A stretch of 64,000 nucleotides of DNA, taken from positions 157,539 through 221,538 of the forward strand of contig CACHSZ010000002.1 of NCBI GenBank assembly GCA_902582755.1, in the 5' to 3' direction. This stretch comes from an uncultured Alphaproteobacteria bacterium (GTDB lineage Bacteria > Pseudomonadota > Alphaproteobacteria > HIMB59 > GCA-002718135). Below, piece by piece: positions 1 to 64,000 of this stretch. The notes under the pieces were generated by a model. That model worked only from the letters and a program-made list of their open reading frames with translations, made no database searches and was not told where the DNA came from. Every line of letters begins with the position of its first letter. Position 1 is the first letter of the stretch. The translations under genes were made by a program, and so were the position numbers.

Positions 1-11
1 AAACAAATCTA

Positions 12-749
12 ATGAATAAAATTAATTTAGAAAATAGAGTTGCAATTGTAACGGGTGGAGCACAAGGCTTTGGCTTAGCTATTACTAAAAGATTTATAGA
101 GTCAGGTGCAAAAGTATTAATATGGGATAAAGATACAGAATATTTAAATAAAGTTGATCTAAAAAATACTCAAAAAATTGAAGTTGATGTTTCAAATTAT
201 AAAAGTGTAGAGAATGCATTTGCTGAAAGTATTACATATGAAAACAAAATTGATATTTTAGTAAATAATGCAGGAATAGCTGGACCAAATTTTAAGACAT
301 GGGATTATCCACTTGAGGAATGGCAAAAAGTTATAGACATAGATCTAAGCGGAGTATTTTATTGCTGTAAAACTATAGTTCCTCATTTTATCAAAAATAA
401 TTATGGACGTATCGTTAATATTTCGTCGATAGCTGGTAAGGAAGGTAATCCTAACGCAATGCCTTATAGTGCAGCAAAAGCAGGAGTTATTGCACTTACT
501 AAATCTTTAGGAAAAGAATTAGCTGAAAATAATATTTCAGTTAATTGTGTTACCCCTGCACCTGCTAAAACACGTATTTTTGATCAAATTACACAAGAAC
601 ATATTGATTATATGTTATCAAAAATTCCGAGAAATAGATTTGTGTTAGTAGAAGAATTAGCTTCTTTAGTTGCTTGGATGTCCTCTGAAGAGAATTCTTA
701 TACCACAGGATCAACTTTTGATTTGAGTGGTGGTAGAGCTACTTATTAA
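12..749 (+). CDS. SDR oxidoreductase, similar to 2-keto-3-deoxy sugar-acid dehydrogenases (LRA5-like)
   Basis: TGGAQGFG, NNAG and YSAAK motifs; the GKEGNPNA..YSAAKAG..TKSLGKELA segment resembles LRA5-type enzymes; sugar-acid context. Confidence 0.7.
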   Translation: MNKINLENRVAIVTGGAQGFGLAITKRFIESGAKVLIWDKDTEYLNKVDLKNTQKIEVDVSNYKSVENAFAESITYENKIDILVNNAGIAGPNFKTWDYPLEEWQKVIDIDLSGVFYCCKTIVPHFIKNNYGRIVNISSIAGKEGNPNAMPYSAAKAGVIALTKSLGKELAENNISVNCVTPAPAKTRIFDQITQEHIDYMLSKIPRNRFVLVEELASLVAWMSSEENSYTTGSTFDLSGGRATY

Positions 750-1723
750 TTTTTTCTTCTTTGTATTAGGGCGTAGACTGTTACGGCTACTGTAATCATG
801 AGTCCGTTAATAAATTTTACATAAAAACCAGATAGGCCTAAAGCAACTATTCCTGATTCTAATGATCCAATAATTAATACTCCAATAAAAGTTCCAAAAA
901 TAGTACCTTTGCCACCAAAGACTGAAGTGCCACCAACAAAGACAGCTGCTAGTGTTGTTAACATCAAACCTTCACCTTGTGTAGGCCAGAAATATAACAT
1001 TTCATACATTGTAAAAATTCCTGCTAATGCAGAGAAAAATCCTAGTTGAACAAAAGCAATAATTTTTACATTATCAACGTTAATTCCCATCATTTGGGCG
1101 CTTGCTTTGTTATCACCTACAAAGTGGATATGATTTCCAAATTTATGGTATCGATAAACCCATTGCATCAATCCAGTTAATACAATGAACCAAATAAATT
1201 GCATTGGAATTTTTCCAAATAATTTTTCAACAAATATCATATGATGCCATGTTCCATCAGCTACATCGACGATTGCAATACCGCTACCTTGAGAAATTAC
1301 ATTAACTAATCCACGCCAAAAAAATAATGTACCTATAGTGGCAACTATTGAAGGTATACCAATTTTAGTAACAAGTAATCCATTTACTAATCCAGCAAAC
1401 ATTCCAAGTGAAGTTGCCAAAATAAATGCTATAAAAAAGTTACCATCAGTCGATGTCATTATAATTCCAAATATGAGAGAAGTAATTCCAACTATAGATG
1501 GAAATGATAAATCAATTTCACCAAGAGTAACAACAAAAGTTGCTGATATAGCAATAATGCCAAAAAAAGGCATCGATTGCATGAAAGCTCTGTAAATTGG
1601 AAATCTTGTAAATACATGAGGTGCACCCAAGAAGTAAATTAAGAAAAGCACTATGGCAATTATTGTAATACTAATTTCAAGTTTGTGTGTTTTTACAAAA
1701 TAACTATTTAATAAACTATTCAT
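746..1723 (-). CDS. Sugar ABC transporter permease (RbsC/CUT2 family)
   Basis: Hydrophobic; GEIDLS, GDN..SAQMMGIN and LAAVFVGGTS..GGKG motifs. Confidence 0.93.
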   Translation of the reverse strand: MNSLLNSYFVKTHKLEISITIIAIVLFLIYFLGAPHVFTRFPIYRAFMQSMPFFGIIAISATFVVTLGEIDLSFPSIVGITSLIFGIIMTSTDGNFFIAFILATSLGMFAGLVNGLLVTKIGIPSIVATIGTLFFWRGLVNVISQGSGIAIVDVADGTWHHMIFVEKLFGKIPMQFIWFIVLTGLMQWVYRYHKFGNHIHFVGDNKASAQMMGINVDNVKIIAFVQLGFFSALAGIFTMYEMLYFWPTQGEGLMLTTLAAVFVGGTSVFGGKGTIFGTFIGVLIIGSLESGIVALGLSGFYVKFINGLMITVAVTVYALIQRRKN

Positions 1724-2491
1724 TTAATCTTCTACCTTAATTTTTCCTGATTCATGAAGTTGGATCATTTTTTGAACAAGCTCTTCCCTTGAAATATCTT
1801 CTTTGTTAAACTCTCCTACAACTTCTCCTCTATCTAAAATGATAAACCTATCTGCAGCGCCATATACGTGTATTATATTATGATCGATAAATATTGCAGA
1901 TTTGTTTTCATTTTTTAAACCTTTTACAAAATTAAGAACTTTTTCTGTTTCCTGTATCGATAATCCCATTGTTGGTTCATCTAATACTATTAAATCAGAA
2001 TTAAAATACAATGATCTACCGAAAGCTACACCTTGTTTTTCACCACCAGATAGACCCATTACTTGAGAGTCAACTGTTATTGCCTTTGAAGTAAAACCTA
2101 TATAGTCACGTAAAATTTTTTCTGCTTCTTTTCTTTGTTTTTTTATATCTAAAAAACCAAATGAATTTGTAATTTCTCTTCCTGCAAAGATATTTCTGTA
2201 TAATTCTTGCTGATCACATAATGCTCTTTCTTGATACACTGCTTCAATCCCCATTTTTCTTGATTGAGCAACTGATTTAATTTGTACTTCTTTTTCTTTA
2301 AAAAAAACTTTTCCCGAGTTTGGACTATGAACTCCAGTTATAACTTTTATAAGTGTAGATTTACCAGCTCCGTTATCACCGATTAAAGCTACTACTTCAC
2401 CTTTGTTTATTTTGATATTCACATCTTTTAAAACTTTTACGTTTCCAAAGTTTTTGTAAATATTTTGTAATTTTAAGAGTTCTTCAGCCAT
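1724..2491 (-). CDS. Sugar ABC transporter ATP-binding protein (single domain)
   Basis: Walker A GDNGAGKST, LSGGE signature, Walker B LIVLDEPT. Confidence 0.95.
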   Translation of the reverse strand: MAEELLKLQNIYKNFGNVKVLKDVNIKINKGEVVALIGDNGAGKSTLIKVITGVHSPNSGKVFFKEKEVQIKSVAQSRKMGIEAVYQERALCDQQELYRNIFAGREITNSFGFLDIKKQRKEAEKILRDYIGFTSKAITVDSQVMGLSGGEKQGVAFGRSLYFNSDLIVLDEPTMGLSIQETEKVLNFVKGLKNENKSAIFIDHNIIHVYGAADRFIILDRGEVVGEFNKEDISREELVQKMIQLHESGKIKVED

Positions 2492-2500
2492 AAAAATAAA

Positions 2501-2523
2501 CCTGCCTTATAAAATAAGGCAGG
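2501..2523 (-). terminator. Intra-operon stem-loop or partial terminator between the SBP and ATPase genes
   Basis: Perfect 10-bp inverted repeat CCTGCCTTAT-AAA-ATAAGGCAGG; on the minus strand it is followed by TTTATTTTT and then the ATPase ATG. Confidence 0.75.
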
Positions 2524-2537
2524 CTATAATATTTAAT

Positions 2538-3518
2538 TTATCTGATTTGTACTGCTGCTAATGGAGCAACAGCATCAACGTTATCAGCTGTAACAAATGC
2601 AGCACCAGTATCCATAGCTAATCCAGCCATTCCATATTTTGTACTTAGGAATAACTGAACAATTGGCATATACCCTTGGATAAATGGTTGTTGATCAATT
2701 ACAACATCAATGTAACCAGAATTAATTCCATCAACAATAGGAGCTGATAAATCAAATCCAGCACCACATACTTCTTCAGTACCATGACCTGCAGCCTTCA
2801 TATATGTTGGTAAGCTTGCAGTTAATCCTCCATGATCAGTAATTGCTAATTTGATATCAGGATTTGCACTGTAAGTAGCCACGTACATAGGAGTTCCCTG
2901 TGATGCATCTGAGTTTACGTTATCAGGAATTTCTTGATAAACAACTTCAACACCTGCTGCTTCAACACCTGCTATTGCACCTTTAGTTCTTTCTCCTCTA
3001 TTTGGCATACTTGCGAGACCCCAGATAAATGCTTTATCTCCAGCTTGTAGACCACAAACTTCAACAGCTTTTTTACCTAGATTAAATCCAGCATCAAATA
3101 GATCTGCTCCTGCATAACCAAACCCTTCAGTTTTATATTCTGATTCAAGATCAGGAAGAGGTGTATTCATAGTAGTAATCACTATTCCCATTTCTCTTGC
3201 TTCTTGAATGATAGGTCTCATTGCAGCGTCTCCTGGAAAACCATAGATTGCAATTCCATCAGGCTGTAAAGCAACAGCTTCTTTAAATTGTTTAATCATG
3301 ATTTCTGAGTTCCACTGTGACCAGTAGTAATCTACTTCACAACCAGTGTGTTCAGCAGCAGCTACTGCACCATTATAAACGATAGTTCCAAATGGGCCAC
3401 CTTCAGGACCACCTGGGAAAAATATAAATTTCTTATCACAGCTGTAATCATTTTTTGCTACTGCTGAAGTAGATACAAAAGCAAAAAATAAAGCAATGAC
3501 AGCAAAGATTTTTTTCAT
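2538..3518 (-). CDS. Sugar ABC transporter periplasmic substrate-binding protein (RbsB-like fold)
   Basis: Start moved to MKKIFAV (GGAGG RBS upstream, signal peptide); QPDGI, GFDLS and DQQPFIQGY motifs. Confidence 0.9.
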   Translation of the reverse strand: MKKIFAVIALFFAFVSTSAVAKNDYSCDKKFIFFPGGPEGGPFGTIVYNGAVAAAEHTGCEVDYYWSQWNSEIMIKQFKEAVALQPDGIAIYGFPGDAAMRPIIQEAREMGIVITTMNTPLPDLESEYKTEGFGYAGADLFDAGFNLGKKAVEVCGLQAGDKAFIWGLASMPNRGERTKGAIAGVEAAGVEVVYQEIPDNVNSDASQGTPMYVATYSANPDIKLAITDHGGLTASLPTYMKAAGHGTEEVCGAGFDLSAPIVDGINSGYIDVVIDQQPFIQGYMPIVQLFLSTKYGMAGLAMDTGAAFVTADNVDAVAPLAAVQIR

Positions 3519-3708
3519 AATTCCTCCAAATAATTTATGCATTAATTTATAAGTAAATAAATCAATAATACAATTAAATTAAAGTATTAAAGATCTTATT
3601 ACAAATTAAAATCCCCTTTCTTTTGATAGATAAAATAGTCGCACTTATTTACTAATTTAAAGCAATTTTTATATTTATAAGATTATTAAAAAGTGCTATT
3701 TTTTGATT

Positions 3709-4695
3709 ATGGATGTTGATTTAGGTAAATGGTATCGGGCAAATATAGATAAAAAAGAATTCAAGCAGTTATGCAAGAAATCTGATTGGCAGGGTTTTAA
3801 GCATATGATTATTTATTTTTCATCTCTATTTCTTTTTGGATATCTTGCGTATGTCACTTGGGGCACTTGGTGGTCATTATTATTTTTTTTAATATACGGA
3901 AATATTTGGGGATGCAGCGATGCTATATGGCATGAAACTGGTCACAGAACTGCTTTTAAATCTAAGTTCTGGAATGATTTCTTTTATTATATTGCTAGTT
4001 TCATGGATAATTTTGAACCTATCAGATGGAGATATTCTCACTATCATCACCATACTTATACTCAATTTAATGATCCTGTAGATTTTGAAATACATGTAAA
4101 AAAACCAACTGACTTGATTGTGTTTTTCTCTCATTACATTCCATTCTCAGGTTTTATTTTCTTTAAAAATTCTCTTCAATGGGAAACTATAAAACATGCA
4201 TTTGGTGTAACTACTGATGTAATGAAAGTTTGCATTCCAAAAAATGAAAGATGGAAATGTAGATTATCTGCGTGGAGTCATCTTTCTATTTGGATGATTA
4301 GTATAGCTTCTTCAGTTTACTTTCAAAGTTGGCTTCCAGTTCTATATGTTTTATTGCCTAATTTTTATGGAAAGACCCTTGTTATGCTTATGGGTCTTAC
4401 TCAACACGCAGGACTTAGAGAAGATAAAAGAGACCATAGGTATACAACTAGAACAGTATATTTAAATCCAGTTTTAAGTTTTTTATATTGGCATATGGAA
4501 TATCATGTTGAGCACCATATGTTCCCTCAAGTTCCCTCACATAATTTACCTAAGCTGCATGCTATGATTAAAGATCAATTACCACCTGCCAGAAAAGGTC
4601 TTCTTGGGGCTTATAAAGAAATTGTTCCAGCACTCATAAAACAAGCAAAAAATCCTGACTATCAAATTCCATTATCTGTTCCAAGCAACGCTTAG
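3709..4695 (+). CDS. Fatty-acid-desaturase-family membrane di-iron oxygenase, MocD-like (paralog 1)
   Basis: His boxes HETGH, HYHHH, HVEHH; TQHAGL motif; adjacent to ferredoxin reductase and MocE-type ferredoxin. Confidence 0.85.
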   Translation: MDVDLGKWYRANIDKKEFKQLCKKSDWQGFKHMIIYFSSLFLFGYLAYVTWGTWWSLLFFLIYGNIWGCSDAIWHETGHRTAFKSKFWNDFFYYIASFMDNFEPIRWRYSHYHHHTYTQFNDPVDFEIHVKKPTDLIVFFSHYIPFSGFIFFKNSLQWETIKHAFGVTTDVMKVCIPKNERWKCRLSAWSHLSIWMISIASSVYFQSWLPVLYVLLPNFYGKTLVMLMGLTQHAGLREDKRDHRYTTRTVYLNPVLSFLYWHMEYHVEHHMFPQVPSHNLPKLHAMIKDQLPPARKGLLGAYKEIVPALIKQAKNPDYQIPLSVPSNA

Positions 4696-4700
4696 ACTGA

Positions 4701-5930
4701 GTGAAAAATAACATTATAATTTTAGGTGGTGGTCAAGCCGGAATCTATGCTGCTAGAGAGATAAGACAAAATGATTCAAAATCAAATATTAAAATTTTAG
4801 GTGAAGAAAATTTATTACCATACGAAAGACCTCCTTTATCTAAAGATTTTTTGCTAGATAAAAAAAAAGAAGAAGATCTTTATTTTCATTCTATCGACGT
4901 ACTAAAAAATGAAAATATAGAATTTGAAAATATATCAATTAATAAAGTTGATTTTGAAAATAAAAAACTTTTTGCAAAAAATGATAATGTTTACTCTTAT
5001 GATAGTCTGCTTATTTCAACAGGTTCTGAAAATAAAAAACTTACTTTAGATAACAATTTAAAGAATGATATTTATTATCTAAGAAATTTAGAAGAAGCCA
5101 AAAAAATTAAAGAAATAATTTCAAATAAAAATAAAATAACAATTATTGGTGGTGGTTTTATTGGCTTAGAAATTGCCTCATCTTTATCTCAGCTTCAAAA
5201 GAAAGTAATTGTTATTGAAATTGGTAATCAACTTATGGGAAGAATTATACCCAAACAAATTGCTGATTTAGTTCAAAACACTCATATAGAACATGGAAAT
5301 GAAATAATATTAAATAAACAGATAGAAAAAATAACTAAAAAAAATGGCATTTATGAAATTTTATTAAATGATAATTCTTTAATAGAAACAGATTTTATAA
5401 TTGCAGGTATAGGCTCAACGCCGACTGTAAAGTTATTTGAAAATACAAATTTAAAGCTTGATAATGGTATTGTAACTAATCAATTTTGTGAAACTTCTAT
5501 TAAAGATGTTTATGCAGCAGGTGACGTATCTAATTTTTATCATCCATTCTATGAAAGAAATATGCGACTCGAGTCTTATCAACATGCACAAAATCATGGA
5601 ATATGTGCTGGAAAAAATATTGCTGGAGTAAAAACAGAATACACTTCAATTCCTTGGATGTGGTCTGATCAATTTAATTTGAATCTTCAACTGACTGGTA
5701 TGTGTGATGAATATGATGAAATCATCGAAAGAGGTAATGATATTAATAATGGGGTTATTTATTTTTTCCTAAAAAATAATAAAATAAGAGGAGCATGTGG
5801 TGTTGGAATCATAGGAAAAGTAGGCCGTGACATTAGAATAACTTCTAAATTAACTGAGAAAGATACCATTGTAGATAAACAAATTCTCTCAGATCAAAAT
5901 CTAAAATTAAATAAACTTATACAAAAATAA
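4701..5930 (+). CDS. NAD(P)H:ferredoxin reductase (MocF/putidaredoxin-reductase-like)
   Basis: GGGQAG, PYERPPLSK, GGGFIGLE, AAGD and PWMWSDQF motifs. Confidence 0.92.
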   Translation: MKNNIIILGGGQAGIYAAREIRQNDSKSNIKILGEENLLPYERPPLSKDFLLDKKKEEDLYFHSIDVLKNENIEFENISINKVDFENKKLFAKNDNVYSYDSLLISTGSENKKLTLDNNLKNDIYYLRNLEEAKKIKEIISNKNKITIIGGGFIGLEIASSLSQLQKKVIVIEIGNQLMGRIIPKQIADLVQNTHIEHGNEIILNKQIEKITKKNGIYEILLNDNSLIETDFIIAGIGSTPTVKLFENTNLKLDNGIVTNQFCETSIKDVYAAGDVSNFYHPFYERNMRLESYQHAQNHGICAGKNIAGVKTEYTSIPWMWSDQFNLNLQLTGMCDEYDEIIERGNDINNGVIYFFLKNNKIRGACGVGIIGKVGRDIRITSKLTEKDTIVDKQILSDQNLKLNKLIQK

Positions 5931-5982
5931 CAATTTAATTATTTTGTATTTATTTTCATAAAATAGCTATTATATACAATCT

Positions 5983-6300
5983 ATGTCTGAAGAAAATTGG
6001 ATTGAAGTAGGGTCTACAGATAGTATTGAAGAAGAGGATCTCATCAGATTTGATCATCAAGATAAAACTTTTTGTGTGTATAAACTAACAGATGGTTTTT
6101 ATGCTACCGATGGAATTTGTACACACGAGGCGGTACATCTTGAAGATGGTTTGGTTATGGATGATGAAATTGAATGTCCAATGCACCAGGGAATTTTTAA
6201 TATTAAATCCGGAGAAGCTTTAAGCCCACCAGCGTGTGAGGATTTAAAAACATATCCAGTTAAAGTTGATAATGACAAAATTTTCATTAAGATAGATTAA
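5983..6300 (+). CDS. MocE-family Rieske [2Fe-2S] ferredoxin
   Basis: CTH and CPMH Rieske ligands; EEDLIRFDH and YATDGICTHEAVHLEDGLVM are typical of the MocE family. Confidence 0.9.
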   Translation: MSEENWIEVGSTDSIEEEDLIRFDHQDKTFCVYKLTDGFYATDGICTHEAVHLEDGLVMDDEIECPMHQGIFNIKSGEALSPPACEDLKTYPVKVDNDKIFIKID

Positions 6301-6319
6301 CTATTTTTTTGGAGATTTT

Positions 6320-7147
6320 ATGAGCAGAAAAAAACTTACAGTTTATGATTATTTGCAATGCAAAGGTAAAAGACAACTAAGTGTTATGTTTGTGCATAAT
6401 GCTGATGAGGCTGCAGCAGCTGAAGAGGCAGGCATTGACATGATTTGTACTTCTCATGATGCTCCACAATTTGGTATTTTCAATTCTTTTGATGAGCTTA
6501 AGCGAATTCGCGAAGCTGCACCAACTTGCTTTATGCAATCCGGAGGAGCAGTAAGAGTAGCTTCTGAATACGAAGCAATGAAACTATCACACAAGTATTT
6601 AGACATTGGTGCAGATGTTATCTATGGTGGTAATTGGAGTTACAAATGGATTAGAGCATTAAGAGATGAATATGTTCCAATTAATAGTCATGTTGGATTA
6701 GTTCCAGGAAATGCTACTTGGATTGGAGGATTTGTTGCACAAGGTAAAACAGCAGATAAAGCCATAAGAATATTAGAACATACTCTTGAGTTACAAGAAG
6801 CGGGTGCTATTGGAGTTGAACTCGAAGTAGTTCCACCAAAAGTTGCAGAAGTTATTACAAAAAAAGTTGATATCATGACTCTCTCAATGGGAAGTGGTTC
6901 TGGATGCGATGGGCAATATTTATTTGCAAATGATGTACTTGGATATACTCAAGGAAAAATTCCAAGACATGCTCGAATTTATAGAGATTTTAAAAAAGAA
7001 TTTTCAAAACTACAAGCTGAAAGAGTAAGTGCATTTAAAGAGTTTCACGATGATACGGTAAACAAAAAATTTAATGATCCTAAAATCACAGTTAACATTG
7101 ATGAAGGTGAATTTGAAAAATTTTTAAAACTTTCAGAAAAATTTTGA
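6320..7147 (+). CDS. Divergent PanB (ketopantoate hydroxymethyltransferase)-fold protein
   Basis: Retains HVGLVP, GGF..QGK, LEVVP and GSG..CDGQ.L..DVLG; lacks the canonical GDS, DMPF and KxEG motifs. Confidence 0.75.
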   Translation: MSRKKLTVYDYLQCKGKRQLSVMFVHNADEAAAAEEAGIDMICTSHDAPQFGIFNSFDELKRIREAAPTCFMQSGGAVRVASEYEAMKLSHKYLDIGADVIYGGNWSYKWIRALRDEYVPINSHVGLVPGNATWIGGFVAQGKTADKAIRILEHTLELQEAGAIGVELEVVPPKVAEVITKKVDIMTLSMGSGSGCDGQYLFANDVLGYTQGKIPRHARIYRDFKKEFSKLQAERVSAFKEFHDDTVNKKFNDPKITVNIDEGEFEKFLKLSEKF

Positions 7148-7150
7148 TTA

Positions 7151-8167
7151 ATGTTTGCGGGCGAAGTTGATTTAAAAACTTGGTATAAACCAAAAATAGA
7201 TAAGAAAACTTTAAAGGAACTTTCTAAGAGATCGGATATAAAAGGTTTATTAGATATATCCATATTTATTGTTGCTCTAATATTAAGTGGGTATCTATGT
7301 ATTCTAAGTTGGGGTACTTTATGGTCAATACCTGCTCTTTTGCTTTATGGAAATATTTTCTATTGTAAAATCATAAGCATTCAACATGAAACAAATCACG
7401 AAACATATTTTAAAACAAGAGCGTTAAATAAATTTTTTTATCATATAACTTCTTTACTCGGTGGTTTTGAAGCAGTTAGATGGAAGTGGAGTCATTTTCA
7501 TCACCATACTTACACTATATTTACACATGAAGAGGTGTACGATTATGAAAATAATAGCCCAAAACCAACAGAACCTGTAAGATTTCTTTTAAATTTTTTA
7601 CCTCTTGGTCCAATAATTAATATTCAAAAAATAAGACATTTTACACATTTTGAAATTATTAAACATTCATTTGGGATAATTACTCCTGTTGTAAAAGTAA
7701 CAGTGCCTGAAAAGGAGATAAAAAAAATTATTAATAGTTCAAGATTATATTTAAGTTTTTGGTTGCTCGTAATTTTATGTTCAGTTTTCTTACAATCATG
7801 GTTACCAATCATAATGATAATTCTACCCCCATTTTATGGGAATACTATATTGATGATATGCGGCATGACTCAACATGCTGGACTAGCTGATAATATTAAA
7901 GATCATAGAAAAAGTACAAGAACCGTTATTATGAATCCCTTTTTTAGTTTTTTGTATTCAAACATGGAGTATCATATTGAGCACCACATTTTCCCAAAAA
8001 TCCCATGCCATAATTTAAAAAAATTTCACAAAATAGTTAAAAATCAAATGCCTAAACCTCATAACGGAATAATTTCTGCTTATAGATCAATCATCCCAGC
8101 AATATTTAAGCAATCTAAAGATAAAAATTATTTTATTGATGTGAAGGTTCCAGATACGACAATTTAG
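7151..8167 (+). CDS. Fatty-acid-desaturase-family membrane di-iron oxygenase, MocD-like (paralog 2)
   Basis: His boxes HETNH, HFHHH, HIEHH; TQHAGL; colinear similarity to 3709..4695. Confidence 0.85.
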   Translation: MFAGEVDLKTWYKPKIDKKTLKELSKRSDIKGLLDISIFIVALILSGYLCILSWGTLWSIPALLLYGNIFYCKIISIQHETNHETYFKTRALNKFFYHITSLLGGFEAVRWKWSHFHHHTYTIFTHEEVYDYENNSPKPTEPVRFLLNFLPLGPIINIQKIRHFTHFEIIKHSFGIITPVVKVTVPEKEIKKIINSSRLYLSFWLLVILCSVFLQSWLPIIMIILPPFYGNTILMICGMTQHAGLADNIKDHRKSTRTVIMNPFFSFLYSNMEYHIEHHIFPKIPCHNLKKFHKIVKNQMPKPHNGIISAYRSIIPAIFKQSKDKNYFIDVKVPDTTI

Positions 8168-8205
8168 TCTCTTTTTTTTTATTCAAAATATACTATAAAT
8201 ACATT

Positions 8206-9210
8206 ATGACAAATCAACTGAATGATAGCGATTTTGGTACAAGAGATAAAAGGGGTCATTGGAAACCATTTGGTACAATAAGTATTAACCCACCTAAAGA
8301 TATATTTTTTAACCCGATAAAATTTTTAAAGTATTTTTTTAAATTTCCTGGAATTTTTTTCCCGTGGACCTTTGTCTTTGCAGCAATAACAGTTGCTACA
8401 TATCTTTTTTTGACTCCTTCTTTAGAGACAATGAAGACTTTTGAAATAGGATGGATATCCTATATATTTTTCAGAAACGCAGTTATTATTTTGCTTTGGA
8501 CAGGCTTCTTTCATTTAAGACTGAAGACACAAGGAACTTCATTTAAATATAACCCACGACCTCTAGAAAAAAATAACTCAACTTTTTTATTTAATGATCA
8601 GACTAAAGATAACCTATTCTATACTTTTTGCAGTGCTATTCCATTATGGACAGCTTATGAAGTAATTACATTTTGGGCATTTGCAAATCAAATAATCCCA
8701 TATGTAAGCTGGGAGGCGTATCCAATATATTGTTGTTTTATGTTCTTTCTTGTTCCATTTATAAGAGACGCACATTTTTACTTAACTCATAGATTATTAC
8801 ACTGGGCACCCCTTTATAAAATTGCACATAAAGTACACCACCGTAATACGAATACAGGTGCTTGGTCGGGTATGTCTATGCATCCAATAGAGCATATACT
8901 CTATTTTTCAGGTATCTTAGTTCATTGGATAATTCCTTCACATCCTCTTGTTGCGATGTATCATGTATTTCATGCTGGTTTAGCACCTACACCTGGACAT
9001 ACAGGATATGAAAAAATGACTTTCAAAAATGGTGTATCAATTCCAACAGGTGATTATATGCATTATATCCATCATAAATATTTTGAATGCAATTACTCAG
9101 GTGGAAACACTAGTTTCTTAGATAAATTAATGGGTACGTTCCATGATGGCTCTGAAGAAGCAACCAAAGAAGTAATGGCTCGTATCAAAGATAAAGCCCA
9201 TTACCTCTAA
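8206..9210 (+). CDS. Sterol desaturase / fatty acid hydroxylase superfamily di-iron enzyme
   Basis: HRLLH, HKVHH, HPIE and HYIHH...NY motifs; D..MGTF near the C-terminus. Confidence 0.85.
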   Translation: MTNQLNDSDFGTRDKRGHWKPFGTISINPPKDIFFNPIKFLKYFFKFPGIFFPWTFVFAAITVATYLFLTPSLETMKTFEIGWISYIFFRNAVIILLWTGFFHLRLKTQGTSFKYNPRPLEKNNSTFLFNDQTKDNLFYTFCSAIPLWTAYEVITFWAFANQIIPYVSWEAYPIYCCFMFFLVPFIRDAHFYLTHRLLHWAPLYKIAHKVHHRNTNTGAWSGMSMHPIEHILYFSGILVHWIIPSHPLVAMYHVFHAGLAPTPGHTGYEKMTFKNGVSIPTGDYMHYIHHKYFECNYSGGNTSFLDKLMGTFHDGSEEATKEVMARIKDKAHYL

Positions 9211-9254
9211 ACTTATCTTCATAAATATTAATTTTTATTATATTGATCTAAAAT

Positions 9255-10130
9255 ATGAGTAAGGTCGAATTATATAAAGATGTAAAAAATAGTTTAGGAG
9301 AAGGTATTACTTGGTCTTCAATTGACCAAAGTTTACTTTGGGTAGATATTAAACCAAAATCAGTTTTATTCAGAATTAATTTAGATAACGAAAAATTAGA
9401 AACTTTTGATTTACCTGATTTTGTAACAGCGACGTCAATAATCTCAAAGAATGAAATTGCTTTAGTCTCAAATAATGGAGTAAATAAATTTAACTTTCAA
9501 TCTAAAAAATATGAAAGAATAATTAATGTTGAAGATGATATTTTAACAAATAGATCTAATGATGGTGCATCAGATGCTAAAGGTAGGCTTTGGTTTGGAA
9601 CGATGCAAAATAATTTTAATCAAGATGGAAGTGCAAAATCTTTAAATGCTAAATCTGGTAGTTTATATTGTCTATCTGATAATAAGGTAAATATTGTTGA
9701 AACAAATCTTGGTATACCTAATACATTTGTTTGGAGTCCAGATAACACGAAATTTTATTTTGCCGATACAACTAAGGGATCATTACTAGAATACAATTTT
9801 AGCCTAGATGAAGGTAGTTTGTCAGACAAAAAAAACTTCTTCGATTTTGATAGAGGTGCTCCAGATGGATCAACTATTGATAGTGATGGTTTTATTTGGA
9901 ATTGTCGTTGGGGTGGGTCATGTGTAGTGAGAATAGATCCTAAAGGAAGAATAGATAAAATTTACGAACTACCTGTTGAAAATGTAACAAATTGTGTATT
10001 TGGAGGAAGTGATCTTAAAACTTTATTTATTACAAGTGCAACAAATTCAGGTAAAAATCAATATGATGGTAGTTTATTTGCATTAAATGTTAATGTACCT
10101 GGCCTTGAAGATAATAAATTTAAAATTTGA
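9255..10130 (+). CDS. SMP-30/gluconolactonase family sugar lactonase
   Basis: LGEG..W, NRSNDG..D..GRLWFGTM, PN..WSPD and PDGSTIDSDG motifs. Confidence 0.9.
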   Translation: MSKVELYKDVKNSLGEGITWSSIDQSLLWVDIKPKSVLFRINLDNEKLETFDLPDFVTATSIISKNEIALVSNNGVNKFNFQSKKYERIINVEDDILTNRSNDGASDAKGRLWFGTMQNNFNQDGSAKSLNAKSGSLYCLSDNKVNIVETNLGIPNTFVWSPDNTKFYFADTTKGSLLEYNFSLDEGSLSDKKNFFDFDRGAPDGSTIDSDGFIWNCRWGGSCVVRIDPKGRIDKIYELPVENVTNCVFGGSDLKTLFITSATNSGKNQYDGSLFALNVNVPGLEDNKFKI

Positions 10131-10162
10131 TTTTTTACTTTAATTAGCTAAAACTTTCACAC

Positions 10163-11896
10163 ATGAATAAAAAAAATAAATTTAGATCTTCTAATTGGTA
10201 TAATTCTAAATCACATCGAAGAGATACATTTATTCACAGAGGCTGGATGAGAAATCAAGGTCATCCAAATCATTTGTTTGATGGCCGTCCTGTAATTGGA
10301 ATTTGTAATACTTGGTCAGAATTAACTCCTTGTAATGGTCATTTCAGAGAGATAGCAGAGTCTGTTAAAAAAGGTGTTTATGAAGCCGGCGGTTTTCCTC
10401 TTGAATTTCCTGTTTTTTCAGCAAGCGAATCCAATTTAAGACCCACAGCTATGTTGTTTAGAAATTTAGCAAGTATGGATGTTGAAGAGGCAATAAGGGG
10501 TAATCCTATTGACGGAGTAGTACTATTAATGGGGTGTGACAAAACAACACCTTCGTTAATGATGGGAGCTGCAAGTGTAGATCTTCCTACTATAGGTGTT
10601 TCAGGTGGACCAATGCTCAATGGACACCATCAAGGTGAAACAATAGGTTCTGGCACTGGAGTTTGGAAACTTGATGCAGATTTAAATGCTGGCGTAATTA
10701 CAGAAGAAGATTTTATTAATGCAGAAATTTCAATGAGTAGATCGAAAGGTAATTGCATGACAATGGGGACTGCATCAACAATGGGATCAATGGTGGAAGC
10801 ATTAGGGATGTCACTACCTGGAAATGCTGCAATACCTGCAGTTGATTCAAGAAGATATGCTTTAGCACATATGTCTGGGAAAAGAATTGTTGAAATGGTT
10901 AAGGAAGACATAACTATGTCAAAAATTGTTACAAAAAAATCATTTGAAAATGCAATAAAGGTCAATGGAGCAATAGGGGGATCTACAAATGCGGTTATCC
11001 ATTTGGCTGCAATTGCTGGTCGAATGGAAATAGATTTAGATTTAGAGGACTGGAATAAATGTGGAGATGGTATTCCAACACTAGTAAACTTACAACCTTC
11101 TGGAAAATATTTAATGGAGGATTTTTATTATGCAGGTGGTGTTCCCGTAGTTATAAAAAGATTAATGGAAAAAAAACTATTAGAAGAAAATGAAATGACT
11201 GTTAATGGAAAAACTATATCTGAAAATAATATAAATGCTAAATGTTGGAACAATGATGTTATAAAAGAATTTGAAAATCCATTAACAAAAAATGGAGGAA
11301 TTAAAATTCTTAGAGGTAATATTGCTCCAAATGGTGCAATTATCAAACCATCAGCTGCATCACCAGAATTAATGAAACATACTGGAAAAGCCGTAGTCTT
11401 TGAAAGTGTTGAAGAGTTTCATGAAAAGATTGATGATCCTAATTTAGAAGTTGATGAAAATTCAATATTAGTTTTAAAAAACTGTGGGCCAAAAGGTTAT
11501 CCTGGTATGGCAGAAGTTGGCAATATGAGACTTCCACAAAAAGTTCTAAAGAAAGGTGTGAGAGATATGATTAGAATATCTGACGCCAGAATGAGTGGAA
11601 CAGCATATGGCACAGTTATACTTCATACAGCTCCAGAAGCCGCAGTTAAAGGTCCTTTAGCAGCAGTACAAAATGGAGATGAAATAGAAGTAGATGTTAC
11701 TAATGGTACAATGAATTTAAAAGTTGATGACGAAACAATAAAAAACCGTCTAGAAAATTATTCACCTGTCGTTCCAGAAATCACAGGTGGTTACCAAAAA
11801 ATGTATATAGAACATGTCATGCAAGCTGACAAAGGTGCAGACTTAGATTTTCTTATTGGTAAAAGAGGTGCTGAAGTAAAAAGGCATAGTCATTAA
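10163..11896 (+). CDS. IlvD/Edd-family sugar-acid dehydratase (L-arabinonate dehydratase-like)
   Basis: GICNTWSELTPCN, RPTAMLFRNL, GCDKTTP, GGSTN, SDARMSGT motifs; C-terminal RHSH. Confidence 0.88.
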   Translation: MNKKNKFRSSNWYNSKSHRRDTFIHRGWMRNQGHPNHLFDGRPVIGICNTWSELTPCNGHFREIAESVKKGVYEAGGFPLEFPVFSASESNLRPTAMLFRNLASMDVEEAIRGNPIDGVVLLMGCDKTTPSLMMGAASVDLPTIGVSGGPMLNGHHQGETIGSGTGVWKLDADLNAGVITEEDFINAEISMSRSKGNCMTMGTASTMGSMVEALGMSLPGNAAIPAVDSRRYALAHMSGKRIVEMVKEDITMSKIVTKKSFENAIKVNGAIGGSTNAVIHLAAIAGRMEIDLDLEDWNKCGDGIPTLVNLQPSGKYLMEDFYYAGGVPVVIKRLMEKKLLEENEMTVNGKTISENNINAKCWNNDVIKEFENPLTKNGGIKILRGNIAPNGAIIKPSAASPELMKHTGKAVVFESVEEFHEKIDDPNLEVDENSILVLKNCGPKGYPGMAEVGNMRLPQKVLKKGVRDMIRISDARMSGTAYGTVILHTAPEAAVKGPLAAVQNGDEIEVDVTNGTMNLKVDDETIKNRLENYSPVVPEITGGYQKMYIEHVMQADKGADLDFLIGKRGAEVKRHSH

Positions 11897-11903
11897 TTAA
11901 TTT

Positions 11904-13274
11904 TTATAAATCAAAAACCTTACCTGGATTTAAAATATTATTTGGATCGAAACTTTTTTTAATTAATTTCATTAACGGAATATTATCGGGGTGTTGTTTC
12001 AGTAAATACTCTTTTTTTTGAAGACCAATACCATGCTCACCAGTAATTGTTCCTTCCATCTCTAAAGCTTTATCAATTAATTTATTACTAAATTCTCTAA
12101 TATATTTATATTCATTTTCTTTACTAGGATCATAGATAATAGATACATGAAAATTTCCATCACCCACATGACCAACCATTGGCGCTTTTAATCCAGTGTT
12201 ACGCAGTTCTGTTTCTGCAAATTTAATACATTCCACAATATTTGAAATAGGCACACAAACATCAGTAACATACACTCTAATATTATCACCTTGAGCTTTT
12301 ACAGAATAATAAACATTATGTCTTGCTTTCCAGATTTTGTTTCTTTCTTCTGTATTTGTAGCCCATTTAAACTCACTGCCATTATTATTTTTGGAAATTT
12401 CTTCAACTACACCAATTGATTCTTTATTTGAAATCTCGCTACCATGAAACTCATAGAAAAGTGTTGGCAGACGATCTAAATTGTCTAGTTGTGAGTATCG
12501 TATACTTATATCCATTTGATCTTTATTTAATAACTCTACTCTTGCAATAGGGACGCCATATTGAATTATTTCTTGTGCTGTTAAAACTGCAGAGTCTAGA
12601 TCAGGGAATTGACAAACAGCACTCATTATACTCTCTGGAATTGGAGACAATCGTAGATGCACTTCAGTTATTATTCCTAATGTTCCCTCTGATCCAACAA
12701 AAAGATTGGTTAGATTATATCCTGCAGATGTTTTTTTAGATCTTGTTCCTGTATTTATAATTTCACCATTGGCCATTACAACGGTTAAACCAAGGACTGT
12801 AGTTCTCATTGTACCATATCTCACAGCCATTGTTCCTGAAGCAGAACAAGCAGCCATACCCCCTAGAGAAGCATTTGCACCGGGATCAATTGGAAAGAAA
12901 ACTCCTTTATCTTTTAAAGTTTCATTGAGTTGTTCTCTAGACACATTTGCTTGAACTCGACAATCAAAGTCTGACTCATTAATAGATATAATTTTGTTAA
13001 AATTTTCCATAGAGATTGTGAAACCTTCATCATTTCCAACAACATGACCCTCTAATGATGTGCCTGTGCCATAGGCAGTTACTGGTACTTTAAATTCATT
13101 ACAAATTTTAAGTATTTTTGAAAGTTCTTCATTGTTGTTTGGAAATAAAACTGCTCTAGGTAGAACAGGATCATAAGCATCTTCACCTTTTGCATGATTA
13201 TTTCTTACACTTTCTGAAAATGATATTCTTTCTTGTAAAATATCTTTTAAATTGTCCAATAATCCTCTATCCAT
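11904..13274 (-). CDS. FAD-linked 2-hydroxyacid oxidase/dehydrogenase (D-lactate dehydrogenase / GlcD-like)
   Basis: GTGTSLEGH, FPIDPGA, GSEGTLG, GHVGDGNFH, GEHGIG and NPGK motifs. Confidence 0.88.
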   Translation of the reverse strand: MDRGLLDNLKDILQERISFSESVRNNHAKGEDAYDPVLPRAVLFPNNNEELSKILKICNEFKVPVTAYGTGTSLEGHVVGNDEGFTISMENFNKIISINESDFDCRVQANVSREQLNETLKDKGVFFPIDPGANASLGGMAACSASGTMAVRYGTMRTTVLGLTVVMANGEIINTGTRSKKTSAGYNLTNLFVGSEGTLGIITEVHLRLSPIPESIMSAVCQFPDLDSAVLTAQEIIQYGVPIARVELLNKDQMDISIRYSQLDNLDRLPTLFYEFHGSEISNKESIGVVEEISKNNNGSEFKWATNTEERNKIWKARHNVYYSVKAQGDNIRVYVTDVCVPISNIVECIKFAETELRNTGLKAPMVGHVGDGNFHVSIIYDPSKENEYKYIREFSNKLIDKALEMEGTITGEHGIGLQKKEYLLKQHPDNIPLMKLIKKSFDPNNILNPGKVFDL

Positions 13275-13307
13275 TAATTAATAATATTAATTATTCAATA
13301 AAAGTAA

Positions 13308-14306
13308 ATGAATACCACGCCATTAGAATTAGAAAATATATATGATCTAGCATATAAAGCATTATCAACTAATGGATGTGATCATTTCAATGCTGATTCT
13401 GTAGCGACAACAGTTTCACATGCTGAAAGAGATGGAAGTGTTTCTCATGGATTATTTCGAATTCCTGGTTATGTAGCTTCTCTTAAAAGTAAAAAAGTTA
13501 ATGGAGTCTCAAGACCTACAAATACTTATCTTACACAAAATGCGATTCGTGTTGAAGGTGATTATGGTTTTGCTCCTGTAGGTATAAAAGTTGGTTTGCC
13601 TGAATTGATAAAAACAACAAATAAACACGGAGTTGGTGTTTTAACTATATCTAATACTCATCACTTTGCAGCCTTATGGCACGAAACTGAAGCATTGGCT
13701 GAAAACAACTTAGTTGGGATTGCTTGTACAGCTTATAAACCAAGTGTAGCTCCGGCTGGTGCAAAAAAACCACTATTTGGAACAAATCCAATATCATTTG
13801 CTTGGCCTAGAAAAAATAATACCCCAGTAGTCTATGATATGGCAACTTCAACAATGGCGATGGGGGAAGTTCAGGTTGCAGCACGTGATGGCCATAAAGT
13901 TCCATTTGGAACAGGCTTAAATAAAAATGGAGAAAAAACTGATAATCCTTCTGAAATTGCAAATGGAGGAGTACTTTTAACATTTGGTGACTACAAAGGT
14001 TCTGCAATAGCAATGATGATTGAGTTATTAGCTGCAGGTCTAGTAGGAGATTTATTTAGTTTTGAAGCTAAAGAAGAAGACAATAATGATGGAGGTCCTG
14101 CAAGGGGCGGTGAATTTATTATGGCCTTATCTCCAGAGCTCATTGCAGGAAAAAATTGGAATGAACATGCTGAGAAATTTTTTGAACAAATGACATCTTT
14201 AGACGGTGTACGTTTGCCTGGACAACGAAGACACACTAATAGGCAAAATAAAGGTCCAAGACAAATTAATTCAGAGCTAATAGAAAAGATAAACAGTCTA
14301 ATCTAA
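13308..14306 (+). CDS. Ldh_2-family oxidoreductase (ComC/DpkA-like)
   Basis: SHGLFR, HHFAALW, FGTNP, DMATS, YKGS and RLPG motifs. Confidence 0.85.
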   Translation: MNTTPLELENIYDLAYKALSTNGCDHFNADSVATTVSHAERDGSVSHGLFRIPGYVASLKSKKVNGVSRPTNTYLTQNAIRVEGDYGFAPVGIKVGLPELIKTTNKHGVGVLTISNTHHFAALWHETEALAENNLVGIACTAYKPSVAPAGAKKPLFGTNPISFAWPRKNNTPVVYDMATSTMAMGEVQVAARDGHKVPFGTGLNKNGEKTDNPSEIANGGVLLTFGDYKGSAIAMMIELLAAGLVGDLFSFEAKEEDNNDGGPARGGEFIMALSPELIAGKNWNEHAEKFFEQMTSLDGVRLPGQRRHTNRQNKGPRQINSELIEKINSLI

Positions 14307-14313
14307 TCCATTT

Positions 14314-15504
14314 ATGGATAATATTAAATTAGATTTTCAAAAACATATTGATGCAGGAAGATGTAATGGAGCTGAATGGATAATAAATCATAAAAATAAT
14401 ATTTATCATGACGTAATTGGTTACAAAGATTTGGAATTAAAAAATAAGCTAAATAAAAATTCATATTATAGAATTTGGTCAATGACAAAGCCAATTATTG
14501 GTTTTGCAGCAATGCAATTAATTGAAAAAAATTTCTTATCTCTTGATGATACTATAGATAAACATTTATCTGATTTTAAAAATTTAAAAAAACTTAGTAG
14601 TATTGAGAGTAATTTAAAAAATACAACTTCTCTAGAAGATAAACCTACTGTTAGACAACTTTTACAACATACAGCAGGCTTTACATATAACAGTTGTGAT
14701 AATTTTTTAGCTCAAGAATATGAGGATAGAAGTTTATTTCATTCTGTATCTTCAAGTTTGGAGGAAGAGATTAGTAAAATTTCTGAATTACCTCTGTTAT
14801 ATGAACCTGGTTCAAAATGGCATTATTCTATATCTATTGATGTTTTAGCCAGAATTATAGAAGTTGTAACAAAAGATAAAATTTTTGACGTTTTAAACGA
14901 AAATATTTTTTTACCTTTAGAAATGAATAATACAAATTTTTATATTGATGAAAATAGTAATAGTAAATTAGTTGAAACATTTGAATATAACAGCAATAAA
15001 TTAAAACTAACAAATTTAAATTATGATAAAAGAAAGTTAATATTATACGGGTACCCAACAAATAATAAAAATTATTCCAGAGGAGGCCATGGTTTGTTTT
15101 CTACAGCTGAAGATTATGAAAAATTTGCTACAATGCTTATCGATGGTAAAAATAAAAATGGAAAAGAGCTCATTAATTCTCAAAGTTTAGAATTAATGCG
15201 AAATAATTCTTTAAATAAAGAGTTATTTCCAATTGAAATCACATCAATTAATACGAATAAAGATGAAGATTATGAAAATGATCTAGATGGATATGGTTGG
15301 GGTTTAGGATTTAGAGTGTTAATGAATAATACCTCTCAAAATAAGTTTGGTCCAATTGGAGAATTTGGATGGTCAGGCTATGCCGCTACTTATTTTTTGG
15401 CAGATCCAAAAAATAATTTGTCAGCTGTTTTAATGATGCAAATTTTAGATGCAGATAAGAATATTAAAAAAGATTTTTACAATAATATCTTTAAAAATCT
15501 TTAA
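14314..15504 (+). CDS. Beta-lactamase-family serine hydrolase/esterase
   Basis: SMTK (SxxK), LLQHTAG, PG..WHYS and FGWSG motifs. Confidence 0.88.
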   Translation: MDNIKLDFQKHIDAGRCNGAEWIINHKNNIYHDVIGYKDLELKNKLNKNSYYRIWSMTKPIIGFAAMQLIEKNFLSLDDTIDKHLSDFKNLKKLSSIESNLKNTTSLEDKPTVRQLLQHTAGFTYNSCDNFLAQEYEDRSLFHSVSSSLEEEISKISELPLLYEPGSKWHYSISIDVLARIIEVVTKDKIFDVLNENIFLPLEMNNTNFYIDENSNSKLVETFEYNSNKLKLTNLNYDKRKLILYGYPTNNKNYSRGGHGLFSTAEDYEKFATMLIDGKNKNGKELINSQSLELMRNNSLNKELFPIEITSINTNKDEDYENDLDGYGWGLGFRVLMNNTSQNKFGPIGEFGWSGYAATYFLADPKNNLSAVLMMQILDADKNIKKDFYNNIFKNL

Positions 15505-16364
15505 TGAACATGAAATCAAATCCCTATACCTATGGAATAATTTTAACTCTTTTAACTTATTTATCTTTTGGTATTTTAGATACAATTCAAAAAACAGCAG
15601 TTCAATATCACTCTGTTTTTGTATTATTATTTGTAAAATTTACTTTCTGTTTTATTTTTTCTTTTTTTATTGCAAAAAAAAATAAAGTTAAAAAATTTTA
15701 TCTTTCAAATAATTACAAGATACAAATAACTAGATGTATTTTATCTGTATGTGAATCTTGTTTTTTTGTATTGTCTTTTAGGCACTTAGCTCTGGCAGAT
15801 GCTCATACTATAGGATCTTTAGCTCCTGTTCTAGTTTTAGTTTTCTCTTATTTTATTTTAAAAGAAAAAATAAATGTGGCAACTTGGCTTGCAATCGCTG
15901 TTAGTTTCTGTGGAGTTATTCTAATCATGCGACCTGGACTAACTATATTTAATCCATATCTAATTATTCCATTATGTGCTGCTTTTTTCTATTCACTTTT
16001 TCAAATAGCAACTAGATTAAATGCTAAGTATGATGATAATGAAACTATGTTATTCTACAATGGTCTTATAGGCGCTATTATTACATTTGTACTATCACTT
16101 TTTTTCTGGCAACCACTACATTCATTTTCTTTTATTTTTTTTATTTTTTTGGGTATCTTTTTTTGTACAGGTTTATTTTTACAAATTAAGGCATTGAGTG
16201 TTACACCAGCTAGTATTTTAGCACCTTATAATTATACTATAATTGTTTGGGGAATAATTTTTGGTTTATTAGTATATGGAGAAGTCCCAGATATATTTAC
16301 GATTATAGGAGCAATTATTATTGTTTCATCAGGAATATTTATATTTAGATATTCTTATAAGTAG
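15504..16364 (+). CDS. DMT/EamA-family transporter
   Basis: About 10 hydrophobic segments; LKEK, IMRPG and LAPYNY motifs. Confidence 0.88.
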   Translation: MNMKSNPYTYGIILTLLTYLSFGILDTIQKTAVQYHSVFVLLFVKFTFCFIFSFFIAKKNKVKKFYLSNNYKIQITRCILSVCESCFFVLSFRHLALADAHTIGSLAPVLVLVFSYFILKEKINVATWLAIAVSFCGVILIMRPGLTIFNPYLIIPLCAAFFYSLFQIATRLNAKYDDNETMLFYNGLIGAIITFVLSLFFWQPLHSFSFIFFIFLGIFFCTGLFLQIKALSVTPASILAPYNYTIIVWGIIFGLLVYGEVPDIFTIIGAIIIVSSGIFIFRYSYK

Positions 16365-16413
16365 TTTTAATTTCTTTGTATCAATTAAAAAATTAATGTT
16401 ATAAATTTGCTTT

Positions 16414-17898
16414 ATGTTTATTGGTATCGATCTTGGAACTTCATCAGTCAAAATGATTTTAATTGATCAAAATCAAAGCATTCTTGCATCCGCTAATTCA
16501 AGTCTTACTGTACAATCACCTAAAGATGGTTTTAGTGAACAAAATCCACAAGAATGGATTGATTCAACAATAGAATGCTTGGAGGCGTTAAAATCAAAAA
16601 AACCAAAAGAATTTTCACAAACTATTTCAATAGGAATATCAGGTCATATGCATGGAGCTACGTTAATAGACAAGGATGGAAAAGTTATTAGACCATGTAT
16701 TCTTTGGAATGATACAAGATCATATCAAGAGTGTGAAGAATTTGAAAAACAAAATTTTGATGTACGATCAATTTCAGGAAATATCACCATGCCCGGTTTT
16801 ACTGCACCAAAAATAAATTGGATAAAAAATAATGAAATTGATAATTTTAAAAAAATTTTCAAAGTTTTACTTCCGAAAGATTATTTACGATTTGTTCTTA
16901 CTGGTGAATTTTTTTCTGAAATGTCAGATGCATCTGGAACATTATGGCTAGATATTCAAAAAAGAAAATGGTCTAATCAACTTTTATCTTGCTCATTTTT
17001 AGAAGAAAAACACATGCCAGATTTAGTGGAAGGAAATGAGCAGACAGGATTTTTAAAAAAAGATTTAAAAGAGAAATTTAATTTTAACAATAATGTTAAA
17101 GTTGTGGGTGGAGCAGGTGATAATGCTGCCGCAGCAACTGGTATGGGTATAACAAATAAAAATCAATCATTTATATCTCTTGGCACTTCAGGGGTTTTTT
17201 TTACTCCCACTGAAAATTTTTTGAGTAATACTGGAGATGCAGTACATTCTTTCTGTCATTGTTTACCAAATAAATGGCACTTAATGTCTGTTATGTTAAG
17301 TGCAAGTAATTGTTTAGATTGGATTTGCACCATAACCAATACTGCAATTGCTGATACACTCAATAATGTGGAGCATTTTTATAATGATCAAAATTCTATA
17401 AAAAATTCTTCTTATTTTTTACCTTATTTGTCAGGAGAAAGAACCCCACATAATGATCCACATATTAGAGGTTCGCTCCATTCTATAAAAACAACAACAA
17501 ATGCAACAGATCTACAGTATGCAGTAATTGAAGGTGTCAGTTTTGGTATATTAGATGGAGTAAATTCTATTTTGAAAGTTAATAATAACTTTGATAAAAT
17601 ATTTATGGTTGGAGGAGGATCAAAAAGTTCATTTTGGATTGAATTGCTTGCATCACTTTTAAATAGGCAATTAAGTGTTTGTGATCAGAGCGAATTTGGT
17701 GCCGCACTTGGCGTTGCAAGATTAGCTATGTATGAAGATGCTACTAATGATAATAAAGAAAATATTATTAGTGAAATAAAAATAAGTAAAACTTATGAGC
17801 CTAATGAAGATAATATTGATCTTTTATTAAAAAGATATTCAATTTGGAAAGATTTATATAACAGTAATAATAAGATCGCTCAAAATCAAATTTTTTAG
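16414..17898 (+). CDS. xylB: Xylulokinase
   Basis: FGGY kinase motifs GIDLGTSS, SGHMHG, ILWND, MPGFTAPK, GAGDNAA, SLGTSG, VHSFCH, PYLSGERTPHND. Confidence 0.92.
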   Translation: MFIGIDLGTSSVKMILIDQNQSILASANSSLTVQSPKDGFSEQNPQEWIDSTIECLEALKSKKPKEFSQTISIGISGHMHGATLIDKDGKVIRPCILWNDTRSYQECEEFEKQNFDVRSISGNITMPGFTAPKINWIKNNEIDNFKKIFKVLLPKDYLRFVLTGEFFSEMSDASGTLWLDIQKRKWSNQLLSCSFLEEKHMPDLVEGNEQTGFLKKDLKEKFNFNNNVKVVGGAGDNAAAATGMGITNKNQSFISLGTSGVFFTPTENFLSNTGDAVHSFCHCLPNKWHLMSVMLSASNCLDWICTITNTAIADTLNNVEHFYNDQNSIKNSSYFLPYLSGERTPHNDPHIRGSLHSIKTTTNATDLQYAVIEGVSFGILDGVNSILKVNNNFDKIFMVGGGSKSSFWIELLASLLNRQLSVCDQSEFGAALGVARLAMYEDATNDNKENIISEIKISKTYEPNEDNIDLLLKRYSIWKDLYNSNNKIAQNQIF

Positions 17899-19301
17899 TA
17901 AATATTTTCTAAAAAATTAATTTTTTCCTCTAAAATTTGAGAAAATAAAGGAAACTGTTTTGGTGTATCACCCCAAAGCTCTACACAATTTGTAAATTCA
18001 ATAACTTTTTCTTTTTCTAAATAATATTTGATCCATTCCCAACTGGGTTCATAATATTCAAAATTTAATTTTTTATCTTTTATTTTCAACATAAAAACAT
18101 ACCAACTTGCGATTGCATCAATACAGTTTTCTGGAATTATTTTTTTTTCAAAGCAATTACGTATGGTCGGTAATATAAATATTGGAAATTTACCTACTCC
18201 ATCCATTGCAATCCTCTCTAATTTATCAGCAATATTTTTATTTTTAAACCTTTCATAAATTGTGACCATATATTCCTCTAAATTAAAGGGTTTGTGTACA
18301 AGAGCTGGTAATATTTCTTTTTGTTGAATTTCAAAGAAATATTGTTCCAAATTTTTATCAGATATTGCTTCATCATACGTTGTGTAACCTTTAAGTGCAC
18401 CAAAATAACTTAATGCTACGTGAGCTCCATTAAGAATTCTAATTTTTGCTTCTTCATAAGGAAAAACATCATCCACAAACTTGACACCAACATCTTCCAG
18501 TCTTGGCCTTTCATTGATGAAGTCATCCTCTATTATCCATTGAATAAATGACTCAGCCATAACACCACAATTATCATCTAAATTAAATTTTTCCATTATT
18601 TCAGATTTTAAAAATTCAGGAGTTCTAGGAGTAATTCGATCAACAACACAAGAGGGAAAACTTACATTATTTTCTATCCATTCTAAAAGTTCATATTCTT
18701 TAGACACTGATAAGTATTGCTTCAAACAGTCTTGTAACATTACTCCATTTTCCCTAATATTGTCACAACACAATAATGTGATTTTTTTATTTATAGACAC
18801 CATCCTTTTTTTTAAAGCTGCCATGAGATAGGAATAAATGATACTATGTTCTTTTCCTTCAATATTATTTTTAATAATTTCTAAATTTAAATTTAATTTA
18901 TTTTTTTCATTTATATAGTAACCACTTTCAGTAACAGTCATAGTAACTAATTTTACATCTGGATTTGCAAGTGCATCCTCAGCTTCTTCTTTATTTCTAC
19001 TCCAGTCTATTAATTCAATTATCGAATTAATTTCTTTATATTCTTCTTCTCCGGATGTAGAAATTGTTTTAAGAATATATTTTCCTTTTTTTAATTTAAG
19101 ATTATCAAAATTTTTGCAATCTTCTTTTCTTAAATTAATTCCACAAATTCCCCAATTAAGATCATTAAACGTATTAAGATATTCATGTATATAGTTTGCC
19201 TGATGAGCTCTATGAAAGTTCCCAACACCAAGATGAACAATACCAGTTTTACAATTCTCTCTCTTAAAAGATGAAATAACTAATTCATTTTTATTCATCA
19301 A
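17895..19301 (-). CDS. Mannitol dehydrogenase family protein (D-arabitol 4-/mannitol 2-dehydrogenase-like)
   Basis: IVHLGVGNFHRAHQA, TVTESGY, CDN, VDRITP, QWIIED and YEEAKIRILNGAH motifs. Confidence 0.88.
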   Translation of the reverse strand: MMNKNELVISSFKRENCKTGIVHLGVGNFHRAHQANYIHEYLNTFNDLNWGICGINLRKEDCKNFDNLKLKKGKYILKTISTSGEEEYKEINSIIELIDWSRNKEEAEDALANPDVKLVTMTVTESGYYINEKNKLNLNLEIIKNNIEGKEHSIIYSYLMAALKKRMVSINKKITLLCCDNIRENGVMLQDCLKQYLSVSKEYELLEWIENNVSFPSCVVDRITPRTPEFLKSEIMEKFNLDDNCGVMAESFIQWIIEDDFINERPRLEDVGVKFVDDVFPYEEAKIRILNGAHVALSYFGALKGYTTYDEAISDKNLEQYFFEIQQKEILPALVHKPFNLEEYMVTIYERFKNKNIADKLERIAMDGVGKFPIFILPTIRNCFEKKIIPENCIDAIASWYVFMLKIKDKKLNFEYYEPSWEWIKYYLEKEKVIEFTNCVELWGDTPKQFPLFSQILEEKINFLENIY

Positions 19302-20328
19302 TTTTAATTTGAAGTTTTACATCAGTAGGCCTATGTTCTGCTGCTCTTATAAATGCTTCAACACTTTCTTCAAATTTAAAGGTATGTGTAATCATTGGTT
19401 TGACATCAATTTTTCCACGTTCTAGTAACCTTATTGATGGTTCATATTGATGTGAATACCTATGTACAGTTTGAAATTCAAGACCTTTGGCAAATAGTAC
19501 TGCCCAGTTCATAGGAACTGGTTCAGCATTATTTCCAATTAAAACTACATGCGCCCCAGGTGAGCAGCAAGTGAAAATAGCTTCATATGCTTTTACTGCT
19601 CCACTGCATTCAAAAAACCTATCAACTCCCCATCCTTTAGTTTCATTCATAATTTTTGTTTCTAAATTTTCTTTTGATAAATCTACAGGAATAAGATCCG
19701 GGTAATAATCACACATTTTTAATTTTTCACTTAAAATATCTGCTATATAAACTTTTGCACATCCACCAGCCAAAGCTGCAAGAGCTGTAACCAAACCAAT
19801 TGGTCCACATCCCATCACTAAACCAATTTGACCAGGTTTTATTTTTGCCTTTGTCACACCTTGCATACCTACTGCCAAAGGCTCAACCATTGCTCCTTCG
19901 GCATACGACAGATTATCTGGTAATTTAAAAACCATATCACTTGGAAAAATAACTTCAGGTGTTAAACAACCATGAATAGGTGGTGTAGCCCAAAATTTTA
20001 CTTCTTGATCATAATTGTAGATACCAAGTTTATATTCTTTAGTAGTTTTACTAACTATCTGTGGTTCAATACAAACTCTGTCACCAACCTTCAAATTTTT
20101 TTCATTAGCACCTACTTCAATAATTGTACCTGAGCCTTCGTGACCCAAAACCATTGGAGCATTGACATTCCATTGCCCAATCTTTCCATGTTCATAATAG
20201 TGAATATCTGATCCACATATTCCAACAGTATGCATTTTGATTTTTACGTCATTCAAGCCAACCTTATTTTGTAGTTCAATATCTCTTAAATTTAATTCAA
20301 GTTTTTTTTCTAAAACTAATGCTTTCAT
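19291..20328 (-). CDS. Zn-dependent polyol dehydrogenase (xylitol/sorbitol dehydrogenase-like)
   Basis: GICGSD, LGHE, GDRVCIEP, FWATPP and GCGPIG motifs; structural-Zn Cys cluster absent. Confidence 0.85.
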   Translation of the reverse strand: MKALVLEKKLELNLRDIELQNKVGLNDVKIKMHTVGICGSDIHYYEHGKIGQWNVNAPMVLGHEGSGTIIEVGANEKNLKVGDRVCIEPQIVSKTTKEYKLGIYNYDQEVKFWATPPIHGCLTPEVIFPSDMVFKLPDNLSYAEGAMVEPLAVGMQGVTKAKIKPGQIGLVMGCGPIGLVTALAALAGGCAKVYIADILSEKLKMCDYYPDLIPVDLSKENLETKIMNETKGWGVDRFFECSGAVKAYEAIFTCCSPGAHVVLIGNNAEPVPMNWAVLFAKGLEFQTVHRYSHQYEPSIRLLERGKIDVKPMITHTFKFEESVEAFIRAAEHRPTDVKLQIKIDE

Positions 20329-20413
20329 GACTGTTAATAAATAACATATTTTTAAAATAAATTATTATAATTTTTGATGAAATTTCTACTTTGTTAACAT
20401 ATTGTAAGTATTA

Positions 20414-21178
20414 ATGATTATTGATCAATTTAAGTTAACTAATAAAGTTGCTATTGTAACAGGTGGAACAAGAGGAATTGGTCTATCTATAGCTCATGCT
20501 CTTGGAGAAGCTGGAGCAAAAATAATTGTCACTAGTAGAACCGATAAATATGATGGTTTAAAAAGTTTAAAAGAAGCAAATTATGATGTTTCCTTTTTAC
20601 AGGGTGATATTACTAAACCAGATGAACCTCAAAAAATTATAAATTTTGTATTAGAAAAATATAATTCAATTGATATCCTAGTTAATAATGCTGGTGTTGC
20701 TCAACACGGAACTATGGAAGAATTTGATGATGAATTATTAGATAAAATAATGAATACAAATGTTGATTCTGTTTTTAGAATGTGTCGTTTAGTTTTACCA
20801 CAAATGAAAAAACAAGGTGAAGGAGTGATTTTAAATATAGGTTCGATATCTGGATTAGTATCAAATATTCCTCAACCTCAAGTGGCTTATAATGCATCAA
20901 AAGCAGCTGTACATATGTTAACAAAAAGTTTAGCAAGTGATTTTGCAGAAGAAAATATTCGTGTGAATGCTATTGCCCCAGGTTACATTGATACAGAAAT
21001 GACAAAGCTAACTAAAGAAAACGAACATTGGTATGAAACTTGGAATAGTATGACACCACTCAAAAGAATGGGTAAACCAAGTGAAATTGCATCTGCAGCA
21101 CTTTTTTTATGCAGCCCTGCTTCAAGTTACATTACAGGTGAAGTATTAGTTATAGATGGAGGATATACTCTTAGATAA
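20414..21178 (+). CDS. SDR polyol dehydrogenase (galactitol/L-xylulose-reductase-like)
   Basis: TGGTRGIG, NNAG, SISG..SNIPQPQVAYNASKAAVH and APGYIDT motifs. Confidence 0.75.
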   Translation: MIIDQFKLTNKVAIVTGGTRGIGLSIAHALGEAGAKIIVTSRTDKYDGLKSLKEANYDVSFLQGDITKPDEPQKIINFVLEKYNSIDILVNNAGVAQHGTMEEFDDELLDKIMNTNVDSVFRMCRLVLPQMKKQGEGVILNIGSISGLVSNIPQPQVAYNASKAAVHMLTKSLASDFAEENIRVNAIAPGYIDTEMTKLTKENEHWYETWNSMTPLKRMGKPSEIASAALFLCSPASSYITGEVLVIDGGYTLR

Positions 21179-21183
21179 GATAA

Positions 21184-21747
21184 TTATTCTTTAAAAAGAA
21201 AAATATTTGCCCTTATATTTATTTTGTCTTTAAGAATTGTTGTGTTTTTCCAATTACCAGTGCCAATTTCAAAGTCATTTCTGGAAAAAGATATTTCACT
21301 TTTTACCTGAACCAACTCATTAGCTAGTTTTATAATCTCAATATCAATAGGGATTTTTTGACTTATACCCTTTATTGTTAATTCACCTATTAAAATAATA
21401 TTATTATCTTCATAGTTAAATTTAAAATTATTGGTATCAATAAGACCGAATGGAAATTTTTTAGAATCAAAGAAAATCTCACTCAGTACTAAATCTTTAT
21501 ATCGTTTATAATTTAAATCTAAACTATCAATACTAACATTTATTAATGCTTTGTTATTATTTTCATTAGACAAATCCAAGGAAACAAAACCATCAAATGT
21601 ATTAAATTTACCAGAAACATTTTTTGCAAACAAAACTGGAACTTCAAATTCTATGCTAGAAATATCTTTATCTATAGTCCATAAATCATTTGCAACAGTC
21701 TGTTTACAATAAAGAAAAATAAAAAATAAACTAAATATTACTTTCAA
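21184..21747 (-). CDS. YceI-family secreted protein
   Basis: Signal peptide; W.ID...S.I.F, G.F, FFD..KFP, GELTIKG and R.DF.IG motifs. Confidence 0.8.
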   Translation of the reverse strand: MKVIFSLFFIFLYCKQTVANDLWTIDKDISSIEFEVPVLFAKNVSGKFNTFDGFVSLDLSNENNNKALINVSIDSLDLNYKRYKDLVLSEIFFDSKKFPFGLIDTNNFKFNYEDNNIILIGELTIKGISQKIPIDIEIIKLANELVQVKSEISFSRNDFEIGTGNWKNTTILKDKINIRANIFLFKE

Positions 21748-22159
21748 TATATTTCCTTGCTAGTTCATCAGCTTTTTCATTAAATTCAAAACCTGCATGA
21801 CCCTTAACCCACTTCCATGTTACACTATGTTTATCTATTAGATTATCTAATTGCATCCATAATTCTTTATTTTTCACTATTTTTTTTGTTGAAGTTTTCC
21901 ATCCATTTTTTTTCCAATTTGTAATCCATGATTCAATACCATCCTTTACATATTTGCTATCGGTATAAATGATTAATTCTTTTTTTATCTCAAAATATTC
22001 CAGTGCTTTTATTGCAGCTGTAAGTTCCATTTTATTATTAGTTGTGTGTTGATCACCACCATTTAATAAAATTTCTTTATTATTATCTAATATCACGACA
22101 CCCCATCCCCCTACACCAGGATTCCCAGAACATGCACCATCTGTATAAATATTAATCAT
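21731..22159 (-). CDS. rnhA: Ribonuclease HI
   Basis: YTDGACSGNPG, TTNNKMEL, WVKGH and NE.AD.LA motifs. Confidence 0.97.
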   Translation of the reverse strand: MINIYTDGACSGNPGVGGWGVVILDNNKEILLNGGDQHTTNNKMELTAAIKALEYFEIKKELIIYTDSKYVKDGIESWITNWKKNGWKTSTKKIVKNKELWMQLDNLIDKHSVTWKWVKGHAGFEFNEKADELARKYIESNI

Positions 22160-23109
22160 TATTCAAAAATATCATTTTGTTGATGCCATTTTAAAATATT
22201 CAAATATTCAAATGGATCTTTTTTAACAACTACTGCATCAGGCGGATGAAAAATATAATCGTGCACTCTCGTACATAATATTCTAACAGCAGCAGCTCTT
22301 AATAAAATATTTAACGATTTCTTCTCAAGATCACTTAATTCTCTCAACTTTTGATATTCCTCAAGAATTATTAAGCAGTTCTCTTTGTTACAGTATTGTC
22401 CATTTTCACTAAAGCACCAATCATTAATAATTATGGCTAAATCGTAAATATAAAAATAATAACATGCAAAATAGAAATCTATTACTCCAGAAATTTTTTC
22501 ATCTTTAAAAAAAATATTATCTCTAAACAAATCAGCATGTATGACACCGCTAGGAATATTTGCTGGCCAATAATTTTCTAAATAGTCTATTTCATTTTTT
22601 AACAAATACATTGTTTCATTAAACTTTTCGGATTTGTTATTAACGCATTTTTTGTAAATTTCTTTCCAATCCTGTAGATCTAAACTGTTAGGTCTTTTTT
22701 CATCAAAATTTATGGTAAGATTATGTAAATCAGCAACCATTTTTCCAACTTGTCTACACATTTCAGAGTTAGGTTTTTCAATACTTTTACCTTCCAGAAA
22801 AGATATTATAACAGCTGTTTTATTTTTTATTCTTTTTAAAATTTTTCCATTTTTATCTGAGATAGCTTTTGGACATTTAAAATTATTTTTATTTAAAAAG
22901 TTTTTTAAATTTATAAAAAAGGGTAATTCTTGCTCAGTTACTCTTTTTTCAAAAATTGTTAAAATATATGGTTGATTATTACAAAAAATTTTAAAATTTG
23001 AGTTCTCTATCCCATCTACAATTTCTTCAAAACTATCTAAATTTCCAATTGAGTACTCAGAAATAAAGTTTTCAATATCTTCTTTAAGTAATTTAGTAAA
23101 GACTGCCAT
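22159..23109 (-). CDS. thrB: Homoserine kinase type II
   Basis: MAVFT start; GIENSN, LTIFE, IHADLFRDN and IDFYFAC motifs; ispH-thrB-rnhA synteny. Confidence 0.93.
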   Translation of the reverse strand: MAVFTKLLKEDIENFISEYSIGNLDSFEEIVDGIENSNFKIFCNNQPYILTIFEKRVTEQELPFFINLKNFLNKNNFKCPKAISDKNGKILKRIKNKTAVIISFLEGKSIEKPNSEMCRQVGKMVADLHNLTINFDEKRPNSLDLQDWKEIYKKCVNNKSEKFNETMYLLKNEIDYLENYWPANIPSGVIHADLFRDNIFFKDEKISGVIDFYFACYYFYIYDLAIIINDWCFSENGQYCNKENCLIILEEYQKLRELSDLEKKSLNILLRAAAVRILCTRVHDYIFHPPDAVVVKKDPFEYLNILKWHQQNDIFE

Positions 23110-23112
23110 CTT

Positions 23113-24054
23113 CTATACGTTTAGTTTTTGTGGCACTTTAAAAAATACATCTTCTTTTTGGTAAGATCCTTCATTTATATGTATTTCAAAATTTCTTTTC
23201 AAATTATCAAGAAGTTTTTTAACGAGTACTTCTGGTGATGATGCACTTGCTGTTATTCCTATATTTTCAGATTCTTGAAATATATTTAAATTTAAGGAAT
23301 CTACATCTTCTACTAAAATAGCTTTTGTTGATCCATAATTTTTTGCTACTTCAACTAATCTTAGAGAATTTGATGAGTTACTTGCACCAATTACTAAAAA
23401 ATAATCACATTGATTAGCTATTTTTTTAACAGCTTCTTGTCTATTTGTTGTTGCATAACAAATATCATTTTTTTTTGGTTCTATGACATTACTAAAATGT
23501 AATTTTATCTCTTTTATTATATCTTTAGTATCATCTACTGATAGCGTTGTCTGAGTAACATATGCAATCTCATCATTTTGGTCAAAAGGTAATTTTTTAA
23601 CATCTTCAACTTTTTCTACTAAATGAATTTTTTTATCTGTTTGGCCCATAGTCCCAATAACTTCAGGATGATTTCTATGACCAATTAAAATGACAGGAAG
23701 ATTTTTTTTATCAAAATTTTCAACTTCTTTATGGATTTTGCTAACAAGTGGACACGTTGCATCATAATATACTAAATTTAAACTTAATGCTTCCTCTGGC
23801 ACTGCTTTAGGAACACCGTGTGCAGAAAAGATAACTGGCCTGCTTTTATCTTGAATTTCATTTAGTTCTTCAACAAAAATAGCTCCTTCTGACTTAAGAT
23901 TTTCTACAACAAATTTATTATGCACTATTTCATGACGAACATATACGGGCGCACCATATTTTTTTAGAGCACCCTTTACCATTTCTATAGCCCTATCTAC
24001 ACCTGCACAAAATCCCCGAGGTCCTGCAAGAAATATATTAAGTTTTTTTGTCAT
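23113..24054 (-). CDS. ispH: 4-hydroxy-3-methylbut-2-enyl diphosphate reductase
   Basis: PRGFCAGV, DATCPLV, DICYATTNRQ and NSSNS motifs. Confidence 0.97.
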   Translation of the reverse strand: MTKKLNIFLAGPRGFCAGVDRAIEMVKGALKKYGAPVYVRHEIVHNKFVVENLKSEGAIFVEELNEIQDKSRPVIFSAHGVPKAVPEEALSLNLVYYDATCPLVSKIHKEVENFDKKNLPVILIGHRNHPEVIGTMGQTDKKIHLVEKVEDVKKLPFDQNDEIAYVTQTTLSVDDTKDIIKEIKLHFSNVIEPKKNDICYATTNRQEAVKKIANQCDYFLVIGASNSSNSLRLVEVAKNYGSTKAILVEDVDSLNLNIFQESENIGITASASSPEVLVKKLLDNLKRNFEIHINEGSYQKEDVFFKVPQKLNV

Positions 24055-24166
24055 CCAAATTTGTTACCATTAATTTTGGTTACTTAATAATACTATAGAT
24101 TTTAAAAATCTTTTAATATTAAATTATTAATATTTTAAGTAGATTTTGGAATAACTAAATCTACTA

Positions 24167-24652
24167 CTAGTTCTTTAGAACAGAGTTAAATTCGGTAATT
24201 GATTCTTCAATTAAAGCAGATTTTTTATCCTTACTTAGATTTTGAAGTAGAATATTTCTAGTAGCCTCTATTGCAACACTTGAAATATAACTTTTGATAG
24301 AATTATTGGTATCTCTAACTAATTGTTCAATTTTATTTTCTGCCAATATTTTTCTTTTTTCAATTTGATCAGTTAATTTAGTGGCGGATATATCTTTCAA
24401 TTCAGCAATTCTTTTCTCAGATTCTAACTTTAGATTTTGTATTTCTTTCTCTACTTTAGATTCTCTATCCCTAAGTTCATCCAAAGCTTTTTGAGCCTCG
24501 TTTTTTAAATTCTCAACTTCATCTATTTTATTTTTTATATCTTTTATTTGTGTATCTAAACTAGATGTAAGAATTTTTCGTACTGGATTAAAAATAGCTG
24601 CAATAAATAATATAAAAGATACCGCTACCCAAAATTGAGGATCAGAAAACAT
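24167..24652 (-). CDS. atpF: ATP synthase Fo subunit b
   Basis: N-terminal TM (FWVAVSF) plus coiled coil; position in the Fo operon. Confidence 0.9.
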   Translation of the reverse strand: MFSDPQFWVAVSFILFIAAIFNPVRKILTSSLDTQIKDIKNKIDEVENLKNEAQKALDELRDRESKVEKEIQNLKLESEKRIAELKDISATKLTDQIEKRKILAENKIEQLVRDTNNSIKSYISSVAIEATRNILLQNLSKDKKSALIEESITEFNSVLKN

Positions 24653-25143
24653 TAATTAAAATTACCTTTATGTGTTTCAATAACTTTATTAAGTTCATTG
24701 TCTGACAATTCAATATCTGTAATTTTTCCAACAGTCAGTTTTGTAATATTAACTATTTCATTGTTAATATTTTTCATTTGATCATCTTTACTTTTTAAAA
24801 TTTCTTTTTCTGCATCAGAAACTTTTTTTTCTAAATCTTTATCAAGTGAAGAAAGTTGAGAAGAAACATCTTCTTGTAAAGCATTGATTGTTTCTTTAAT
24901 TTTCTCATCTGTTTCTAGTTTAGCTTTATTGATTTGATCATTAATTTTTTTTTCAATTTCCATTGCCTGTTCTTGAAGCTCTTTTGCTGAAGATAAATTT
25001 TCATCTATTTTATTTTGCCTTTTCTCTAAAACTGTAGCTATTCTTGGAAGTGATACCCTCCATAAAAATACAAATAGAAAAGTAAAAAATACAGCTAACC
25101 AAAAGAGCTGTGAAACAAAAAACTCTGGATTTAATTGAGGCAT
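24652..25143 (-). CDS. atpG: ATP synthase Fo subunit b'
   Basis: MPQL...SQLFWL signature of alphaproteobacterial b'. Confidence 0.9.
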   Translation of the reverse strand: MPQLNPEFFVSQLFWLAVFFTFLFVFLWRVSLPRIATVLEKRQNKIDENLSSAKELQEQAMEIEKKINDQINKAKLETDEKIKETINALQEDVSSQLSSLDKDLEKKVSDAEKEILKSKDDQMKNINNEIVNITKLTVGKITDIELSDNELNKVIETHKGNFN

Positions 25144-25160
25144 TAATTAATTATTGAGTT

Positions 25161-25385
25161 CTATCCAAACAAAATAACTAACGCAATAACTAGCGCGAAA
25201 AGTGCAATCGCTTCAACTAATGCGAAACCTAACATTGTCATTGTAAAAACTTCACCTCTTGCTGCCGGATTTCTTCCAACTGCTTGAATAAAAGATGAGA
25301 AAATATTCCCAATTCCAATACCTGATCCAATAACACCGATAACGGCTAAACCCGCTCCGATTACTTTTGCTGCTTCAATTTCCAT
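25161..25385 (-). CDS. atpE: ATP synthase Fo subunit c
   Basis: GxGxGxG, RNP loop, ion-binding Glu in FALVEA. Confidence 0.97.
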   Translation of the reverse strand: MEIEAAKVIGAGLAVIGVIGSGIGIGNIFSSFIQAVGRNPAARGEVFTMTMLGFALVEAIALFALVIALVILFG

Positions 25386-25403
25386 AAGTCCTCCTATTTT
25401 AAA

Positions 25404-26138
25404 TTAATGTAAATGATAAGCATCGTTAATATATAAACACGTCAGTATTGCAAACACATATGCTTGCAAAAAAGCAATTAAAATTTCTAATCCTGTTAAA
25501 GCTACAATGAAAGCTAAAGGAAAAACTCCTGTAAAAAAAGGCATTGAAACTACAAAGCCTGCAAATACTTTTAGTAGTGTGTGACCGGCCAGCATGTTTG
25601 CAAATAATCTAACTGATAAACTTATAGGTCTTGATAAATAAGAAATTACCTCAATGGGAATAAGCAGTGGATGCATGTAAAACGGCACACCTGGTATATA
25701 GAAGAAAGTAAAAAATTTAATGCCATGGTTAATAAACCCAAGAATAGTTACGCCAACAAATACAACTGCTGCTAATGCAAATGTAACAATGATGTGACTC
25801 GTGAAAGTAAATTGATACGGTACCATTCCAACCATATTTCCAATTAGTACAAACATGAACAAAGAGAAAACAAATGGGAAATATCTTTTTCCATTATCTC
25901 CAACTGTATCTGAGAGTAACTGAGCAATAAAATTATACATCAGCTCTGAAATAAGCTGCATCCTAGAAGGGATAATTGATCTTGTGTTCACTGTTAAAGT
26001 TAAAAATAGAGTAATTACTAAAACAGTAATTAGCATTGCAAAAGATGAGTTTGTGAAAGAAATGTTATAACCACCAAATTCAATATTAGATATTGGATTT
26101 ATCTCGAACTGTTTTAGAGGACTATCTTTTGCGGCCAT
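25404..26138 (-). CDS. atpB: ATP synthase Fo subunit a
   Basis: RPISLSVRLFANMLAGH and LQAYVF motifs. Confidence 0.97.
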   Translation of the reverse strand: MAAKDSPLKQFEINPISNIEFGGYNISFTNSSFAMLITVLVITLFLTLTVNTRSIIPSRMQLISELMYNFIAQLLSDTVGDNGKRYFPFVFSLFMFVLIGNMVGMVPYQFTFTSHIIVTFALAAVVFVGVTILGFINHGIKFFTFFYIPGVPFYMHPLLIPIEVISYLSRPISLSVRLFANMLAGHTLLKVFAGFVVSMPFFTGVFPLAFIVALTGLEILIAFLQAYVFAILTCLYINDAYHLH

Positions 26139-26159
26139 AATTGATATTGAATATTAAAA

Positions 26160-26447
26160 TTATCTTTGCTTTTCAATGCGACGCATTACACGATAAACGT
26201 TCAAAAATCCAGCTAATGCGCCAAATATGAAGAAAATAATTAAGCCTAATGGTTTAGTATTAAAGTAATTATCCACAATAAGCCCAATTCCAACTCCAAC
26301 AACTAGTGCGGCTATAATTTCTGTACTAATTTTAAAACCAAATCCTGCACCACTTTCTTTTTTTTTAATATTAGGTTCTTTATTTTGATTATCTAAATCA
26401 TCAATTTTTTTACCTAATTCTTCTAAATTTTTATTTTTATAATTCAT
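26160..26447 (-). CDS. atpI: AtpZ/AtpI-family protein (first gene of the Fo operon)
   Basis: E....VG.GIG..D..F.T.P motif; AGFLNV. Confidence 0.85.
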   Translation of the reverse strand: MNYKNKNLEELGKKIDDLDNQNKEPNIKKKESGAGFGFKISTEIIAALVVGVGIGLIVDNYFNTKPLGLIIFFIFGALAGFLNVYRVMRRIEKQR

Positions 26448-29085
26448 TTGTAGCGTCTTGTTCTTTTATCTCAATTGCTTTTTCAAGATCAACGGAAACT
26501 AATTGTGATACACCTTTCTCAGGCATAGTAACACCAAATAATCTATTTACTCTTGCCATTGTCATTCTATGGTGAGTTATTACTAAGAATTTTGTTGAAG
26601 AAGTTTTAGCTATTTCCTCCACTAATGAACAAAATCTATCAACATTAGTATCATCTAATGGAGCGTCAACCTCATCAAGTACACAAATTGGAGCTGGGTT
26701 TGATAAAAATACAGCAAATAATAATGATAAGGCTGTAAGAGCTTGCTCACCTCCAGAAAGTAAATTTAGATTTTGTAATTTTTTTCCAGGAGGACTAGCA
26801 AATATTTCTAAACCAGCTTGAAGAGGATCTGATTCATCTGTAAACTTTAGATAAGCCTTTCCACCACCAAACAACCTGGTAAATAACTTTTGAAAATTTT
26901 CATTTACTATTCCATATGCAGCAAGTAAACGTTGTCTACCTTCTGTATTAAGTGAGTCAATTGCTTCTCTTAGTTTTGCAATTGCACTTAAAAGGTCGCT
27001 TTGATCTTTTTTTATCGTATTAACTTTTTCTTCTAAATCTTTTGACTCTTGTTCTGCGAGAAGATTAACACCACCTAAACGTTCTTGCTCTCCAATTAGT
27101 CTCTCTAACTTTTTTTCTAAATAATCAGTCTCGCCTAAAACTTTATTTGGATTGATTTCTCCAATATTGTAAAGTTCGTCTAGATCTACACTCAATCTTT
27201 CTTTTACTTGAGTAGATAATAATTTAATTGCTTCATTAATTGTATTAATTTGACCTTCAGTTCTAATTCTCTCTTCTCTCAATTCATTTAATTTAATTTC
27301 CTCTAGTTTTAATTTCTTATTGATTTCATTAGAATTTTGCTCAGTTTGACGAAGTTTCTCAGCTATTTGCTCGTAAGAATTCTTATTTTCATCAATGAGT
27401 TTTTGTATTTTTAATTTTTCACTTGATACATCTTCAGGAACGGATTGGAGATTTGATAATTCACCAATTAATGTATTTTGCCTTGAATTTAACTCTTCTA
27501 TTCTTTGATTTGCTTTTGCAGAAATATCATTCCATTGTTTTTCTTCAGCACTTAATTGCTTTATTCTTCTATTTTTAAGTTGCTCTAATATAGCTTTAGT
27601 AGAATTATTTTGTTTACCTTTAGATACATATCCATCCCACCTCCAAATTTCTCCTAGTTTACTTACTAATATCTGTCCTGGTTTTAAGCTTTTTTGAATT
27701 TTTAAAACATTTTCTTTATCTTCTATTAATCCAACAAATTCTAATTTCTTTTTTAGATTATCTGGAGCTTTGATCAGAGACGAAAACTTAGTAATTTCAG
27801 AATCAAAGGACGAATCTTCTACATCTAATTTTCTCCAAAAAATACTTTGTTCTTCATCAATAGATGCAATTAACTCATCTGAAAAAACAGCAGCGATTGC
27901 TTGTTCAAGACCATCTTCAAAATCCAGATAATCTATTATTGGATTATTATTTTTTTTATTGTTCTCATTTTCATTCTTTAGATCATCATCTGTTTGAATG
28001 AAAAGATCACCTTGTTGTTTTAAAAGTATTGATTTTTCTTCTCTTACTCTTTCAAGATTTTGCTTTGCATCCTCAAATAAAAATTTCTCTCTTTCAATAT
28101 CATTTTTAATTTGCTCTATACGGACTTTCGTTTCATCTACTGCAATATTTGCTCTTTCAATTTCTTTTTCTTGATTTTCTAAGCTAATTGAATATTTTTG
28201 CAGTTCAGCAGCAATCTTACTTTCCTGGAGTCTAAGGTTTGGAAGACTTTCTTGAACTTTTTCAAATTCTACATTTATTTGTGCAACAACTTGCGTTTGG
28301 TCATTTACAACATTTGTCTCAGATTCAATTTTTTCGTTAGCATTTTTTAATTTATCTTTTTCATCAATCCATTTTTTATAAAATAATCTCGCTCTTGCTT
28401 TTGTAATATCTTTTTGAATATACTTATATCTTTCAGCTTGTTTTGATTGTTTCTTTAATATTGTGAGTTGTTCGTCTTGTGCTTTTAATACGTCCTTAAC
28501 ACGCTCTAAGTTATTTTCAGTAGCATTTAATCTTAATTCAGCCTCGTGTCGTCTTGAGTGAAGACCAGTAATTCCAGCAGCTTCTTCCAGTAATGTCCTT
28601 CTTTGTTCAGGTTTAGCTGCGATAATAGCTCCAACTCTACCTTGACTGACCATCGATGTTGAACGAGCACCTGTTGCTGCATCAGCAAATAACAATTGTA
28701 CATCCTTTAATCGAACCTCCTTCCCATTAACTCTATATTCTGAGCCTTCACCTCGCCAAATTCTTCTAGTTACTTCAATAGTATCGTTTTCATTGAAAAT
28801 ACTTGGTGCTTTTCTTGCTTTATTATCTAAATCTATAGTAACTTCAGCAATATCCCATGCTGGTCTATCATCTGTTCCATTAAAGATAACATCATCTAAT
28901 TCACTTCCTCTCATTTGTTTTGGAGAAAGTTCACCCATAACAAACCTAAAAGCTTCTACAAGATTCGATTTACCACATCCGTTTGGACCAACAATACCTG
29001 TTAGGCCATTTTCAATCATAATTTCTGTGGGTTCAACAAAAGACTTAAAGCCTTTGACCTTAAGGGTCCTAAAATTAATCATCAA
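26437..29085 (-). CDS. smc: Chromosome segregation protein SMC (unusually short, 882 aa)
   Basis: GFKSF, GPNGCGKSN, LSGGEQ, LDEVDAPLD and ITH motifs; coiled coils. Confidence 0.95.
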   Translation of the reverse strand: MMINFRTLKVKGFKSFVEPTEIMIENGLTGIVGPNGCGKSNLVEAFRFVMGELSPKQMRGSELDDVIFNGTDDRPAWDIAEVTIDLDNKARKAPSIFNENDTIEVTRRIWRGEGSEYRVNGKEVRLKDVQLLFADAATGARSTSMVSQGRVGAIIAAKPEQRRTLLEEAAGITGLHSRRHEAELRLNATENNLERVKDVLKAQDEQLTILKKQSKQAERYKYIQKDITKARARLFYKKWIDEKDKLKNANEKIESETNVVNDQTQVVAQINVEFEKVQESLPNLRLQESKIAAELQKYSISLENQEKEIERANIAVDETKVRIEQIKNDIEREKFLFEDAKQNLERVREEKSILLKQQGDLFIQTDDDLKNENENNKKNNNPIIDYLDFEDGLEQAIAAVFSDELIASIDEEQSIFWRKLDVEDSSFDSEITKFSSLIKAPDNLKKKLEFVGLIEDKENVLKIQKSLKPGQILVSKLGEIWRWDGYVSKGKQNNSTKAILEQLKNRRIKQLSAEEKQWNDISAKANQRIEELNSRQNTLIGELSNLQSVPEDVSSEKLKIQKLIDENKNSYEQIAEKLRQTEQNSNEINKKLKLEEIKLNELREERIRTEGQINTINEAIKLLSTQVKERLSVDLDELYNIGEINPNKVLGETDYLEKKLERLIGEQERLGGVNLLAEQESKDLEEKVNTIKKDQSDLLSAIAKLREAIDSLNTEGRQRLLAAYGIVNENFQKLFTRLFGGGKAYLKFTDESDPLQAGLEIFASPPGKKLQNLNLLSGGEQALTALSLLFAVFLSNPAPICVLDEVDAPLDDTNVDRFCSLVEEIAKTSSTKFLVITHHRMTMARVNRLFGVTMPEKGVSQLVSVDLEKAIEIKEQDATNEL

Positions 29086-29700
29086 CTATTGTGATAATAT
29101 TTTATCGATGATTTGTCTAAACTCTTTTATGTTTTTATTCCCGGAATATAAAACTCCATTAACAATGAATGACGGAGTAGAGCCTATTTTATATTCTCTT
29201 TGCGCTTCCATTACACCCTCAAGTAATTGATTCTCTAAATCCACATTACTTAAACATGAATCAAAATCTTCTTGTTGCATACCGCCACTTTGCATAATTT
29301 TATATAATTCAGATCTTGTTTTGGAATGATCTCTATTAACCCAACTATTTTGAAGCTTATAAAGGCCATTCATATAATCGTATCTTACCTCATCTGGCAC
29401 ACATCTTAAAATCATACTTCCAGCAAGAGCCGGATAATTAAAGGGAAAATCACGAAAAATAAACTTAACTTTACCAGTATCTATAAACTCTTTTTTTAAT
29501 TCTGCTAGAGTATCATTATGAAAATCTGCACAGTGACTACAAGACATTGAAGCATATTCTATAATTGTGATTGGAGCATTTTCTTCTCCAATATAAAAAT
29601 CATTATCTTTAACATCTAGTATTGAGTTTTCAGTTGCTTTGGCATTAATAAAAAGTAGTGATAGTATAATAGAAATAAATAAAATTTTAATTTTCATCAT
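29086..29700 (-). CDS. DsbA-family thioredoxin-fold protein
   Basis: EYASMSCSHCA (CxxC), cis-Pro STPSF; conserved position next to smc. Confidence 0.9.
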   Translation of the reverse strand: MMKIKILFISIILSLLFINAKATENSILDVKDNDFYIGEENAPITIIEYASMSCSHCADFHNDTLAELKKEFIDTGKVKFIFRDFPFNYPALAGSMILRCVPDEVRYDYMNGLYKLQNSWVNRDHSKTRSELYKIMQSGGMQQEDFDSCLSNVDLENQLLEGVMEAQREYKIGSTPSFIVNGVLYSGNKNIKEFRQIIDKILSQ

Positions 29701-30218
29701 TTGTCCTCAGTTGTAATTTTATTACCTAAATTTAATAGTGATTTTTTCAAATCTGAATTTTGAAATTTTTTAACGTTTTCTTCAACAAATTTTATGTCAT
29801 TTTTGTTTATTTGTTTTCTTTTACTTTGTTTCATCTGCGTATATTTAGGTATGTAATTTTGATGAATTCTCAAGTCCATTATAGCTTTATAGCCAAAATA
29901 AGTATTAATTTTTTCAATTATAGTGTCCTTAAAGTGTTGAAATTCAATAGCTGCGGCTGGTGCAACACTCACATTTAGATAATTTTTATATACTGTCTCA
30001 CCTAAATCATTTTCAAAATCACGCACCCTTGAAACATTTAACGGCTCTGAATATTCTTTAAAATAACTACCAGCAATTTCAGGCCATTTGGAGTTAATTA
30101 CAAATTCTGTACGATTATATTTAGAAGAAAATTTTCTATTAACCTTCCTCAGAGTATGGCCAATAGATTGTGGAACAAATGTTCTTTTTTGTTTTAAATT
30201 TTTTTTGTCCATATTCAT
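29697..30218 (-). CDS. dciA: DUF721/DciA-family protein
   Basis: W.EIAG, P and A.EFQH...II.KIN.YFG motifs; between dsbA and mutY; start moved to avoid overlap with mutY. Confidence 0.75.
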   Translation of the reverse strand: MNMDKKNLKQKRTFVPQSIGHTLRKVNRKFSSKYNRTEFVINSKWPEIAGSYFKEYSEPLNVSRVRDFENDLGETVYKNYLNVSVAPAAAIEFQHFKDTIIEKINTYFGYKAIMDLRIHQNYIPKYTQMKQSKRKQINKNDIKFVEENVKKFQNSDLKKSLLNLGNKITTEDK

Positions 30219-30251
30219 AAATAATTTATAGTACCTAAATATGAAAGCAAT

Positions 30252-31301
30252 ATGTTTAAACACGAAACACAAGTAATAAAGTTTTTACTTCAATGGTATT
30301 CTATGAATGCTAGAAAATTACCATGGCGGAAGAAAAATAATCTAAATTTACCTCATCCATACTTTGTATTTGTAAGTGAGTATATGCTTCAACAAACAAC
30401 AGTAAATACCGTAAAAAATAAATTTAATGATTTTATTTTAAAATGGCCTTCACTAAATAAATTAGCACAAACTTCAGAGCCAAATATTTTAAAGTTCTGG
30501 TCAGGCCTTGGATATTATTCAAGAGCTAGAAATTTATTAAAGTCTGCAAAAATAATTCACAAAAATTTTAAAAATAACATACCACAAACTTATGATGAAC
30601 TCATCCAACTTCCTGGTATTGGAGATTACACAGCAAAAGCAATTCTTGGAATAGGATTCAATCAATCAGTTATGCCACTTGATGCTAATATTGAGAGAAT
30701 TTTGGTTAGGTTATATGCTATCGATAAACCAATTAATAAAGTCAAAAATAAACTTAAAGATTTGGGAAAAAAATTCATCTCAGATGAAAACTCTTCAAAT
30801 CTAATTCAGTCTTTTATGGATTATGGATCAGAGATCTGTCTTCCACGAAACCCTAAATGTAATATTTGTGGAATTAATAAATTTTGCCAATCATATAAAA
30901 AAAATTTACAGCAAAAAATTCCTTTAAAACTAAAAAAGAAAAGTAATAAGCCCATAAAGTATACAAGAGCTTATGTAATTGTGAATGAAAAAAATGAAAT
31001 CCTTGTACGAAGTAGACCAAATAAAGGAATGTTGGCCTCCATGCTTGAAGTACCAAATGACGTCTGGGTTAAAAACAAGAAATTATTAACTACTGATCAA
31101 GATATACAAAAAATTAAAACAAAATTACAATCTAAAGGTTCACTTGAATATTCATTTAGTCATTTTGATTTAGAAACAGAAATTTTTTATGGAAATGTTA
31201 AAAAAGCAAAATTATCAAAAAGTAATTGGATAAAGAAATCATCTTATTCTAGTTCTAGAATGCCAACTGTTATGAAAAAAATAGTAGATATAGCAGTATA
31301 A
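30252..31301 (+). CDS. mutY: A/G-specific adenine glycosylase
   Basis: SEYMLQQT, WSGLGYYSRARN, HhH LPGIGDYT, [4Fe-4S] motif C-x6-C-x2-C-x5-C, FSHF. Confidence 0.95.
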   Translation: MFKHETQVIKFLLQWYSMNARKLPWRKKNNLNLPHPYFVFVSEYMLQQTTVNTVKNKFNDFILKWPSLNKLAQTSEPNILKFWSGLGYYSRARNLLKSAKIIHKNFKNNIPQTYDELIQLPGIGDYTAKAILGIGFNQSVMPLDANIERILVRLYAIDKPINKVKNKLKDLGKKFISDENSSNLIQSFMDYGSEICLPRNPKCNICGINKFCQSYKKNLQQKIPLKLKKKSNKPIKYTRAYVIVNEKNEILVRSRPNKGMLASMLEVPNDVWVKNKKLLTTDQDIQKIKTKLQSKGSLEYSFSHFDLETEIFYGNVKKAKLSKSNWIKKSSYSSSRMPTVMKKIVDIAV

Positions 31302-31302
31302 T

Positions 31303-32067
31303 TTATGCAAAGAATTTTTTTGCGTTCATAAAAATTTTATACCCATCACCGAATTTTTTAGAAGTATTGTTTTGCCAATTAGGAACATGATAATGATAAA
31401 ATGCTCTTTCTGGGTGAGGCATCATTGCAAGAATATTCCCATTTTGATTTGTTAATGCAGCTATATCATCTTTAGATCCATTAGGGTTAAAGGGAAACTG
31501 ACCTTTTGCTAATTTTTTATGGTTATTAATGTATTGTAAGCCAATAAGGTTATTAGCTTTGATACTTTTAAGTAGATTAATAGGTATCATAAATTGCCCC
31601 TCTTGATGGGCGACAGGCAAGTTCAAGATACTAATATTTTTTAGCCATGGTGATTTATTATTATTTACTTTTACATCAACCCATCGACACTCATAGCTCC
31701 CAGATTTATTTTCAATCATTGCAACTTCTGGATCTTTTTTATTTAGGCTTGGAACTAACCCAAGATTAATTAATATCTGGCATCCATTACAAATGCCTAT
31801 AATTAATTTATCTTTTAATGAAAAATCTATTAGCTGATCATACAAATTGGTCAGAATTTTTTTCGCCATTGCATTTCCTGAACCTGTATCATCGCCATAC
31901 GAAAAACCACCAGGTATAGCGAATACTTGATAGTTATTAAGTTGTTTAGCATTTTGTATTAGATCATTAATATGAACAATTTTTCCTTTAAAGCCTACTA
32001 CTTCAAATGCATGTAGTGTTTCATTTTCACAATTAATACCATAACCTGATAAGACTAATACGTTCAT
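31303..32067 (-). CDS. purQ: FGAM synthase glutaminase subunit (long PurQ)
   Basis: GINCE.ET, PGGFSYGD, GICNGCQ, NPNGS and MMPHPER motifs. Confidence 0.93.
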   Translation of the reverse strand: MNVLVLSGYGINCENETLHAFEVVGFKGKIVHINDLIQNAKQLNNYQVFAIPGGFSYGDDTGSGNAMAKKILTNLYDQLIDFSLKDKLIIGICNGCQILINLGLVPSLNKKDPEVAMIENKSGSYECRWVDVKVNNNKSPWLKNISILNLPVAHQEGQFMIPINLLKSIKANNLIGLQYINNHKKLAKGQFPFNPNGSKDDIAALTNQNGNILAMMPHPERAFYHYHVPNWQNNTSKKFGDGYKIFMNAKKFFA

Positions 32068-34991
32068 AACCCTTTAATATTTTGTTTGTATGACTTAGCA
32101 AAATCTGAAATTTTACCTCTAATAATTTTTTTGTTATCTTTAAACTCAATTACATCTGAGCCCGTACATTTGCCAATAATTGTATAATCAGAACCTTTAA
32201 ATATTTTTTTAAAATTGGCTAACTTATTTTTTTTCATGGAAACAAGAATTCTACTTTGTGTTTCAGAGAATAAAAATTGGTCAACTGAGATTTTATTTTT
32301 TAGTTTTAAATCAATGGTTAAACCTTTCTTTGAAGCAATTGCCATCTTTATAACTGCAATTCCAATTCCACCCAAATCTATTCCAATTGCAGAATTTATA
32401 ATTCCTAGTTTATTAGCTTTTTCAAAATTTCTATATGTGCGAAGTGCATCCTTGCTATTTACAACTGGATTTTTTGATTTTTCATAACCTATAATTTTGA
32501 AATAAACACTATCCTGTAATTCATTACGGGTATTTCCTAAAACTAAAAGTATATCACCATCATCGGGTGTCATTTTTGTTAAGTGTGAAATTTTATCTAC
32601 CACTCCAATAGAAGAAATCAGCAATGTTGGAGGTATTGAAATTTTTACTGATTTTCCAGTTTTATCAAAACCTTTAAAATCATTAAACATACTATCTTTT
32701 CCTGAAATAAAAGGTGTTTGGTAAGCAACTGCATAATCATAACAAGCTTTTGCTGCTTCTTTCAATTGATATAAGCGATCAGGTTCATCCGAGCTGCACC
32801 AACAAAAGTTATCAAGAATTGCAATTTTTTTTGAGTTGGCACCACTTACAATTAAATTTTTATATGCTGTATCAATAGAGCACCCGGCCATATCATAAGG
32901 ATTTGTTTCGGCGTACTGAGGATATGCAGCTTGAGAAAGAGCTATTGATTTTTCATCATCAAATAGAGGTTTAATAGCAGTAGCATTTCCAAAAACTCTG
33001 CCTTCGCCTTGTAATGGTTTTATAATAGAGGTAGCTTGTACTTCGTGATCATATTGCGTGGCTATAAATTCTTTTGATACAATATTTGGACTAGAGAGAA
33101 GTTTATGTAGCTTATCTATCAAAGAACTGTTCTTAATTATTTTTTTCTTTTCTTTTTTAATTTTTGGAAAAGATGTTTTTAAATTTAATTTTGGATAACC
33201 TTCATGAAGAAATTCCATATTTAAATTGAGAATTTCAGTTTTATTGTATTTTACTATGGCTTTTTCTTTTTTAATAAACTTACCAATTATTGTTGCTTCC
33301 ACACCTCTTGCATTAAATCTCTTTATAACTTTTTTTACGTTCGCTGGAGGTACTGCTAGTGTCATTCTTTCTTGCGATTCAGAAACCCAAATCTCCCAAG
33401 GATATAATCCATTATATTTGAGAGGAACTTTTTCAAGATTAACTATAAAACCGCCACTCTCTTTTGCCATTTCTCCAATTGATGATGATAATCCTCCAGC
33501 TCCATTATCTGTTATGCTCGAGTAAAGATTTTCATCACGCAATTCTCTAATGATGACATCAGACATTTTCTTTTGTGTTATTGGATCACCAATTTGTACT
33601 GCAGAAACTGGACTATTAGGATCTAATTCCTCTGAAGAAAATGTTGCACCGTGAATACCATCTTTTCCTACTCTGCCTCCAGCCATTAGTATGATATCCC
33701 CTGGATTAGCTTTCTTCTTATGTGATAATTTTCCTTTAATTTTTTTAGGAATAATCCCAACTGTTCCACAAAATACAAGGGGCTTTCCTGCAAACCGGTC
33801 ATCAAAATATACATTACCTTGAGGAGTAGGAATACCCGAACAATTTCCCCCAACTCTAACACCACTTATAATACCCTTCGCAATAAAATTTGCTGGAAGC
33901 ATTGGATCCTTATTTTTTTGACGATACAATTGATATTTCTTACTCGGGTTTGCTAAATAATATGCATACGTATTCGCTATAGGTTTTGCTCCTTTCCCAA
34001 ATCCAAGACAATCCCTATTAACACCAACAATTCCAGTGATTGCACCACCAAATGGATCTAAGGCTGAAGGTGTATTATGTGTTTCAACTTTATGACAAAT
34101 AATCCAATCTTTATTAAATTCTATCCCACCGGCATTATCCGTAAAAAGAGAAACACAAAAATTATCTTTTCTTAATTGAATAATTTTTTCAGTAGCGCCT
34201 TTTATATATTTTTTAAATATACCTTCTTGAATATCATCAATTTTAGCTGAAAATATTTTGTGTTTACAGTGCTCGGACCACGTCTGAGCTAATGTTTCAA
34301 TTTCTACATCTGTTGGTTTACGTTTTATAGTGGAAAAATAATTTCTTATGGTTTTTAAAGATTCTAGATCTAAGCCAAGTGTTCCTCTTCTAGATTTATC
34401 ATTTTCTTCAATACCAAGTTTACCAATGAGGCTGAGATGATAATCAGAAATATCTAAATTAACTTCTTTTTTACTATATTTTTTTTTCGGTAATTTTACC
34501 TTTTCTATTTTGAACTGATTTTTTTTAAAATTATTTAAATATTTTTTAAATGGATAAATCTTAATTGTTTGAATTAAGGGATTTGCTTCATTTTTAGATA
34601 TTTTGGTAATATCTTCTTTTCTTCCTTTTATTAAAATAATTTTTGTTGAACCAAGTTCAAAGCTTTTAAAACTACTTTTTAGATTATCTTTGATTATTTC
34701 TTTTACAGTTGTAGCTATATTATCCGTTACACCAGGTAAAAATTTTATTTCTACAACCCAGTTGAAATTACAATAACTAGATAAAACCTTATTTACATTT
34801 TTTTTAGTTAATATTGTTTGAGAAACGTCATTAGAAATAAGTTTACTTATTTTAGTAAACTTTTGATCATCAAGATTTCTCGAAAAGAAATATCCATCTA
34901 TAATTTTGATGGATTTATTATTATGTTCTTTTTGTAGTGAACTTTCTTTCCCTGTCTTCTCAATGGAGAGAATTTGAATTGTATTTGTCAT
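32064..34991 (-). CDS. purL: FGAM synthase synthetase subunit, about 975-aa type
   Basis: QTWSEHCKHK, KVETHN.PSA, DGIHGATFSS, DNGAGG, SESQERM, QYDHEVQ and ISGKDSM motifs. Confidence 0.93.
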   Translation of the reverse strand: MTNTIQILSIEKTGKESSLQKEHNNKSIKIIDGYFFSRNLDDQKFTKISKLISNDVSQTILTKKNVNKVLSSYCNFNWVVEIKFLPGVTDNIATTVKEIIKDNLKSSFKSFELGSTKIILIKGRKEDITKISKNEANPLIQTIKIYPFKKYLNNFKKNQFKIEKVKLPKKKYSKKEVNLDISDYHLSLIGKLGIEENDKSRRGTLGLDLESLKTIRNYFSTIKRKPTDVEIETLAQTWSEHCKHKIFSAKIDDIQEGIFKKYIKGATEKIIQLRKDNFCVSLFTDNAGGIEFNKDWIICHKVETHNTPSALDPFGGAITGIVGVNRDCLGFGKGAKPIANTYAYYLANPSKKYQLYRQKNKDPMLPANFIAKGIISGVRVGGNCSGIPTPQGNVYFDDRFAGKPLVFCGTVGIIPKKIKGKLSHKKKANPGDIILMAGGRVGKDGIHGATFSSEELDPNSPVSAVQIGDPITQKKMSDVIIRELRDENLYSSITDNGAGGLSSSIGEMAKESGGFIVNLEKVPLKYNGLYPWEIWVSESQERMTLAVPPANVKKVIKRFNARGVEATIIGKFIKKEKAIVKYNKTEILNLNMEFLHEGYPKLNLKTSFPKIKKEKKKIIKNSSLIDKLHKLLSSPNIVSKEFIATQYDHEVQATSIIKPLQGEGRVFGNATAIKPLFDDEKSIALSQAAYPQYAETNPYDMAGCSIDTAYKNLIVSGANSKKIAILDNFCWCSSDEPDRLYQLKEAAKACYDYAVAYQTPFISGKDSMFNDFKGFDKTGKSVKISIPPTLLISSIGVVDKISHLTKMTPDDGDILLVLGNTRNELQDSVYFKIIGYEKSKNPVVNSKDALRTYRNFEKANKLGIINSAIGIDLGGIGIAVIKMAIASKKGLTIDLKLKNKISVDQFLFSETQSRILVSMKKNKLANFKKIFKGSDYTIIGKCTGSDVIEFKDNKKIIRGKISDFAKSYKQNIKGL

Positions 34992-34998
34992 TATGAGT

Positions 34999-35048
34999 AC
35001 GAATCAACTTAATTTACTATATTAATAGTTTACTCGTTAACGATTCGT
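34999..35048. promoter_or_regulatory. Divergent purL/purM promoter region with two inverted GANTC (YGATTCG) sites
   Basis: ACGAATC at 34999-35005 and GATTCGT at 35042-35048, one oriented toward each gene. Confidence 0.45.
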
Positions 35049-35064
35049 TTAAAACTAATTAAAT

Positions 35065-36099
35065 ATGACAACATATAAAGAAGCAGGTGTTGATATAGAA
35101 AATACAGATGCCCTTGTTAAAGATATTTCTGAGCTAAGCAAATCTACAAACAGAAACGGAAATTTTGATAAAATTGGGGGATTTGGTGGGATTTTTGATC
35201 TTAAAAATTGTGGATATGAAGACCCTTTATTGGTGTCTGGAACAGATGGCATAGGAACAAAAATATTACTAGGGATTGAAACTGACATTTTAGATGGTTT
35301 GGGTCACGATCTCGTTGGTATGTGCCTTAATGATATTCTTTGCCACGGTGCAGAGCCATTATTTTTTTTAGATTACTATGCTTCTTCCAAGATTGATAAA
35401 AATTCTTTTTTAAAAATTATGAAAAGCATCACTGAAGCTTGCAAGATAAATAATTGCTCCCTTATTGGTGGTGAAACAGCAGAGATGCCTGGACTCTATA
35501 AAAAAGATGATTTTGATTTTGCTGGATTTTGTGTTGGTGCTGTAGAGAGAAAAAAAATTCTACCTAAAAGAAACATCATGAAAGAAGATGATCTTCTATA
35601 TGGGATTAGATCTTCGGGCTTTCATTCAAATGGATATTCTCTCATTCGAAAAGTTTTAAAAGATAAAAATATAGATCTACATAAAGAAACAGAATTTAAA
35701 TCATCTTATGAAACAAATGCAGCAGCCTTAATGGCTCCAACAAAATTATATTTTCCTTTTTTAAAAAAAATTTTAACAACAAATCTTATCAACGGTATCT
35801 CGCATATAACAGGGGGAGGTATTATTGGTAATGCACCAAGAATGCTCTCTGAAAATTTATCAGCAAGGATTGATAAAAAATTTATTTGTGATGAAGAAAT
35901 TTTCCAATGGTTTCAAAGTTTAGCTAACATTTCAGATGAAGAAATGTTGAAGACCTTTAATTGTGGATTAGGTTTGATAATGACTATTTCAAAAAATAAT
36001 TACAAAGAATTTGAGCAATTAATAAAAGATGAAAATTTAGATATTTTTGAAATTGGGAAAATAGAAGTTAACAAATCATCAAGGTGCACAATTAGTTGA
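35065..36099 (+). CDS. purM: AIR synthetase
   Basis: YKEAGVD, TDGIGTK, GGETAEMPG, HSNGYSL, HITGGG and TFNCG motifs. Confidence 0.96.
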   Translation: MTTYKEAGVDIENTDALVKDISELSKSTNRNGNFDKIGGFGGIFDLKNCGYEDPLLVSGTDGIGTKILLGIETDILDGLGHDLVGMCLNDILCHGAEPLFFLDYYASSKIDKNSFLKIMKSITEACKINNCSLIGGETAEMPGLYKKDDFDFAGFCVGAVERKKILPKRNIMKEDDLLYGIRSSGFHSNGYSLIRKVLKDKNIDLHKETEFKSSYETNAAALMAPTKLYFPFLKKILTTNLINGISHITGGGIIGNAPRMLSENLSARIDKKFICDEEIFQWFQSLANISDEEMLKTFNCGLGLIMTISKNNYKEFEQLIKDENLDIFEIGKIEVNKSSRCTIS

Positions 36100-36665
36100 A
36101 AAAATTACAAGTTGCTATTTTCATATCGGGTAGAGGTTCAAATTTAGAATCACTAATACAATCATCATTTAAAAAACAAAGTTTAGTAGAGGTTCAATTA
36201 GTTGTATCTAATAACTCCAAAGCAAAAGGTTTAACTATTGCCAAAAAAAATAAAATTCCATTCATACATTTTATTCCAAGAAAAAATTTTGAAAACAATG
36301 TCATAAAGTATCTAAATAATATAGATATCATTTGTTTAGCTGGTTTTATGCAAGTCTTAGACTCAAAATTTGTAAGGCAGTGGCGATCGCGATTAATCAA
36401 TATTCATCCATCTTATCTTCCTGCTTTCAAAGGCTTAAATGCTCAGGATCAGGCCATAAAGGCGAAAGCGAGGTATTCTGGTTGTAGTGTTCATTACGTA
36501 AACGCTAAAATTGACTCTGGAAAGATTATATTGCAAAAAAAAGTAAAGATTTTGAAGAAAGATAATACCGAATCACTCTCAAAGAAAATATTGATAGAAG
36601 AGCATAAGGTTTATCCTCGAGCATTACAAATGGTTGCAAAAACACTTTTAACAAGACAAAAGTAA
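36096..36665 (+). CDS. purN: GAR transformylase
   Basis: SGRGSN, LAGFM, NIHPS.LP and D.G motifs. Confidence 0.95.
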   Translation: MKKLQVAIFISGRGSNLESLIQSSFKKQSLVEVQLVVSNNSKAKGLTIAKKNKIPFIHFIPRKNFENNVIKYLNNIDIICLAGFMQVLDSKFVRQWRSRLINIHPSYLPAFKGLNAQDQAIKAKARYSGCSVHYVNAKIDSGKIILQKKVKILKKDNTESLSKKILIEEHKVYPRALQMVAKTLLTRQK

Positions 36666-36666
36666 G

Positions 36667-38154
36667 ATGAAAAATCGACTAAAATTCTTAAAAAAATTTG
36701 AAGTAACGCAATCTCATTTTCCCAGATTTAATGAGGAGTGTGGTGTTTTTGGAATAAGTGGAACCAAAGATGCTGCTGCTTTAACAGCTCTTGGTTTGCA
36801 TGCGTTGCAACATCGTGGTCAAGAAGGTTGTGGAATTGTCAGTTATGATGGCAACTCCTATCACTCAGAAAGAAAATTTGGATTGGTTGGCGATAATTTT
36901 ACGAAGAAACACTCATTAGATAAGTTAAAGGGAAAAATAGCGATAGGACACAATCGTTATTCAACAACGGGTGGTGAAACAATAAGGAATATACAACCTT
37001 TTTATGCTGACCTTCATGGTGGAGCTATTAGTATTGCTCATAATGGTAATCTAACCAATGCACTCCTTCTAAGAGAGCAAATGGTACGTGAAGGTGCAAT
37101 ATTTCAAACAACATCTGATACTGAAACTATTGTTCAACTTGTAGCTCGTTCAAAAAAGAAAGATATTTTAAATAAAATTATTGATGCTTTAATGCAAATT
37201 CAAGGTGGTTATGCTTTATCAATTATTGCTAATGGTACATTGATTGGCGCAAGAGATCCATTAGGTATTCGTCCACTTGTTTTAGGTAAATTTAAAAATG
37301 CATTTATCCTTGCCTCTGAAACTTGCGCTTTAGATATTATAGGTGCAAAATTTATCCGCGAAATTGAAAATGGTGAAGTTGTAGTTATTAAAGATAATAA
37401 AGTTGAAAGTCGAAGACCATTTCCAAAAAAACAAATTAAACCATGTGTTTTTGAATATATTTATTTTTCACGACCAGATAGTATTTTAAAAAACAAAACT
37501 GCCTATGAATATAGAAAAAATTTAGGCACATACTTAGCAAAAGAAACCGATATAAAACCCGATGTAGTCGTGCCAGTTCCAGACTCTGGTGTTCCCGCCG
37601 CGCTTGGTTTTAGTCAAGAGTCCGGTATTCCTTTTGAATTAGGATTAATACGAAATCATTATGTGGGTAGAACATTTATTGAGCCAACTCAGCAAATTAG
37701 AAGTTTAGGCGTAAAGTTAAAATTAAATCCTAACCAAAGTTCTATTAAAAAAAAGAAAGTTGTTTTAATTGACGATTCATTAGTTCGAGGAACAACATCC
37801 ACTAAGATAATAAAAATGCTTTATGATTTTGGGGCAAAAGAAGTCCATATGCGCATTGCTTCACCTGCAATTAAATATCCAGATTTTTACGGAGTTGATA
37901 CTCCGACCCAAGAAGAATTATTGGCTGCAAACAAAAATTTAGAGGAAATGCGCAAATATATTGGAGCTAAATCGTTAAAATTTTTATCATTAGATGGTCT
38001 GTATCAAGCTCTTGGTTACGATGAGAGAGATAATGATAATCCTCAATTTACCGATCATTATTTTACGGGAGAGTATCCAGTCAGACCTTTAGATTACTTG
38101 AATGACGAAAGCTTAAAAAAACTATCATTTTTAAGTCTTGCTTCAAATAATTAA
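36667..38154 (+). CDS. purF: Amidophosphoribosyltransferase
   Basis: EECGVFG, LQHRGQE, GHNRYST, PVPDSG and IDDSLVRGTT motifs. Confidence 0.97.
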   Translation: MKNRLKFLKKFEVTQSHFPRFNEECGVFGISGTKDAAALTALGLHALQHRGQEGCGIVSYDGNSYHSERKFGLVGDNFTKKHSLDKLKGKIAIGHNRYSTTGGETIRNIQPFYADLHGGAISIAHNGNLTNALLLREQMVREGAIFQTTSDTETIVQLVARSKKKDILNKIIDALMQIQGGYALSIIANGTLIGARDPLGIRPLVLGKFKNAFILASETCALDIIGAKFIREIENGEVVVIKDNKVESRRPFPKKQIKPCVFEYIYFSRPDSILKNKTAYEYRKNLGTYLAKETDIKPDVVVPVPDSGVPAALGFSQESGIPFELGLIRNHYVGRTFIEPTQQIRSLGVKLKLNPNQSSIKKKKVVLIDDSLVRGTTSTKIIKMLYDFGAKEVHMRIASPAIKYPDFYGVDTPTQEELLAANKNLEEMRKYIGAKSLKFLSLDGLYQALGYDERDNDNPQFTDHYFTGEYPVRPLDYLNDESLKKLSFLSLASNN

Positions 38155-38174
38155 TTAATGAATTATCTTTTTTC

Positions 38175-39452
38175 ATGAACGTTCTTGTCATTGGTAATGG
38201 TGGAAGAGAGCACGCATTATGTTATGGTATAAAACAATCTCCTAATTGTTCAAATTTATATTGTATTCCTGGAAGTGATAGTATCAGTGAAATTGCATCA
38301 TCGGTTGTCATAGATGTTAATGATCATGATGCTATTCTTCAATTTTGTCTAGAAACTAAAATTGATCTCGTGGTGATTGGTCCAGAACTACCATTAACTA
38401 AAGGATTATCAAATGTCTTAATGAGTAATTCTATATTAGTTTTTGGTCCTGATCAAATGGGAGCTGAGCTAGAAAAATCAAAAAAGTTTACAAAAGATAT
38501 TTGTAAAAAATTAAATATTGCAACAGCTGCCTATGACGTATTTGACAACTATGATGACGCCTTCATTTTTTGTCAAAACCAATCCTATCCTCTTGTTATT
38601 AAAGCTGATGGTTTAGCAGCAGGAAAAGGAGTTATTATTTGTCAAACAATTGAAGATGCAAAAGATGCACTGATCAAATGTTTTAAAGATAATTCTTTTG
38701 GTGATGCTGGTTCTGTTGTTGTTATTGAAGAATTTTTAGTTGGTGAAGAGGTAAGTCTATTTTCACTTGTTGATAAAAATGGATTTGTGTTACCTCTTAC
38801 AACAGCACAAGATCATAAAAAAATCTTGGAAGGAGAAAAAGGGTTAAACACTGGTGGTATGGGTGCCTACACACCTGTTCCTTCTATTTCATCAAATAAA
38901 ATGAATGAATTATCCAAAACATTTGTTGAGCCTATTGTTCAACATCTTGCTGAACAAGGCATCAACTATCAAGGAATGTTTTATGCAGGATTAATTCTAA
39001 CAGATAAGGGTCCAAATTTACTCGAAATTAATGTTCGTTTCGGCGATCCGGAAACACAAGCAATTATTCCACTATTAGAAACAGATTTATTAGAACTCCT
39101 TCATGCATCAGCGATAGGTACCTTAAATGAAATAAAAAAAATTAAGTGGAAAAATGATTATGCCATGACAGTAGTAATGGCTGCTCATGGTTATCCTGAG
39201 GATTATAAAAAATTCACATCAATTAATAATTTAGAAAATCTTACTTTATCAACGGATGACTATCTATTCCATGCAGGAACAATGCTTAAAGAAAACAAAT
39301 GGCTCTCTAATGGTGGGCGCGTTTTAAATATCTCTAGTACGGGCAAGGATTTAAAAACTATTAGAGAAACTATTCACAATATAATTAATCAAATTAATTG
39401 GGATGAGGGATATTATCGAAAAGATATTGGTTGGAGATATATTGATGAGTAA
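38175..39452 (+). CDS. purD: Phosphoribosylamine-glycine ligase
   Basis: GGREHAL, KADGLAAGKGV, QDHK, NTGGMGAY and RFGDPE motifs. Confidence 0.97.
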   Translation: MNVLVIGNGGREHALCYGIKQSPNCSNLYCIPGSDSISEIASSVVIDVNDHDAILQFCLETKIDLVVIGPELPLTKGLSNVLMSNSILVFGPDQMGAELEKSKKFTKDICKKLNIATAAYDVFDNYDDAFIFCQNQSYPLVIKADGLAAGKGVIICQTIEDAKDALIKCFKDNSFGDAGSVVVIEEFLVGEEVSLFSLVDKNGFVLPLTTAQDHKKILEGEKGLNTGGMGAYTPVPSISSNKMNELSKTFVEPIVQHLAEQGINYQGMFYAGLILTDKGPNLLEINVRFGDPETQAIIPLLETDLLELLHASAIGTLNEIKKIKWKNDYAMTVVMAAHGYPEDYKKFTSINNLENLTLSTDDYLFHAGTMLKENKWLSNGGRVLNISSTGKDLKTIRETIHNIINQINWDEGYYRKDIGWRYIDE

Positions 39453-40341
39453 TTCTTTTTTAGTTGAAGGAAAAACAAAAATTATTGAGAAAACAAATGA
39501 TCAAAATATCATTCGAATTGTAACAAAAGATTTTTTAACAGGTGGTGATGCAGCGAAGAAAGAGGAAATTAAAGATATTGGAATTCAAAAGACAAAACAA
39601 ACAAGTAATGTTTTTAGCATGCTAAGCAAGGCAGGTATTGCAACATCATTTATTGAGCAAGATTCGCCAAATAGTCTTTTAAGTCATAACTGTAATATGC
39701 TTCCTTTGGAATTTGTAGTTAGACGTTATGCTTGGGGAAGTTATTTAAGTAGAAACACTCAATTTGAAAAAGATAAAAGTAATCCTCATCAATTTGAAAA
39801 CTTAGTTTGGGAAATATTTCATAAACAAGCCGTTGTTATCCCTCCGCATGTTTCAGAACCTGTGCAAATGGATGAGAGTGAAGCGAGAAGACAATTTTTG
39901 AAAGATGGAAAATGGGAAGAGGGTGTATTTACGGATCCATTTGTAAAAACTGGAGAAGAATGGGAGTTATTTTCAGCCAAACAACCTGTTACAAGCAAAA
40001 GCTTGATGAAAACCAAAAAATTATTGTCTAATCAAGAATTAGAAATAGCTATTAATGGAATTATTCTTCCAAGTTTCGAGCTTATAGAAGACAAATGGAA
40101 AACTATTGAGACAATTGATGGTCCTATACATTTAGTCGATATTAAGTTTGAGCTTGGTTTTAGATTATCAGATAATTCGTTAGTTTTATCTGATGTCGTT
40201 GATAATGATAGTTGGCGAATATGGCCTGGCGGAGATCCCACTAAACAATTAGATAAACAATCTTTTCGTGAAGGAGAAGATTTAATAAATGTTGCCAATA
40301 AATATCAACTGGTAACACAACTAACTGATCAATTTAATTAA
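39445..40341 (+). CDS. purC: SAICAR synthetase (PAICS-like subtype with insertion)
   Basis: EGKTK, PLEFVVRR.A.GSYL, DIKFELG and DVVDNDSWRIWPGGD..LDKQ motifs; start at MSNS with GGAG RBS. Confidence 0.88.
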   Translation: MSNSFLVEGKTKIIEKTNDQNIIRIVTKDFLTGGDAAKKEEIKDIGIQKTKQTSNVFSMLSKAGIATSFIEQDSPNSLLSHNCNMLPLEFVVRRYAWGSYLSRNTQFEKDKSNPHQFENLVWEIFHKQAVVIPPHVSEPVQMDESEARRQFLKDGKWEEGVFTDPFVKTGEEWELFSAKQPVTSKSLMKTKKLLSNQELEIAINGIILPSFELIEDKWKTIETIDGPIHLVDIKFELGFRLSDNSLVLSDVVDNDSWRIWPGGDPTKQLDKQSFREGEDLINVANKYQLVTQLTDQFN

Positions 40342-40351
40342 AATTAATAAT

Positions 40352-41395
40352 TTATTTTTCAATAATCGTTAAATGGCCCATTTTTCTTTTATGTTTAATT
40401 TCTGTTTTTAAATAATCATAAAAAAATTCATTATCTTTAAATTTTTTATTTCGATACGGTGTTATATCATCACCAATTAAATTAATCATTTTGGCATTAT
40501 ATAATTTTTTTGTCTTAATCTTTTCTAAGCCACATACTGCTCGTACATGATTTTCAAATTGACTAATATTATGAGAGTTCATTGTTAGATGTCCAGAATT
40601 ATGAACACGAGGAGCAATTTCGTTAGCATATAAATTATCATCAGTATCAATAAAAAATTCTACACATAACGTTCCAATATAATCTAGTTTTTCTACAACT
40701 TGTTTTGCCCACTCAATTGATTTTATTCGTATGTCATCAGAGATATCACTTGGTATCGTTGAATATTTTAAAATTTGTTCTTCATGAAAATTCTCAATAG
40801 GATCATAGATCTCATAACTATTTTGATCATAACGAGTAATGACGACTGAAATTTCTTTTTTAAGATGAATGAGTTTTTCTAAAATATATTCTTTTGTAAA
40901 ATCAATTTCTTTCGCAATATCATCTACAGTGTTTAATTTATACTGACCTTTACCATCGTATCCTAACGTTGTGGTTTTTAACAAACCAGGAAACAAGTCT
41001 ACATTTTCACTCAAATCTTTTCTATTTTTGACAGTTACATATTTTGTTGTTGTTATATTATTGTCATTGAGAAATTTTTTTTCTGTTTCTCGGTGTTGAA
41101 TGAGTTGATTAATTTCAGGTTTTGGTAAAACTTGTTTCTTTTCATTAATTTTTTTTAATATTGCAAAGGGAATATTTTCAAATTCATATGTAACAAGATC
41201 AACTGCATTAATAAAATTATTTATCGTTGTATCATCATCATACTGACCAAAAATAAATTTAGTCGCAAAGTGTTTCCCGGGTGCATCAGGATCATCACTT
41301 AATATGACGGTTTGTATATCTATTTTTTTTGCAGCATCTGCTAAAAGACTTCCTAATTGTCCACCACCGATAATGCCAAGTGTGGGTGTATTCAT
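40352..41395 (-). CDS. purK: N5-CAIR synthetase
   Basis: GIIGGGQLG, TYEFEN, GYDGKGQ, NEIAPRVHNSGH, SQFENH and RKMGH motifs. Confidence 0.96.
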   Translation of the reverse strand: MNTPTLGIIGGGQLGSLLADAAKKIDIQTVILSDDPDAPGKHFATKFIFGQYDDDTTINNFINAVDLVTYEFENIPFAILKKINEKKQVLPKPEINQLIQHRETEKKFLNDNNITTTKYVTVKNRKDLSENVDLFPGLLKTTTLGYDGKGQYKLNTVDDIAKEIDFTKEYILEKLIHLKKEISVVITRYDQNSYEIYDPIENFHEEQILKYSTIPSDISDDIRIKSIEWAKQVVEKLDYIGTLCVEFFIDTDDNLYANEIAPRVHNSGHLTMNSHNISQFENHVRAVCGLEKIKTKKLYNAKMINLIGDDITPYRNKKFKDNEFFYDYLKTEIKHKRKMGHLTIIEK

Positions 41396-41398
41396 GGC

Positions 41399-41890
41399 TT
41401 ATGGTTTTTGTTTAACAGCTTTTGATTGTTTACTTCGATAATTTTTTAGATTTTCCTTAATTTCTTTATTCGTAAGAGCAATAATGGAAGCTGCATATAA
41501 ACCAGCATTCATTGCTCCATCCTCACCAATTGCTACACTGCCAACAGGAATACCTTTTGGCATTTGTACTATTGATAATAAACTATCCAATCCCTTTAAT
41601 TTACGACTTTCTATTGGTACACCGATTACAGGTATAGTTGTCAACGATGCAATCATTCCTGGTAAATGTGCAGAACCTCCTGCGCCAGCAATAATGACAG
41701 AAATATTATTATCTTCAGCTGCTTTGGCAAATTTGAACATTCTCTCTGGAGTGCGGTGTGCAGAAACAATTTTAGTTTCAAACTTAACTTTCAGTAATTT
41801 TAAAATTTTTTCACAACTTTTCATGGTACCATAATCAGATTTACTACCCATCACAATTGCTACCTTATGTGTTGTTAAAGCTGACGTCAT
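41399..41890 (-). CDS. purE: N5-CAIR mutase (class I PurE)
   Basis: [23 protein letters not shown] and SIVQMP.G.PV motifs. Confidence 0.97.
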
Positions 41891-41932
41891 TTTTATTTTA
41901 TTGTATCAATTCAATGATGATTCGATACATTA

Positions 41933-43039
41933 TTACATAATTACATCGTGGACATTACTTTCGCGGGCTCCTGCTTTAGAAATAAAGACAAATTTACAAT
42001 TGCCTTGCATTTTCTTAATCGTCTTATGACCAGTGTACCCCATAGAAGATCTTAAGCCACCAACAAGTTGATAGGCTACATCTTCTATTTTACCTTTGTA
42101 TGGAACCATCCCTTCCACACCTTCTGCTACTAATTTTTTTGCATTCTTTGTTTCTTCTTGCGAGTATCGATCAAAAGATCCTTTTTGCATTGCTCCTACT
42201 GAACCCATACCTCTATATGATTTAAATTTTTTACCTTTAATCGTTAATAATTTCCCTGGTGATTCTTCAGTACCAGCAAATAAAGATCCTATCATGCAAG
42301 CACTTGCACCACCTGCTATAGCTTTCGCAATATCACCTGATGTTTTTATTCCTCCATCTGCAATCACAGGAATTTTAAATTTTTTGGCAACTTGAAATGT
42401 ATCCATCACAGCAGAGAGTTGAGGAATACCAACACCAGTCACAACCCTTGTTGTACAAATTGATCCCGGTCCAATACCTACTTTAATAGCATCAACGCCA
42501 GCACTAATTAAATCTGATGCAGCCTTTTTAGTAGCAATGTTTCCAACTATGAGAGGGGTTTTCTTTAAAACTTTTTTTGCTTTTTCAATAAACTTTAAAG
42601 TAGTTTTGGTATGTGCATGAGCAACATCAATAAAGACTATATCAACGCCGACTTTTAATAATTCTAACAGTCGTAAGTAAGCATTATTTTCAACGCCGAT
42701 TGCCGCTCCTACTGCAATCTGTTTTTTAGAATTAATTACAGCATTTTGAAATTTTTTACCGTTAACTTTAAAGCTATGAACTTTGTTTACTTCACTTGCT
42801 TGTTTATCAATTGGCATGTTACGGTGAATAACACCTAGACCACCATTAAGTGCTAGATTGATCGCCATCTTGTTCTCTGTCACGGTATCCATAGCAGCCG
42901 AGAGTATGGGAATATGTAATTTGATTTTTCCAATGGTAATCGATGTATCTACATTTTTTGGTTTGATCTCCGAATACGCTGGTGAGAGCAAAACATCATC
43001 AAAAGTAACGGAATAATTAGTATTTATCTGGTAGGCCAT
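41933..43039 (-). CDS. guaB: IMP dehydrogenase lacking the CBS (Bateman) domain
   Basis: [29 protein letters not shown] and EGVEG motifs; only about 370 aa. Confidence 0.93.
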
Positions 43040-43070
43040 TTCCAACAATATTTATTTTGTTTCGATTTGT

Positions 43071-43102
43071 AAAATAAATAGTTCAAATAATACTTTTTGA
43101 AC
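43071..43102 (-). terminator. Possible intrinsic terminator downstream of the 43112..43591 gene
   Basis: On the minus strand, GTTCAAA-8nt-TTTGAAC followed by TATTTATTTT; weak AT-rich stem. Confidence 0.35.
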
Positions 43103-43111
43103 CCCTACGTA

Positions 43112-43591
43112 TTAAATTTTATATTCGAAGTTCTGCGTTGTAGGGTTAATCTTTATTAATCTTGCACCATTTCGAATATGATAGTGTGTAGCAACTGGAG
43201 TTAATGGCGAAATAGTAATTATACTTTCAAATTGCTCTTTTGATTTAATATATTTTTGCAATTCTTTCATAATTTTTTTCCCTGCTCCTTTTTTAAAAGA
43301 CCATAAAGTATAGGCAATTGGTATAGTTGCTTGATCTTCTTCGACGCTCATCAAATCCATTTCTTTAATGGTTGCTGGTATTTCATTTGTAAAAGCAAAG
43401 CAGGCAATACCCTCAATATCATCCTTATATTTAAGGCCAAAAATTTTTCTTCCTTTAGAAGTTCGAAATTCATTATCAAGTTCTGGTCGTACCGGATCAT
43501 CAGATGGATTAACACCATCTAGTTCAACAAGTTCTGTTTTTTTGATCCAACTAAAGAAATCAAACTCGTATTTATATCTGCCAATTTTCAT
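43112..43591 (-). CDS. Hypothetical protein, possible GNAT-like fold
   Basis: DDPVRPE, YTLWSFKKGAG, SPLT..A..YH.RNGA and N.TT.NFEY; KGAG and H..NG recall acetyl-CoA-binding motifs A and B. Confidence 0.6.
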   Translation of the reverse strand: MKIGRYKYEFDFFSWIKKTELVELDGVNPSDDPVRPELDNEFRTSKGRKIFGLKYKDDIEGIACFAFTNEIPATIKEMDLMSVEEDQATIPIAYTLWSFKKGAGKKIMKELQKYIKSKEQFESIITISPLTPVATHYHIRNGARLIKINPTTQNFEYKI

Positions 43592-43710
43592 TTAAAGTAT
43601 GTAATGCTTTATAAGATTTGATTAATAAAGATAGTGAATAATTTGTTACTTTAGTGATTGGATAAATAGTTTATTATCAAATTTTACTAATAAAAATCTA
43701 AATATTTATA

Positions 43711-45024
43711 ATGTCCTCTAAATCTTCTATCAAAAATATAATTAAACTTTCTATTCCAATATTTTTTGCAAACTTAGCTATTCCTTTAGTTGCCATTGTT
43801 GACACAGGACTAATGGGCAATCTTGATAATGCTAGTTACTTGGTTGCTACCAGTATTGCAGCAAGTGTTTTTTCGATGATTTTCTGGAGTTTTGGCTTCC
43901 TGCGTATGGGTACGGTCGGCATGGTAGCTCAAGCTTATGGATCAAAAGATTATCAGGAAATTATAAATATATTTTTACGAAATATTTCTTTTGTAATTAT
44001 TATTTCCTTACTACTTATTATTTTTCAGAGATATATATTTCAAATATCATTATCTATATTTGAACTATCATTAGAAACAAAAAAATATTTTAAAGACTAT
44101 TTTAATCTTCGTATTTATTCCTCATTTGGAGAGCTTACTATTTTTGTAATTACAGGATTGTTTATTGGTTTACAGAAAACAAAAACATCAAGTATCATTA
44201 TTGGTTTCTTTTCTATTACAAATATACTCTTTAGCTTATTTTTTGTTTTATATTTAAATTTGAATGTTCAGGGTGTTGCTCTTGGTACTTTAGTCTCTTC
44301 TTCTTTGACAACAATTATTTTTTTATTTTATACTTTTTTTGATTTAAATAAGTTTGCTCAGTTAGAATATAATACACAAAAGATTTTTAACTTTAAAAAA
44401 ATTAAAAATATTTTTAATATTAATTTTAATATATTTATCCGATCTATTCTTCTTACATTTGCTTTCTTATATTTTACCTATCTTGGCAATTCTATTAGTG
44501 AGGAGACGGTTGCTGCAAACACAATATTGCTTAATCTAACGATGCTATCTGCGTTTATTCTTGATGCCTATGCATTTTCAACAGAGGGTATTGTTGGATA
44601 TTCTATTGGCTCTAAAAATTTACGTTTATTAAAAGACGTTATTAAAAATTCTTTTATTTTAAGTGCTTCTACAGCTTTATTAATATGTGTTATTTTTTTC
44701 TTTGGTAATCATTACTTTATTATTGCCATGACTGATTTGTCCGAGATTAGAGATATCTGTTTTTCCTATGCATATTGGATTGTTATTATTCCTTTTATTT
44801 CCTCTTTCTGTTTTCAATTTGATGGTATTTTTGTAGGTGCATCCCAAACAACAGAACTGCGAAACGCAATGATAGTATCTGTGGCTATTTATATTGTCGC
44901 TTCTTTTTTCTTAATAGCAAGTTTTGGTAATACAGGCTTATGGTTATCACTCTGCATCTTCTTTATTGCCAGAGCTTTGACTTTATTTTCTTATTTAGGT
45001 AAAATTTATCAACGCATCACCTAA
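43711..45024 (+). CDS. MATE-family efflux transporter (DinF-like)
   Basis: PLVAIVDT..MG, FGFLRMGT, AAN.I and FQFDGIFVGA motifs; 12-TM pattern. Confidence 0.9.
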   Translation: MSSKSSIKNIIKLSIPIFFANLAIPLVAIVDTGLMGNLDNASYLVATSIAASVFSMIFWSFGFLRMGTVGMVAQAYGSKDYQEIINIFLRNISFVIIISLLLIIFQRYIFQISLSIFELSLETKKYFKDYFNLRIYSSFGELTIFVITGLFIGLQKTKTSSIIIGFFSITNILFSLFFVLYLNLNVQGVALGTLVSSSLTTIIFLFYTFFDLNKFAQLEYNTQKIFNFKKIKNIFNINFNIFIRSILLTFAFLYFTYLGNSISEETVAANTILLNLTMLSAFILDAYAFSTEGIVGYSIGSKNLRLLKDVIKNSFILSASTALLICVIFFFGNHYFIIAMTDLSEIRDICFSYAYWIVIIPFISSFCFQFDGIFVGASQTTELRNAMIVSVAIYIVASFFLIASFGNTGLWLSLCIFFIARALTLFSYLGKIYQRIT

Positions 45025-45115
45025 AAAACTGAGAAAATACCTATATTTTTTTTAAAACATATATAAATAATATCAAAAATTTGGTCTAAATTTTTAAAAG
45101 GCGATAAACATTATT

Positions 45116-48100
45116 ATGAGAGTATTTGTAATTATTTTATTCTTTTTTTATTCACTTCATTTATTTGCTGAATTACCGAGTGGAAGTACAACGATATCAG
45201 GTGATGTTTCACTTACTACTGATGATCAGACGCTGGCAATTCAACAGCAATCAGACCAAGCTATCATAGAATGGAATAGTTTTAACATTGGAGAAAATAA
45301 TACAGTTACTTTTAATCAACCTTCTGCAGCTGCTAGTGCACTTAATAGAGTCATTTCTGGCAATCCAACAACATTAGCTGGTGTACTAAATGCCAATGGT
45401 AAAGTTTTTGTTGTGAATGAAAACGGCGTCTATTTTACACCTACGTCAACAATCAACGCTCATTCATTTGCTGCGTCCACCCTTGCTTTATCCAATGACG
45501 ATTTTCTTAATAATAAATTATTATTTAAACTAGATGACGTAGATAATATTTTTTCTTCTATCGTTCATAAAGGTTCTATTACAACTTTGGATGGAGGGTT
45601 TACTGCCTTATTAGGTGGTGCTGTCGATAATGAAGGCACGATTAATGCTAATCTTGGTAAAATTGGCATAGGAGCTGGAAAAGAAATAACATTAGACTTA
45701 AGTGGTGATAAATTTTTACAAGTAAGCATCCCCTTTACTGAAGCCATTACCTTGCTCGATCAAAATGCAGAAGAATTAAGTACAATTATAAATCATGCAG
45801 GAACATCAACGGGAAATAGAATAGACATTGATGTGGGTGCTGCCAAAAATGTTGTTCAGCGTGCTGTTAATATTCCCGGCAATCTTGTTGCAACTACGGC
45901 TTCACAACAAAACGGTGTCATTACTCTTGGAAGTGGAAGCGACATTGTTGTTGCAGGAAACTTAACAGCAAAAGAGGGTGGTAACATTAATGTAGAGGGA
46001 GACTTTTTATCTTTTGGTGGAGAAGTTAACGTATCTGGAACAAATGCAGGCGCAATAAATTTAAATAGCACTGGAGAAATTTCTTTGGGAGGAACTCTAA
46101 ATGCTTCTTCTACTAGTAATGATGGCGGTGATATAAATATTAAATCTGAGTATAAAATTGTTCAAAGTTACGGCAGTGAAATTAATTCATCAGGAAATAC
46201 CAATGGTGGTAATATCCTTTTATCCGCACCTAATATTATGTCTTCGGGATCAGTTTCCGCAAAGGGAGATCAACAAGGTGGATATATTGATATAGAATCA
46301 GAGGGGTATATTCGATTATTATCCTCTAAGATTGATGTAACAGGTAATACCCAAGGTGGTTTAGTTCGTATTGGTGGAGAGTTTCAAGGCAATAATAATT
46401 TAACAAGAACGGAAGAACAACAAAATGTTTTTGTTGATAGATGGGGTGAAAGACGATCACTGACAAATGCAAAAACAGTTTTAGTCTCTGACGGTTCTAG
46501 GATTGATATATCATCATCTGAAGGAAAAGCCGGTACCGCAATTATTTGGAGTGATCAAGAAACAACTATGCTTGGAAATATTCTTGCAACAGGAACAACT
46601 GGTGGTGCAGTTGAGATTTCTTCCAAAGATACCTTACGCCATGTGGGATTATCAAATGTCAATATATCAGATGGTGGTCATTTATTACTTGATCCAAAAA
46701 ATATAACTGTTGGAACAGGTGTAACATCACAAAATTGGATCTATCGAGGATTGATTGGACACGATTACGTAGATACATTACTAGATGGAAATGTAAATGA
46801 AGGAAATCTAGAAATAGATGATAATTTTGGATCAGATGTTAGCATTAGTGATGATGCTACTTTAATGGTAGTTGGAGCAAGGCACGGTAAAGGATCTTCA
46901 AATCAATCATCATCATCTGGAGAAGTATATTTGTATAAATTTGATGATGGCGATTTTACAAATGCTACACTCATGGGTCGTATAGGAAAAGGATATACCG
47001 GAGGTCTTAATATAAATATCAGCACTATAGGTAAAGATGATAAATTTGGACGATCTGTATCTTTTGATAGCACAGGAAAACGACTAGCAATTGGAGCAAC
47101 GGGTGATGATGGTTATGCTGGTGATTATAAAAATGCAGGTGCAGTTTATTTAATTACTTTTAGTGATACATCATACGCAGGTGGTAAACACGTAGGCACA
47201 ATAGGGGCCGGTTATACTGGTTCTGACGATATAAATTTATTGAGTCAGGGAGATAATAATGCTCCTGTTATTGAGGTATCTGATTTATTTGGAGTAAGTG
47301 TAGCTCTAGATGGTGATGCTGATGTTTTGGCAGTCGGTAGTTATGGTGACCATGGTTATTCGGAGGGAGGGTCAGAAAGAGATGACTCTGGTTCAGTTTT
47401 TATGATTTCCTTAAATTCAGATTTTAAAGGTGGTGAAGTTAAATCTCGAATTGGTCATGGCTATACATATAATACAGGTTCTGATTGTTATGCAAATAGC
47501 ACTTGTGCATCATTTTCACAGGATTTTGATACAGAAAGTGAAACCGATTTAAAGTTAAACAGAAGAGATCGTCTTGGTTGGAGTGTAACGTTAAATCATG
47601 AAGGATCTTTACTTGCAGCATCAAGGATATTTGATGATGGTAAAGGTAATAATGCAACAAATGCGGGAGCAGTTAATTTATTTAAATTTATGAAAGACGG
47701 TAGTGTTGTTTCTGCTGAAACGGGAACAGCTACTTATGTTGGAACAATTGGGTATGGTTACGATTATCTAGATACGAGTGATGATAGTGAACACACAGAA
47801 ACACTTGGATCACAAGATGTTTTAGGTAAATCAGTGGCGTTTGATAAAGATGCTAATCGTTTAGCTGTTAGCTTTAACGACAAGTTATCTGAGGGTGGTA
47901 CTACCAAGCCTGGTGGTGTACATTTATATAATTTAACTGATAATTTAGCATCAGCATCTTATGTAGCAACAATAGGTGATGGGTATAGTGGTGGTAAAAA
48001 TGTTGATTTAAGTGCGTATATGGATGCTAAAGATCTTTTTGGAGATGGTGTAGATTTGAATGAAACGGGCAGTCGTCTTGTAATTTCAGGTATGCTTGCA

Positions 48101-50356
48101 AGCGGAAATAGTAATACACAATCTAAAAGTGGTGAAGTGATGCTAATTAAATTTGATGATGATGCTTTCAGCAGTGGTGAAATTTATGGAATCGTTGGTA
48201 GTGGATATGGTGCTAGTAATTTAGATATTGATGATCAACTAGATAGTAATGACCAATTTGGTAGAGGTATATCTCTCGATCGTGATGGAGATAGAATGGC
48301 TGTAACATCAACTTATGATGATGGAAGTGACGACCTCCAAACAAATACTGGAGCAGTATATTTATTTACATTTGCTGATACAAATTTTTCTACCCCAGAA
48401 TTTAAAGGAAAAATTGGAAAAGGTTATACAGGGTCCAACAATTTAGATATAAATTCTCTAGCAAATAATGAAAGAGCATGGCGAGTAGCTTTAGATGGAG
48501 ACGGTGACAGATTAGCTTTTTCAGGATATAAAACTACTACAGGAGCAGTAGAAACAGGATCTGTCTATTTAGTAACATTTGGTGATAATTTTAGTACTCC
48601 TGAACATGTCGGTACAATTGGAAGAAGTTATCCCTCAGATAACGAACACAATCTATCAATAAGTACTTTAGATGACGGTGATTTATTTACCTCAGTGGCT
48701 TTAACTGATGATGGATCAGGTCTTGTTGTTGGCGCTCAAAGAGATGATGGATATGATGATACCGCAACAAATGCAGGTGCAGTTCATTTAATTAGATTTA
48801 GTAATACCGATTTTGATAATCCTAATCATGTCGGCACAATAGGATCTGGTTATACAGGAAATAATAATGAAAATATAAGTGCAATTTTAGATAATAATGA
48901 CAATTTTGCTAGTCATATTGCATTAACAAAGGATGGTAAAATTTTAGCTGTTGGAACGCATAAAGATGATGGTTTTGATGGCAATTATACTGATACAGGT
49001 GCAGTGCACCTTTTCACCTTTGGTGATAATTTTAGCACTCCTGACTATGTTGCATCTATAGGAAATAAATATGAGGGTAATGGTGGAAAAGATTACGATA
49101 CATCAGGAATTTCTGGTTTTAAGGCAGGTCAGGTAGCTATTGATGGTGATGGAAATCGACTAGCAATTGGTCACCATGATACGGATGATGTACATGTATT
49201 TGGTTTTCAGGATACATCTTTAAATGGAGCAAGTTTACAATTTACTATAGGACTTGGTCAAACTGGTAGTAATACGCTTAATGCTACGACTCACGGACTA
49301 GAAGATGCTGATGAATTTCCAAACAGTATAGCTATGGATGATACAGGAACATTAATGGCTGTAGGAGCAACTAGGGATGATGGACTTGGTAATGATGACG
49401 TTGATGGAACAGATGCGGGAGCAGTATATTTATGGTCTGATACAATCATGCAAGGGGCAACATCTTACACAGATTTTGCAAGTGATGATGTGGTTATCAA
49501 CATAACAGAATTAGAGGAATTTTTAAATAACGGCGTTGAAGTTACCCTTCAAGCAAACACAGATATTACCATTAGCTCTGCTATTACTGTTACAGGAACT
49601 GGAAATTTAAATCTTCATGCCGGAAGGGATGTTAATATTAACAGCAATATCAATACAGCAGCAGATCTAGAAATTATTGCAAGTGACACAAATACTAACA
49701 ATGTTTCTGATAGTGATAGAGATGCTGGAGTAGGAGATGTTGTTGCTAGTTCTGCAAGCTTAACAGCAGATGATTTAACTATAAAACTTTTAGATGGTGG
49801 TACATTAACCAATGCTAGTATGGGAAATATAAATCTATCTACTGTCACTGCTACCACAGGTACTCTAATTTCAGATAATTTTTCAATATCAGGGGCTAGC
49901 GCTGACGATAAGACATATGATGGAACTACATCAGCTACAGTTAGTGGAGGAACAATATCAGGTTTAAATTTAACAGGTACTGATCTTTCTATAAGTTCCT
50001 CTGGTAGTTTTTTAACAGCAGATGTTGAAAATAATAAAGAGGTTCCAATCAATTATCAACTCTCAGGGTATACTTCGGGTAGCATTACAATTGAAGATTC
50101 GAATGGACCTTTAGAAACGGTTCCACTTGCTAACATTCTTAGTGGTTCTAAAACTCCGCCACTTCCAGGCGTAGCACCAGATGAAGAAAAAGAAAAAATT
50201 GTTGTTCAAGAAAAAATAAATAAAGATGTTTTCGATGACGTATCTCGAATTGTGTCTTTTATATCTGTTGATGGTGCATCTAATGCAGCACTAATACAAA
50301 ATGAATTTATTACATCTTTTCCTCAGGTAGACGCGCTTAGTATTCAAAGACTATAA
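45116..50356 (+). CDS. Two-partner secretion exoprotein (TpsA): FHA-type secretion domain, FG-GAP/integrin-like repeats, C-terminal YDG-like domain
   Basis: Signal peptide; W.SFNIG, F.QP, LNRV, G.L.ANG.VFVVNENG TPS domain; beta-helix repeats; about 12 FG-GAP-like repeats; DKTYDGTT; followed by tpsB. Confidence 0.88.
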   Translation: MRVFVIILFFFYSLHLFAELPSGSTTISGDVSLTTDDQTLAIQQQSDQAIIEWNSFNIGENNTVTFNQPSAAASALNRVISGNPTTLAGVLNANGKVFVVNENGVYFTPTSTINAHSFAASTLALSNDDFLNNKLLFKLDDVDNIFSSIVHKGSITTLDGGFTALLGGAVDNEGTINANLGKIGIGAGKEITLDLSGDKFLQVSIPFTEAITLLDQNAEELSTIINHAGTSTGNRIDIDVGAAKNVVQRAVNIPGNLVATTASQQNGVITLGSGSDIVVAGNLTAKEGGNINVEGDFLSFGGEVNVSGTNAGAINLNSTGEISLGGTLNASSTSNDGGDINIKSEYKIVQSYGSEINSSGNTNGGNILLSAPNIMSSGSVSAKGDQQGGYIDIESEGYIRLLSSKIDVTGNTQGGLVRIGGEFQGNNNLTRTEEQQNVFVDRWGERRSLTNAKTVLVSDGSRIDISSSEGKAGTAIIWSDQETTMLGNILATGTTGGAVEISSKDTLRHVGLSNVNISDGGHLLLDPKNITVGTGVTSQNWIYRGLIGHDYVDTLLDGNVNEGNLEIDDNFGSDVSISDDATLMVVGARHGKGSSNQSSSSGEVYLYKFDDGDFTNATLMGRIGKGYTGGLNINISTIGKDDKFGRSVSFDSTGKRLAIGATGDDGYAGDYKNAGAVYLITFSDTSYAGGKHVGTIGAGYTGSDDINLLSQGDNNAPVIEVSDLFGVSVALDGDADVLAVGSYGDHGYSEGGSERDDSGSVFMISLNSDFKGGEVKSRIGHGYTYNTGSDCYANSTCASFSQDFDTESETDLKLNRRDRLGWSVTLNHEGSLLAASRIFDDGKGNNATNAGAVNLFKFMKDGSVVSAETGTATYVGTIGYGYDYLDTSDDSEHTETLGSQDVLGKSVAFDKDANRLAVSFNDKLSEGGTTKPGGVHLYNLTDNLASASYVATIGDGYSGGKNVDLSAYMDAKDLFGDGVDLNETGSRLVISGMLASGNSNTQSKSGEVMLIKFDDDAFSSGEIYGIVGSGYGASNLDIDDQLDSNDQFGRGISLDRDGDRMAVTSTYDDGSDDLQTNTGAVYLFTFADTNFSTPEFKGKIGKGYTGSNNLDINSLANNERAWRVALDGDGDRLAFSGYKTTTGAVETGSVYLVTFGDNFSTPEHVGTIGRSYPSDNEHNLSISTLDDGDLFTSVALTDDGSGLVVGAQRDDGYDDTATNAGAVHLIRFSNTDFDNPNHVGTIGSGYTGNNNENISAILDNNDNFASHIALTKDGKILAVGTHKDDGFDGNYTDTGAVHLFTFGDNFSTPDYVASIGNKYEGNGGKDYDTSGISGFKAGQVAIDGDGNRLAIGHHDTDDVHVFGFQDTSLNGASLQFTIGLGQTGSNTLNATTHGLEDADEFPNSIAMDDTGTLMAVGATRDDGLGNDDVDGTDAGAVYLWSDTIMQGATSYTDFASDDVVINITELEEFLNNGVEVTLQANTDITISSAITVTGTGNLNLHAGRDVNINSNINTAADLEIIASDTNTNNVSDSDRDAGVGDVVASSASLTADDLTIKLLDGGTLTNASMGNINLSTVTATTGTLISDNFSISGASADDKTYDGTTSATVSGGTISGLNLTGTDLSISSSGSFLTADVENNKEVPINYQLSGYTSGSITIEDSNGPLETVPLANILSGSKTPPLPGVAPDEEKEKIVVQEKINKDVFDDVSRIVSFISVDGASNAALIQNEFITSFPQVDALSIQRL
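46730..49440 (+). repeat. About 12 tandem 60-90 aa FG-GAP/integrin-alpha-like repeats within TpsA
   Basis: Recurring D.FG..V.L..DG..LAVGA..DDG....NAGAV.L..F......VG.IG.GY.G; near-identical DNA for TFGDNFSTP at about 48575 and about 49015. Confidence 0.8.
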
Positions 50357-52039
50357 ATGCGATATTTTTTATCTTTTATCTTTTTTATTTCTATTTCATT
50401 CATGTCATATCCTGGTTTGACAAATACTGGTAATTATATTGTTTATGAAACAGGCTTGGTCGTACCACCTGGAGCAGAAAATATTTCATTTAATTTTGTT
50501 GGAATTGAAATTGAAAATGAAATCGAAGAAATGATTGATCTCCGTAAAAATTTATTTAAATCAAAAATTTTTAAAACAATAACATTAAAAGATTTTTATA
50601 ATTTACTGATTGCATTAGAGCAATTGTATGTTTTAAATGGATATTTTTTAACGCGTTTTATTGTTCCACCTCAAACAATTGAACAAAATACTAAAATAAG
50701 AGCTATTGTTTTTCCTGGTAAAATTGAATCAATTGATTACTCACAATTAGATAAACGTATTTCAAAACCAATAAAGAAATATTTCGATAAACTCGTTGGT
50801 ATTAAAGGGTTAGAATATCCTGCTATTGAAAAATCGATCATTAAATCACGAGAATTACCAGGTGTTGATTTAGAAACAACAATTAAGGCAGGAGAAGAAC
50901 CTGGAACATCTTCACTACAACTAAATGCTGAACACGAATTAGTAAGTGGTTATTTTACCTATTCAAATGGATTATCAGAAACAGCAGGAAAAGATCAGTT
51001 CACTTCTTACCTAAGTTTTAATAGTCCTTTTGGTTATGGTGAAAATCTTTATGCAGCCTACGTCTTAGATCCTGAAAATGGTGTTAATGTTCCATTTGAT
51101 GAAACAGAAATTATTAAACGAACAGATTTTCGAGAAGCATATCTTGTTGGTGGTAAAGTACCACTTCTTGCCTCAGACTTTTCTATTTTTGGTGCTGTTA
51201 ATGAATCTTATTCAGAACCTAATGGTTTAAATAAAAAAGGGGAATTTAAAAAAATTAACCTTGGTCTTGAATATCAAATAAAAAATACGCGGCTTATAAA
51301 AAATAATCTTTCATTAGATTGGCAATGGATTAAGGAAAGAGAACATCGAACATTATCTTTCCTCACAAATGATACCTTTTATGATGAATACAATGCTCTT
51401 GAGTTAAAATATACGACGACTAACTTATCTTTCTTAGATACGTTTTCTCTCAAAGGTAGTTCAGCTTTAAAGTTTGGCACTCCGATCTATACTAATAAAA
51501 CATCAGATACTAAAACATTATCCCGTGTGGGCTCCACTTTAAATTTTATTAAATGGAATAGTGATATTAATTTGAATAGGCAAATATTTAGAGAGTATTT
51601 ATTGAACACACGTTTTGTTTTTCAAAAACTTGTAAGTGATAGAGGTTTAATTAATTCAGAACAAATAAATATAACAGGACCAGGTCAAATGTCTGGTTTT
51701 GAATCAGGTAATATGTCTGGTGATCAAGGCTTCTTTTTGCGAACAGAATTGAGTAGGCCCTTGTATCCTTTTTCAGAAGATGACGAAGATAAAAGGGAAG
51801 AGTCTATACGTATTGAACCATATATCCATCTCGGTGTTGGTGCTACCTACTATAAACGACCAGCCTCAGGTGAGTTCAGTCGAACAGAAGTAGCAAGTGG
51901 AGGGTACGGTGTTAAAATTAAAATTCCTCTCAATTCTAACAGCCTTGATATTAGTTTTGAAGTAGCAGAAGCTGATAAAAGTATTGAGGGGACTACTTCT
52001 AGACCTGTGTATTTACTTAATACCACATTTTCATTCTAA
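50357..52039 (+). CDS. TpsB (ShlB/FhaC/HecB) outer-membrane secretion/activation protein
   Basis: POTRA-like GY......PPQ.I..G.I; LPG......G..PG.S; N.P.G.GE; SEQ..I.G; GD.G...R.EL; C-terminal Phe. Confidence 0.85.
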   Translation: MRYFLSFIFFISISFMSYPGLTNTGNYIVYETGLVVPPGAENISFNFVGIEIENEIEEMIDLRKNLFKSKIFKTITLKDFYNLLIALEQLYVLNGYFLTRFIVPPQTIEQNTKIRAIVFPGKIESIDYSQLDKRISKPIKKYFDKLVGIKGLEYPAIEKSIIKSRELPGVDLETTIKAGEEPGTSSLQLNAEHELVSGYFTYSNGLSETAGKDQFTSYLSFNSPFGYGENLYAAYVLDPENGVNVPFDETEIIKRTDFREAYLVGGKVPLLASDFSIFGAVNESYSEPNGLNKKGEFKKINLGLEYQIKNTRLIKNNLSLDWQWIKEREHRTLSFLTNDTFYDEYNALELKYTTTNLSFLDTFSLKGSSALKFGTPIYTNKTSDTKTLSRVGSTLNFIKWNSDINLNRQIFREYLLNTRFVFQKLVSDRGLINSEQINITGPGQMSGFESGNMSGDQGFFLRTELSRPLYPFSEDDEDKREESIRIEPYIHLGVGATYYKRPASGEFSRTEVASGGYGVKIKIPLNSNSLDISFEVAEADKSIEGTTSRPVYLLNTTFSF

Positions 52040-52045
52040 AAATTT

Positions 52046-53365
52046 ATGATAAAAACATCTCACATAATGAAAATTTTTACGATAATTATCCTTAAGATCA
52101 TATTATTTTACTCAACTTTTGTGAGTGCAGAAGTTAAGATTGCTGCCCTTTATGCAGAAAGTGGCCCAGTGAGTGAAATTGCTGAGTCAATTGCAGAAGC
52201 AAAAAGAGTTGCTGTTGAAACAATTAATGCGGATGGTATTGGTATTGTAGGAAGAGGCCTCATCTCTATTGATAGCATTGATTCAGGATGTGATCCTAGA
52301 AAAACAGAAGATAGTTTAAATGACTATTTAAAAAAAAATGACCCTGAAATTCTTTTAGGACCGACGTGTTCAACAAGTGCAGTTAGAGTAATAGAGAAAG
52401 TAACTATTCCAGAAAAAATATTAACGATCTCTTCTTCTGCAAGTTACCCTTTACTCTCAACAATTGAAGATAATGATCTATTTTTTAGAACCATTCCTTC
52501 TGATATTCAGCAATCAACCTCTATTGCCAATTATCTTCTATCCAAGAATATCAGAGAAATAATTCTTCTTTACGGTGATGATAATTATAATTCTACACTG
52601 GCTCAAAATTTTTTAAAAGTTTACACTGAGCAAGAAGGTATAGTGTTATTTAATACTTTACTGACAGACAAAACAGTTATTAATCAAAACTTCATCAATA
52701 CATTTGTTGATATTGCCATAGAGAATGATCAACCAGGTTTAGTAATGTTTCTTCATGGAAATGAGAGAACTGTCAATTTGCTTGAACAGTTTACCAATAC
52801 TGTTTTAAGCAGATTACAAGAATTAGGAACCTCAGGAATTTTTAAACATCATTATGGTTCTGATAGTATGTTAACGAATGAAGTTAAAGATTTAATTTAT
52901 TCATATATTCCAATCCAATTAAACGAAAATACAACTATAGTTGCCCAAGCAACTTCACAAAGTTCAGAAGAATTTCAAACTTACGCTAATATTATGTTGA
53001 ATGCGGGTGTTGATCCTAATTCCCCGTACTCAGCTATAAGTTTTGACACTATGATGCTAGCAGCTTTGGCACTACAACATCAAGCACACAATAATATTGC
53101 AAAGGAAGATTTATCAAAAAGTTTAGTTAGTGTTGCAAATCCACCAGGAATTAAAATGGGACCTGGAAGTTGGGAAGCTGCTCGTGCTTTACTTGTTCGA
53201 GGCGTTGAAATTAATTATGAGGGTGTTTCTGGATCGCTAGATTTTGACATTAACGGCGATGTGGAGGGTATGTATTCTTTAAATCAAGTCACGGAAGATA
53301 ATCTTTGGTCAGTTGAGCGTTTAGAGAAACTTCACCCTTTTGAGCCTAGAATTATAATTGATTAA
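52046..53365 (+). CDS. Orphan HAAT/LivJ-like ABC substrate-binding protein
   Basis: SGP, DSGCD, LGPTCS, IS.SA..P.L, LFFRTIPSD, FD and INYEG.SG.LDFD.NGD motifs. Confidence 0.85.
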   Translation: MIKTSHIMKIFTIIILKIILFYSTFVSAEVKIAALYAESGPVSEIAESIAEAKRVAVETINADGIGIVGRGLISIDSIDSGCDPRKTEDSLNDYLKKNDPEILLGPTCSTSAVRVIEKVTIPEKILTISSSASYPLLSTIEDNDLFFRTIPSDIQQSTSIANYLLSKNIREIILLYGDDNYNSTLAQNFLKVYTEQEGIVLFNTLLTDKTVINQNFINTFVDIAIENDQPGLVMFLHGNERTVNLLEQFTNTVLSRLQELGTSGIFKHHYGSDSMLTNEVKDLIYSYIPIQLNENTTIVAQATSQSSEEFQTYANIMLNAGVDPNSPYSAISFDTMMLAALALQHQAHNNIAKEDLSKSLVSVANPPGIKMGPGSWEAARALLVRGVEINYEGVSGSLDFDINGDVEGMYSLNQVTEDNLWSVERLEKLHPFEPRIIID

Positions 53366-53906
53366 GAAATTAATTATAATTGTACTGATTTTTTTTTATT
53401 CTTTACCAGGTAGTGCTAATTTAGATTATGTAGAGCTATTAAAAAAAAACAATAAATTAATATTTATTCGACATGCATTAGCTCCTGGAAATGGAGATCC
53501 TGATAATTTTGATATTTTTGATTGTTCTACTCAGCGCAATCTTAATAGTGTTGGAAGAGAGCAATCTATCGAATTAGGTAAATTTTTTGATACAAACAAT
53601 ATTTCTATAGATTTAGTTTTATCTAGTGAATGGTGTCGTTGTAAAGAAACAGCAAATCTAGCATTCCAAAAATTTGAAACTTTTGATGCTCTTAATTCTT
53701 TTTATGATCCAAAATTTTATAAAAATAAAGAACCACAACTAGACAAATTAATTAATTTTATAAATAATCTAGAAAATGAAGGTAATATAGTATTTGTTAC
53801 ACACTACGTAGTAATCACTGCTATTTTTGGTCAGGCAGTTACTTCCGGTGAAATATTAATAGCTGATCGAAATCTTAATGTACTTGGAAGAATTAAAGAC
53901 TATTGA
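53358..53906 (+). CDS. Histidine phosphatase (phosphoglycerate mutase) family protein, secreted
   Basis: FIRHA, QRNL..GR.Q, SS.WCRC.ETA and VTH motifs. Confidence 0.85.
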   Translation: MIKKLIIIVLIFFYSLPGSANLDYVELLKKNNKLIFIRHALAPGNGDPDNFDIFDCSTQRNLNSVGREQSIELGKFFDTNNISIDLVLSSEWCRCKETANLAFQKFETFDALNSFYDPKFYKNKEPQLDKLINFINNLENEGNIVFVTHYVVITAIFGQAVTSGEILIADRNLNVLGRIKDY

Positions 53907-53975
53907 TTAAGAACAATATATTCTAAAAGTTTACAAGATGTATAAATAGTACATTCATGAAAAAGATATCTTTAA

Positions 53976-54341
53976 TTATTTTTTAATTTTTTCCCATTCT
54001 GCCATACCGCCAGTAATATTCTTAACGTTTTTGATACCCATATCCTGCATAGTTTTAGTGGCTAAAGTTCCTTGTCCACCGACACCACAAAATACAACAT
54101 ATTCTTTATCTGGGTTGTTTTTAAAAAATTCGTTTTCTAAAGGACTACCCTCGGCTAAATAAAATTCAAGAAAAGCCTTGTCCAAATGCATTGCATTTCC
54201 AATAGTTTCTTTTTCAAAACTCTCTTTATCTCTAACATCGATAAATTGTACATTGGGATCATTAAGCTTTTCTTTTGCTTCTTCTGCAGTTATATTTTCA
54301 ATTTCATTTTTAACACTCATTAAGTCTTCAAATTTTTTCAT
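53976..54341 (-). CDS. Rhodanese-like domain protein
   Basis: IDVR, active-site loop FCGVGGQG, GGM..W. Confidence 0.85.
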   Translation of the reverse strand: MKKFEDLMSVKNEIENITAEEAKEKLNDPNVQFIDVRDKESFEKETIGNAMHLDKAFLEFYLAEGSPLENEFFKNNPDKEYVVFCGVGGQGTLATKTMQDMGIKNVKNITGGMAEWEKIKK

Positions 54342-54427
54342 AATAGTCCTTTTATTTAATAAGCAGTTTTGTTTTGAACAATAATAAAACTAGCAGAAAA
54401 CTTAGAAGTTTAAAATGAAAATTTTTT

Positions 54428-55498
54428 TTAATTCAGTTTATCTTTACGGTAATTAGATCGTATTTCGTCAAGTAGGATTGATTTTGACTTATCTTTTACA
54501 TGCCAAAAATCCCAGCCATTACAACTTGGTAGTCCTTGTATCTTTGCTCCCATTTGATGAATAGAACCTGTTAAATCTTTTATTTTAAGTGTACCATCAA
54601 TGCTAACCGTTGCTTTAAAACGTTCTTTTTTATCTGTTAATACGGCGCCGGGTGGAATAATTCCTTGTTCGACTAATTCACCAAAAGGAACCTTCGGTAA
54701 ATCTTTTCTGCTCTTTGCAATAGTAACAACTTCTTCTTTCAATACTTTTGTATTCTTTAATCGTTCTTTTGAAAGTTTAACGTAGTCTTTATCTTTTTCT
54801 ATGCCAATAAAGTTACGTTGTAATTTCTTAGCTACAACAGCTGTTGTCCCACTTCCAGAAAAAGGATCAAGAACAAGATCACCTTTGTTTGTTGAGGCTA
54901 ATAAAATTCGGTAGAGGAGAGCTTCTGGTTTTTGTGTTGGGTGTGATCGTTGATTGTTATCTTTACGTAATCTTTCTTTCCCTGAACAAATAGGAATATA
55001 CCAGTCACTACGCATTTGTTTTCCTTCATTTAGTTCTTTGAGATTTTGATAGTTGAATGTGTATTTCGCCTCTCTTGATGTTGTACACCATAAAAGTGTT
55101 TCATGGGCATTTGTGAAACGTGTACCACGAAAGTTTGGCATAGGGTTTGTTTTATGCCAAATAATATCATTCAAGATCCATAAGCCTTCATCTTGGATTG
55201 TAGAGCCAACACGTAAAATATTATGATAACTCCCTATGACCCAAAGCGCTCCACCTTTTTTTAGAACACGTTTACATTCATTAAGCCATGCATTGGTAAA
55301 TTGATCATATTCTTTATATGTGCTAAATTTATCCCAATCTTGTGTAACAGCTTCGACCGTTGTTTGATCAGGTCTGTATAATGTATCCTTTAATTGAAGA
55401 TTATATGGTGGATCAGCAAAAATAAGATCAACCGAATGATCTTTTAATTTTTTCATTTCCTTAATGGAATCACCCAAAATAATTTGATTTTTCTTCAT
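54428..55498 (-). CDS. ccrM: Cell-cycle-regulated adenine DNA methyltransferase (GANTC)
   Basis: [46 protein letters not shown] and C-terminal CNGW.FW; downstream of rnhB. Confidence 0.95.
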
Positions 55499-55564
55499 AA
55501 TTGATAAAAAGAATCTTTAAGCAGATATGGAATCAGGTCAATTGAGTTATCAACAGGTGGAATC
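55467..55564. promoter_or_regulatory. Cluster of four GANTC sites around the ccrM start, plus a DnaA-box-like 9-mer
   Basis: GAATC at 55467, 55511, 55530 and 55560; TTATCAACA at 55547-55555. Confidence 0.55.
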
Positions 55565-55602
55565 TTTAGGTAGGGATAACCTTAAAATTTGGCTAAAAAT
55601 AT

Positions 55603-55626
55603 AAAAAAAGGGGTCCGTAGACCCCT
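55603..55626 (-). terminator. Rho-independent terminator with a cUACGg tetraloop
   Basis: AGGGGTC-TACG-GACCCCT followed by a T-run on the minus strand. Confidence 0.85.
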
Positions 55627-55660
55627 GGAATAGTTCATCAAATGGGAGGAATGATGAAAC
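55603..55660 (-). ncRNA. Candidate trans-acting small RNA with an anti-Shine-Dalgarno loop (AbcR/MmgR-like architecture)
   Basis: Minus strand GUUUCAUCA-UUCCUCCCAUU-UGAUGAAC-UAUUCC-AGGGGUC-UACG-GACCCCU-UUUUUU; AATAAT at -12..-7. Confidence 0.65.
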
Positions 55661-55718
55661 TTAATTATTATTTAGTGTTTGTCGCATCTTTTTGAAGCAT
55701 AATAAAATAATATTTGAT

Positions 55719-55733
55719 ATGCATTCTTTGCAT
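55719..55733. promoter_or_regulatory. LysR-type T-N11-A inverted repeat upstream of the sRNA candidate
   Basis: ATGCA-TTCTT-TGCAT centred about 66 nt upstream of the inferred sRNA 5' end. Confidence 0.45.
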
Positions 55734-55750
55734 GGATAAATTTGGGTAAT

Positions 55751-56365
55751 TTATTTTTTTAATAACGATTTAATTGGTTCAAATGATTTTCGGTGAAACT
55801 GAGTTACACCGTGCTTGTGTATTGCATCAATATGTTTTTTAGTTCCATAACCTGCATTTTTTTTCCAATCATAAAATGTAAACTTACTATCAAGTATACT
55901 CATCAGTCGATCACGGTGAACTTTTGCAATAATAGATGCACTTGCAATCGATAAAGATTTTTTATCGCCGCCTATTATAGATTTTTCATTTTGATAATTT
56001 AATGAAAAGTTTCCATCAATAATAAAATGTGGATTTTCTAAATGAAATTTTTCTATCACTCTTTTCATTGATAATTTTGTTGCTTCCAAAATATTAATTG
56101 TATCTATTTCTTCGACGCTAGCGTAACCTAAGTAATATTGAAGTTTTTTTTCTTTTTGTAATTTTTTAAAAAATAAGAATAATTTTTCTCTTTGTTTTGC
56201 TGTATGTTTCTTTGAGTCAGTAATGGGTATTTCTGATTCTAAATTATCATAATTAGAAAAATAACATCCACAACTCACCACTGGGCCTGCCAACGGACCT
56301 CTACCTACTTCATCTAAACCAATTACAGGTCCATTAATTGATTTCTCTATAGAAAAATCAGTCAC
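55751..56365 (-). CDS. rnhB: Ribonuclease HII
   Basis: GLDEVGRGPLAGPV, DSKK, IDGN, ASIIAKV.RD and GYGT..H motifs. Confidence 0.96.
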   Translation of the reverse strand: MTDFSIEKSINGPVIGLDEVGRGPLAGPVVSCGCYFSNYDNLESEIPITDSKKHTAKQREKLFLFFKKLQKEKKLQYYLGYASVEEIDTINILEATKLSMKRVIEKFHLENPHFIIDGNFSLNYQNEKSIIGGDKKSLSIASASIIAKVHRDRLMSILDSKFTFYDWKKNAGYGTKKHIDAIHKHGVTQFHRKSFEPIKSLLKK

Positions 56366-56892
56366 TATTTTTCATTTAATCTTGGCATGATTTCAACAAA
56401 ATTACAGGGCTTGTGTCTAATGTCTAATTGATATTGTAAAATTTCATCCCAACCATCTTTGCATGCACCCGTAGATCCAGGTAAACAAAAAACATATGTA
56501 CTATTTATTAAGGCCGCAACTGCACGTGATTGAATTGCTGATGTACCAATTTTTTCAAAACTAACTTGGCGAAATAATTCCCCAAATCCATCGATATGTT
56601 TACTAGCAATAGCATTTACAGCTTCTGGTGTTGTATCTCTTCCTGTTAGCCCAGTCCCACCAGTTGTAATAATGCAATCAATGTCTACTTCTTTTGACAT
56701 TGTATCTAAGGTATCTTTTATTTGAGAAACATCATCTGGGATAATTGTACGTTTAATCATTGTATGACCAGCATTAGTAATACGATTTTCTAATGTATCA
56801 CCAGATGTATCATTCTCTTTAGTTCTTGAATCTGAGATGGTAATTACAGCAATATTTATAGGAACAAAATCTAGAGAAGTATCAATTGGCAT
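56365..56892 (-). CDS. moaB: Molybdenum cofactor biosynthesis protein B
   Basis: TISDSR, TTGGTGLTGRDTTPEA, LPGSTGAC and PCNF motifs. Confidence 0.93.
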   Translation of the reverse strand: MPIDTSLDFVPINIAVITISDSRTKENDTSGDTLENRITNAGHTMIKRTIIPDDVSQIKDTLDTMSKEVDIDCIITTGGTGLTGRDTTPEAVNAIASKHIDGFGELFRQVSFEKIGTSAIQSRAVAALINSTYVFCLPGSTGACKDGWDEILQYQLDIRHKPCNFVEIMPRLNEK

Positions 56893-56898
56893 AACCTA

Positions 56899-58644
56899 TT
56901 AATAAAGTGGATCATTTCCATTTGCTAGCATTTTTAGGGAACGCATTTCTTTATTATTTTTATTTTGGTAAATCCAATATTTCGTTAAGATTTTTTCTAT
57001 AAACCACCTTGTTTCTCTTGAAGGAATACTTTCCATAAAAAAGAGTGAGTCTTCCATATAATTTGTTTCATTTTTCCATTTTTGTAAATTTCCTGGACCA
57101 CCATTATAAGCTGCTGCGAGAAATATAAGATTTCTTGAAACTTGCTCTAGATCAAGAAGATACGTTAAGTATTCTTGTCCAACCTCTAAATTTATTTCGG
57201 GATTTTTAAGAATATTACTGTTGCTTCTTTTTACGTCTTTACTTGTTGTAATAAATTTTGCCGTCGAAGGTAATACTTGCATTAAACCTATAGCACCGTC
57301 TTTACTTTTTGCTTTTATGTTAAACATCGATTCTTGATGCATGAACGCGTGGAGTAATTCTTTTTCTAATTTGAAACCATCTCGTGGCTTCCAAACACTA
57401 GTCGGGTAGTAGAGGTAGGTTGGAACATCCATACCAAAATTTTCTAGCTTATTGACAATTTTTAATTGTGTATAGGCAAGATCAAAATTTTCAGCAATTT
57501 GAATAGATTCCTTTGCTATTTCTCTATTTAAAATAGAATTGATATGAACAATTTCCTTTTCTAATTCATCCGCAAAACCAACCTGGATTAGTGTCTGCAT
57601 CCTTTTTCCTGCTGGTATATTTAAAATAGTACTATTATTTTTATTAAGATCAGTATGTTCTACCCATTCAATTTTTTTATCTACCCCTAATATTTCTAAT
57701 GCAAGCATTCCATAAAAACTATTTGGATTATTTGATGCTCTTTTTAACCAAAAATTAATATCATCATAGCGACCAAGTTTTGCATATGATCTAGCTGTCC
57801 AAAAACTACCTGACGTTTGGTGCCACGCATCATCTTTTAAACTAATAGAAAAAAGAGAAAAATATTTTGCAGCATCTTCATATTTTTCTAGTCTCCAAGA
57901 ACATAGACCAGCTGTCCAAGCTGCATAAGGAACATATTTAGCAGAATTAACAAGAGCTTCAGAAGCGTATTGAATTGCTAAGTCATTTTTATTTGCTAAG
58001 AAATATCCTTTCGCTATTAATTCTTTTTGTTGATCTATCTCAACTTGATCTAATAATAGATCTACATCTCTTTGATTTAATAGTTGTACTGCTCCCGTTG
58101 GCCAACCTTTATTTACTCTTGATTTGATACCATTAATTAATTTTCTTTTTTCAGCTCTCTGATTGTTGGATAGTTTCTTTGAACTTTTATATTTATTAGT
58201 TTTTTTACTTTTTACTTGTTCTGACTCAATACCAATTGGAGCACTAGGTTTAGTTGGACTTTTATAACCGGCTGGCATTCTTCGAATAGCCAATTTATAA
58301 ATTTGTTTTGCTTGAGGGTGATCATTATATTTTTTAAGCCAATAATATAATTCCAAATACTTTGATCGATAACAATTAGGATGTAAAAATTTCTGTGCAT
58401 AAATATGACCAAGCAAAGATTTATTTTTTATTTTTAAAATAAAATTATTTGCGCTTTTCCATTTGCATTTTTCCTGAAATTTATAAGCTTGTTGATAATT
58501 ATATACATCTTCTTCACTAAGAACCTTTTTTGAGAAAATATTATCATATTTGATGACTATATCCTGTTGGTATGCATAGATTTGTTTCGAAAAAAATACT
58601 AAGAATATAAAAAAACAAATAATAGAAAATTTTTTATGATTCAT
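56899..58644 (-). CDS. Soluble lytic transglycosylase (Slt-domain protein)
   Basis: QES.F, GA.GLMQ, AAYNGGPG and ESIP..ETR motifs; start at MNHKK overlapping the udg stop (ATGA). Confidence 0.9.
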   Translation of the reverse strand: MNHKKFSIICFFIFLVFFSKQIYAYQQDIVIKYDNIFSKKVLSEEDVYNYQQAYKFQEKCKWKSANNFILKIKNKSLLGHIYAQKFLHPNCYRSKYLELYYWLKKYNDHPQAKQIYKLAIRRMPAGYKSPTKPSAPIGIESEQVKSKKTNKYKSSKKLSNNQRAEKRKLINGIKSRVNKGWPTGAVQLLNQRDVDLLLDQVEIDQQKELIAKGYFLANKNDLAIQYASEALVNSAKYVPYAAWTAGLCSWRLEKYEDAAKYFSLFSISLKDDAWHQTSGSFWTARSYAKLGRYDDINFWLKRASNNPNSFYGMLALEILGVDKKIEWVEHTDLNKNNSTILNIPAGKRMQTLIQVGFADELEKEIVHINSILNREIAKESIQIAENFDLAYTQLKIVNKLENFGMDVPTYLYYPTSVWKPRDGFKLEKELLHAFMHQESMFNIKAKSKDGAIGLMQVLPSTAKFITTSKDVKRSNSNILKNPEINLEVGQEYLTYLLDLEQVSRNLIFLAAAYNGGPGNLQKWKNETNYMEDSLFFMESIPSRETRWFIEKILTKYWIYQNKNNKEMRSLKMLANGNDPLY

Positions 58645-59345
58645 TTCTTTAATTTTTCTTGTAACATTTGTAAATCTTCCCAAGAATGTTTTTTATATTG
58701 AGGAGATCGAAGTAAAAAAGCTGGATGATAAGAGGCTATTGTAGGAATACCTTCTACTAAATTGAGTGATTTGTATTCATGCCATTTGCCCCTTAGTTTT
58801 CCAAGTGCAAGAGGGGTTGATAAAATGGCTTTTGCTGCGACACCACCTAGTAGGAAAATAAATCTAGGTTTAATGATATCAATTTGTCTTTGCAAAAACG
58901 GTAAAAATTCTAAAATTTCATCGTCATTAGGTGTTCTATTTTCGGCTGGACGCCAATTAACTACATTAGTAATATAAACGTCTTCTCTTTGTAAATTAAT
59001 GGCCAAAAGCATTTTATTTAAAAGTTGTCCAGCTCTTCCGACGAATGGAATTCCTTGTTCATCCTCATCTCTACCTGGTGCTTCACCAATTAACATTACT
59101 TTTGCATTTAAGTTACCATCATAAACTACTAAATTTTTTGCTGTTTTTTGGAGAGGAGATTTATGATTTTTAAGATCTTCAATAACACTATCAATTTTAG
59201 ATTTTTTATCCCCAGTATCCTTGTCGAAACTAGGCTGCTCTAATTTTTTCTCATTTTCAAACCAGTTTCTAGGGAAATCTTGAAGAAAATAATTTACCCC
59301 TGAATTAATAATAAATTCTAAATTTTTTTTATTTGATTGATTCAT
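58641..59345 (-). CDS. Uracil-DNA glycosylase, family 4
   Basis: GEAPG..ED..G.PFVG.AG, N.V.WRP..NR.P and YHPAFLLR motifs. Confidence 0.92.
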   Translation of the reverse strand: MNQSNKKNLEFIINSGVNYFLQDFPRNWFENEKKLEQPSFDKDTGDKKSKIDSVIEDLKNHKSPLQKTAKNLVVYDGNLNAKVMLIGEAPGRDEDEQGIPFVGRAGQLLNKMLLAINLQREDVYITNVVNWRPAENRTPNDDEILEFLPFLQRQIDIIKPRFIFLLGGVAAKAILSTPLALGKLRGKWHEYKSLNLVEGIPTIASYHPAFLLRSPQYKKHSWEDLQMLQEKLKK

Positions 59346-59392
59346 GTAAAATTACAATTATCTATTCATAGTGTAACTATACTATATTTGAA

Positions 59393-60703
59393 ATGGTTAA
59401 TTTAATTAAAACACTACAATTTATCATAATTTTTCTGGTTATTAATTCTGGAGCTTTAGCTTTAACTAGCTCATCTTTTTTAATCTCACAATCTGCCTTT
59501 AATAATTATGATTATAGTTCCACTTTATTTAAATTTAATATGGATAAAGTCACCCTATCTCAAGATAGTCTTTTAGATAAAGCTATTGCTGCAATAATTA
59601 CAGAGGATCTAGTTTTAGCTTTAAAAATTGCTGATAAAATCTTAAGTGAAAACAAAAATAACCCAGAAGCTTTAATTATAAAAACCACATCTCTTTACAA
59701 AGATAAAAAATTTAAAGACATCATTGAACTAAGAGATAACATGCTGCAACCAAGTGAATTATTAGACTTTATTTTTTTTGCTGATAACAGACTTAAAAAT
59801 AATAGTACTATAAGTAATGCTCTAGTTGAATTGGTATCATCCTCATATTCAAATAATGAACAAAGTCGTTTAAATTATAATTTTTTATTATTTTATACCT
59901 CACTCGCAAAAATACTTGATCCAAAAAATGACAGAGCAATGATTATTAAAGCAGAGTTATTTTCGCAAGTTGGACAAGATAAGGTTGCATCAGATATATA
60001 TGCGAAGATAGATAAGGAAAGTATTTATTATTTAGATGCTCAGAATAGTCTTGCTAGACATTACTTATTCAATAATACCTACGAGGAAGCTGAAACTAAA
60101 ATTAAATCATTAGTTGAAAATAATAACAACAATTATTCTCTAAAAAAAACTTTAGGTGATTTTTATCGTTACAATAAAAAGTATGATTTAGCTTTAGATG
60201 TTTATGATGAAATGATCAAAGAAAACCAGGATGATATCTGGAATATTTTTTATATGAGAGGTATTTGCTATGAACAAAAAGATGAATGGGACTTAGCTGA
60301 AAAAGATTTTTTACGATCCTTAGAAATTAAACCTGGGACACCAAATGTTTTAAATTATCTTGCATATGGTTGGGTTGAAAGAAATATTAAATTAGACCGT
60401 TCTTTGAAAATGTTAGAGGAGGCATATAAAGCTAATCCTGATAGTTTTTATATTATAGACAGTTTAGCGTGGGCTCATTTTAAAAAAAATAATCTTTCAG
60501 AAGCTGCAAGATTAATGGAAAAGGTAATAGATATTGCACCTGGTGAAGCAATATCTCTAGACCATCTTGGTGATATTTATTATGCTATGAATAGAAAAAG
60601 AGAAGCAATTCATTTTTGGCAACAAGCGTTAGAGTTGGCTGAGCCAGAAGATGAAATAACTGAAGATGTTCAAAGCAAATTAGATAATATTAATGCTGGA
60701 TAA
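59393..60703 (+). CDS. Tetratricopeptide-repeat protein
   Basis: TPR patterns, LNYLAY.W, IDSLAW and DHLGD; conserved position upstream of ispE. Confidence 0.88.
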   Translation: MVNLIKTLQFIIIFLVINSGALALTSSSFLISQSAFNNYDYSSTLFKFNMDKVTLSQDSLLDKAIAAIITEDLVLALKIADKILSENKNNPEALIIKTTSLYKDKKFKDIIELRDNMLQPSELLDFIFFADNRLKNNSTISNALVELVSSSYSNNEQSRLNYNFLLFYTSLAKILDPKNDRAMIIKAELFSQVGQDKVASDIYAKIDKESIYYLDAQNSLARHYLFNNTYEEAETKIKSLVENNNNNYSLKKTLGDFYRYNKKYDLALDVYDEMIKENQDDIWNIFYMRGICYEQKDEWDLAEKDFLRSLEIKPGTPNVLNYLAYGWVERNIKLDRSLKMLEEAYKANPDSFYIIDSLAWAHFKKNNLSEAARLMEKVIDIAPGEAISLDHLGDIYYAMNRKREAIHFWQQALELAEPEDEITEDVQSKLDNINAG

Positions 60704-61529
60704 AATAATTGAAAAATCACCTGCCAAAATTAATTTATTTTTAAAAATTATAAATAGAAGAGATGATGGTTTTCATAATATTCGTACTGGAATAACATTC
60801 ATTGATCTTTTTGATGAGATAACTGTTCAACCTCACAGCAAATTTCAAGTAATCTATACAGGTAATTTTGCTCCAAAAAATAATCTATTTGAGGATTGCA
60901 TTATTGATAAATTATTTACCTATATAAATGAAGATAAACCTAAACTTCTCTTTACTATATCAAAGAATTTTCCTTATGAAGCTGGTTTAGGTTCTGCTTC
61001 CTCTAATGTTGCAAGTGTTATAAAAATTTTAGAAAATCTTGAGATAATAAGAAAGAAAAATATATTTGATTATGTTGATCTCGGTTCCGATATCCCTATT
61101 TTCTTGAATCAAAAAGATGCTCTAGTTAGAGGTAGGGGAGATTTAATTGCTAATGTTCATTTTCCAAAATATTATTTCTTACTAATTAGACCGTCTTTCA
61201 AATGTTCTACAAAAAAAATGTATGATTCATTTCAACCTTCAGATTTTGATTATAACGCTGAATTTGATTTAGAAGAAATAAATGATCAAGATTCTGGAAA
61301 TGATTTTGAAAAAATTCTTAAAAAAAATGAACCAGAATTTTTATCAATCATAAATTTCTTGGAGGATTTTGATGATGTTATATTTTCAAGACTGACTGGG
61401 AGTGGTTCTTGTATTTACAGTGTATTTGAAAAAAAAGAGCATGCTATAAATGCGCAAAAAAAATTTCAACAAAGCTTTTCAAATCTATGGACACATCTAA
61501 GTGAAAATAATTTGATTAATCTATTTTAA
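60693..61529 (+). CDS. ispE: 4-(cytidine 5'-diphospho)-2-C-methyl-D-erythritol kinase
   Basis: PAKINLFL, AGLGSASSN, LGSDIP, NDFE and LTGSGS motifs. Confidence 0.93.
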   Translation: MLDKIIEKSPAKINLFLKIINRRDDGFHNIRTGITFIDLFDEITVQPHSKFQVIYTGNFAPKNNLFEDCIIDKLFTYINEDKPKLLFTISKNFPYEAGLGSASSNVASVIKILENLEIIRKKNIFDYVDLGSDIPIFLNQKDALVRGRGDLIANVHFPKYYFLLIRPSFKCSTKKMYDSFQPSDFDYNAEFDLEEINDQDSGNDFEKILKKNEPEFLSIINFLEDFDDVIFSRLTGSGSCIYSVFEKKEHAINAQKKFQQSFSNLWTHLSENNLINLF

Positions 61530-63084
61530 ATTCTTTCTTAAATTCTTTAATTGAAAGCACTTCATTTATTGGCTTGTCCCACCTAATTCTATGAATTCGA
61601 GGAAAACGCATAGCGACACCTGATTTATGTCTAGTGCTGGGGAATACATCGTCAAAGGCTACTTCTAAAATAATTTCTTTTTTTACTTCTCTTACAGGAC
61701 CAAATTTATTGGTAGTATTATTTCTAATAAATTTATCTAAAACTAATAGCTCTTTATCTGTGTAACCGGAATATGCTTTTCCTATAGGAACTAATTCATT
61801 TTCTTTCCAAACACCAAACGTAAAATCTGAATAATATGATGATCTTTTGCCATGTCCTCGTTGAGCATACATTAAAATAGCATCAACTAGTTTTGGATTT
61901 TTTTTCCATTTGTACCAATACCCCTTTTTTCTTCCTGGTAAATATTCACTATTTTTAAGTTTAATCATTACACCTTCATTTAAATCATCATAAAAATTAT
62001 TTTTATATTTAGTTAATTCTTCCCATGTTGAAAAATTAATGATGGTAGATAAATCAATTTGATTAGTTGTATTTTCTTTTTGAAATTTTTCTAAATATTT
62101 TCTTCTTTCAACGAGAGATAATTTTCTTAAATCTTTTCCTTTATAAAAAAGGATATCATAAGCTCGTATGAAAACAGGAAACTTTTTTTGAAGATCTTTT
62201 GAAGCTTTTTTTCTATTTAATCTTTGTTGTAGATCATTAAAACCAGAGGGCTTAAAATTTCCACCCACAAGTAATTCCCCGTCAATAACTGCATCACCTT
62301 TAGTAGTTTCAATTATTTCTGGGAATGCAGATGATATATTATCGCCTGTTCTTGAGTATAGTGAAACACTGTTTGATGAAACCATAAGCTGAACTCTGAT
62401 CCCATCCCATTTATATTCTGCTTGAAATTCATTCGCGTCTAATCTTTTAAAATCTTTTTCCTCATCAATAGGATTAGCAAGCATCATAGGATGAAATAAT
62501 TTTTTAAAATCTATTTTTGGTTTTGATATTTCATTTTTTAACCATTGAAATAAATTTTCATATGGAAATTCTAGACCATGCCAAATTTCCTCAATCTCAT
62601 TTACAGATTTATTATACAGATCAGCTAAGGCTGTTTTGACTAATCTTTCTGAGACTCCAATTCGCAATCCACCCGTGCAAATTTTTATTAAAGTCCACCT
62701 TTCGTTATTAGATAGTTCGCTCAAAACTTTACTAAACTCTGTATTAATTTCAGACTTTTTAATTTTTTTTATATTTTCTATTAAGGTAGATAAATTTTGT
62801 GATTTACCCTCTTTATTTGTTGGCCAAATTAATGATATTGTTTCTGCTAAATCCCCAACATAGTCATATGAGTAATCAAATAAATGTTGATCTACTTGTT
62901 CATAGACAAGTTCTCTGAGTTTAGATGCTTTAATAAATTGAAATGAAAGTTGGTCAGATAAAATTGCAAGCGCATATGCACGGTTGATATCAAGTATTTT
63001 AAAATAATCCTGAAGTAATTTAATTTTAGTATTTCGACTTGGTGTTAAAATCAAATTGTGAAGTAAGGAAGAAAATTTTTTCAT
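61516..63084 (-). CDS. ATP-dependent DNA ligase (ligase-Lhr-exonuclease cluster type)
   Basis: EYKWDGIR (motif I), DGEL, EGVMIK, WYKWK, YAQRGHGKRS and RFPRI motifs. Confidence 0.93.
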   Translation of the reverse strand: MKKFSSLLHNLILTPSRNTKIKLLQDYFKILDINRAYALAILSDQLSFQFIKASKLRELVYEQVDQHLFDYSYDYVGDLAETISLIWPTNKEGKSQNLSTLIENIKKIKKSEINTEFSKVLSELSNNERWTLIKICTGGLRIGVSERLVKTALADLYNKSVNEIEEIWHGLEFPYENLFQWLKNEISKPKIDFKKLFHPMMLANPIDEEKDFKRLDANEFQAEYKWDGIRVQLMVSSNSVSLYSRTGDNISSAFPEIIETTKGDAVIDGELLVGGNFKPSGFNDLQQRLNRKKASKDLQKKFPVFIRAYDILFYKGKDLRKLSLVERRKYLEKFQKENTTNQIDLSTIINFSTWEELTKYKNNFYDDLNEGVMIKLKNSEYLPGRKKGYWYKWKKNPKLVDAILMYAQRGHGKRSSYYSDFTFGVWKENELVPIGKAYSGYTDKELLVLDKFIRNNTTNKFGPVREVKKEIILEVAFDDVFPSTRHKSGVAMRFPRIHRIRWDKPINEVLSIKEFKKEFKID

Positions 63085-64000
63085 TCTATTTCTTCATCAC
63101 TTCTTCCTTGGATGGAAAGGGGCTTTGAAACAAGATTTTGTTTCTTACAATAATAAACCAATGCATCTTCCTGACCATGCGTAATAAGAATATTTTTCGC
63201 TTTTGATTTTTTAATTGTATCTAGTAATTCATTCCAATCACTATGATCACTAATAACTAAAGGTAATTCAATACCTCGTTGTTTTGCTCTTTGCTTAACT
63301 GTCATCCATCCACTTGCCATGCAAATAATAGGATTAGGAAATCGTCTTGACCAACGATCCTTTAAAGCTGAAGGAGGGGCAATAATTATTTTACCCTCAT
63401 AAAAGCTTTTATCTTTTGAAGAAACTTTTTCAAACTTTCCAATATTAATTTTTTCTTTTGAATAATATTGGCATAACTTTTCTAGAGAGCCATGAATATA
63501 AATTGTCTCATTATATTTCTGCTGACGTAAAAGATTCATTACTCTTTGTGCTTTGCCAAGTGCATACGCGCCAACAATATGACAATTATTTTTATTTATC
63601 TTTACAGATCGTATGAGTTTTTGAATTTCATCTTTGGGATCTGGATGTTGAAATATGGGTAATCCAAATGTTGCTTCGGTAATTAAAGTATCACATTTAA
63701 CCAGTTTAAAATTTTTACATGTTTCGTCTTTTCCTACTTTATAATCACCTGTGATGACCAAACGATGATTATTTTTTTCAATTAAAACTTGAGCACTCCC
63801 TAAAATATGTCCTGCAGGGTATAATGTAAAATTAAAGTTTTTAATCGAGTATTTTTGCCCATATCGAAGAGGAGTAAATTTCTTCGCACATTTATCTCCG
63901 TAGCGAATTTTCATTATGTCTATTGTCTGCCTAGTAGCAATAACATGATCATGTCCAAATCGAGCATGATCTGCGTGACCATGTGTAATAATTGCTGTTT
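63081..64000 (-). CDS. Ligase-associated DNA damage response exonuclease (MBL/beta-CASP), 5' end beyond the window
   Basis: The frame stays open upstream of 63914 (TAIITHGHADHARFGH, HxHxDH motif); AGHILGS, EATFGLP and SDHSDW motifs. Confidence 0.9.
   Translation of the reverse strand, partial: TAIITHGHADHARFGHDHVIATRQTIDIMKIRYGDKCAKKFTPLRYGQKYSIKNFNFTLYPAGHILGSAQVLIEKNNHRLVITGDYKVGKDETCKNFKLVKCDTLITEATFGLPIFQHPDPKDEIQKLIRSVKINKNNCHIVGAYALGKAQRVMNLLRQQKYNETIYIHGSLEKLCQYYSKEKINIGKFEKVSSKDKSFYEGKIIIAPPSALKDRWSRRFPNPIICMASGWMTVKQRAKQRGIELPLVISDHSDWNELLDTIKKSKAKNILITHGQEDALVYYCKKQNLVSKPLSIQGRSDEEIE

Follow-up and report, generated by a model that had tools for sequence, protein, structure and literature searches.

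The rhizobial mocDEF genes provide the closest described counterpart to the locus considered here; in a model from 1998 attributed to Bahar, which is genetic only, they reportedly convert a methylated rhizopine. An FA_desaturase-family protein, a MocE-family Rieske ferredoxin, a ferredoxin reductase and a CUT2-type importer are common to both. Some other members of the membrane di-iron families act on polar substrates or cleave ethers, as exemplified by GntB arginine hydroxylase, alkylglycerol monooxygenase and sterol C4-methyl oxidase; these share the eight-histidine membrane di-iron type with the locus oxygenases, to which they are distantly related in sequence. Weimberg/Dahms-type non-phosphorylative routes likewise combine an SMP30-family lactonase with an IlvD/EDD dehydratase, but the present locus places oxygenases upstream in the same operon, and its cluster lacks a 2-keto-3-deoxy-acid dehydratase, an aldolase and a semialdehyde dehydrogenase. 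In marine Flavobacteriia, a cytochrome P450 demethylates 6-O-methyl-D-galactose with a ferredoxin and a reductase (PMC6292453, PMC9400963, PMC10033563). The P450 system follows the logic that we propose for the locus: O2-dependent, three-component removal of a methyl ether as formaldehyde, freeing an algal sugar, with formaldehyde handling tied to the pathway. The catalysts are nonetheless unrelated (heme P450 versus membrane di-iron), the ferredoxin types differ, and the P450 system has no PanB-like partner.

The locus lies in a window of 64,000 nucleotides, the whole stretch of DNA analysed, from an uncultured alphaproteobacterium. Open reading frames and Pfam and NCBIfam searches place, within positions 12-13274, a CUT2 sugar ABC importer divergent from a tight run of eight + strand genes (3703-11896), which are separated by gaps of 3 to 52 bases and run from an FA_desaturase to an IlvD/EDD dehydratase in the order below. 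The same searches recovered, in its place, every gene named by an earlier sequence-only reading.

12-749, + strand: SDR oxidoreductase (Pfam adh_short, 177.7 bits)
746-1723, - strand: CUT2-type ABC permease, BPD_transp_2 (PF02653, 109.9 bits)
1724-2491, - strand: ABC ATPase (PF00005, 102.9 bits)
2499-2525, - strand: terminator-like hairpin between the binding-protein and ATPase genes (12-pair stem, then a T run; consensus match only)
2538-3542, - strand: periplasmic sugar-binding protein, Peripla_BP_4 (PF13407, 106.9 bits)
3703-4695, + strand: MocD-like membrane di-iron oxygenase 1, FA_desaturase (PF00487, 112.9 bits)
4701-5930, + strand: NAD(P)H:ferredoxin reductase (Pyr_redox_2, 205.5 bits; Reductase_C, 49.9 bits)
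5983-6300, + strand: MocE-type Rieske [2Fe-2S] ferredoxin (TIGR02377 MocE_fam_FeS, 136.0 bits, cut-off 136.15)
6320-7147, + strand: PanBL, a Pantoate_transf-fold protein (PF02548, partial match to profile positions 91-256 of 259)
7151-8167, + strand: MocD-like membrane di-iron oxygenase 2, FA_desaturase (PF00487, 118.1 bits)
8206-9210, + strand: FA_hydroxylase (sterol-desaturase family) membrane di-iron enzyme (PF04116, 71.3 bits; His boxes present)
9255-10130, + strand: SMP30/gluconolactonase-family sugar lactonase (PF08450, 243.1 bits)
10163-11896, + strand: IlvD/EDD sugar-acid dehydratase, L-arabinonate dehydratase type (PRK06131, 916.6 bits, over cut-off)
11904-13274, - strand: GlcD-like FAD-linked 2-hydroxyacid oxidase/dehydrogenase (PF02913 and PF01565)
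13308-14306, + strand: Ldh_2-family dehydrogenase, of uncertain pathway membership (PF02615, 287.3 bits; every NCBIfam match under cut-off)
14314-15504, + strand: serine esterase, beta-lactamase family, of uncertain pathway membership (PF00144, 167.3 bits)

The true start of oxygenase 1 may be the ATG at 3709. The serine esterase resembles AcmB (158.5 bits, cut-off 550) and could remove O-acyl groups. In four seawater metatranscriptome runs, each from a different study, contigs matched 27 to 30 of the 30 bins of window positions 1-14400 at 95% identity or more, although contigs from RNA libraries cannot prove that the locus is transcribed.

The resemblance to MocDEF is seen further in the ferredoxin, which scores at the TIGR02377 cut-off, and in 43% identity between oxygenase 1 and a Sinorhizobium meliloti pSymB gene adjoining a MocE-family ferredoxin. 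By analogy, the locus oxygenases may O-demethylate their substrate. The differences are manifold: the operon has three oxygenases and the genome nine, all sharing a single electron chain; they are joined by a partner derived from PanB; a lactonase and sugar-acid dehydratase stand where MocDEF has MocA/MocC and the inositol route; the binding protein departs from the rhizopine type, its only NCBIfam match being the rhizopine binding protein at 82.6 bits, far below the cut-off of 420; and the host is marine and has a streamlined genome. A literature search found no paper on this arrangement of importer, oxygenases, electron chain, PanBL and sugar-acid enzymes. Our working model, in which we place about even confidence, is a catabolic route in which an aldose or small glycoside is imported with its chemical decoration and O-dealkylated by the oxygenases.

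The genomic setting of the oxygenases is informative as to their substrates. The His boxes of oxygenase 1 are invariant in our alignment (A1), oxygenase 2 is 45% identical to it, and GntB is among the few NCBIfam matches of both (two for oxygenase 1, four for oxygenase 2; E 5e-8 and 2e-11, well under cut-off). Of the six FA_desaturase genes in the genome, five, mutually 45-54% identical, reside in sugar uptake or catabolism clusters together with CUT2 transporters, GFO/IDH/MocA, ThuA, aldehyde dehydrogenase or PhyH; the sixth is divergent (18% identical) and set among unrelated genes. Three of four FA_hydroxylase genes are also in sugar clusters, one of them in this window; the other two share a cluster with an ABC ATPase, an aldo/keto reductase, an enolase-superfamily protein, Amidohydro_2 and an SDR, and the fourth comes after a GMC oxidoreductase and an aldehyde dehydrogenase. 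That these enzymes are ordinary membrane-lipid or hydrocarbon enzymes, adjacent to sugar genes by chance, is suggested by their Pfam and source names, which read fatty acid desaturase or hydroxylase. We consider this exceedingly improbable: in a genome of 1.43 Mb, sugar clusters hold eight of the nine, adjacency to sugar transporter, MocE and PanBL recurs across families, the S. meliloti counterpart stands under a LacI-type regulator, and it is the divergent copy that stands apart from sugar genes. Because the oxygenase genes are embedded in sugar clusters repeatedly, a lipid role is very unlikely, as the sequence-only reading had maintained.

The same setting bears on what bond is attacked. 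The FA_desaturase and FA_hydroxylase families typically target methyl or methylene C-H bonds, and the oxygenases might, instead of O-demethylating their substrate, attack a deoxy or C-methyl sugar or cyclitol and place a hydroxyl on one of its unactivated carbons. For example, attack on the C6 methyl of a 6-deoxyhexose would give a normal hexose or, with further oxidation, a uronic acid, and PanBL would then take off or rearrange the hydroxymethyl group so formed, PanB chemistry being the making and breaking of a C-CH2OH bond. An aldehyde dehydrogenase directly 3' of the MocD-like gene in one further locus of this genome (L007) and in related loci (L083, L086-L088) fits such chemistry, as does the cluster with paired FA_hydroxylase genes, whose parts resemble what we take to be the oxidative route for L-fucose, a 6-deoxy sugar. 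We nevertheless regard this as a minority possibility, since PanB-type C-C chemistry needs a keto-acid enolate and PanBL lacks the residues that would stabilise it, and since O-demethylation is, as far as is known, the sole function proposed for the clade.

O-dealkylation by these oxygenases would draw on a single electron chain. The CxH...CxxH motif of the Rieske ferredoxin is intact, and this protein is the sole strong MocE-type match in the genome (135 bits; runner-up 34.7 bits). The reductase is HcaD-like (300 bits, under the cut-off of 450), and a genome search returned one close ferredoxin reductase. The single chain anticipated from sequence is thereby borne out, and all nine of these oxygenases must share the one MocE/reductase pair found, which this window encodes. 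Such a chain is not obligatory elsewhere, since desaturase-PanBL pairs occur in a sister family in which no MocE-type ferredoxin was detected at E <= 1e-25 in 33 of 34 genomes.

Comparison with other genomes shows that the association of these genes is not confined to one organism. A genome of the same genus (L042) retains full synteny, SDR included, and S. meliloti pSymB carries a four-gene module of desaturase, MocE, reductase and PanBL next to LacI, without lactonase or dehydratase. Among ten MocE-centred loci of the same family, nine contain a desaturase or hydroxylase and eight contain PanBL. FA_desaturase is the commonest neighbour of PanBL among the relatives examined: 92 neighbours of 15 PanBL genes include 15 FA_desaturases, eight Rieske proteins, six each of the CUT2 parts, five GH4 glycosidases, four PhyH proteins and four reductases. 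Across 400 other Alphaproteobacteria, PanBL and MocD-like proteins each occur in 17 and together in 10, against a chance expectation of 0.7; the ten span eight genera, and relatedness means that they are not all independent observations. Numbers of PanBL and MocD-like matches also correlate across 46 family genomes, the present one included (Spearman 0.73). At class level, an oxygenase is absent from 14 of 25 PanBL stretches examined, four of which span no more than 3.8 kb. In another genome (G079), a 47% homolog of the window's FA_hydroxylase directly adjoins MocE and reductase. The predicted co-occurrence of MocD-like, MocE, reductase and PanB-like genes thus extends to distant genomes, and PanBL is a recurrent partner of MocD-like oxygenases.

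PanBL itself is an altered PanB. Its predicted model (pLDDT 88.6) finds PanB as best fold (TM 0.70, 23-27% identity), followed by PEP mutase and methylisocitrate lyase. H136, E181, D209 and D217 are kept in 20 of 20 aligned sequences, and G203 and the GxGAG/DxQ region are also retained; D84, K112 and E114 are absent from all 20, the LVGDS segment is missing and a C-terminal extension is added. A 2026 PanB study describes six charged residues as conserved in all homologs compared (PMC13488298), of which PanBL lacks three; PanB-type working is therefore ruled out. We accordingly rejected PanBL as a PanB, its scores also falling below both PanB cut-offs (TIGR00222, 102.6 versus 207.55; PRK00311, 117.6 versus 272). 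A separate, true PanB (259 bits) is encoded elsewhere in the genome. Several PanBL paralogs occur per genome, which argues against a generic formaldehyde-handling role; one copy in this genome (C9) comes after a GH4 alpha-galactosidase and not beside an oxygenase.

The fold invites a different role, with PanBL serving as an aldolase or C-C hydrolase on the dehydratase's 2-keto-3-deoxy acid and its link to the oxygenases being incidental. PanB shares its TIM-barrel superfamily with class II 2-keto-acid aldolases and isocitrate-lyase-type enzymes, in line with the next fold matches; the cluster has no obvious aldolase, and IlvD adjoins PanBL in one genome (G297). This appears quite improbable in view of the loss of D84, K112 and E114 in all 20 sequences, the oxygenase-PanBL pairings without a dehydratase (S. 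meliloti, G039, G030 and L081-L090), the preference for FA_desaturase over IlvD as neighbour, and the HpcH/HpaI-type and FAH-family enzymes encoded elsewhere in the genome. The sequence-only reading also had the PanB-fold protein handle the C1 unit. The 25 most frequent of 62 Pfam families among the 92 PanBL neighbours include no folate enzyme, so C1 handling stands as a hypothesis only. In favour of the O-dealkylation model, a formate-THF ligase (896 bits) is encoded in the 85%-complete genome, whereas a search there for a glutathione-type formaldehyde dehydrogenase gave no match above cut-off (best 32.5 bits, cut-off 544).

Downstream, the presence of a lactonase and a sugar-acid dehydratase agrees with the suggestion that the backbone follows a sugar-acid route. 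The dehydratase matches 5j83/5j84 at 830 bits and 9evv, 'L-arabinonate dehydratase', at 828 bits (PRK13016, 837.9 versus a cut-off of 882); the best solved relative of the lactonase is 7plb (144 bits). The dehydratase's close kinship with L-arabinonate dehydratase points to a galacto/arabino-type aldose and not a cyclitol; laminitol or mytilitol, raised as possible substrates by the sequence-only reading, fit poorly with enzymes that act on aldose-derived lactones and acids. The 'LRA5-like' label that this reading gave the SDR is unconfirmed. In NCBIfam the SDR matches generic entries best (FabG, glucose 1-dehydrogenase; under cut-off except for broad subfamilies), and the best solved relatives (9jve, 9kq1 and 6d9y, 284-298 bits) carry generic names only. 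The SDR is a candidate sugar 1-dehydrogenase or 2-keto-3-deoxy-acid 4-dehydrogenase, no sugar 1-dehydrogenase having been firmly identified. The GlcD-like oxidase (TIGR00387, 340.6 bits, cut-off 567.9) is a possible end step.

This arrangement could also be read as oxidative cleavage of a glycosidic or ether bond through hydroxylation of the carbon bearing the ether oxygen, precedent for which exists within the FA_hydroxylase family in alkylglycerol monooxygenase. Attack at the anomeric carbon would release the aglycone and leave an aldonolactone without a further step, and this would account for a lactonase and dehydratase in the operon without an intervening dehydrogenase. The succession of oxygenases, lactonase and dehydratase at gaps of at most 52 bases is consistent with this, as are the desaturase-MocE-PanBL-IlvD order in G297 and the GH4 glycosidases beside the nearest plasmid-borne relatives of the binding protein (the closest, from Photobacterium, is 39% identical by blastp and 41% by tblastn). 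A GH4 glycosidase likewise adjoins this transporter type in two family loci (L083 and L087), which suggests a small glycoside as cargo. However, we know of no membrane di-iron enzyme that acts at an anomeric carbon, the flanking SDR could be the sugar dehydrogenase, and the S. meliloti module has neither lactonase nor dehydratase; we deem such cleavage unlikely.

Under the O-dealkylation model, the CUT2 system would import the substrate, which we infer to be a soluble sugar, into the cytoplasm, where the three membrane di-iron monooxygenases (two MocD-like, one FA_hydroxylase) would act at the inner membrane face. Electrons would run from NAD(P)H through the ferredoxin reductase and the MocE-type Rieske ferredoxin to the oxygenases, which would hydroxylate a C-H bond adjoining an ether oxygen. 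With an O-methyl group as the likeliest target, the decoration would come off as formaldehyde or another aldehyde, leaving the sugar bare. PanBL, derived from PanB and devoid of the residues that hold Mg2+ and keto acid, may be a dedicated oxygenase partner; our preferred guess is that it hands the hydroxymethyl or formaldehyde unit to tetrahydrofolate. Oxidation of the freed sugar would give a lactone; once the SMP30 lactonase had opened it, the L-arabinonate-type dehydratase would produce a 2-keto-3-deoxy acid. Cleavage of this acid elsewhere would give pyruvate and a small hydroxy acid, the latter a possible substrate of the GlcD-like oxidase. The gene cluster probably serves to free sugars of decorations, methyl groups for instance, ahead of their catabolism.

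We rate the locus at positions 12-13274 of the window as one of the MocDEF kind, the rhizobial rhizopine oxygenase system for which demethylation is a genetic model, joined here by a new partner family derived from ketopantoate hydroxymethyltransferase (PanB) and strikingly expanded in an abundant oligotroph. The host genome spans 1.43 Mb at approximately 30% G+C and is 85% complete. An open reading frame listing and family scans bore out the genes named in the sequence-only reading, which are arranged as follows.

Genes of the locus, with window coordinates, strand and basis of assignment
12-749, plus: SDR (ORF listing and family scan)
746-1723, minus: CUT2-type ABC permease, BPD_transp_2 (family scan)
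1724-2491, minus: ABC ATPase of the importer (family scan)
2538-3542, minus: binding protein of the importer, Peripla_BP_4 (family scan)
3703-4695, plus: FA_desaturase, oxygenase 1 (PF00487, 112.9 bits)
4701-5930, plus: ferredoxin reductase (Pyr_redox_2, 205.5 bits; Reductase_C, 49.9 bits)
5983-6300, plus: Rieske ferredoxin, MocE type (TIGR02377, 136.0 bits against a cut-off of 136.15)
6320-7147, plus: Pantoate_transf-fold protein, PanBL (family scan)
7151-8167, plus: second FA_desaturase, oxygenase 2 (PF00487, 118.1 bits)
8206-9210, plus: FA_hydroxylase (PF04116, 71.3 bits against a cut-off of 31)
9255-10130, plus: SMP30 lactonase (family scan)
10163-11896, plus: IlvD/EDD dehydratase (family scan)
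11904-13274, minus: GlcD-like FAD oxidase, converging on the eight-gene run

The run of eight plus-strand genes starts approximately 160 bases past the importer, with intergenic gaps of 3-52 bases. Peripla_BP_4, BPD_transp_2 and ABC ATPase genes share one operon, the composition of a CUT2 monosaccharide importer, and the solved relatives of the binding protein are sugar-binding proteins. A terminator-like hairpin of 12 pairs (2499-2525, minus strand) lies between the binding-protein and ATPase genes; a promoter scan gave 61 promoter-like sites versus 76 expected from shuffles, a result that is uninformative in such AT-rich DNA. Because the genes upstream of the window (DsbD, a redoxin and ammonium transporters) are unrelated to the locus, the cluster begins at the SDR, whose single-sequence fold (pLDDT 29.5) is too low in confidence for a fold search. 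On the other side, sugar and polyol genes continue downstream: a pentitol/pentulose module at 16414-21178, comprising a xylulokinase (TIGR01312, 529.7 bits, above cut-off), a D-arabinitol 4-dehydrogenase-like protein, a Zn-dependent dehydrogenase and an SDR, extends the sugar island to approximately 21 kb. Just past the cluster lies a beta-lactamase-family serine hydrolase (14314-15504) whose sole NCBIfam match is AcmB, a methyl acetate hydrolase (158.5 bits; cut-off 550); this hydrolase might strip O-acyl groups off the substrates of the cluster. A very long open reading frame of 1746 aa occupies 45116-50356 on the plus strand.

The histidine boxes of the oxygenases (H77/H81, H113/H116/H117, H235 and H268/H271/H272) are invariant in an alignment of MocD-like proteins, and the translated FA_hydroxylase displays HxxxxH, HxxHH and HxxHH boxes; a search with oxygenase 1 against solved structures returned no match at E <= 0.01. 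Six FA_desaturase genes are present in the genome, five of them sharing 45-54% identity and the sixth, 18% identical, lying among unrelated genes. The three sugar-cluster copies outside the window reside in operons that encode the binding proteins, permeases and ATPases of CUT2 systems and that further carry aldehyde dehydrogenase, ThuA, GFO/IDH/MocA or PhyH genes. Judged by this cluster context, the MocD-like oxygenases belong to sugar metabolism. That the so-called desaturases are not lipid enzymes had been claimed before, and we concur: their recurrence in sugar clusters makes lipid modification very unlikely. FA_hydroxylase genes number four, with one in the window, two tail to tail in a single cluster, and one elsewhere, following a GMC oxidoreductase and an aldehyde dehydrogenase. 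The tail-to-tail pair (contig C1, 345928-354278; locus L095, 5928-14278) is accompanied by an ABC ATPase, an aldo/keto reductase, an enolase-superfamily protein, Amidohydro_2 and an SDR, with GntR, PhyH and a CUT1 binding protein adjoining, an assemblage that resembles the L-fucose oxidative route. Proteins at least 90% identical to oxygenase 1 and to PanBL form public-data clusters of 2184 and 848 members, respectively.

The earlier proposal of a single electron chain gains weight from the genome as a whole. It encodes only one MocE-type ferredoxin, which carries the Rieske CxH...CxxH motif and scores 135.1 bits in the genome scan versus the cut-off of 136.15, a mark exceeded by near-identical proteins in 7 of 80 genomes of the order; the next Rieske protein scores 34.7 bits. 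Only one close ferredoxin reductase was found; both it and the ferredoxin lie in the window, the reductase gene starting five bases past oxygenase 1. With one such ferredoxin and one such reductase available, nine membrane di-iron enzymes of the genome appear to depend on this chain. The weaker Rieske protein, which gave 34.7 bits when scored with the MocE model, sits with the genome's only FAH-family hydrolase (contig C2, 91969-94133), a few kilobases upstream of another transporter/PhyH/MocD-like cluster (L008).

The arrangement is retained well beyond this one genome. A same-genus genome (L042) keeps it entire from SDR to dehydratase. Within the order, which is represented by two families in the genome set used, MocE-type ferredoxins (E <= 1e-25) turned up in 31 of the genus's 36 other genomes, in 35 of the family's 45 and in one of 34 from the sister family. 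Of ten MocE-centred loci retrieved from the family, nine contain a desaturase or hydroxylase and eight contain PanBL, the exceptions being L089, which has neither oxygenase nor PanBL, and L084, which has no PanBL. A 13-kb stretch, L090, packs in three desaturases, one hydroxylase and four PanBL paralogs. Family profile matches were obtained for PanBL in 41 of 46 genomes and for MocD-like proteins in 43 of 46, and the numbers of matches, which are not exact copy numbers, correlate across the family (Spearman 0.73). In the sister family, where 33 of 34 genomes have no MocE-type ferredoxin at E <= 1e-25, PanBL directly adjoins a MocD-like gene 62-63% identical to oxygenase 1 at two loci (L054 and L055, of genomes G030 and G339).

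Outside the lineage, too, MocD-like, MocE, reductase and PanB-like genes occur together. On S. meliloti pSymB, for instance, a LacI gene is found with, in order and under their source names, a 'fatty acid desaturase family protein' that shares 43% identity with oxygenase 1, a 'MocE family 2Fe-2S type ferredoxin', an 'FAD-dependent oxidoreductase' and a '3-methyl-2-oxobutanoate hydroxymethyltransferase'. Among 400 other Alphaproteobacteria, 17 yielded a full-length PanBL-type match, at 37-47% identity in all but the single same-genus genome, whose copy is 98% identical, and a MocD-like match was likewise obtained in 17; the two coincide in 10 genomes of 8 genera, where chance would give 0.7 (Fisher p 1e-11, ignoring kinship between genomes). 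In five of the seven PanBL-only genomes the protein is of a separate subtype, in which M and Q occupy PanB positions 112 and 114. A desaturase, hydroxylase, MocE or reductase is found in 11 of 25 PanBL loci and in none of the other 14, four of which are stretches of at most 3.8 kb. In a blind Pfam scan of 92 genes lying within four genes of 15 PanBL genes (11 loci), FA_desaturase was counted 15 times, Rieske 8, CUT2 parts 6 each, GH4 5, PhyH and reductase 4 each, and aldehyde dehydrogenase and FA_hydroxylase 3 each; of the 62 Pfam families matched, the 25 most frequent include no folate-related family. PanBL is a specific partner of the oxygenases.

Other PanBL contexts, in the host genome and in a congener, are also carbohydrate-linked. 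The second PanBL paralog of the host (contig C9, 29464-31654; locus L048, 8464-10655) follows a GH4 alpha-galactosidase (PRK15076, 585.8 bits, above cut-off) whose stop codon overlaps the PanBL start, with a CUT1 transporter (binding protein) alongside, and in a congener (L051) a MocD-like gene precedes the equivalent GH4-PanBL pair. In a further context, a congener carries two PanBL genes in tandem next to a BNR protein, an MFS transporter and two PhyH dioxygenases. A search of three genomes (G155, G079 and G297) gave one to five PanBL paralogs each and no match above the true-PanB cut-off (TIGR00222).

Annotation pipelines name PanBL as PanB, and a protein-atlas look-up gave only PanB-named clusters. 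The genome, however, encodes one true PanB (259 bits) in addition to two PanBL paralogs, and PanBL falls short of the equivalog cut-offs for both TIGR00222 (102.6 versus 207.55 bits) and PRK00311 (117.6 versus 272). Its AF2 model (pLDDT 88.6) has only PanBs as top PDB matches (E 3e-18, TM 0.70), a confident prediction of a PanB-type TIM barrel. When 20 PanBL proteins were aligned with E. coli PanB and two true PanBs, D84, K112 and E114 proved to be replaced in all 20 and the LVGDS segment deleted or not conserved, while H136, E181, G203, D209 and D217 were retained throughout. By these residues PanBL is not PanB, half of the PanB pocket being kept and the other half lost; the lost half we take to be the Mg2+ and keto-acid site of the E. 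coli PanB structure. A 2026 study (PMC13488298) describes the charged pocket residues D45/46, D84, K112, E114, H136 and E181 as conserved across the homologs compared there. The losses in PanBL also speak against PanBL acting as a plain aldolase, as does its company with oxygenases where the dehydratase is absent. A predicted complex between oxygenase 2 and PanBL scored 0.00 against a mark of 0.32, which says nothing either way.

As to the substrate, the sequence-only reading had offered a methylated sugar or cyclitol whose backbone enters a sugar-acid route. The route is upheld: the dehydratase matches the solved Rhizobium L-arabinonate dehydratase (5j83/5j84) at 830 bits and 9evv at 828 bits, exceeding the subfamily cut-off of PRK06131 (916.6 versus 539) and falling below the equivalog cut-off of PRK13016 (837.9 versus 882), and the best solved relative of the lactonase is 7plb. 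The cyclitol fares less well, since a lactonase and a dehydratase of these kinds act on aldose-derived lactones and acids, so that a galacto- or arabino-configured aldose would fit better. HpcH/HpaI-type aldolases and the only FAH-family hydrolase are encoded elsewhere in the genome.

In our proposal, the locus would import a decorated sugar or small glycoside, which the di-iron enzymes would hydroxylate with electrons passed from NAD(P)H via the reductase to the MocE ferredoxin. The decoration would then be lost, most likely as an O-methyl group leaving as formaldehyde, and the freed sugar would proceed through lactone and acid to a 2-keto-3-deoxy acid. O-demethylation is proposed by analogy with both the MocDEF model and the marine P450 that demethylates 6-O-methyl-galactose in polysaccharide-degrading Flavobacteriia (PMC6292453, PMC9400963 and PMC10033563), the only sugar demethylase in the literature searched. 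Other chemistries deserve consideration. An aldehyde dehydrogenase directly 3' of one oxygenase paralog would suit hydroxylation of deoxy or C-methyl carbons. If instead the bond at an anomeric or ether carbon were cleaved oxidatively, a lactone would arise directly; this would account for the gene order oxygenase, lactonase, dehydratase and would agree with the association between transporters of this type and GH4 glycosidases that is seen in Photobacterium and family loci. O-demethylation nonetheless seems to us the most likely reaction.

For PanBL, the role we prefer is handing the C1 unit on to tetrahydrofolate, given that the half of its site for the keto acid has been lost, that no glutathione-type formaldehyde dehydrogenase was found in the 85% complete genome, and that a formate-THF ligase is present; against this stand the several paralogs per genome and the lack of a folate gene nearby. 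Even more broadly, one can picture, in an abundant lineage of streamlined ocean bacteria, a so far unrecognised toolkit for decorated sugars in which many oxygenases (up to approximately seven MocD-like proteins and several FA_hydroxylases per genome, each often with its own PanBL paralog) share one ferredoxin/reductase pair. PanBL would have arisen from PanB through loss of the Mg2+/keto-acid site and would accept a hydroxymethyl group (hemiformal) or formaldehyde from oxidative O-demethylation, so that marine sugar methyl ethers could be burnt as C1 fuel without toxic free formaldehyde. Taken as a whole, this broader reading is, on balance, unlikely.

Similarity to MocDEF lies in an FA_desaturase-family membrane protein with histidine boxes and an adjacent NAD(P)H:ferredoxin reductase. 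Unlike the rhizopine system, the binding protein scores 82.6 versus 420 on NF052284, and the cluster contains no MocA-, MocC- or MocR-type genes, so linkage to mocCABR is not seen. Microvirga and R. leguminosarum loci, sought via the binding protein as authentic rhizopine loci, were both unrelated. In our literature searches, no paper connected FA_desaturase-type enzymes with MocE and a PanB-like protein, and none reported the cluster. The main texts of two genomic studies of the probable lineage, the AEGEAN-169/HIMB59 group, mention no desaturase, ferredoxin, inositol or pantoate (PMC10308909, whose supplementary pangenome tables may list genes) and no desaturase or inositol (PMC11366302, where the one 'oxygenase' is RubisCO and supplementary tables may likewise list genes), and the accessible part of a paper on pinitol (PMC9788770) names no bacterial demethylase of MocD-like type.

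Metatranscriptomes hint that the locus is transcribed in seawater, bearing in mind that RNA libraries can contain DNA and contigs give no expression level. In 14 runs from nine studies, 36-46% of sampled words of window 3600-9300 were present, and contigs of four runs (four studies), matching at >=95% identity, covered window 1-14400 in 27-30 of its 30 bins. Contig depth, which cannot rank genes, was 10-100x that of neighbouring bins over the binding-protein gene in all four RNA runs.

Methylated and deoxy sugars account for an appreciable share of the dissolved organic matter in the sea. If the proposal holds, a PanB-derived family now annotated as PanB would gain its first function, and the long-standing MocDEF model would acquire a wider biochemical setting. 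As the four-gene module is present on S. meliloti pSymB, the idea can be tested in a tractable species. Should the oxygenases act as proposed, an abundant lineage of free-living oligotrophs would have a different, and far expanded, solution to demethylation from that of the P450 system.

Follow-up and report, generated by a model that had tools for sequence, protein, structure and literature searches.

The gene considered here occupies positions 6320 to 7147 of a 64,000-nucleotide stretch of DNA (hereafter the window) from an uncultured alphaproteobacterium of the HIMB59 lineage (GenBank assembly GCA_902582755.1, contig CACHSZ010000002.1, positions 157,539 to 221,538). It resides within a single row of same-strand genes that extends from 3703 to 11896 with short intergenic gaps, and genes for an ABC importer and a short-chain dehydrogenase (SDR) are located upstream. 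The features of this locus are listed below.

12..749, + strand: SDR (adh_short, with glucose 1-dehydrogenase-type NCBIfam matches), judged from its sequence to be probably a sugar 1-dehydrogenase
746..3542, - strand: sugar-type ABC importer comprising permease, ATPase, and periplasmic binding protein (BPD_transp_2, ABC_tran, Peripla_BP_4)
3703..4695, + strand: membrane di-iron oxygenase 1, FA_desaturase family, MocD-like (PF00487, 2.8e-32)
4701..5930, + strand: FAD-dependent ferredoxin reductase, MocF-like (Pyr_redox_2 and Reductase_C)
5983..6300, + strand: Rieske-type [2Fe-2S] ferredoxin, MocE family (PF00355)
6320..7147, + strand: PanB-fold look-alike of 275 amino acids, lacking the Mg2+/keto-acid site; putative folate-dependent C1 acceptor
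7151..8167, + strand: membrane di-iron oxygenase 2, FA_desaturase family (PF00487, 7.2e-34)
8206..9210, + strand: membrane oxygenase of the FA_hydroxylase (sterol desaturase) family (PF04116, 1.3e-19)
9255..10130, + strand: SMP-30/gluconolactonase-type lactonase (SGL; PF08450, 4.2e-72)
10163..11896, + strand: IlvD/Edd-family sugar-acid dehydratase, L-arabinonate dehydratase-like (NCBIfam models)

Some of these assignments lie close to the limits of the models used. The Rieske ferredoxin scores 136.0 bits with TIGR02377 (MocE_fam_FeS), which has a cut-off of 136.15, and the dehydratase reaches 916.6 bits with NF004784 (cut-off 539) and 837.9 bits with NF009559 (cut-off 882). The PanB-like gene ends 3 bp upstream of oxygenase 2 (start at 7151), as the initial annotation had it. 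Oxygenase 1 is likely to be the cognate partner of the PanB-like protein; rhizobial and SAR11 loci have its homologs 5′ of the PanB-like gene. A complex prediction for these two proteins, run without controls, returned a score of 0.00 and carries no weight for or against their association. Metatranscriptome contigs that are at least 95% alike, drawn from four runs in four studies, span the PanB-like gene and both of its boundaries. The boundary with the Rieske gene is bridged by, for example, a contig covering 6010-6936, and that with oxygenase 2 by contigs covering 6908-7178 and 7100-7503. These contigs establish presence in RNA libraries and are compatible with, though no proof of, transcription of the genes as one operon.

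The only Pfam match of the PanB-like protein at E values up to 1 is to PF02548, with a score of 129.6 bits (cut-off 28.7) that covers profile positions 91-256 only. The scores with the NCBIfam models for PanB fall well below their cut-offs (117.6 versus 272 for NF001452, and 102.6 versus 207.55 for TIGR00222), and the same is true of relatives from a Pelagibacter-type genome and from Rhizobium etli. The AF2 model of the protein has a pLDDT of 94.7 and a pTM of 0.87. In Foldseek searches with this model, PanB structures rank first among PDB entries (TM about 0.68-0.70), ahead of PEP mutase and methylisocitrate lyase. By Pfam and fold search, the protein is a PanB barrel and has neither a GcvT nor a Fae/Gfa fold.

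The initial annotation described a PanB fold in which the motifs for Mg2+ and ketoisovalerate have been replaced, and the HMMER and MAFFT alignments together with the AF2 model confirm this description. Residue numbering was fixed by the HMMER alignment of the window protein to E. coli PanB (1m3u). From the literature on 1M3U, we take D45, D84, K112, and E114 to be the Mg2+/keto-acid residues, and H136 and E181 are presumed to be the catalytic residues of the E. coli enzyme. In the HMMER alignment, D84 corresponds to G75 of the window protein, K112 and E114 fall in a two-residue deletion beside Y102, H136 corresponds to H124, and E181 to E169. In the MAFFT alignment, the residues CTSHD sit under LVGDS, which puts H46 opposite D45. 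The motifs HxGLxP, LEVVP (with its Glu), and CDGQ..L..D..G are retained, as had also been noted, and the alignment extends this observation to both clades of the family.

An alignment of 107 rows, in which 66 core members of the subfamily were compared with 31 canonical PanB sequences, reveals that the loss of the Mg2+/keto-acid residues is a property of the family and not a quirk of a single gene. The G-D-S sequence, D84, K112, and E114 are each kept in 31 of 31 canonical rows (100%). The 66 core subfamily rows lack these canonical residues: the GDS position is variable, D84 is replaced by G in 74% of rows, Y stands in place of K112 in 95%, and a deletion removes E114 from every row (100%). 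Invariant in both clades are the equivalents of E181, H136, CDGQ, and D214, and the full set of common invariants comprises K15, H124, G126, P129, G136-G137, G142, G162, E169, G191, G193, D197, L201, D205, and P215. The subfamily also carries invariant residues of its own, namely Y102, E167, F202, and H217 (K, V, V, and F in canonical PanB) along with W134, R64, and R216, and it has a deletion of about 20-25 residues after strand 2. The invariance of Y102, E167, F202, H217, and W134 suggests a rebuilt substrate or metal site, which would not obviously be required for the capture of a C1 unit.

Phylogenetic analysis separates the look-alikes from bona fide PanB. A maximum likelihood tree (LG+G4, quick search, rooted at the midpoint) contains a branch with an SH-aLRT of 99 that divides all 72 subfamily rows from the 31 canonical PanB rows and 4 further ones. 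PF02548 scores are likewise bimodal, with look-alikes at 95-131 bits versus 290-384 bits for canonical PanB. A HMMER search over 1.84 billion representatives recovered 67 proteins at E<=1e-30, and many full-length relatives are 31-49% identical. Look-alikes are present in 3 of 60 other Pseudomonadota genomes sampled. Among the Pelagibacterales, the subfamily profile has a match at E<=1e-10 in 143 of 151 sampled genomes. Because 11 of these reach only about 1e-34 to 1e-37, which is the level of canonical PanB, a look-alike can be counted in 132 of the 151, often in multiple copies. Genomes of SAR11 bacteria hold up to eight profile matches, and each of the paralogs stands beside its own oxygenase.

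Two proteins (P0272 and P0273) combine the PanB-like domain with a mutarotase-like sugar-binding domain in one chain, an arrangement that we treat as a lead only. Separately, an apparent 497-amino-acid "fusion" (L034:7305-8798) was rejected due to the low complexity, high GC content, and lack of a Pfam match and of homologs in other loci of its N-terminal part. Two upstream ORFs (L024:7171-8022 and L078:6683-7891) were treated as spurious, being of low complexity and high GC content and having neither a Pfam match nor homologs in other loci. Our literature searches turned up no characterization of either the family or its module with oxygenases, and the one mention encountered is a negative complementation result from R. 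etli.

The host genome (1.43 Mb, 84.6% complete) contains three PF02548 matches. One is a canonical panB gene at C2:10390-11127 (259 bits), whose product has the VGDS, DMPY, and KLE motifs, and therefore the window gene is not the only panB of its genome. Another is a second look-alike of 275 amino acids on contig C9, which is 43-46% identical and lies beside a GH4 glycosidase gene. The initial annotation reported no panC nearby; indeed, the only panC match of the genome (C1:255158-255973) is on a different contig from the PanB-like gene, and the look-alike is never beside panC in the loci examined. All three genomes checked that have neither panC nor a canonical panB (a Caldilineaceae genome, a Trueperaceae chromosome, and a Chloroflexia genome, all large) retain the look-alike as their only PF02548 match.

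Experimental evidence is available from R. etli CFN42, in which a panB mutant is described as a pantothenate auxotroph despite a "second panB" gene, RHE_PE00443, that codes for 270 amino acids on plasmid p42e (PMC3082293). According to this report, 5 of 12 active-site residues are conserved in RHE_PE00443, a metal-binding domain was not detected, and constitutive expression of the gene did not complement the R. etli panB mutant (PMC3082293, Villasenor et al.). We found that p42e carries exactly one PF02548 match, a protein of 271 amino acids that shares 43% identity with the window protein across 270 residues. Because it is the sole PF02548 gene of the plasmid and has a matching length, we infer that this gene is RHE_PE00443. 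It is preceded by genes annotated as [quoted passage not shown] Given the separate panB and panC genes, the panC-less genomes that keep the family, and the failed complementation in R. etli, the proposal that the window protein does not serve pantothenate synthesis, already made in the initial annotation, is well supported.

Genetic context provides clues to what the family does instead. Loci were found with a 13-row subfamily alignment, and 79 were examined among the matches listed (80 of roughly 600 or more genome matches). They derive from SAR11 SAGs, Mesorhizobium, Rhizobium, Ensifer, Rhodobacterales, Chloroflexota, Deinococcota, and SAR324. In counts that overstate the number of independent observations, since many of the loci are close kin (Mesorhizobium, SAR11), tblastn detected an oxygenase homolog within 2 kb of the look-alike in 57 of these 79 loci among the matches listed (FA_desaturase in 48, FA_hydroxylase in 5, and PhyH in 4). 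Among the same matches, the oxygenase is within 150 nt of the look-alike in 27 of the 57 loci and within 500 nt in 39 of the 79, while a single locus has an oxygenase only beyond 2 kb. The tblastn oxygenase queries detected none in the remaining 21 of the 79 loci among the matches listed, some of which are set amid housekeeping genes. As a control, no oxygenase was present at any of 31 canonical panB loci scanned for 1.5 kb on each side.

Pfam searches confirm that members of three oxygenase families (FA_desaturase, FA_hydroxylase, and PhyH) stand beside look-alikes, sometimes in tight arrangements. Stop and start codons of the oxygenase and look-alike genes overlap at L022, where the partner is a PhyH gene, and at L084, where a Pelagibacter-type genome has an FA_desaturase gene. 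Two FA_hydroxylase/look-alike pairs occur at L075, three PhyH genes and two look-alikes are clustered at L088, and L035 encodes an FA_desaturase-Rieske fusion protein. A Leisingera plasmid has the order LysR / look-alike / sterol desaturase family, and on a Mesorhizobium plasmid the order is sterol desaturase family / look-alike / 2Fe-2S ferredoxin / FAD reductase, with a TauA-type transporter next to them. The remaining genes vary from locus to locus and include those for sugar ABC transporters, LacI, GFO/IDH/MocA proteins, xylose-isomerase-like barrels, a lactonase with a dehydratase, inositol-type functions, TauA-type transporters, and carnitine or gamma-butyrobetaine-like functions. Because these other genes change, the oxygenase is the only constant companion of the look-alike.

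Two of the recurring contexts point to demethylation and to folate. Rhizobial look-alike loci are mocDEF-type operons that are divergent from genes for a LacI regulator and a TIM-barrel protein, and they have the order LacI / FA_desaturase / "MocE family ferredoxin" / FAD reductase / PanB-like. The FA_desaturase, Rieske ferredoxin, and FAD reductase genes are united in one operon in the window (3703-6300), and their order recurs in records of R. etli, R. johnstonii, and S. meliloti that bear the annotation "MocE family." The mocDEF genes are described as the oxygenase operon for catabolism of the rhizopine 3-O-methyl-scyllo-inosamine (PMC10107442, PMC3538637).

The second context involves PurU, the formyl-THF deformylase, which is the usual neighbor of THF-dependent demethylases. 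In Mesorhizobium sp. WSM4083 (L056) and M. yinganensis (L046), purU comes directly after the look-alike gene and overlaps its stop codon; the two PurU proteins score 327 and 311 bits, respectively, with TIGR00655 (cut-off 286). Partial PurU matches lie 3′ of the look-alike at contig ends in Phyllobacterium (L081) and Rhizobium leucaenae (L060). PurU is thus a neighbor in 4 of the 79 loci among the matches listed, all from Hyphomicrobiales. The host genome encodes FolD and has 10 GcvT-family matches; tblastn searches with its own FolD and eight GcvT-family proteins, run against loci L004-L092 and the window's first 20 kb, detected no homolog. A purU-mabO-folD arrangement is mentioned in the literature (PMC3891541), and THF-linked oxidation of methyl groups is known in SAR11 bacteria, which have been noted to be devoid of a formaldehyde-activating enzyme (PMC3160333).

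PanB carries out two tasks. It opens 5,10-methylene-THF to an N5-iminium through folate binding and acid/base catalysis, and it stabilizes with Mg2+ the enolate of ketoisovalerate, which attacks this iminium. The look-alikes have lost the residues of the enolate half and have kept the Glu and His residues and the conserved loops that bear no metal ligands, and their partners are oxygenases and, in places, PurU. On these grounds, we propose that the PanB-like protein is a neofunctionalized C1-handling partner of O2-dependent demethylating oxygenases, which would trap formaldehyde or a hydroxymethyl group as 5,10-methylene-THF. We assign this reading a probability of about 0.5. THF binding, formaldehyde as the substrate, and the nature of the methylated compounds are all deduced from context and residue conservation rather than observed. 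More tentatively, and at somewhat less than even odds, the family as a whole may constitute a dedicated THF-dependent formaldehyde (hydroxymethyl) activating enzyme that serves O- and N-demethylases from at least three oxygenase families, perhaps with direct hand-over of the C1 unit so that formaldehyde never becomes free.

In the proposed mechanism, electrons from NAD(P)H would reach the membrane di-iron oxygenases by way of the FAD reductase and then the MocE-type Rieske ferredoxin. An O-methyl sugar or cyclitol, once imported, would be hydroxylated by the oxygenase at its methyl carbon, with N-methyl compounds probably taking this place at other loci, and the resulting hemiacetal (or carbinolamine) would shed formaldehyde. 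The PanB-like protein would bind THF in the manner of PanB and use Glu169 and His124 to condense the C1 unit with THF, yielding 5,10-methylene-THF. This chemistry would be the ring-opening half-reaction of PanB run in reverse, and the Mg2+/Lys enolate half, which is gone, would be superfluous. The methylene-THF product could finally enter THF-linked C1 oxidation by way of FolD, followed by PurU or Fhs.

The initial annotation had offered two roles for the protein. Condensation of formaldehyde with THF is the best-supported reading because of the three oxygenase families, the MocDEF-type operons, and the PurU genes downstream in four loci. The other, retro-hydroxymethylation of a branched keto-sugar, found no support, and the enolate-forming Mg2+/Lys site that it requires has been lost. 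Several observations nevertheless cast doubt on the folate reading. A generic formaldehyde trap should be needed in one copy, and yet streamlined SAR11 genomes hold several. The oxygenase queries found nothing in 21 of the 79 loci among the matches listed, PurU is present in few loci and FolD or GcvT in none of those scanned, and the mutarotase-like fusions would fit a sugar substrate equally well. Moreover, formaldehyde and THF also condense unaided, as stated in an assay description (PMC13488298).

The most serious competitor, which we consider less likely, is an enzyme that transforms a sugar or cyclitol and has no part in C1 handling. Such an enzyme would act on the organic product that the oxygenase generates, through enolization, isomerization, epimerization, elimination, or cleavage, with E169 and H124 as general base together with the new residues Y102, E167, H217, and W134. 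The lining of the former active site by new invariant polar and aromatic residues fits this scheme, as do the several paralogs per genome, each of which has a separate oxygenase and transporter, a pattern that substrate-specific enzymes would be expected to show. The mutarotase-like fusions in P0272 and P0273 are again a lead only, and enolization by PanB is itself known (PMC7770189). However, the sole constant neighbor is an oxygenase from any of three unrelated families, and the pathway genes differ from locus to locus, which makes a single type of organic substrate unlikely. The electrophilic catalyst (Mg2+, Lys) for the carbonyl chemistry of the superfamily is gone, and the adjoining PurU genes in four loci point to folate.

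It is quite improbable that the protein is a noncatalytic or cofactor-serving partner of the oxygenase, whether as a scaffold, a pseudoenzyme, a regulator, or a device for delivery or recycling of Fe(II) or reduced pterin. This possibility gains some credit from the lost metal site of the canonical enzyme, from the strict adjacency to oxygenases (at L022 and L084, the stop and start codons overlap), and from the use of tetrahydropterin by alkylglycerol monooxygenase, a member of the FA_hydroxylase family. Yet the putative catalytic Glu and His and about ten other pocket residues are invariant across phyla, which argues for catalysis. A supply of electrons or pterin also cannot be a need shared by all partners, since PhyH-type 2-oxoglutarate dioxygenases require no external reductant, and the window operon already encodes its own ferredoxin and reductase.

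Finally, a divergent but genuine ketopantoate hydroxymethyltransferase, which the PF02548 score above the gathering threshold and the name "3-methyl-2-oxobutanoate hydroxymethyltransferase" in the sources would imply, can be dismissed with near certainty, given that all Mg2+ and keto-acid ligands of this metal-dependent enzyme (PMC13488298, PMC7770189) are gone, the NCBIfam equivalog cut-offs are not reached, the clade stands apart from canonical PanB, canonical panB and panC are located elsewhere in the genome, panC-less genomes retain the family, and the R. etli relative fails to complement a panB mutant (PMC3082293).

Recognition of this family has practical consequences for annotation. The "panB" labels given to its members, along with pantothenate-biosynthesis GO terms in some records, inflate predictions of vitamin B5 prototrophy, and genomes that lack panC still seem to have panB through the look-alike. 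If the folate reading is true, the protein would be a THF-linked counterpart of Fae and Gfa with an activity that is itself new, and it would explain how oxygenase-type demethylases escape formaldehyde poisoning. It would likewise feed the methyl groups of methylated sugars and amines into the THF-linked energy metabolism of SAR11 bacteria, and thereby offer a handle on the use of methylated sugars by the most abundant heterotrophs of the ocean. Culturable and genetically tractable hosts exist in Rhizobium etli and Sinorhizobium meliloti. New in the present analysis are the link to PurU, the panC-less genomes that retain the family, the tie to the failed complementation in R. etli, the residue comparison between the two clades, and the canonical panB control.

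Among known systems, the closest in structure is PanB itself (EC 2.1.2.11; 1M3U, 3VAV, 3EZ4, 1OY0, 1O66/1O68), which has the same (beta/alpha)8 fold (Foldseek TM about 0.7) and is recognizably homologous over the C-terminal two thirds of the look-alike at 23-27% identity. Because the equivalents of His136 and Glu181 and the GGF(K/R)xxGK and CDGQ..D..G segments are retained, the presumed folate-facing half of the PanB site appears to be kept. In contrast, Asp45, Asp84, Lys112, and Glu114 are missing, and the look-alike has gained a 7-residue insertion, a PRHAK motif (His for Phe), and the new invariant residues Y102, E167, and F202. As reported for R. etli, the relative there is neither needed for pantothenate synthesis nor able to replace PanB (PMC3082293).

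The closest system in gene content is MocDEF of Rhizobium and Sinorhizobium, which presents the same trio of FA_desaturase-family oxygenase, MocE-family Rieske ferredoxin, and FAD reductase, and whose rhizobial relatives stand beside LacI, TIM-barrel, and sugar ABC genes. The published descriptions of MocDEF that we found name no PanB-like fourth gene and report no biochemical reconstitution. The version in the window differs in having three membrane oxygenases and in being joined to a lactonase and an aldonate dehydratase instead of inositol genes.

We know of no dedicated THF-dependent formaldehyde-activating enzyme. The job proposed here, coupling of the carbon set free by demethylation to a C1 carrier so that formaldehyde does not escape, is the same as that of GcvT-fold modules (in sarcosine and dimethylglycine oxidases, Tdm, and DmdA), of Fae (with H4MPT), and of Gfa (with glutathione), and PurU is a typical neighbor of such systems. 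These proteins are unrelated to the PanB barrel of the look-alike, which belongs to the PEP-mutase/isocitrate-lyase superfamily. Unlike them, the look-alike is a separate polypeptide that is paired with O2-dependent iron oxygenases.

The genome that carries the window (G000) encodes a second PanB look-alike, a protein of 275 aa (43-46% identical) whose gene lies at positions 1495-2322 of locus L002 (G000:C9:30827-31651). A gene for a GH4-family glycosidase is located directly 5' of this second look-alike, and no oxygenase gene was found near it within 3.7 kb of L002 sequence. The pairing of a GH4 glycosidase with a look-alike recurs at L058. In the window itself, the region downstream carries the following genes, which may complete a sugar-acid route to glycolate or pyruvate.

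Genes downstream in the window
within 11904-17898, minus strand, GlcD-like FAD oxidase
within 11904-17898, Ldh_2-family dehydrogenase
within 11904-17898, beta-lactamase-fold protein
within 11904-17898, EamA transporter
within 11904-17898, FGGY kinase

The gene context of the look-alike on a Mesorhizobium plasmid (L135; NZ_AP023248.1, 100943-115698) is a non-sugar one. There, a module comprising a sterol-desaturase-family protein, the look-alike, a 2Fe-2S ferredoxin, and an FAD reductase is adjoined by a TauA-type ABC transporter, a hisD-like dehydrogenase, and a 'DMSP lyase family' protein. In a Pelagibacter-type genome (G011, L084:6998-11398) of the small-genome SAR11 genus, the sole look-alike gene overlaps that of an FA_desaturase-family oxygenase. 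The divergent neighbors at this locus resemble genes for L-carnitine dehydrogenase and for a gamma-butyrobetaine/TmpA-like dioxygenase, all scoring below equivalog cut-offs. Because these carnitine/gamma-butyrobetaine-type genes adjoin it, the pair of look-alike and oxygenase may serve N-methylated compounds as further substrates.

The range of partners may extend to a fourth iron-oxygenase family at a locus on a Trueperaceae chromosome (L026). A 469-aa protein is encoded there (6469-7878) between a PhyH dioxygenase and a look-alike, and its sole signal is a faint match to DUF455, a ferritin-like di-iron family (Pfam E 0.0018), which its Atlas neighbors carry at 20-31%. Elsewhere (L088:4468-8608, genome G152), three PhyH-family dioxygenases are clustered with two tandem look-alikes, adjoined by BNR-repeat proteins, an MFS transporter, a DHDPS-family protein, and an aminotransferase.

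In two homologs, P0272 (687 aa) and P0273 (648 aa), the look-alike is followed within one polypeptide by an acidic linker and a C-terminal domain of ~350 aa. The Atlas clusters closest to this domain bear the automatic name galactose mutarotase or contain DUF4432 (12% of members). As P0272 and P0273 are closely related to each other, the fusion counts as one event. Another representative, P0123 (542 aa), contains two tandem PanB-like stretches (PF02548 in 2 stretches, 311 bits).

Among the partners in the window, the Rieske ferredoxin (5983-6300) scores 136.0 bits against TIGR02377, the MocE family model, just short of the cut-off of 136.15. The two FA_desaturase-family proteins (3703-4695 and 7151-8167) both have GntB, the guanitoxin L-arginine gamma-hydroxylase, as their nearest named NCBIfam model and match it weakly, at 32-44 bits versus a cut-off of 380. 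This weak match recalls the hydroxylases of small polar molecules that occur within the FA_desaturase family.

Follow-up and report, generated by a model that had tools for sequence, protein, structure and literature searches.

What occupies the 252 nt between rnhB and ccrM is the question raised by this locus. A crude gene map shows no larger gap anywhere in the window, by which we mean the whole 64,000-nt stretch of DNA that was analysed, and the median spacer of the genome is 18 nt. A first-pass annotation had counted the gap among the largest in the window and had placed in it, on the minus strand, an unannotated anti-Shine-Dalgarno (SD) sRNA gene with a LysR-type box. The core of that reading holds, in that the loop of the predicted RNA is invariant, its stems covary, and the unit has been relocated as a whole. 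We consider it likely that 55603-55733 is a self-contained minus-strand sRNA gene, the product of which acts on the mRNAs of transporter solute-binding proteins (SBPs) by pairing with their SDs.

The hairpin, the linker, and the GC-rich terminator with its U-tail were all found where they had been described (Table 1). A 66-nt sequence folds as exactly these two hairpins, with an energy of -20.5 kcal/mol (z = -4.27); none of 200 shuffled sequences was equally stable, and the loop, UUCCUCCCAUU, is unpaired in both the MFE and the centroid folds. The terminator that follows hairpin 1 is the sole terminator-like site detected by the terminator scan within 54300-56500. The unit presumably yields a discrete transcript of ~60 nt, which by the position of the -10 element would start near 55662. 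Two small reading frames were considered and rejected: a 10-aa ORF (ATGCTT...TAA) upstream is not kept in relatives, and a 17-aa frame from the 3' arm of the hairpin has no SD and is missing in the relocated copies described below. The neighbouring promoter/leader region of ccrM is kept even in congeners (L025-L027) with a ~75-nt spacer and no sRNA module, and because it is conserved where the module is missing, it was treated as separate from the sRNA.

Table 1. Positions of the predicted sRNA, its control elements, the adjacent ccrM region, and a candidate target in the window
Feature	Position	Strand	Basis or remark
Predicted sRNA, ~60 nt	55603..55662	-	5' end predicted from -10 position; 3' end within U-tract
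Hairpin 1, anti-SD seed, 7-bp stem + 11-nt loop	55634..55658	-	Fold, conservation
Hairpin 1 5' arm, TTCATCA	55658-55652	-	
Hairpin 1 loop, TTCCTCCCATT (RNA UUCCUCCCAUU)	55651-55641	-	
Hairpin 1 3' arm, TGATGAA	55640-55634	-	
Linker, CTATTCC (RNA CUAUUCC), single-stranded	55633-55627	-	Second seed of first-pass annotation; variable among copies
Intrinsic terminator, AGGGGTC-TACG-GACCCCT	55626-55609	-	Terminator scan and covariation
Terminator T-tract, T7	55609-55603	-	
-10-like CTAAAT, 16 nt after CTTCAA	55670..55675	-	CTAwwT or TTATAT in relatives (alignment)
AATAAT, -10 of first-pass annotation	55672-55667	-	Present, not conserved
Promoter block ATTATGCTTCAAAAAGATGCGACAAA, nearly invariant	55678..55703	-	Kept in 23 loci
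-35-like CTTCAA	55697-55692	-	Within promoter block
ATGCT/ATGCG half-sites in promoter block; ATGCG	55687-55683	-	Putative proximal regulator site
Dyad ATGCA-N5-TGCAT = TGCA-N6-GCAT, T-N11-A; putative LsrB/VtlR site	55719..55733	-	Conservation, published-site match
Separate ccrM promoter/leader region	55499..55585	-	Three GATTC (GANTC) sites, GTTATC/GATAAC inverted repeat, TTGACC
Candidate target site UUUGGAGGAAU	3520..3530	-	Single window match; just upstream of start codon 3518
Peripla_BP_4 sugar-binding protein gene	2538-3518	-	Pfam assignment

Conservation, relocation, and transcripts

Copies of the unit were sought with a covariance model (R1), using a cut-off of at least 40 bits for a match in congeners. 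The window's own genome has one match, at 91.8 bits (the next best scores 23 bits), and 59/69 other sampled congeners have one match at or above the cut-off. Among other genera of the family, one of 10 genomes has a copy (G063, 40.7 bits). An exact 21-mer across the loop is present in 58 species genomes, a single time in each, and every one of them is from this marine group. Weaker matches (20-29 bits) were not accepted as copies: those inspected in the sister family (6 + 4 loci) were plain post-ORF terminators or an antisense SD region, and those in genus g6 were the terminator of an Hsp20 gene or had no CCUCCC loop.

Covariation was judged on 29 sequences, 27 of them distinct. The loop core TCCTCCCA is the same in all 29, and the core UUCCUCCCA is changed in no copy. 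Covariation in relatives had been suggested as a check, and here 96.6% of cells are paired, versus 38-60% when the 3' partners are slid, while the covariation score was reached by none of 500 shuffles. Changes on both sides occur in 8/13 stem pairs overall and in 5/7 pairs of hairpin 1 (stem wordings TTCATCA, AATATT, and TGATTTA), and compensatory changes occur in 3/6 modelled pairs of the terminator, in which 100% of cells are paired; these counts overstate independence, the stem changes amounting to about three lineage events. The single-stranded UAUUCC of the linker, which had been proposed as a second seed, did not stand up: both the wording and the length of the linker vary across the 29 sequences, and relatives have other sequences there, U/C-rich in every copy.

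The unit is not tied to the rnhB-ccrM spacer. Of the 11 divergent congener copies (40-53 bits) that were fetched, nine lie between ETF-QO and Acyltransf_2, antisense to both genes, and thus have no gene downstream that they could control in cis. In this subclade the dyad, promoter, hairpin, and terminator are relocated together, and the rnhB-ccrM spacer of two genomes with the relocated copy (G011 and G020) is only ~75 nt; the ETF-QO/Acyltransf_2 spacer in the window's genome is in turn only ~40-45 nt, i.e., an empty site. Because the module moves whole and the other site is empty in each clade, we regard it as an independent unit.

Thirteen RNA-labelled metatranscriptome runs contain 19-33% of the sampled words of the spacer. 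In all four metatranscriptomes examined in detail, from four studies, contigs cover the hairpin and bridge the terminator into the start of ccrM, and some RNA contigs reach upstream of the predicted start to 55707-55711, including part of the promoter; the ends of an RNA are not visible in contigs, and carry-over of DNA or read-through from rnhB would look alike. The ends of the RNA contigs fall in polymorphic stretches.

Promoter, operator, and regulator

The CTTCAA-N16-CTAAAT arrangement resembles the alphaproteobacterial sigma-70 consensus CTTGAC-N17-CTATAT (PMC8844928), which points to a sigma-70-type promoter, and relocated copies have an analogous CTAGAAATGCAT at an equal distance. The hexamer AATAAT had earlier been assigned as the -10, but it reads, e.g., AGTGGT in relatives; the assignment is better given to the conserved CTAAAT, 3 nt upstream. 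The proposed LysR-type box is conserved: the dyad, ATGCAaagaaTGCAT, lies at about -71 or -70 to -57 from the predicted start at 55662. Its arms are invariant and its 5-nt spacer is free over 23 loci; in the relocated copies the dyad is perfect or has a mismatch in one arm, and in the copy from another genus one arm reads ATGTC.

The wording of the dyad is that of the LsrB site TGCA-N6-GCAT, described at -72 to -57 in the NfeR1 promoter (PMC10746234), and it fits the published VtlR box, GCAT-N3-TG-N3-T (PMC7486931), at 6/7 specified positions. We infer that it is the binding site of a LysR regulator of the LsrB/VtlR type. An NtrC-type site was considered and rejected, the dyad spacing being TGC-N7-GCA and the published one TGC-N11-GCA (PMC10746234). 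The perfect dyad occurs seven times in the genome versus one to three times in five Markov simulations, and a 19-bp extended dyad occurs 1-3 times per genome in 24/31 congeners, its reversed control not at all. The same layout of dyad, ~28 nt, and half-site precedes a 58-aa ORF elsewhere in the genome, which belongs to no Pfam family, and the dyad also precedes a riboswitch-led ATP-grasp gene with a tandem glutamine riboswitch. The sRNA, the 58-aa ORF, and the ATP-grasp gene form a small predicted operator regulon; as judged from the dyads, this would be like the very small regulons, composed of sRNA gene(s) and small-protein gene(s), of VtlR/LsrB in Brucella and Agrobacterium. In the latter, three promoters are described as bound, those of abcR1, atu1667, and vrsA (PMC7486931).

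The first-pass annotation had called for an LsrB/VtlR ortholog, and a candidate exists. There is just one LysR HTH_1 gene in the genome, and its protein has single full-length relatives, with 37-52% identity, in 94/148 high-quality genomes of the class; the alignment is free of gaps save for a 1-3-residue indel near residue 212, and the HTH is conserved. A TrxB-like neighbour is present at 13 of the 24 relatives' loci with flanks scanned (29 loci were fetched), and linkage to trxB is a hallmark of lsrB (PMC11975290). By the synteny and alignment of its relatives, the sole LysR regulator thus appears to be of the trxB-linked LsrB type. It differs from the VtlR/LsrB systems in that its own gene follows rpe, not trxB, and its protein has one cysteine, whereas Agrobacterium LsrB has the conserved pair C144/C273. 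The best NCBIfam matches of the protein, YafC and GcvA, are far under their cut-offs. The surroundings of the LysR gene gave no dyad that could serve autoregulation; the two matches seen, each with one mismatch, fall within coding sequence, a number within chance.

Predicted targets and related RNAs

Targets were ranked by the energy of the loop duplex over 1458 crude genes, in which an SBP set, also crude, has 26 members from four families. Eight of the best 12 loop duplexes are with transporter SBP mRNAs that have GGGAGGAA ribosome-binding sites, whereas ranking by the genome's own 16S tail puts SBPs at only 1/12 of the best. GGAGG precedes just 57/1458 genes, 21 of which are SBPs from the 26-member set. 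Within these GGAGG genes, GGAGGAA[AU] is found in 14/21 SBPs versus 5/36 others (p = 9e-5) and GGAGGU in 0/21 versus 13/36, although strong SDs pair with any anti-SD, and the paralogy and high expression of SBP genes make the enrichment statistics overstate independence. In the top target GGGAGGAA is invariant in 25/25 orthologous or paralogous leaders while its flanks vary, and the conserved loop is the exact complement of the conserved GGGAGGAA in SBP leaders. A specific enrichment of SBP leaders among the predicted targets, which the first-pass annotation had proposed to look for, is therefore supported. Its own example, the sugar SBP mRNA in the window, is a plausible target but only a mid-ranking one, with a loop duplex of -11.8 kcal/mol and ~45 leaders that score better.

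AbcR RNAs have about three stem-loops and associate with Hfq. AbcR1/AbcR2 (alpha-r15) of Sinorhizobium, Agrobacterium, and Brucella are described with a sigma-70 promoter and an upstream LsrB/VtlR box, and their predicted targets are mostly the ribosome-binding sites of ABC-transporter SBP mRNAs (PMC8844928, PMC7486931). The RNA here is similar in that its loop UUCCUCCCAUU fits the published AbcR motif at 7/8 positions (PMC8844928) and a predicted box of matching motif lies at the corresponding position upstream of the -35. It is different in having ~60 nt with one hairpin and a terminator (the ar15 model of Rfam has 112 positions), in having no conserved second seed, where the published aSD2 UUCCCCUC lies between stem-loops, and in being present as a single copy, the published pair being tandemly encoded (PMC3712013). 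It also has no ar15 match, and no Hfq was detected in the organism. The earlier suggestions to search Rfam and to look for hfq gave negative results: no Rfam family reached the gathering score in the window, and 55400-55850 gave only noise of the snoRNA/MicF type (E 0.75-10); across the own genome neither ar15 (RF02345) nor ar14 (RF02344) had a match at E up to 1, and ar15 had none in 55400-55850 at E up to 10. Hfq (PF17209) was found neither in the own genome, which is 84.6% complete, nor in five further genomes at least 90% complete (four congeners at 90-96% and one sister-family genome at 99%), and a search of the own genome for ProQ gave nothing either. The first-pass annotation had offered a minimal homolog or analog of AbcR; the sequence comparisons support an analog, and homology is not supported by the Rfam searches.

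The NfeR1/cuckoo RNAs (alpha-r14; CcsR/RSs0680 of Rhodobacter) are described with CCUCCUCCC-type anti-SD loops and compensatory variation in their stems, and NfeR1 as targeting SBP mRNAs and being tied to nitrogen status (PMC10746234, PMC4615179). The LsrB site in the NfeR1 promoter is the same as the dyad here in wording and, given the predicted start, in position. The cuckoo RNAs, however, have two to four adjacent hairpins, whereas there is one here, the second being the terminator; the loop is UUCCUCCCA, not CCUCCUCCC; and neither an ar14 match, a conserved cuckoo-type neighbour gene, nor an upstream NtrC-type TGC-N11-GCA was seen. In Candidatus Pelagibacter ubique, the babIM element is reported from the same rnhB-to-DNA-methylase spacer (121 nt) as two stems in series, of which the first is invariant, with loops that are unconserved (Meyer et al. 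2009, PMC2704228). Compared by this description only, it fits the ccrM-proximal GTTATC/GATAAC region better than the loop-conserved RNA; model R2 had no match in 14 ccrM-upstream regions of other genomes of the class, nine of which have rnhB upstream.

Alternative readings and a proposed circuit

The position of the unit invites two explanations in cis. It could be no more than the 3' end of rnhB with its terminator, the CCUCCC hairpin being an accessory element for stability or termination that has no function in trans; no other rnhB terminator occurs in the window before 55626-55603, and the RNA contigs that reach upstream of the predicted start would fit. We think this very unlikely: the invariant loop is not accounted for by termination, a promoter block and an operator, both conserved, separate the rnhB stop from the hairpin, the unit is dispensed with in congeners whose rnhB-ccrM spacer is short, and the 9/11 divergent copies, together with the copy from genus g4, are away from rnhB and downstream of no same-strand gene. 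Alternatively, as the unit is directly upstream of ccrM, the RNA contigs bridge its terminator into that gene, and a candidate structured element is reported from this spacer in Candidatus Pelagibacter ubique (PMC2704228), it could be a leader or attenuator of the methyltransferase gene. Against this, the ccrM-proximal ~85 nt are conserved by themselves in congeners without the module, the relocated copies face a convergent gene and have nothing to control in cis, and, because the linker is variable, there is no conserved anti-terminator pairing; the chance that the unit serves ccrM seems to us very slim.

Equally slight is the probability that the feature acts at the DNA level only, as a cluster of regulator sites with a bidirectional terminator and no functional RNA. 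Transcription of the unit is a prediction, and in the relocated copies the terminator directly adjoins the convergent gene at its stop codon and may serve that gene, but the pairing of hairpin 1 is kept through compensatory and G-U changes that are sensible on one RNA strand only (the minus strand tolerates UG pairs), the stems drift around a loop that does not change, and a promoter-like block is correctly placed. A real sRNA that does not occlude SDs, for instance a decoy for a protein or an activator that opens structured leaders, has more to recommend it, as Hfq and ProQ were not found, only one motif, of 9 nt, is conserved in this very short RNA, and the direction of regulation is a prediction; it is still unlikely, because the conserved loop exactly complements the conserved GGGAGGAA of SBP leaders and the closest characterised RNAs with this motif, AbcR1/2 and NfeR1, are repressors that pair with the ribosome-binding site (PMC8844928, PMC10746234).

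Returning to the sRNA that pairs with the SDs of SBP mRNAs, the CTTCAA-N16-CTAAAT promoter would drive a ~60-nt RNA under a regulator of the LsrB/VtlR type, bound at the TGCA-N6-GCAT dyad and presumably at the proximal ATGCG half-site. The RNA would consist of a hairpin showing the invariant UUCCUCCCA loop, a variable U/C-rich linker, and the intrinsic terminator, and the loop would pair with GGGAGGAA-type SDs, which in this genome are concentrated on mRNAs for the periplasmic SBPs of ABC and TRAP transporters. The most likely effect of pairing is that ribosomes are kept from binding and less transporter is made, with no part for Hfq; repression is thus the expected direction, and the RNA probably throttles the production of nutrient-uptake proteins. 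The inducing signal is perhaps nitrogen status, because the dyad also precedes a tandem glutamine riboswitch.

More tentatively, and with less than an even chance of being right, the LsrB/VtlR-sRNA-SBP circuit could be ancestral to the Alphaproteobacteria and miniaturised here as an Hfq-independent throttle on uptake, with canonical SDs largely reserved for SBPs and tuned, as GGGAGGAA, to the sRNA over the 16S tail; the signal may then be nitrogen or redox status, and one 60-nt RNA would throttle most of the nutrient-uptake proteome in one step. The usual picture of streamlined marine oligotrophs, the proteomes of which are dominated by SBPs, is one of minimal regulation and few sRNAs. A conserved, single-copy anti-SD RNA under operator control and matched to the ribosome-binding sites of those transporters would act in this abundant ocean group as a compact global switch for nutrient uptake. 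The LsrB/VtlR-AbcR/NfeR1 paradigm, a control logic known to date from root-nodule bacteria and pathogens among its relatives, would then reach from the Rhizobiales to a distant free-living lineage, and the anti-SD class would be seen to need neither Hfq nor more than one 9-nt seed. The loop and operator would then be a defined probe for transporter regulation in marine metatranscriptomes, and the skewed SD usage (GGAGG before 57/1458 genes, 21 of them SBPs) makes co-adaptation of sRNA and SDs directly testable. In excerpts of the literature on sRNAs of Pelagibacter or this lineage, including PMC5069720, this RNA goes unmentioned; the mention by Stav et al. 2019 (PMC6429828) of one sRNA from a SAR11 strain may bear on its novelty.

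The predicted sRNA module in the rnhB-ccrM spacer

The genome to which the window belongs (1.43 Mb, 29% GC, 35 contigs, 84.6% complete) has a median spacer of 18 nt, and the 252 nt separating rnhB from ccrM form the largest spacer of the window on our crude gene map, in line with the first-pass annotation. The hairpin, linker, terminator, AATAAT and dyad that it had described are all present on the minus strand, and the terminator is the sole one detected in a scan of 54300-56500. In the computed fold of the RNA, two hairpins and nothing else form, and the loop stays unpaired (-20.5 kcal/mol; z = -4.27; 0 of 200 shuffles equally stable).

Features of the sRNA locus and of related loci in the same genome (G000; C, contig; L, fetched locus)
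Feature	Position	Strand	Description
rnhB	55751-56365	minus	Pfam RNase_HII
Dyad	55733-55719	minus	ATGCA-N5-TGCAT
-35-like element	55697-55692	minus	CTTCAA, conserved
-10-like element	55675-55670	minus	CTAAAT, 16 nt after CTTCAA
AATAAT	55672-55667	minus	
Hairpin	55658-55634	minus	Stem TTCATCA / TGATGAA, loop TTCCTCCCATT
Linker		minus	CTATTCC, between hairpin and terminator
Terminator	55626-55603	minus	AGGGGTC-TACG-GACCCCT + seven T
ccrM	54428-55498	minus	CcrM-type N6-adenine methyltransferase gene, N6_N4_Mtase + RAMA
58-aa ORF	G000:C1:246046-246309 (L151 347-610)		Outside the window; no Pfam family; own terminator
Tandem glutamine riboswitch aptamers	G000:C6:10800-10995 (L150 1801-1996)		Outside the window; RF01739, 66 + 61 bits

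Conservation along the module is uneven in an alignment of 27 loci. The arms of the dyad are invariant and its 5-nt spacer is free, the promoter block ATTATGCTTCAAAAAGATGCGACAAA is nearly invariant, and the hairpin and loop are invariant, except that locus L023 has lost one loop T and that the stem shows G-U changes; the terminator is conserved, with one compensatory pair. AATAAT, originally proposed as the -10, is not conserved: it falls in a hypervariable ~10 nt that follows a CTAAAT-type hexamer, itself retained as CTAwwT or TTATAT. The linker varies, and UAUUCC is no conserved second seed. The CTTCAA-16 nt-CTAAAT arrangement resembles the sigma-70 consensus of alphaproteobacteria (CTTGAC-N17-CTATAT, as given in PMC8844928); the start is therefore inferred to lie near 55662, which makes the RNA ~60 nt long.

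Part of the spacer is contained in thirteen RNA-labelled marine runs; in four runs, from four studies, contigs span the hairpin and continue through the terminator to the start of ccrM, and in two studies they extend to 55707-55711, upstream of the inferred start, but such contigs are broken at polymorphic sites and blind to ends and strand, and either DNA or read-through from rnhB would give the same picture.

Distribution, covariation and relocation

A BLAST search of 61 genomes with the spacer detected it in 26 of the 36 other congeners (genomes of the same genus) and gave no real match outside the genus. A 21-mer spanning the hairpin loop has one exact match in each of 58 species-representative genomes. 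These are without exception assemblies from marine single cells or metagenomes, under the title 'uncultured Alphaproteobacteria bacterium'; one of the 58 bears the title 'Pelagibacteraceae bacterium AG-337-I02'. A covariance model of the hairpin and terminator (R1) has one copy in the window's genome (91.8 bits, the next match being 23 bits) and, at a threshold of at least 40 bits, one match each in 59 of the 69 other congeners that an order-wide sample of 151 genomes contained. Eleven R1 matches of 40-53 bits were fetched for inspection; nine of these have a different stem (AATATT/AATATT) and a different terminator (GGAGCC/GGCUCC) but an identical loop. The broader model R2 added one variant in another genus of the family (genome G063; stem TGATTTA/TAAATCA, loop AUUUUCCUCCCAAAAAA) and nothing convincing in nine other genomes from six other genera, in five sister-family genomes or in 14 ccrM-upstream regions of other class genomes.

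Over 29 aligned sequences (27 distinct), pairing holds in 96.6% of cells, compared with 38-60% when the partners are slid. Both sides changed in 8 of 13 pairs and the covariation score was reached by 0 of 500 shuffles, the stem changes representing about three lineage events, not many; the covariation anticipated in relatives is thus present. Conservation of only a terminator serving rnhB, which the first-pass annotation had named as counting against an sRNA, is not the pattern found, as the loop is invariant while the stems drift. Drifting stems around an unchanging UCCUCCCA loop are the signature of a seed-presenting RNA hairpin.

The module is unlikely to be a leader or other appendage of its neighbors, and its relocation bears directly on this. 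Nine variant congeners carry it between the ETF-ubiquinone oxidoreductase (ETF-QO) and Acyltransf_2 genes, both of which are encoded on the other strand (the flanking genes were identified in loci L068 and L072, and the other seven variants were assigned by common flanking sequence). In G063, too, the module and an Acyltransf_2 gene are divergent, but its convergent neighbor is glpX. At the relocated loci the RNA has no gene downstream of it on the same strand, and a cis-leader role is therefore excluded there. The rnhB-ccrM spacer is short and empty in two of the nine variant genomes (G011 and G020); conversely, the window's genome has nothing in its ETF-QO/Acyltransf_2 spacer (G000:C18:2905-2950), which measures just ~40-45 nt, and L068 holds the module there (849-1061). 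This reciprocal occupancy, each spacer being empty where the other holds the module, marks a clean relocation, as a block, of a ~180-nt unit comprising dyad, promoter block, hairpin and terminator. By its arrangement, the module appears to be an independent gene, an appendage of neither rnhB nor ccrM.

Putative operator, LysR-type regulator and candidate regulon

The dyad, ATGCAaagaaTGCAT, reads literally TGCA-N6-GCAT, which PMC10746234 gives as the LsrB-binding motif at -72 to -57 of the Sinorhizobium meliloti NfeR1 promoter, supported by gel shift and mutation; relative to the inferred start, the dyad here lies at about -70 to -57. It also matches six of the seven specified positions of the VtlR box GCAT-N3-TG-N3-T, as worded in PMC7486931. 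The LysR-type box first noticed thus has invariant arms and the wording of a published motif. An ATGCG/ATGCA half-site lies 27-31 nt downstream of the dyad in every version of the module. A pair of sites arranged in this way is characteristic of LysR-type regulators.

The only LysR-type HTH_1 gene of the genome (295 aa) follows rpe. In 94 of 148 high-quality class genomes its protein has just one full-length relative (37-52% identity), even where dozens of LysR candidates occur. The loci of 29 relatives were fetched and the flanks of 24 scanned; in 13 of the 24, the neighbor is a ~320-340-aa Pyr_redox_2 protein of the thioredoxin-reductase type. Aligned with these trxB-linked proteins, the regulator shares their helix-turn-helix (LSQSAxSRQI), and the sole gap is an indel of 1-3 residues near residue 212. 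Proximity to trxB is a published mark of lsrB (PMC11975290). As the sole LysR gene, with trxB-linked relatives, it is a candidate for the LsrB/VtlR ortholog; against full equivalence, the gene does not adjoin trxB, unlike lsrB, its protein has a single cysteine in place of the conserved pair, and an NCBIfam search gave it no specific name.

Seven perfect dyads occur in the genome, compared with one to three in five third-order Markov simulations; three of the seven are in AT-rich spacers, where one precedes the sRNA, one the 58-aa ORF and one the tandem glutamine riboswitch. Among 31 congeners, 24 have one to three copies of a 19-bp form of the dyad; its reversed control is absent. The 58-aa ORF is preceded by the same layout as the sRNA (dyad, 28 nt, TGCAT half-site, promoter) and is likely a second member of the operator regulon, much as small proteins belong to the regulon of VtlR. 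Predicted from the dyad, this tiny regulon of sRNA and small protein would mirror that of Agrobacterium VtlR, for which PMC7486931 describes three bound promoters. The tandem glutamine riboswitch leads a circularly permuted ATP-grasp gene; an ATATGCA-N5-TGCATAT dyad, as before the sRNA, lies ~57 nt upstream of the pair and suggests a nitrogen-linked co-regulon. In the sister-family genome G119 (L087 / L246), where the sRNA was not found, a dyad ATGCA-N5-TACAT lies upstream of a small membrane-protein-like ORF; the operator may thus be older than the sRNA's present distribution.

Predicted targets and relation to known elements

Duplexes of the 13-nt loop with positions -30 to +12 of each start were scored over 1458 crude genes taken from long ORFs, with starts chosen by Shine-Dalgarno (SD) pairing. 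Of the 12 best duplexes (<= -14.4 kcal/mol), identified by Pfam, eight precede transporter solute-binding proteins (SBPs: Peripla_BP_4, five SBP_bac_1/8, SBP_bac_5 and DctP), and the remainder a LacI regulator, a PhyH dioxygenase, KARI and an AMP-binding enzyme. Such a ranking might partly reflect strong SD sequences; the same leaders ranked by pairing to the genome's own 16S tail place one SBP in the top 12. The SBP set (26 members, from iterated HMM searches with four Pfam-verified seed families) is incomplete. GGAGG precedes just 57 of the 1458 genes, 21 of them SBPs; several other GGAGGA genes have signal-peptide-like N-termini and may be SBPs of other families. GGAGG followed by AA[AU], which pairs with loop AUU, is found in 14 of 21 SBPs versus 5 of 36 others (p = 9e-5, overstated owing to kinship), whereas a following U, which would pair with the 16S tail, is found in 0 of 21 versus 13 of 36. 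When the energy of pairing to the 16S tail is subtracted from that of pairing to the sRNA, 22 SBPs stand apart from 146 other genes with strong SDs (Mann-Whitney p = 2e-9, again overstated by kinship). The foreseen enrichment for SBP leaders is thus present, in a set of paralogous and highly expressed genes on a crude gene map, kin not being independent. The best site, AUGGGAGGAAU before a sugar SBP gene, forms 11 perfect pairs (-17.6 kcal/mol), and all 25 related leaders compared within the genus keep GGGAGGAA unchanged, with varying flanks. The sugar SBP first proposed as a target within the window has a real site, but a mid-ranking one.

The alphaproteobacterial sRNAs AbcR1/2 (Rfam ar15) and NfeR1 (ar14), as portrayed in PMC8844928 and PMC10746234, are LsrB/VtlR-activated, carry an anti-SD motif in a hairpin loop and silence SBP mRNAs at the ribosome-binding site; the predicted sRNA may be likened to them in function. 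Rfam gave no match for it, Hfq was found neither in its own genome nor in any of five genomes with a completeness of 90% or more, and ProQ was not found in its own genome; the RNA, if it works, would therefore act without either. Because the covariance-model match, second seed, multi-hairpin architecture and Hfq dependence that mark ar15 or ar14 are lacking here, we place it outside both, as a new, minimal relative of the AbcR/NfeR1 kind. We found no description of it in the literature searched; a single sRNA reported for a SAR11 strain (Stav et al. 2019) may bear on its novelty.

It is very likely that the module is a functional RNA gene. We take it for a genuine sRNA gene, confined to its lineage and mobile as a unit of its own, that carries an operator of the LsrB type and a seed complementary to SD sequences and most probably represses transporter SBP synthesis; the full chain, from gene, operator and seed to SBP repression, we hold with somewhat better than even confidence.

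For Candidatus Pelagibacter ubique, Meyer et al. 2009 (PMC2704228) reported that the corresponding spacer, 121 nt long, contains a candidate 'babIM element' with an invariant first stem and unconserved loops; by that description, it fits the ccrM-proximal inverted repeat better than the loop-conserved sRNA. The ccrM-proximal ~85 nt are kept separately even in three more distant congeners (L025-L027), whose entire rnhB-ccrM spacer is just ~75 nt and lacks the module. This ccrM promoter/leader (55499-55585, minus strand) contains three GATTC sites (GANTC being the CcrM target), a GTTATC...GATAAC inverted repeat, an extra TTATCAA and a TTGACC, and may be the counterpart of the 'babIM element'. 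It is kept even where CcrM identity between congeners is 80%. No obvious SD precedes the ccrM ATG of the window. In two small (1.2 Mb) AT-rich alphaproteobacterial genomes (L088, L089), the ccrM leader has CUACCUCC on the sense strand at the expected SD position, together with GAGTC and TAGTC sites and a TTGACA. Among 14 fetched loci of other class genomes, rnhB lies upstream of ccrM in nine.
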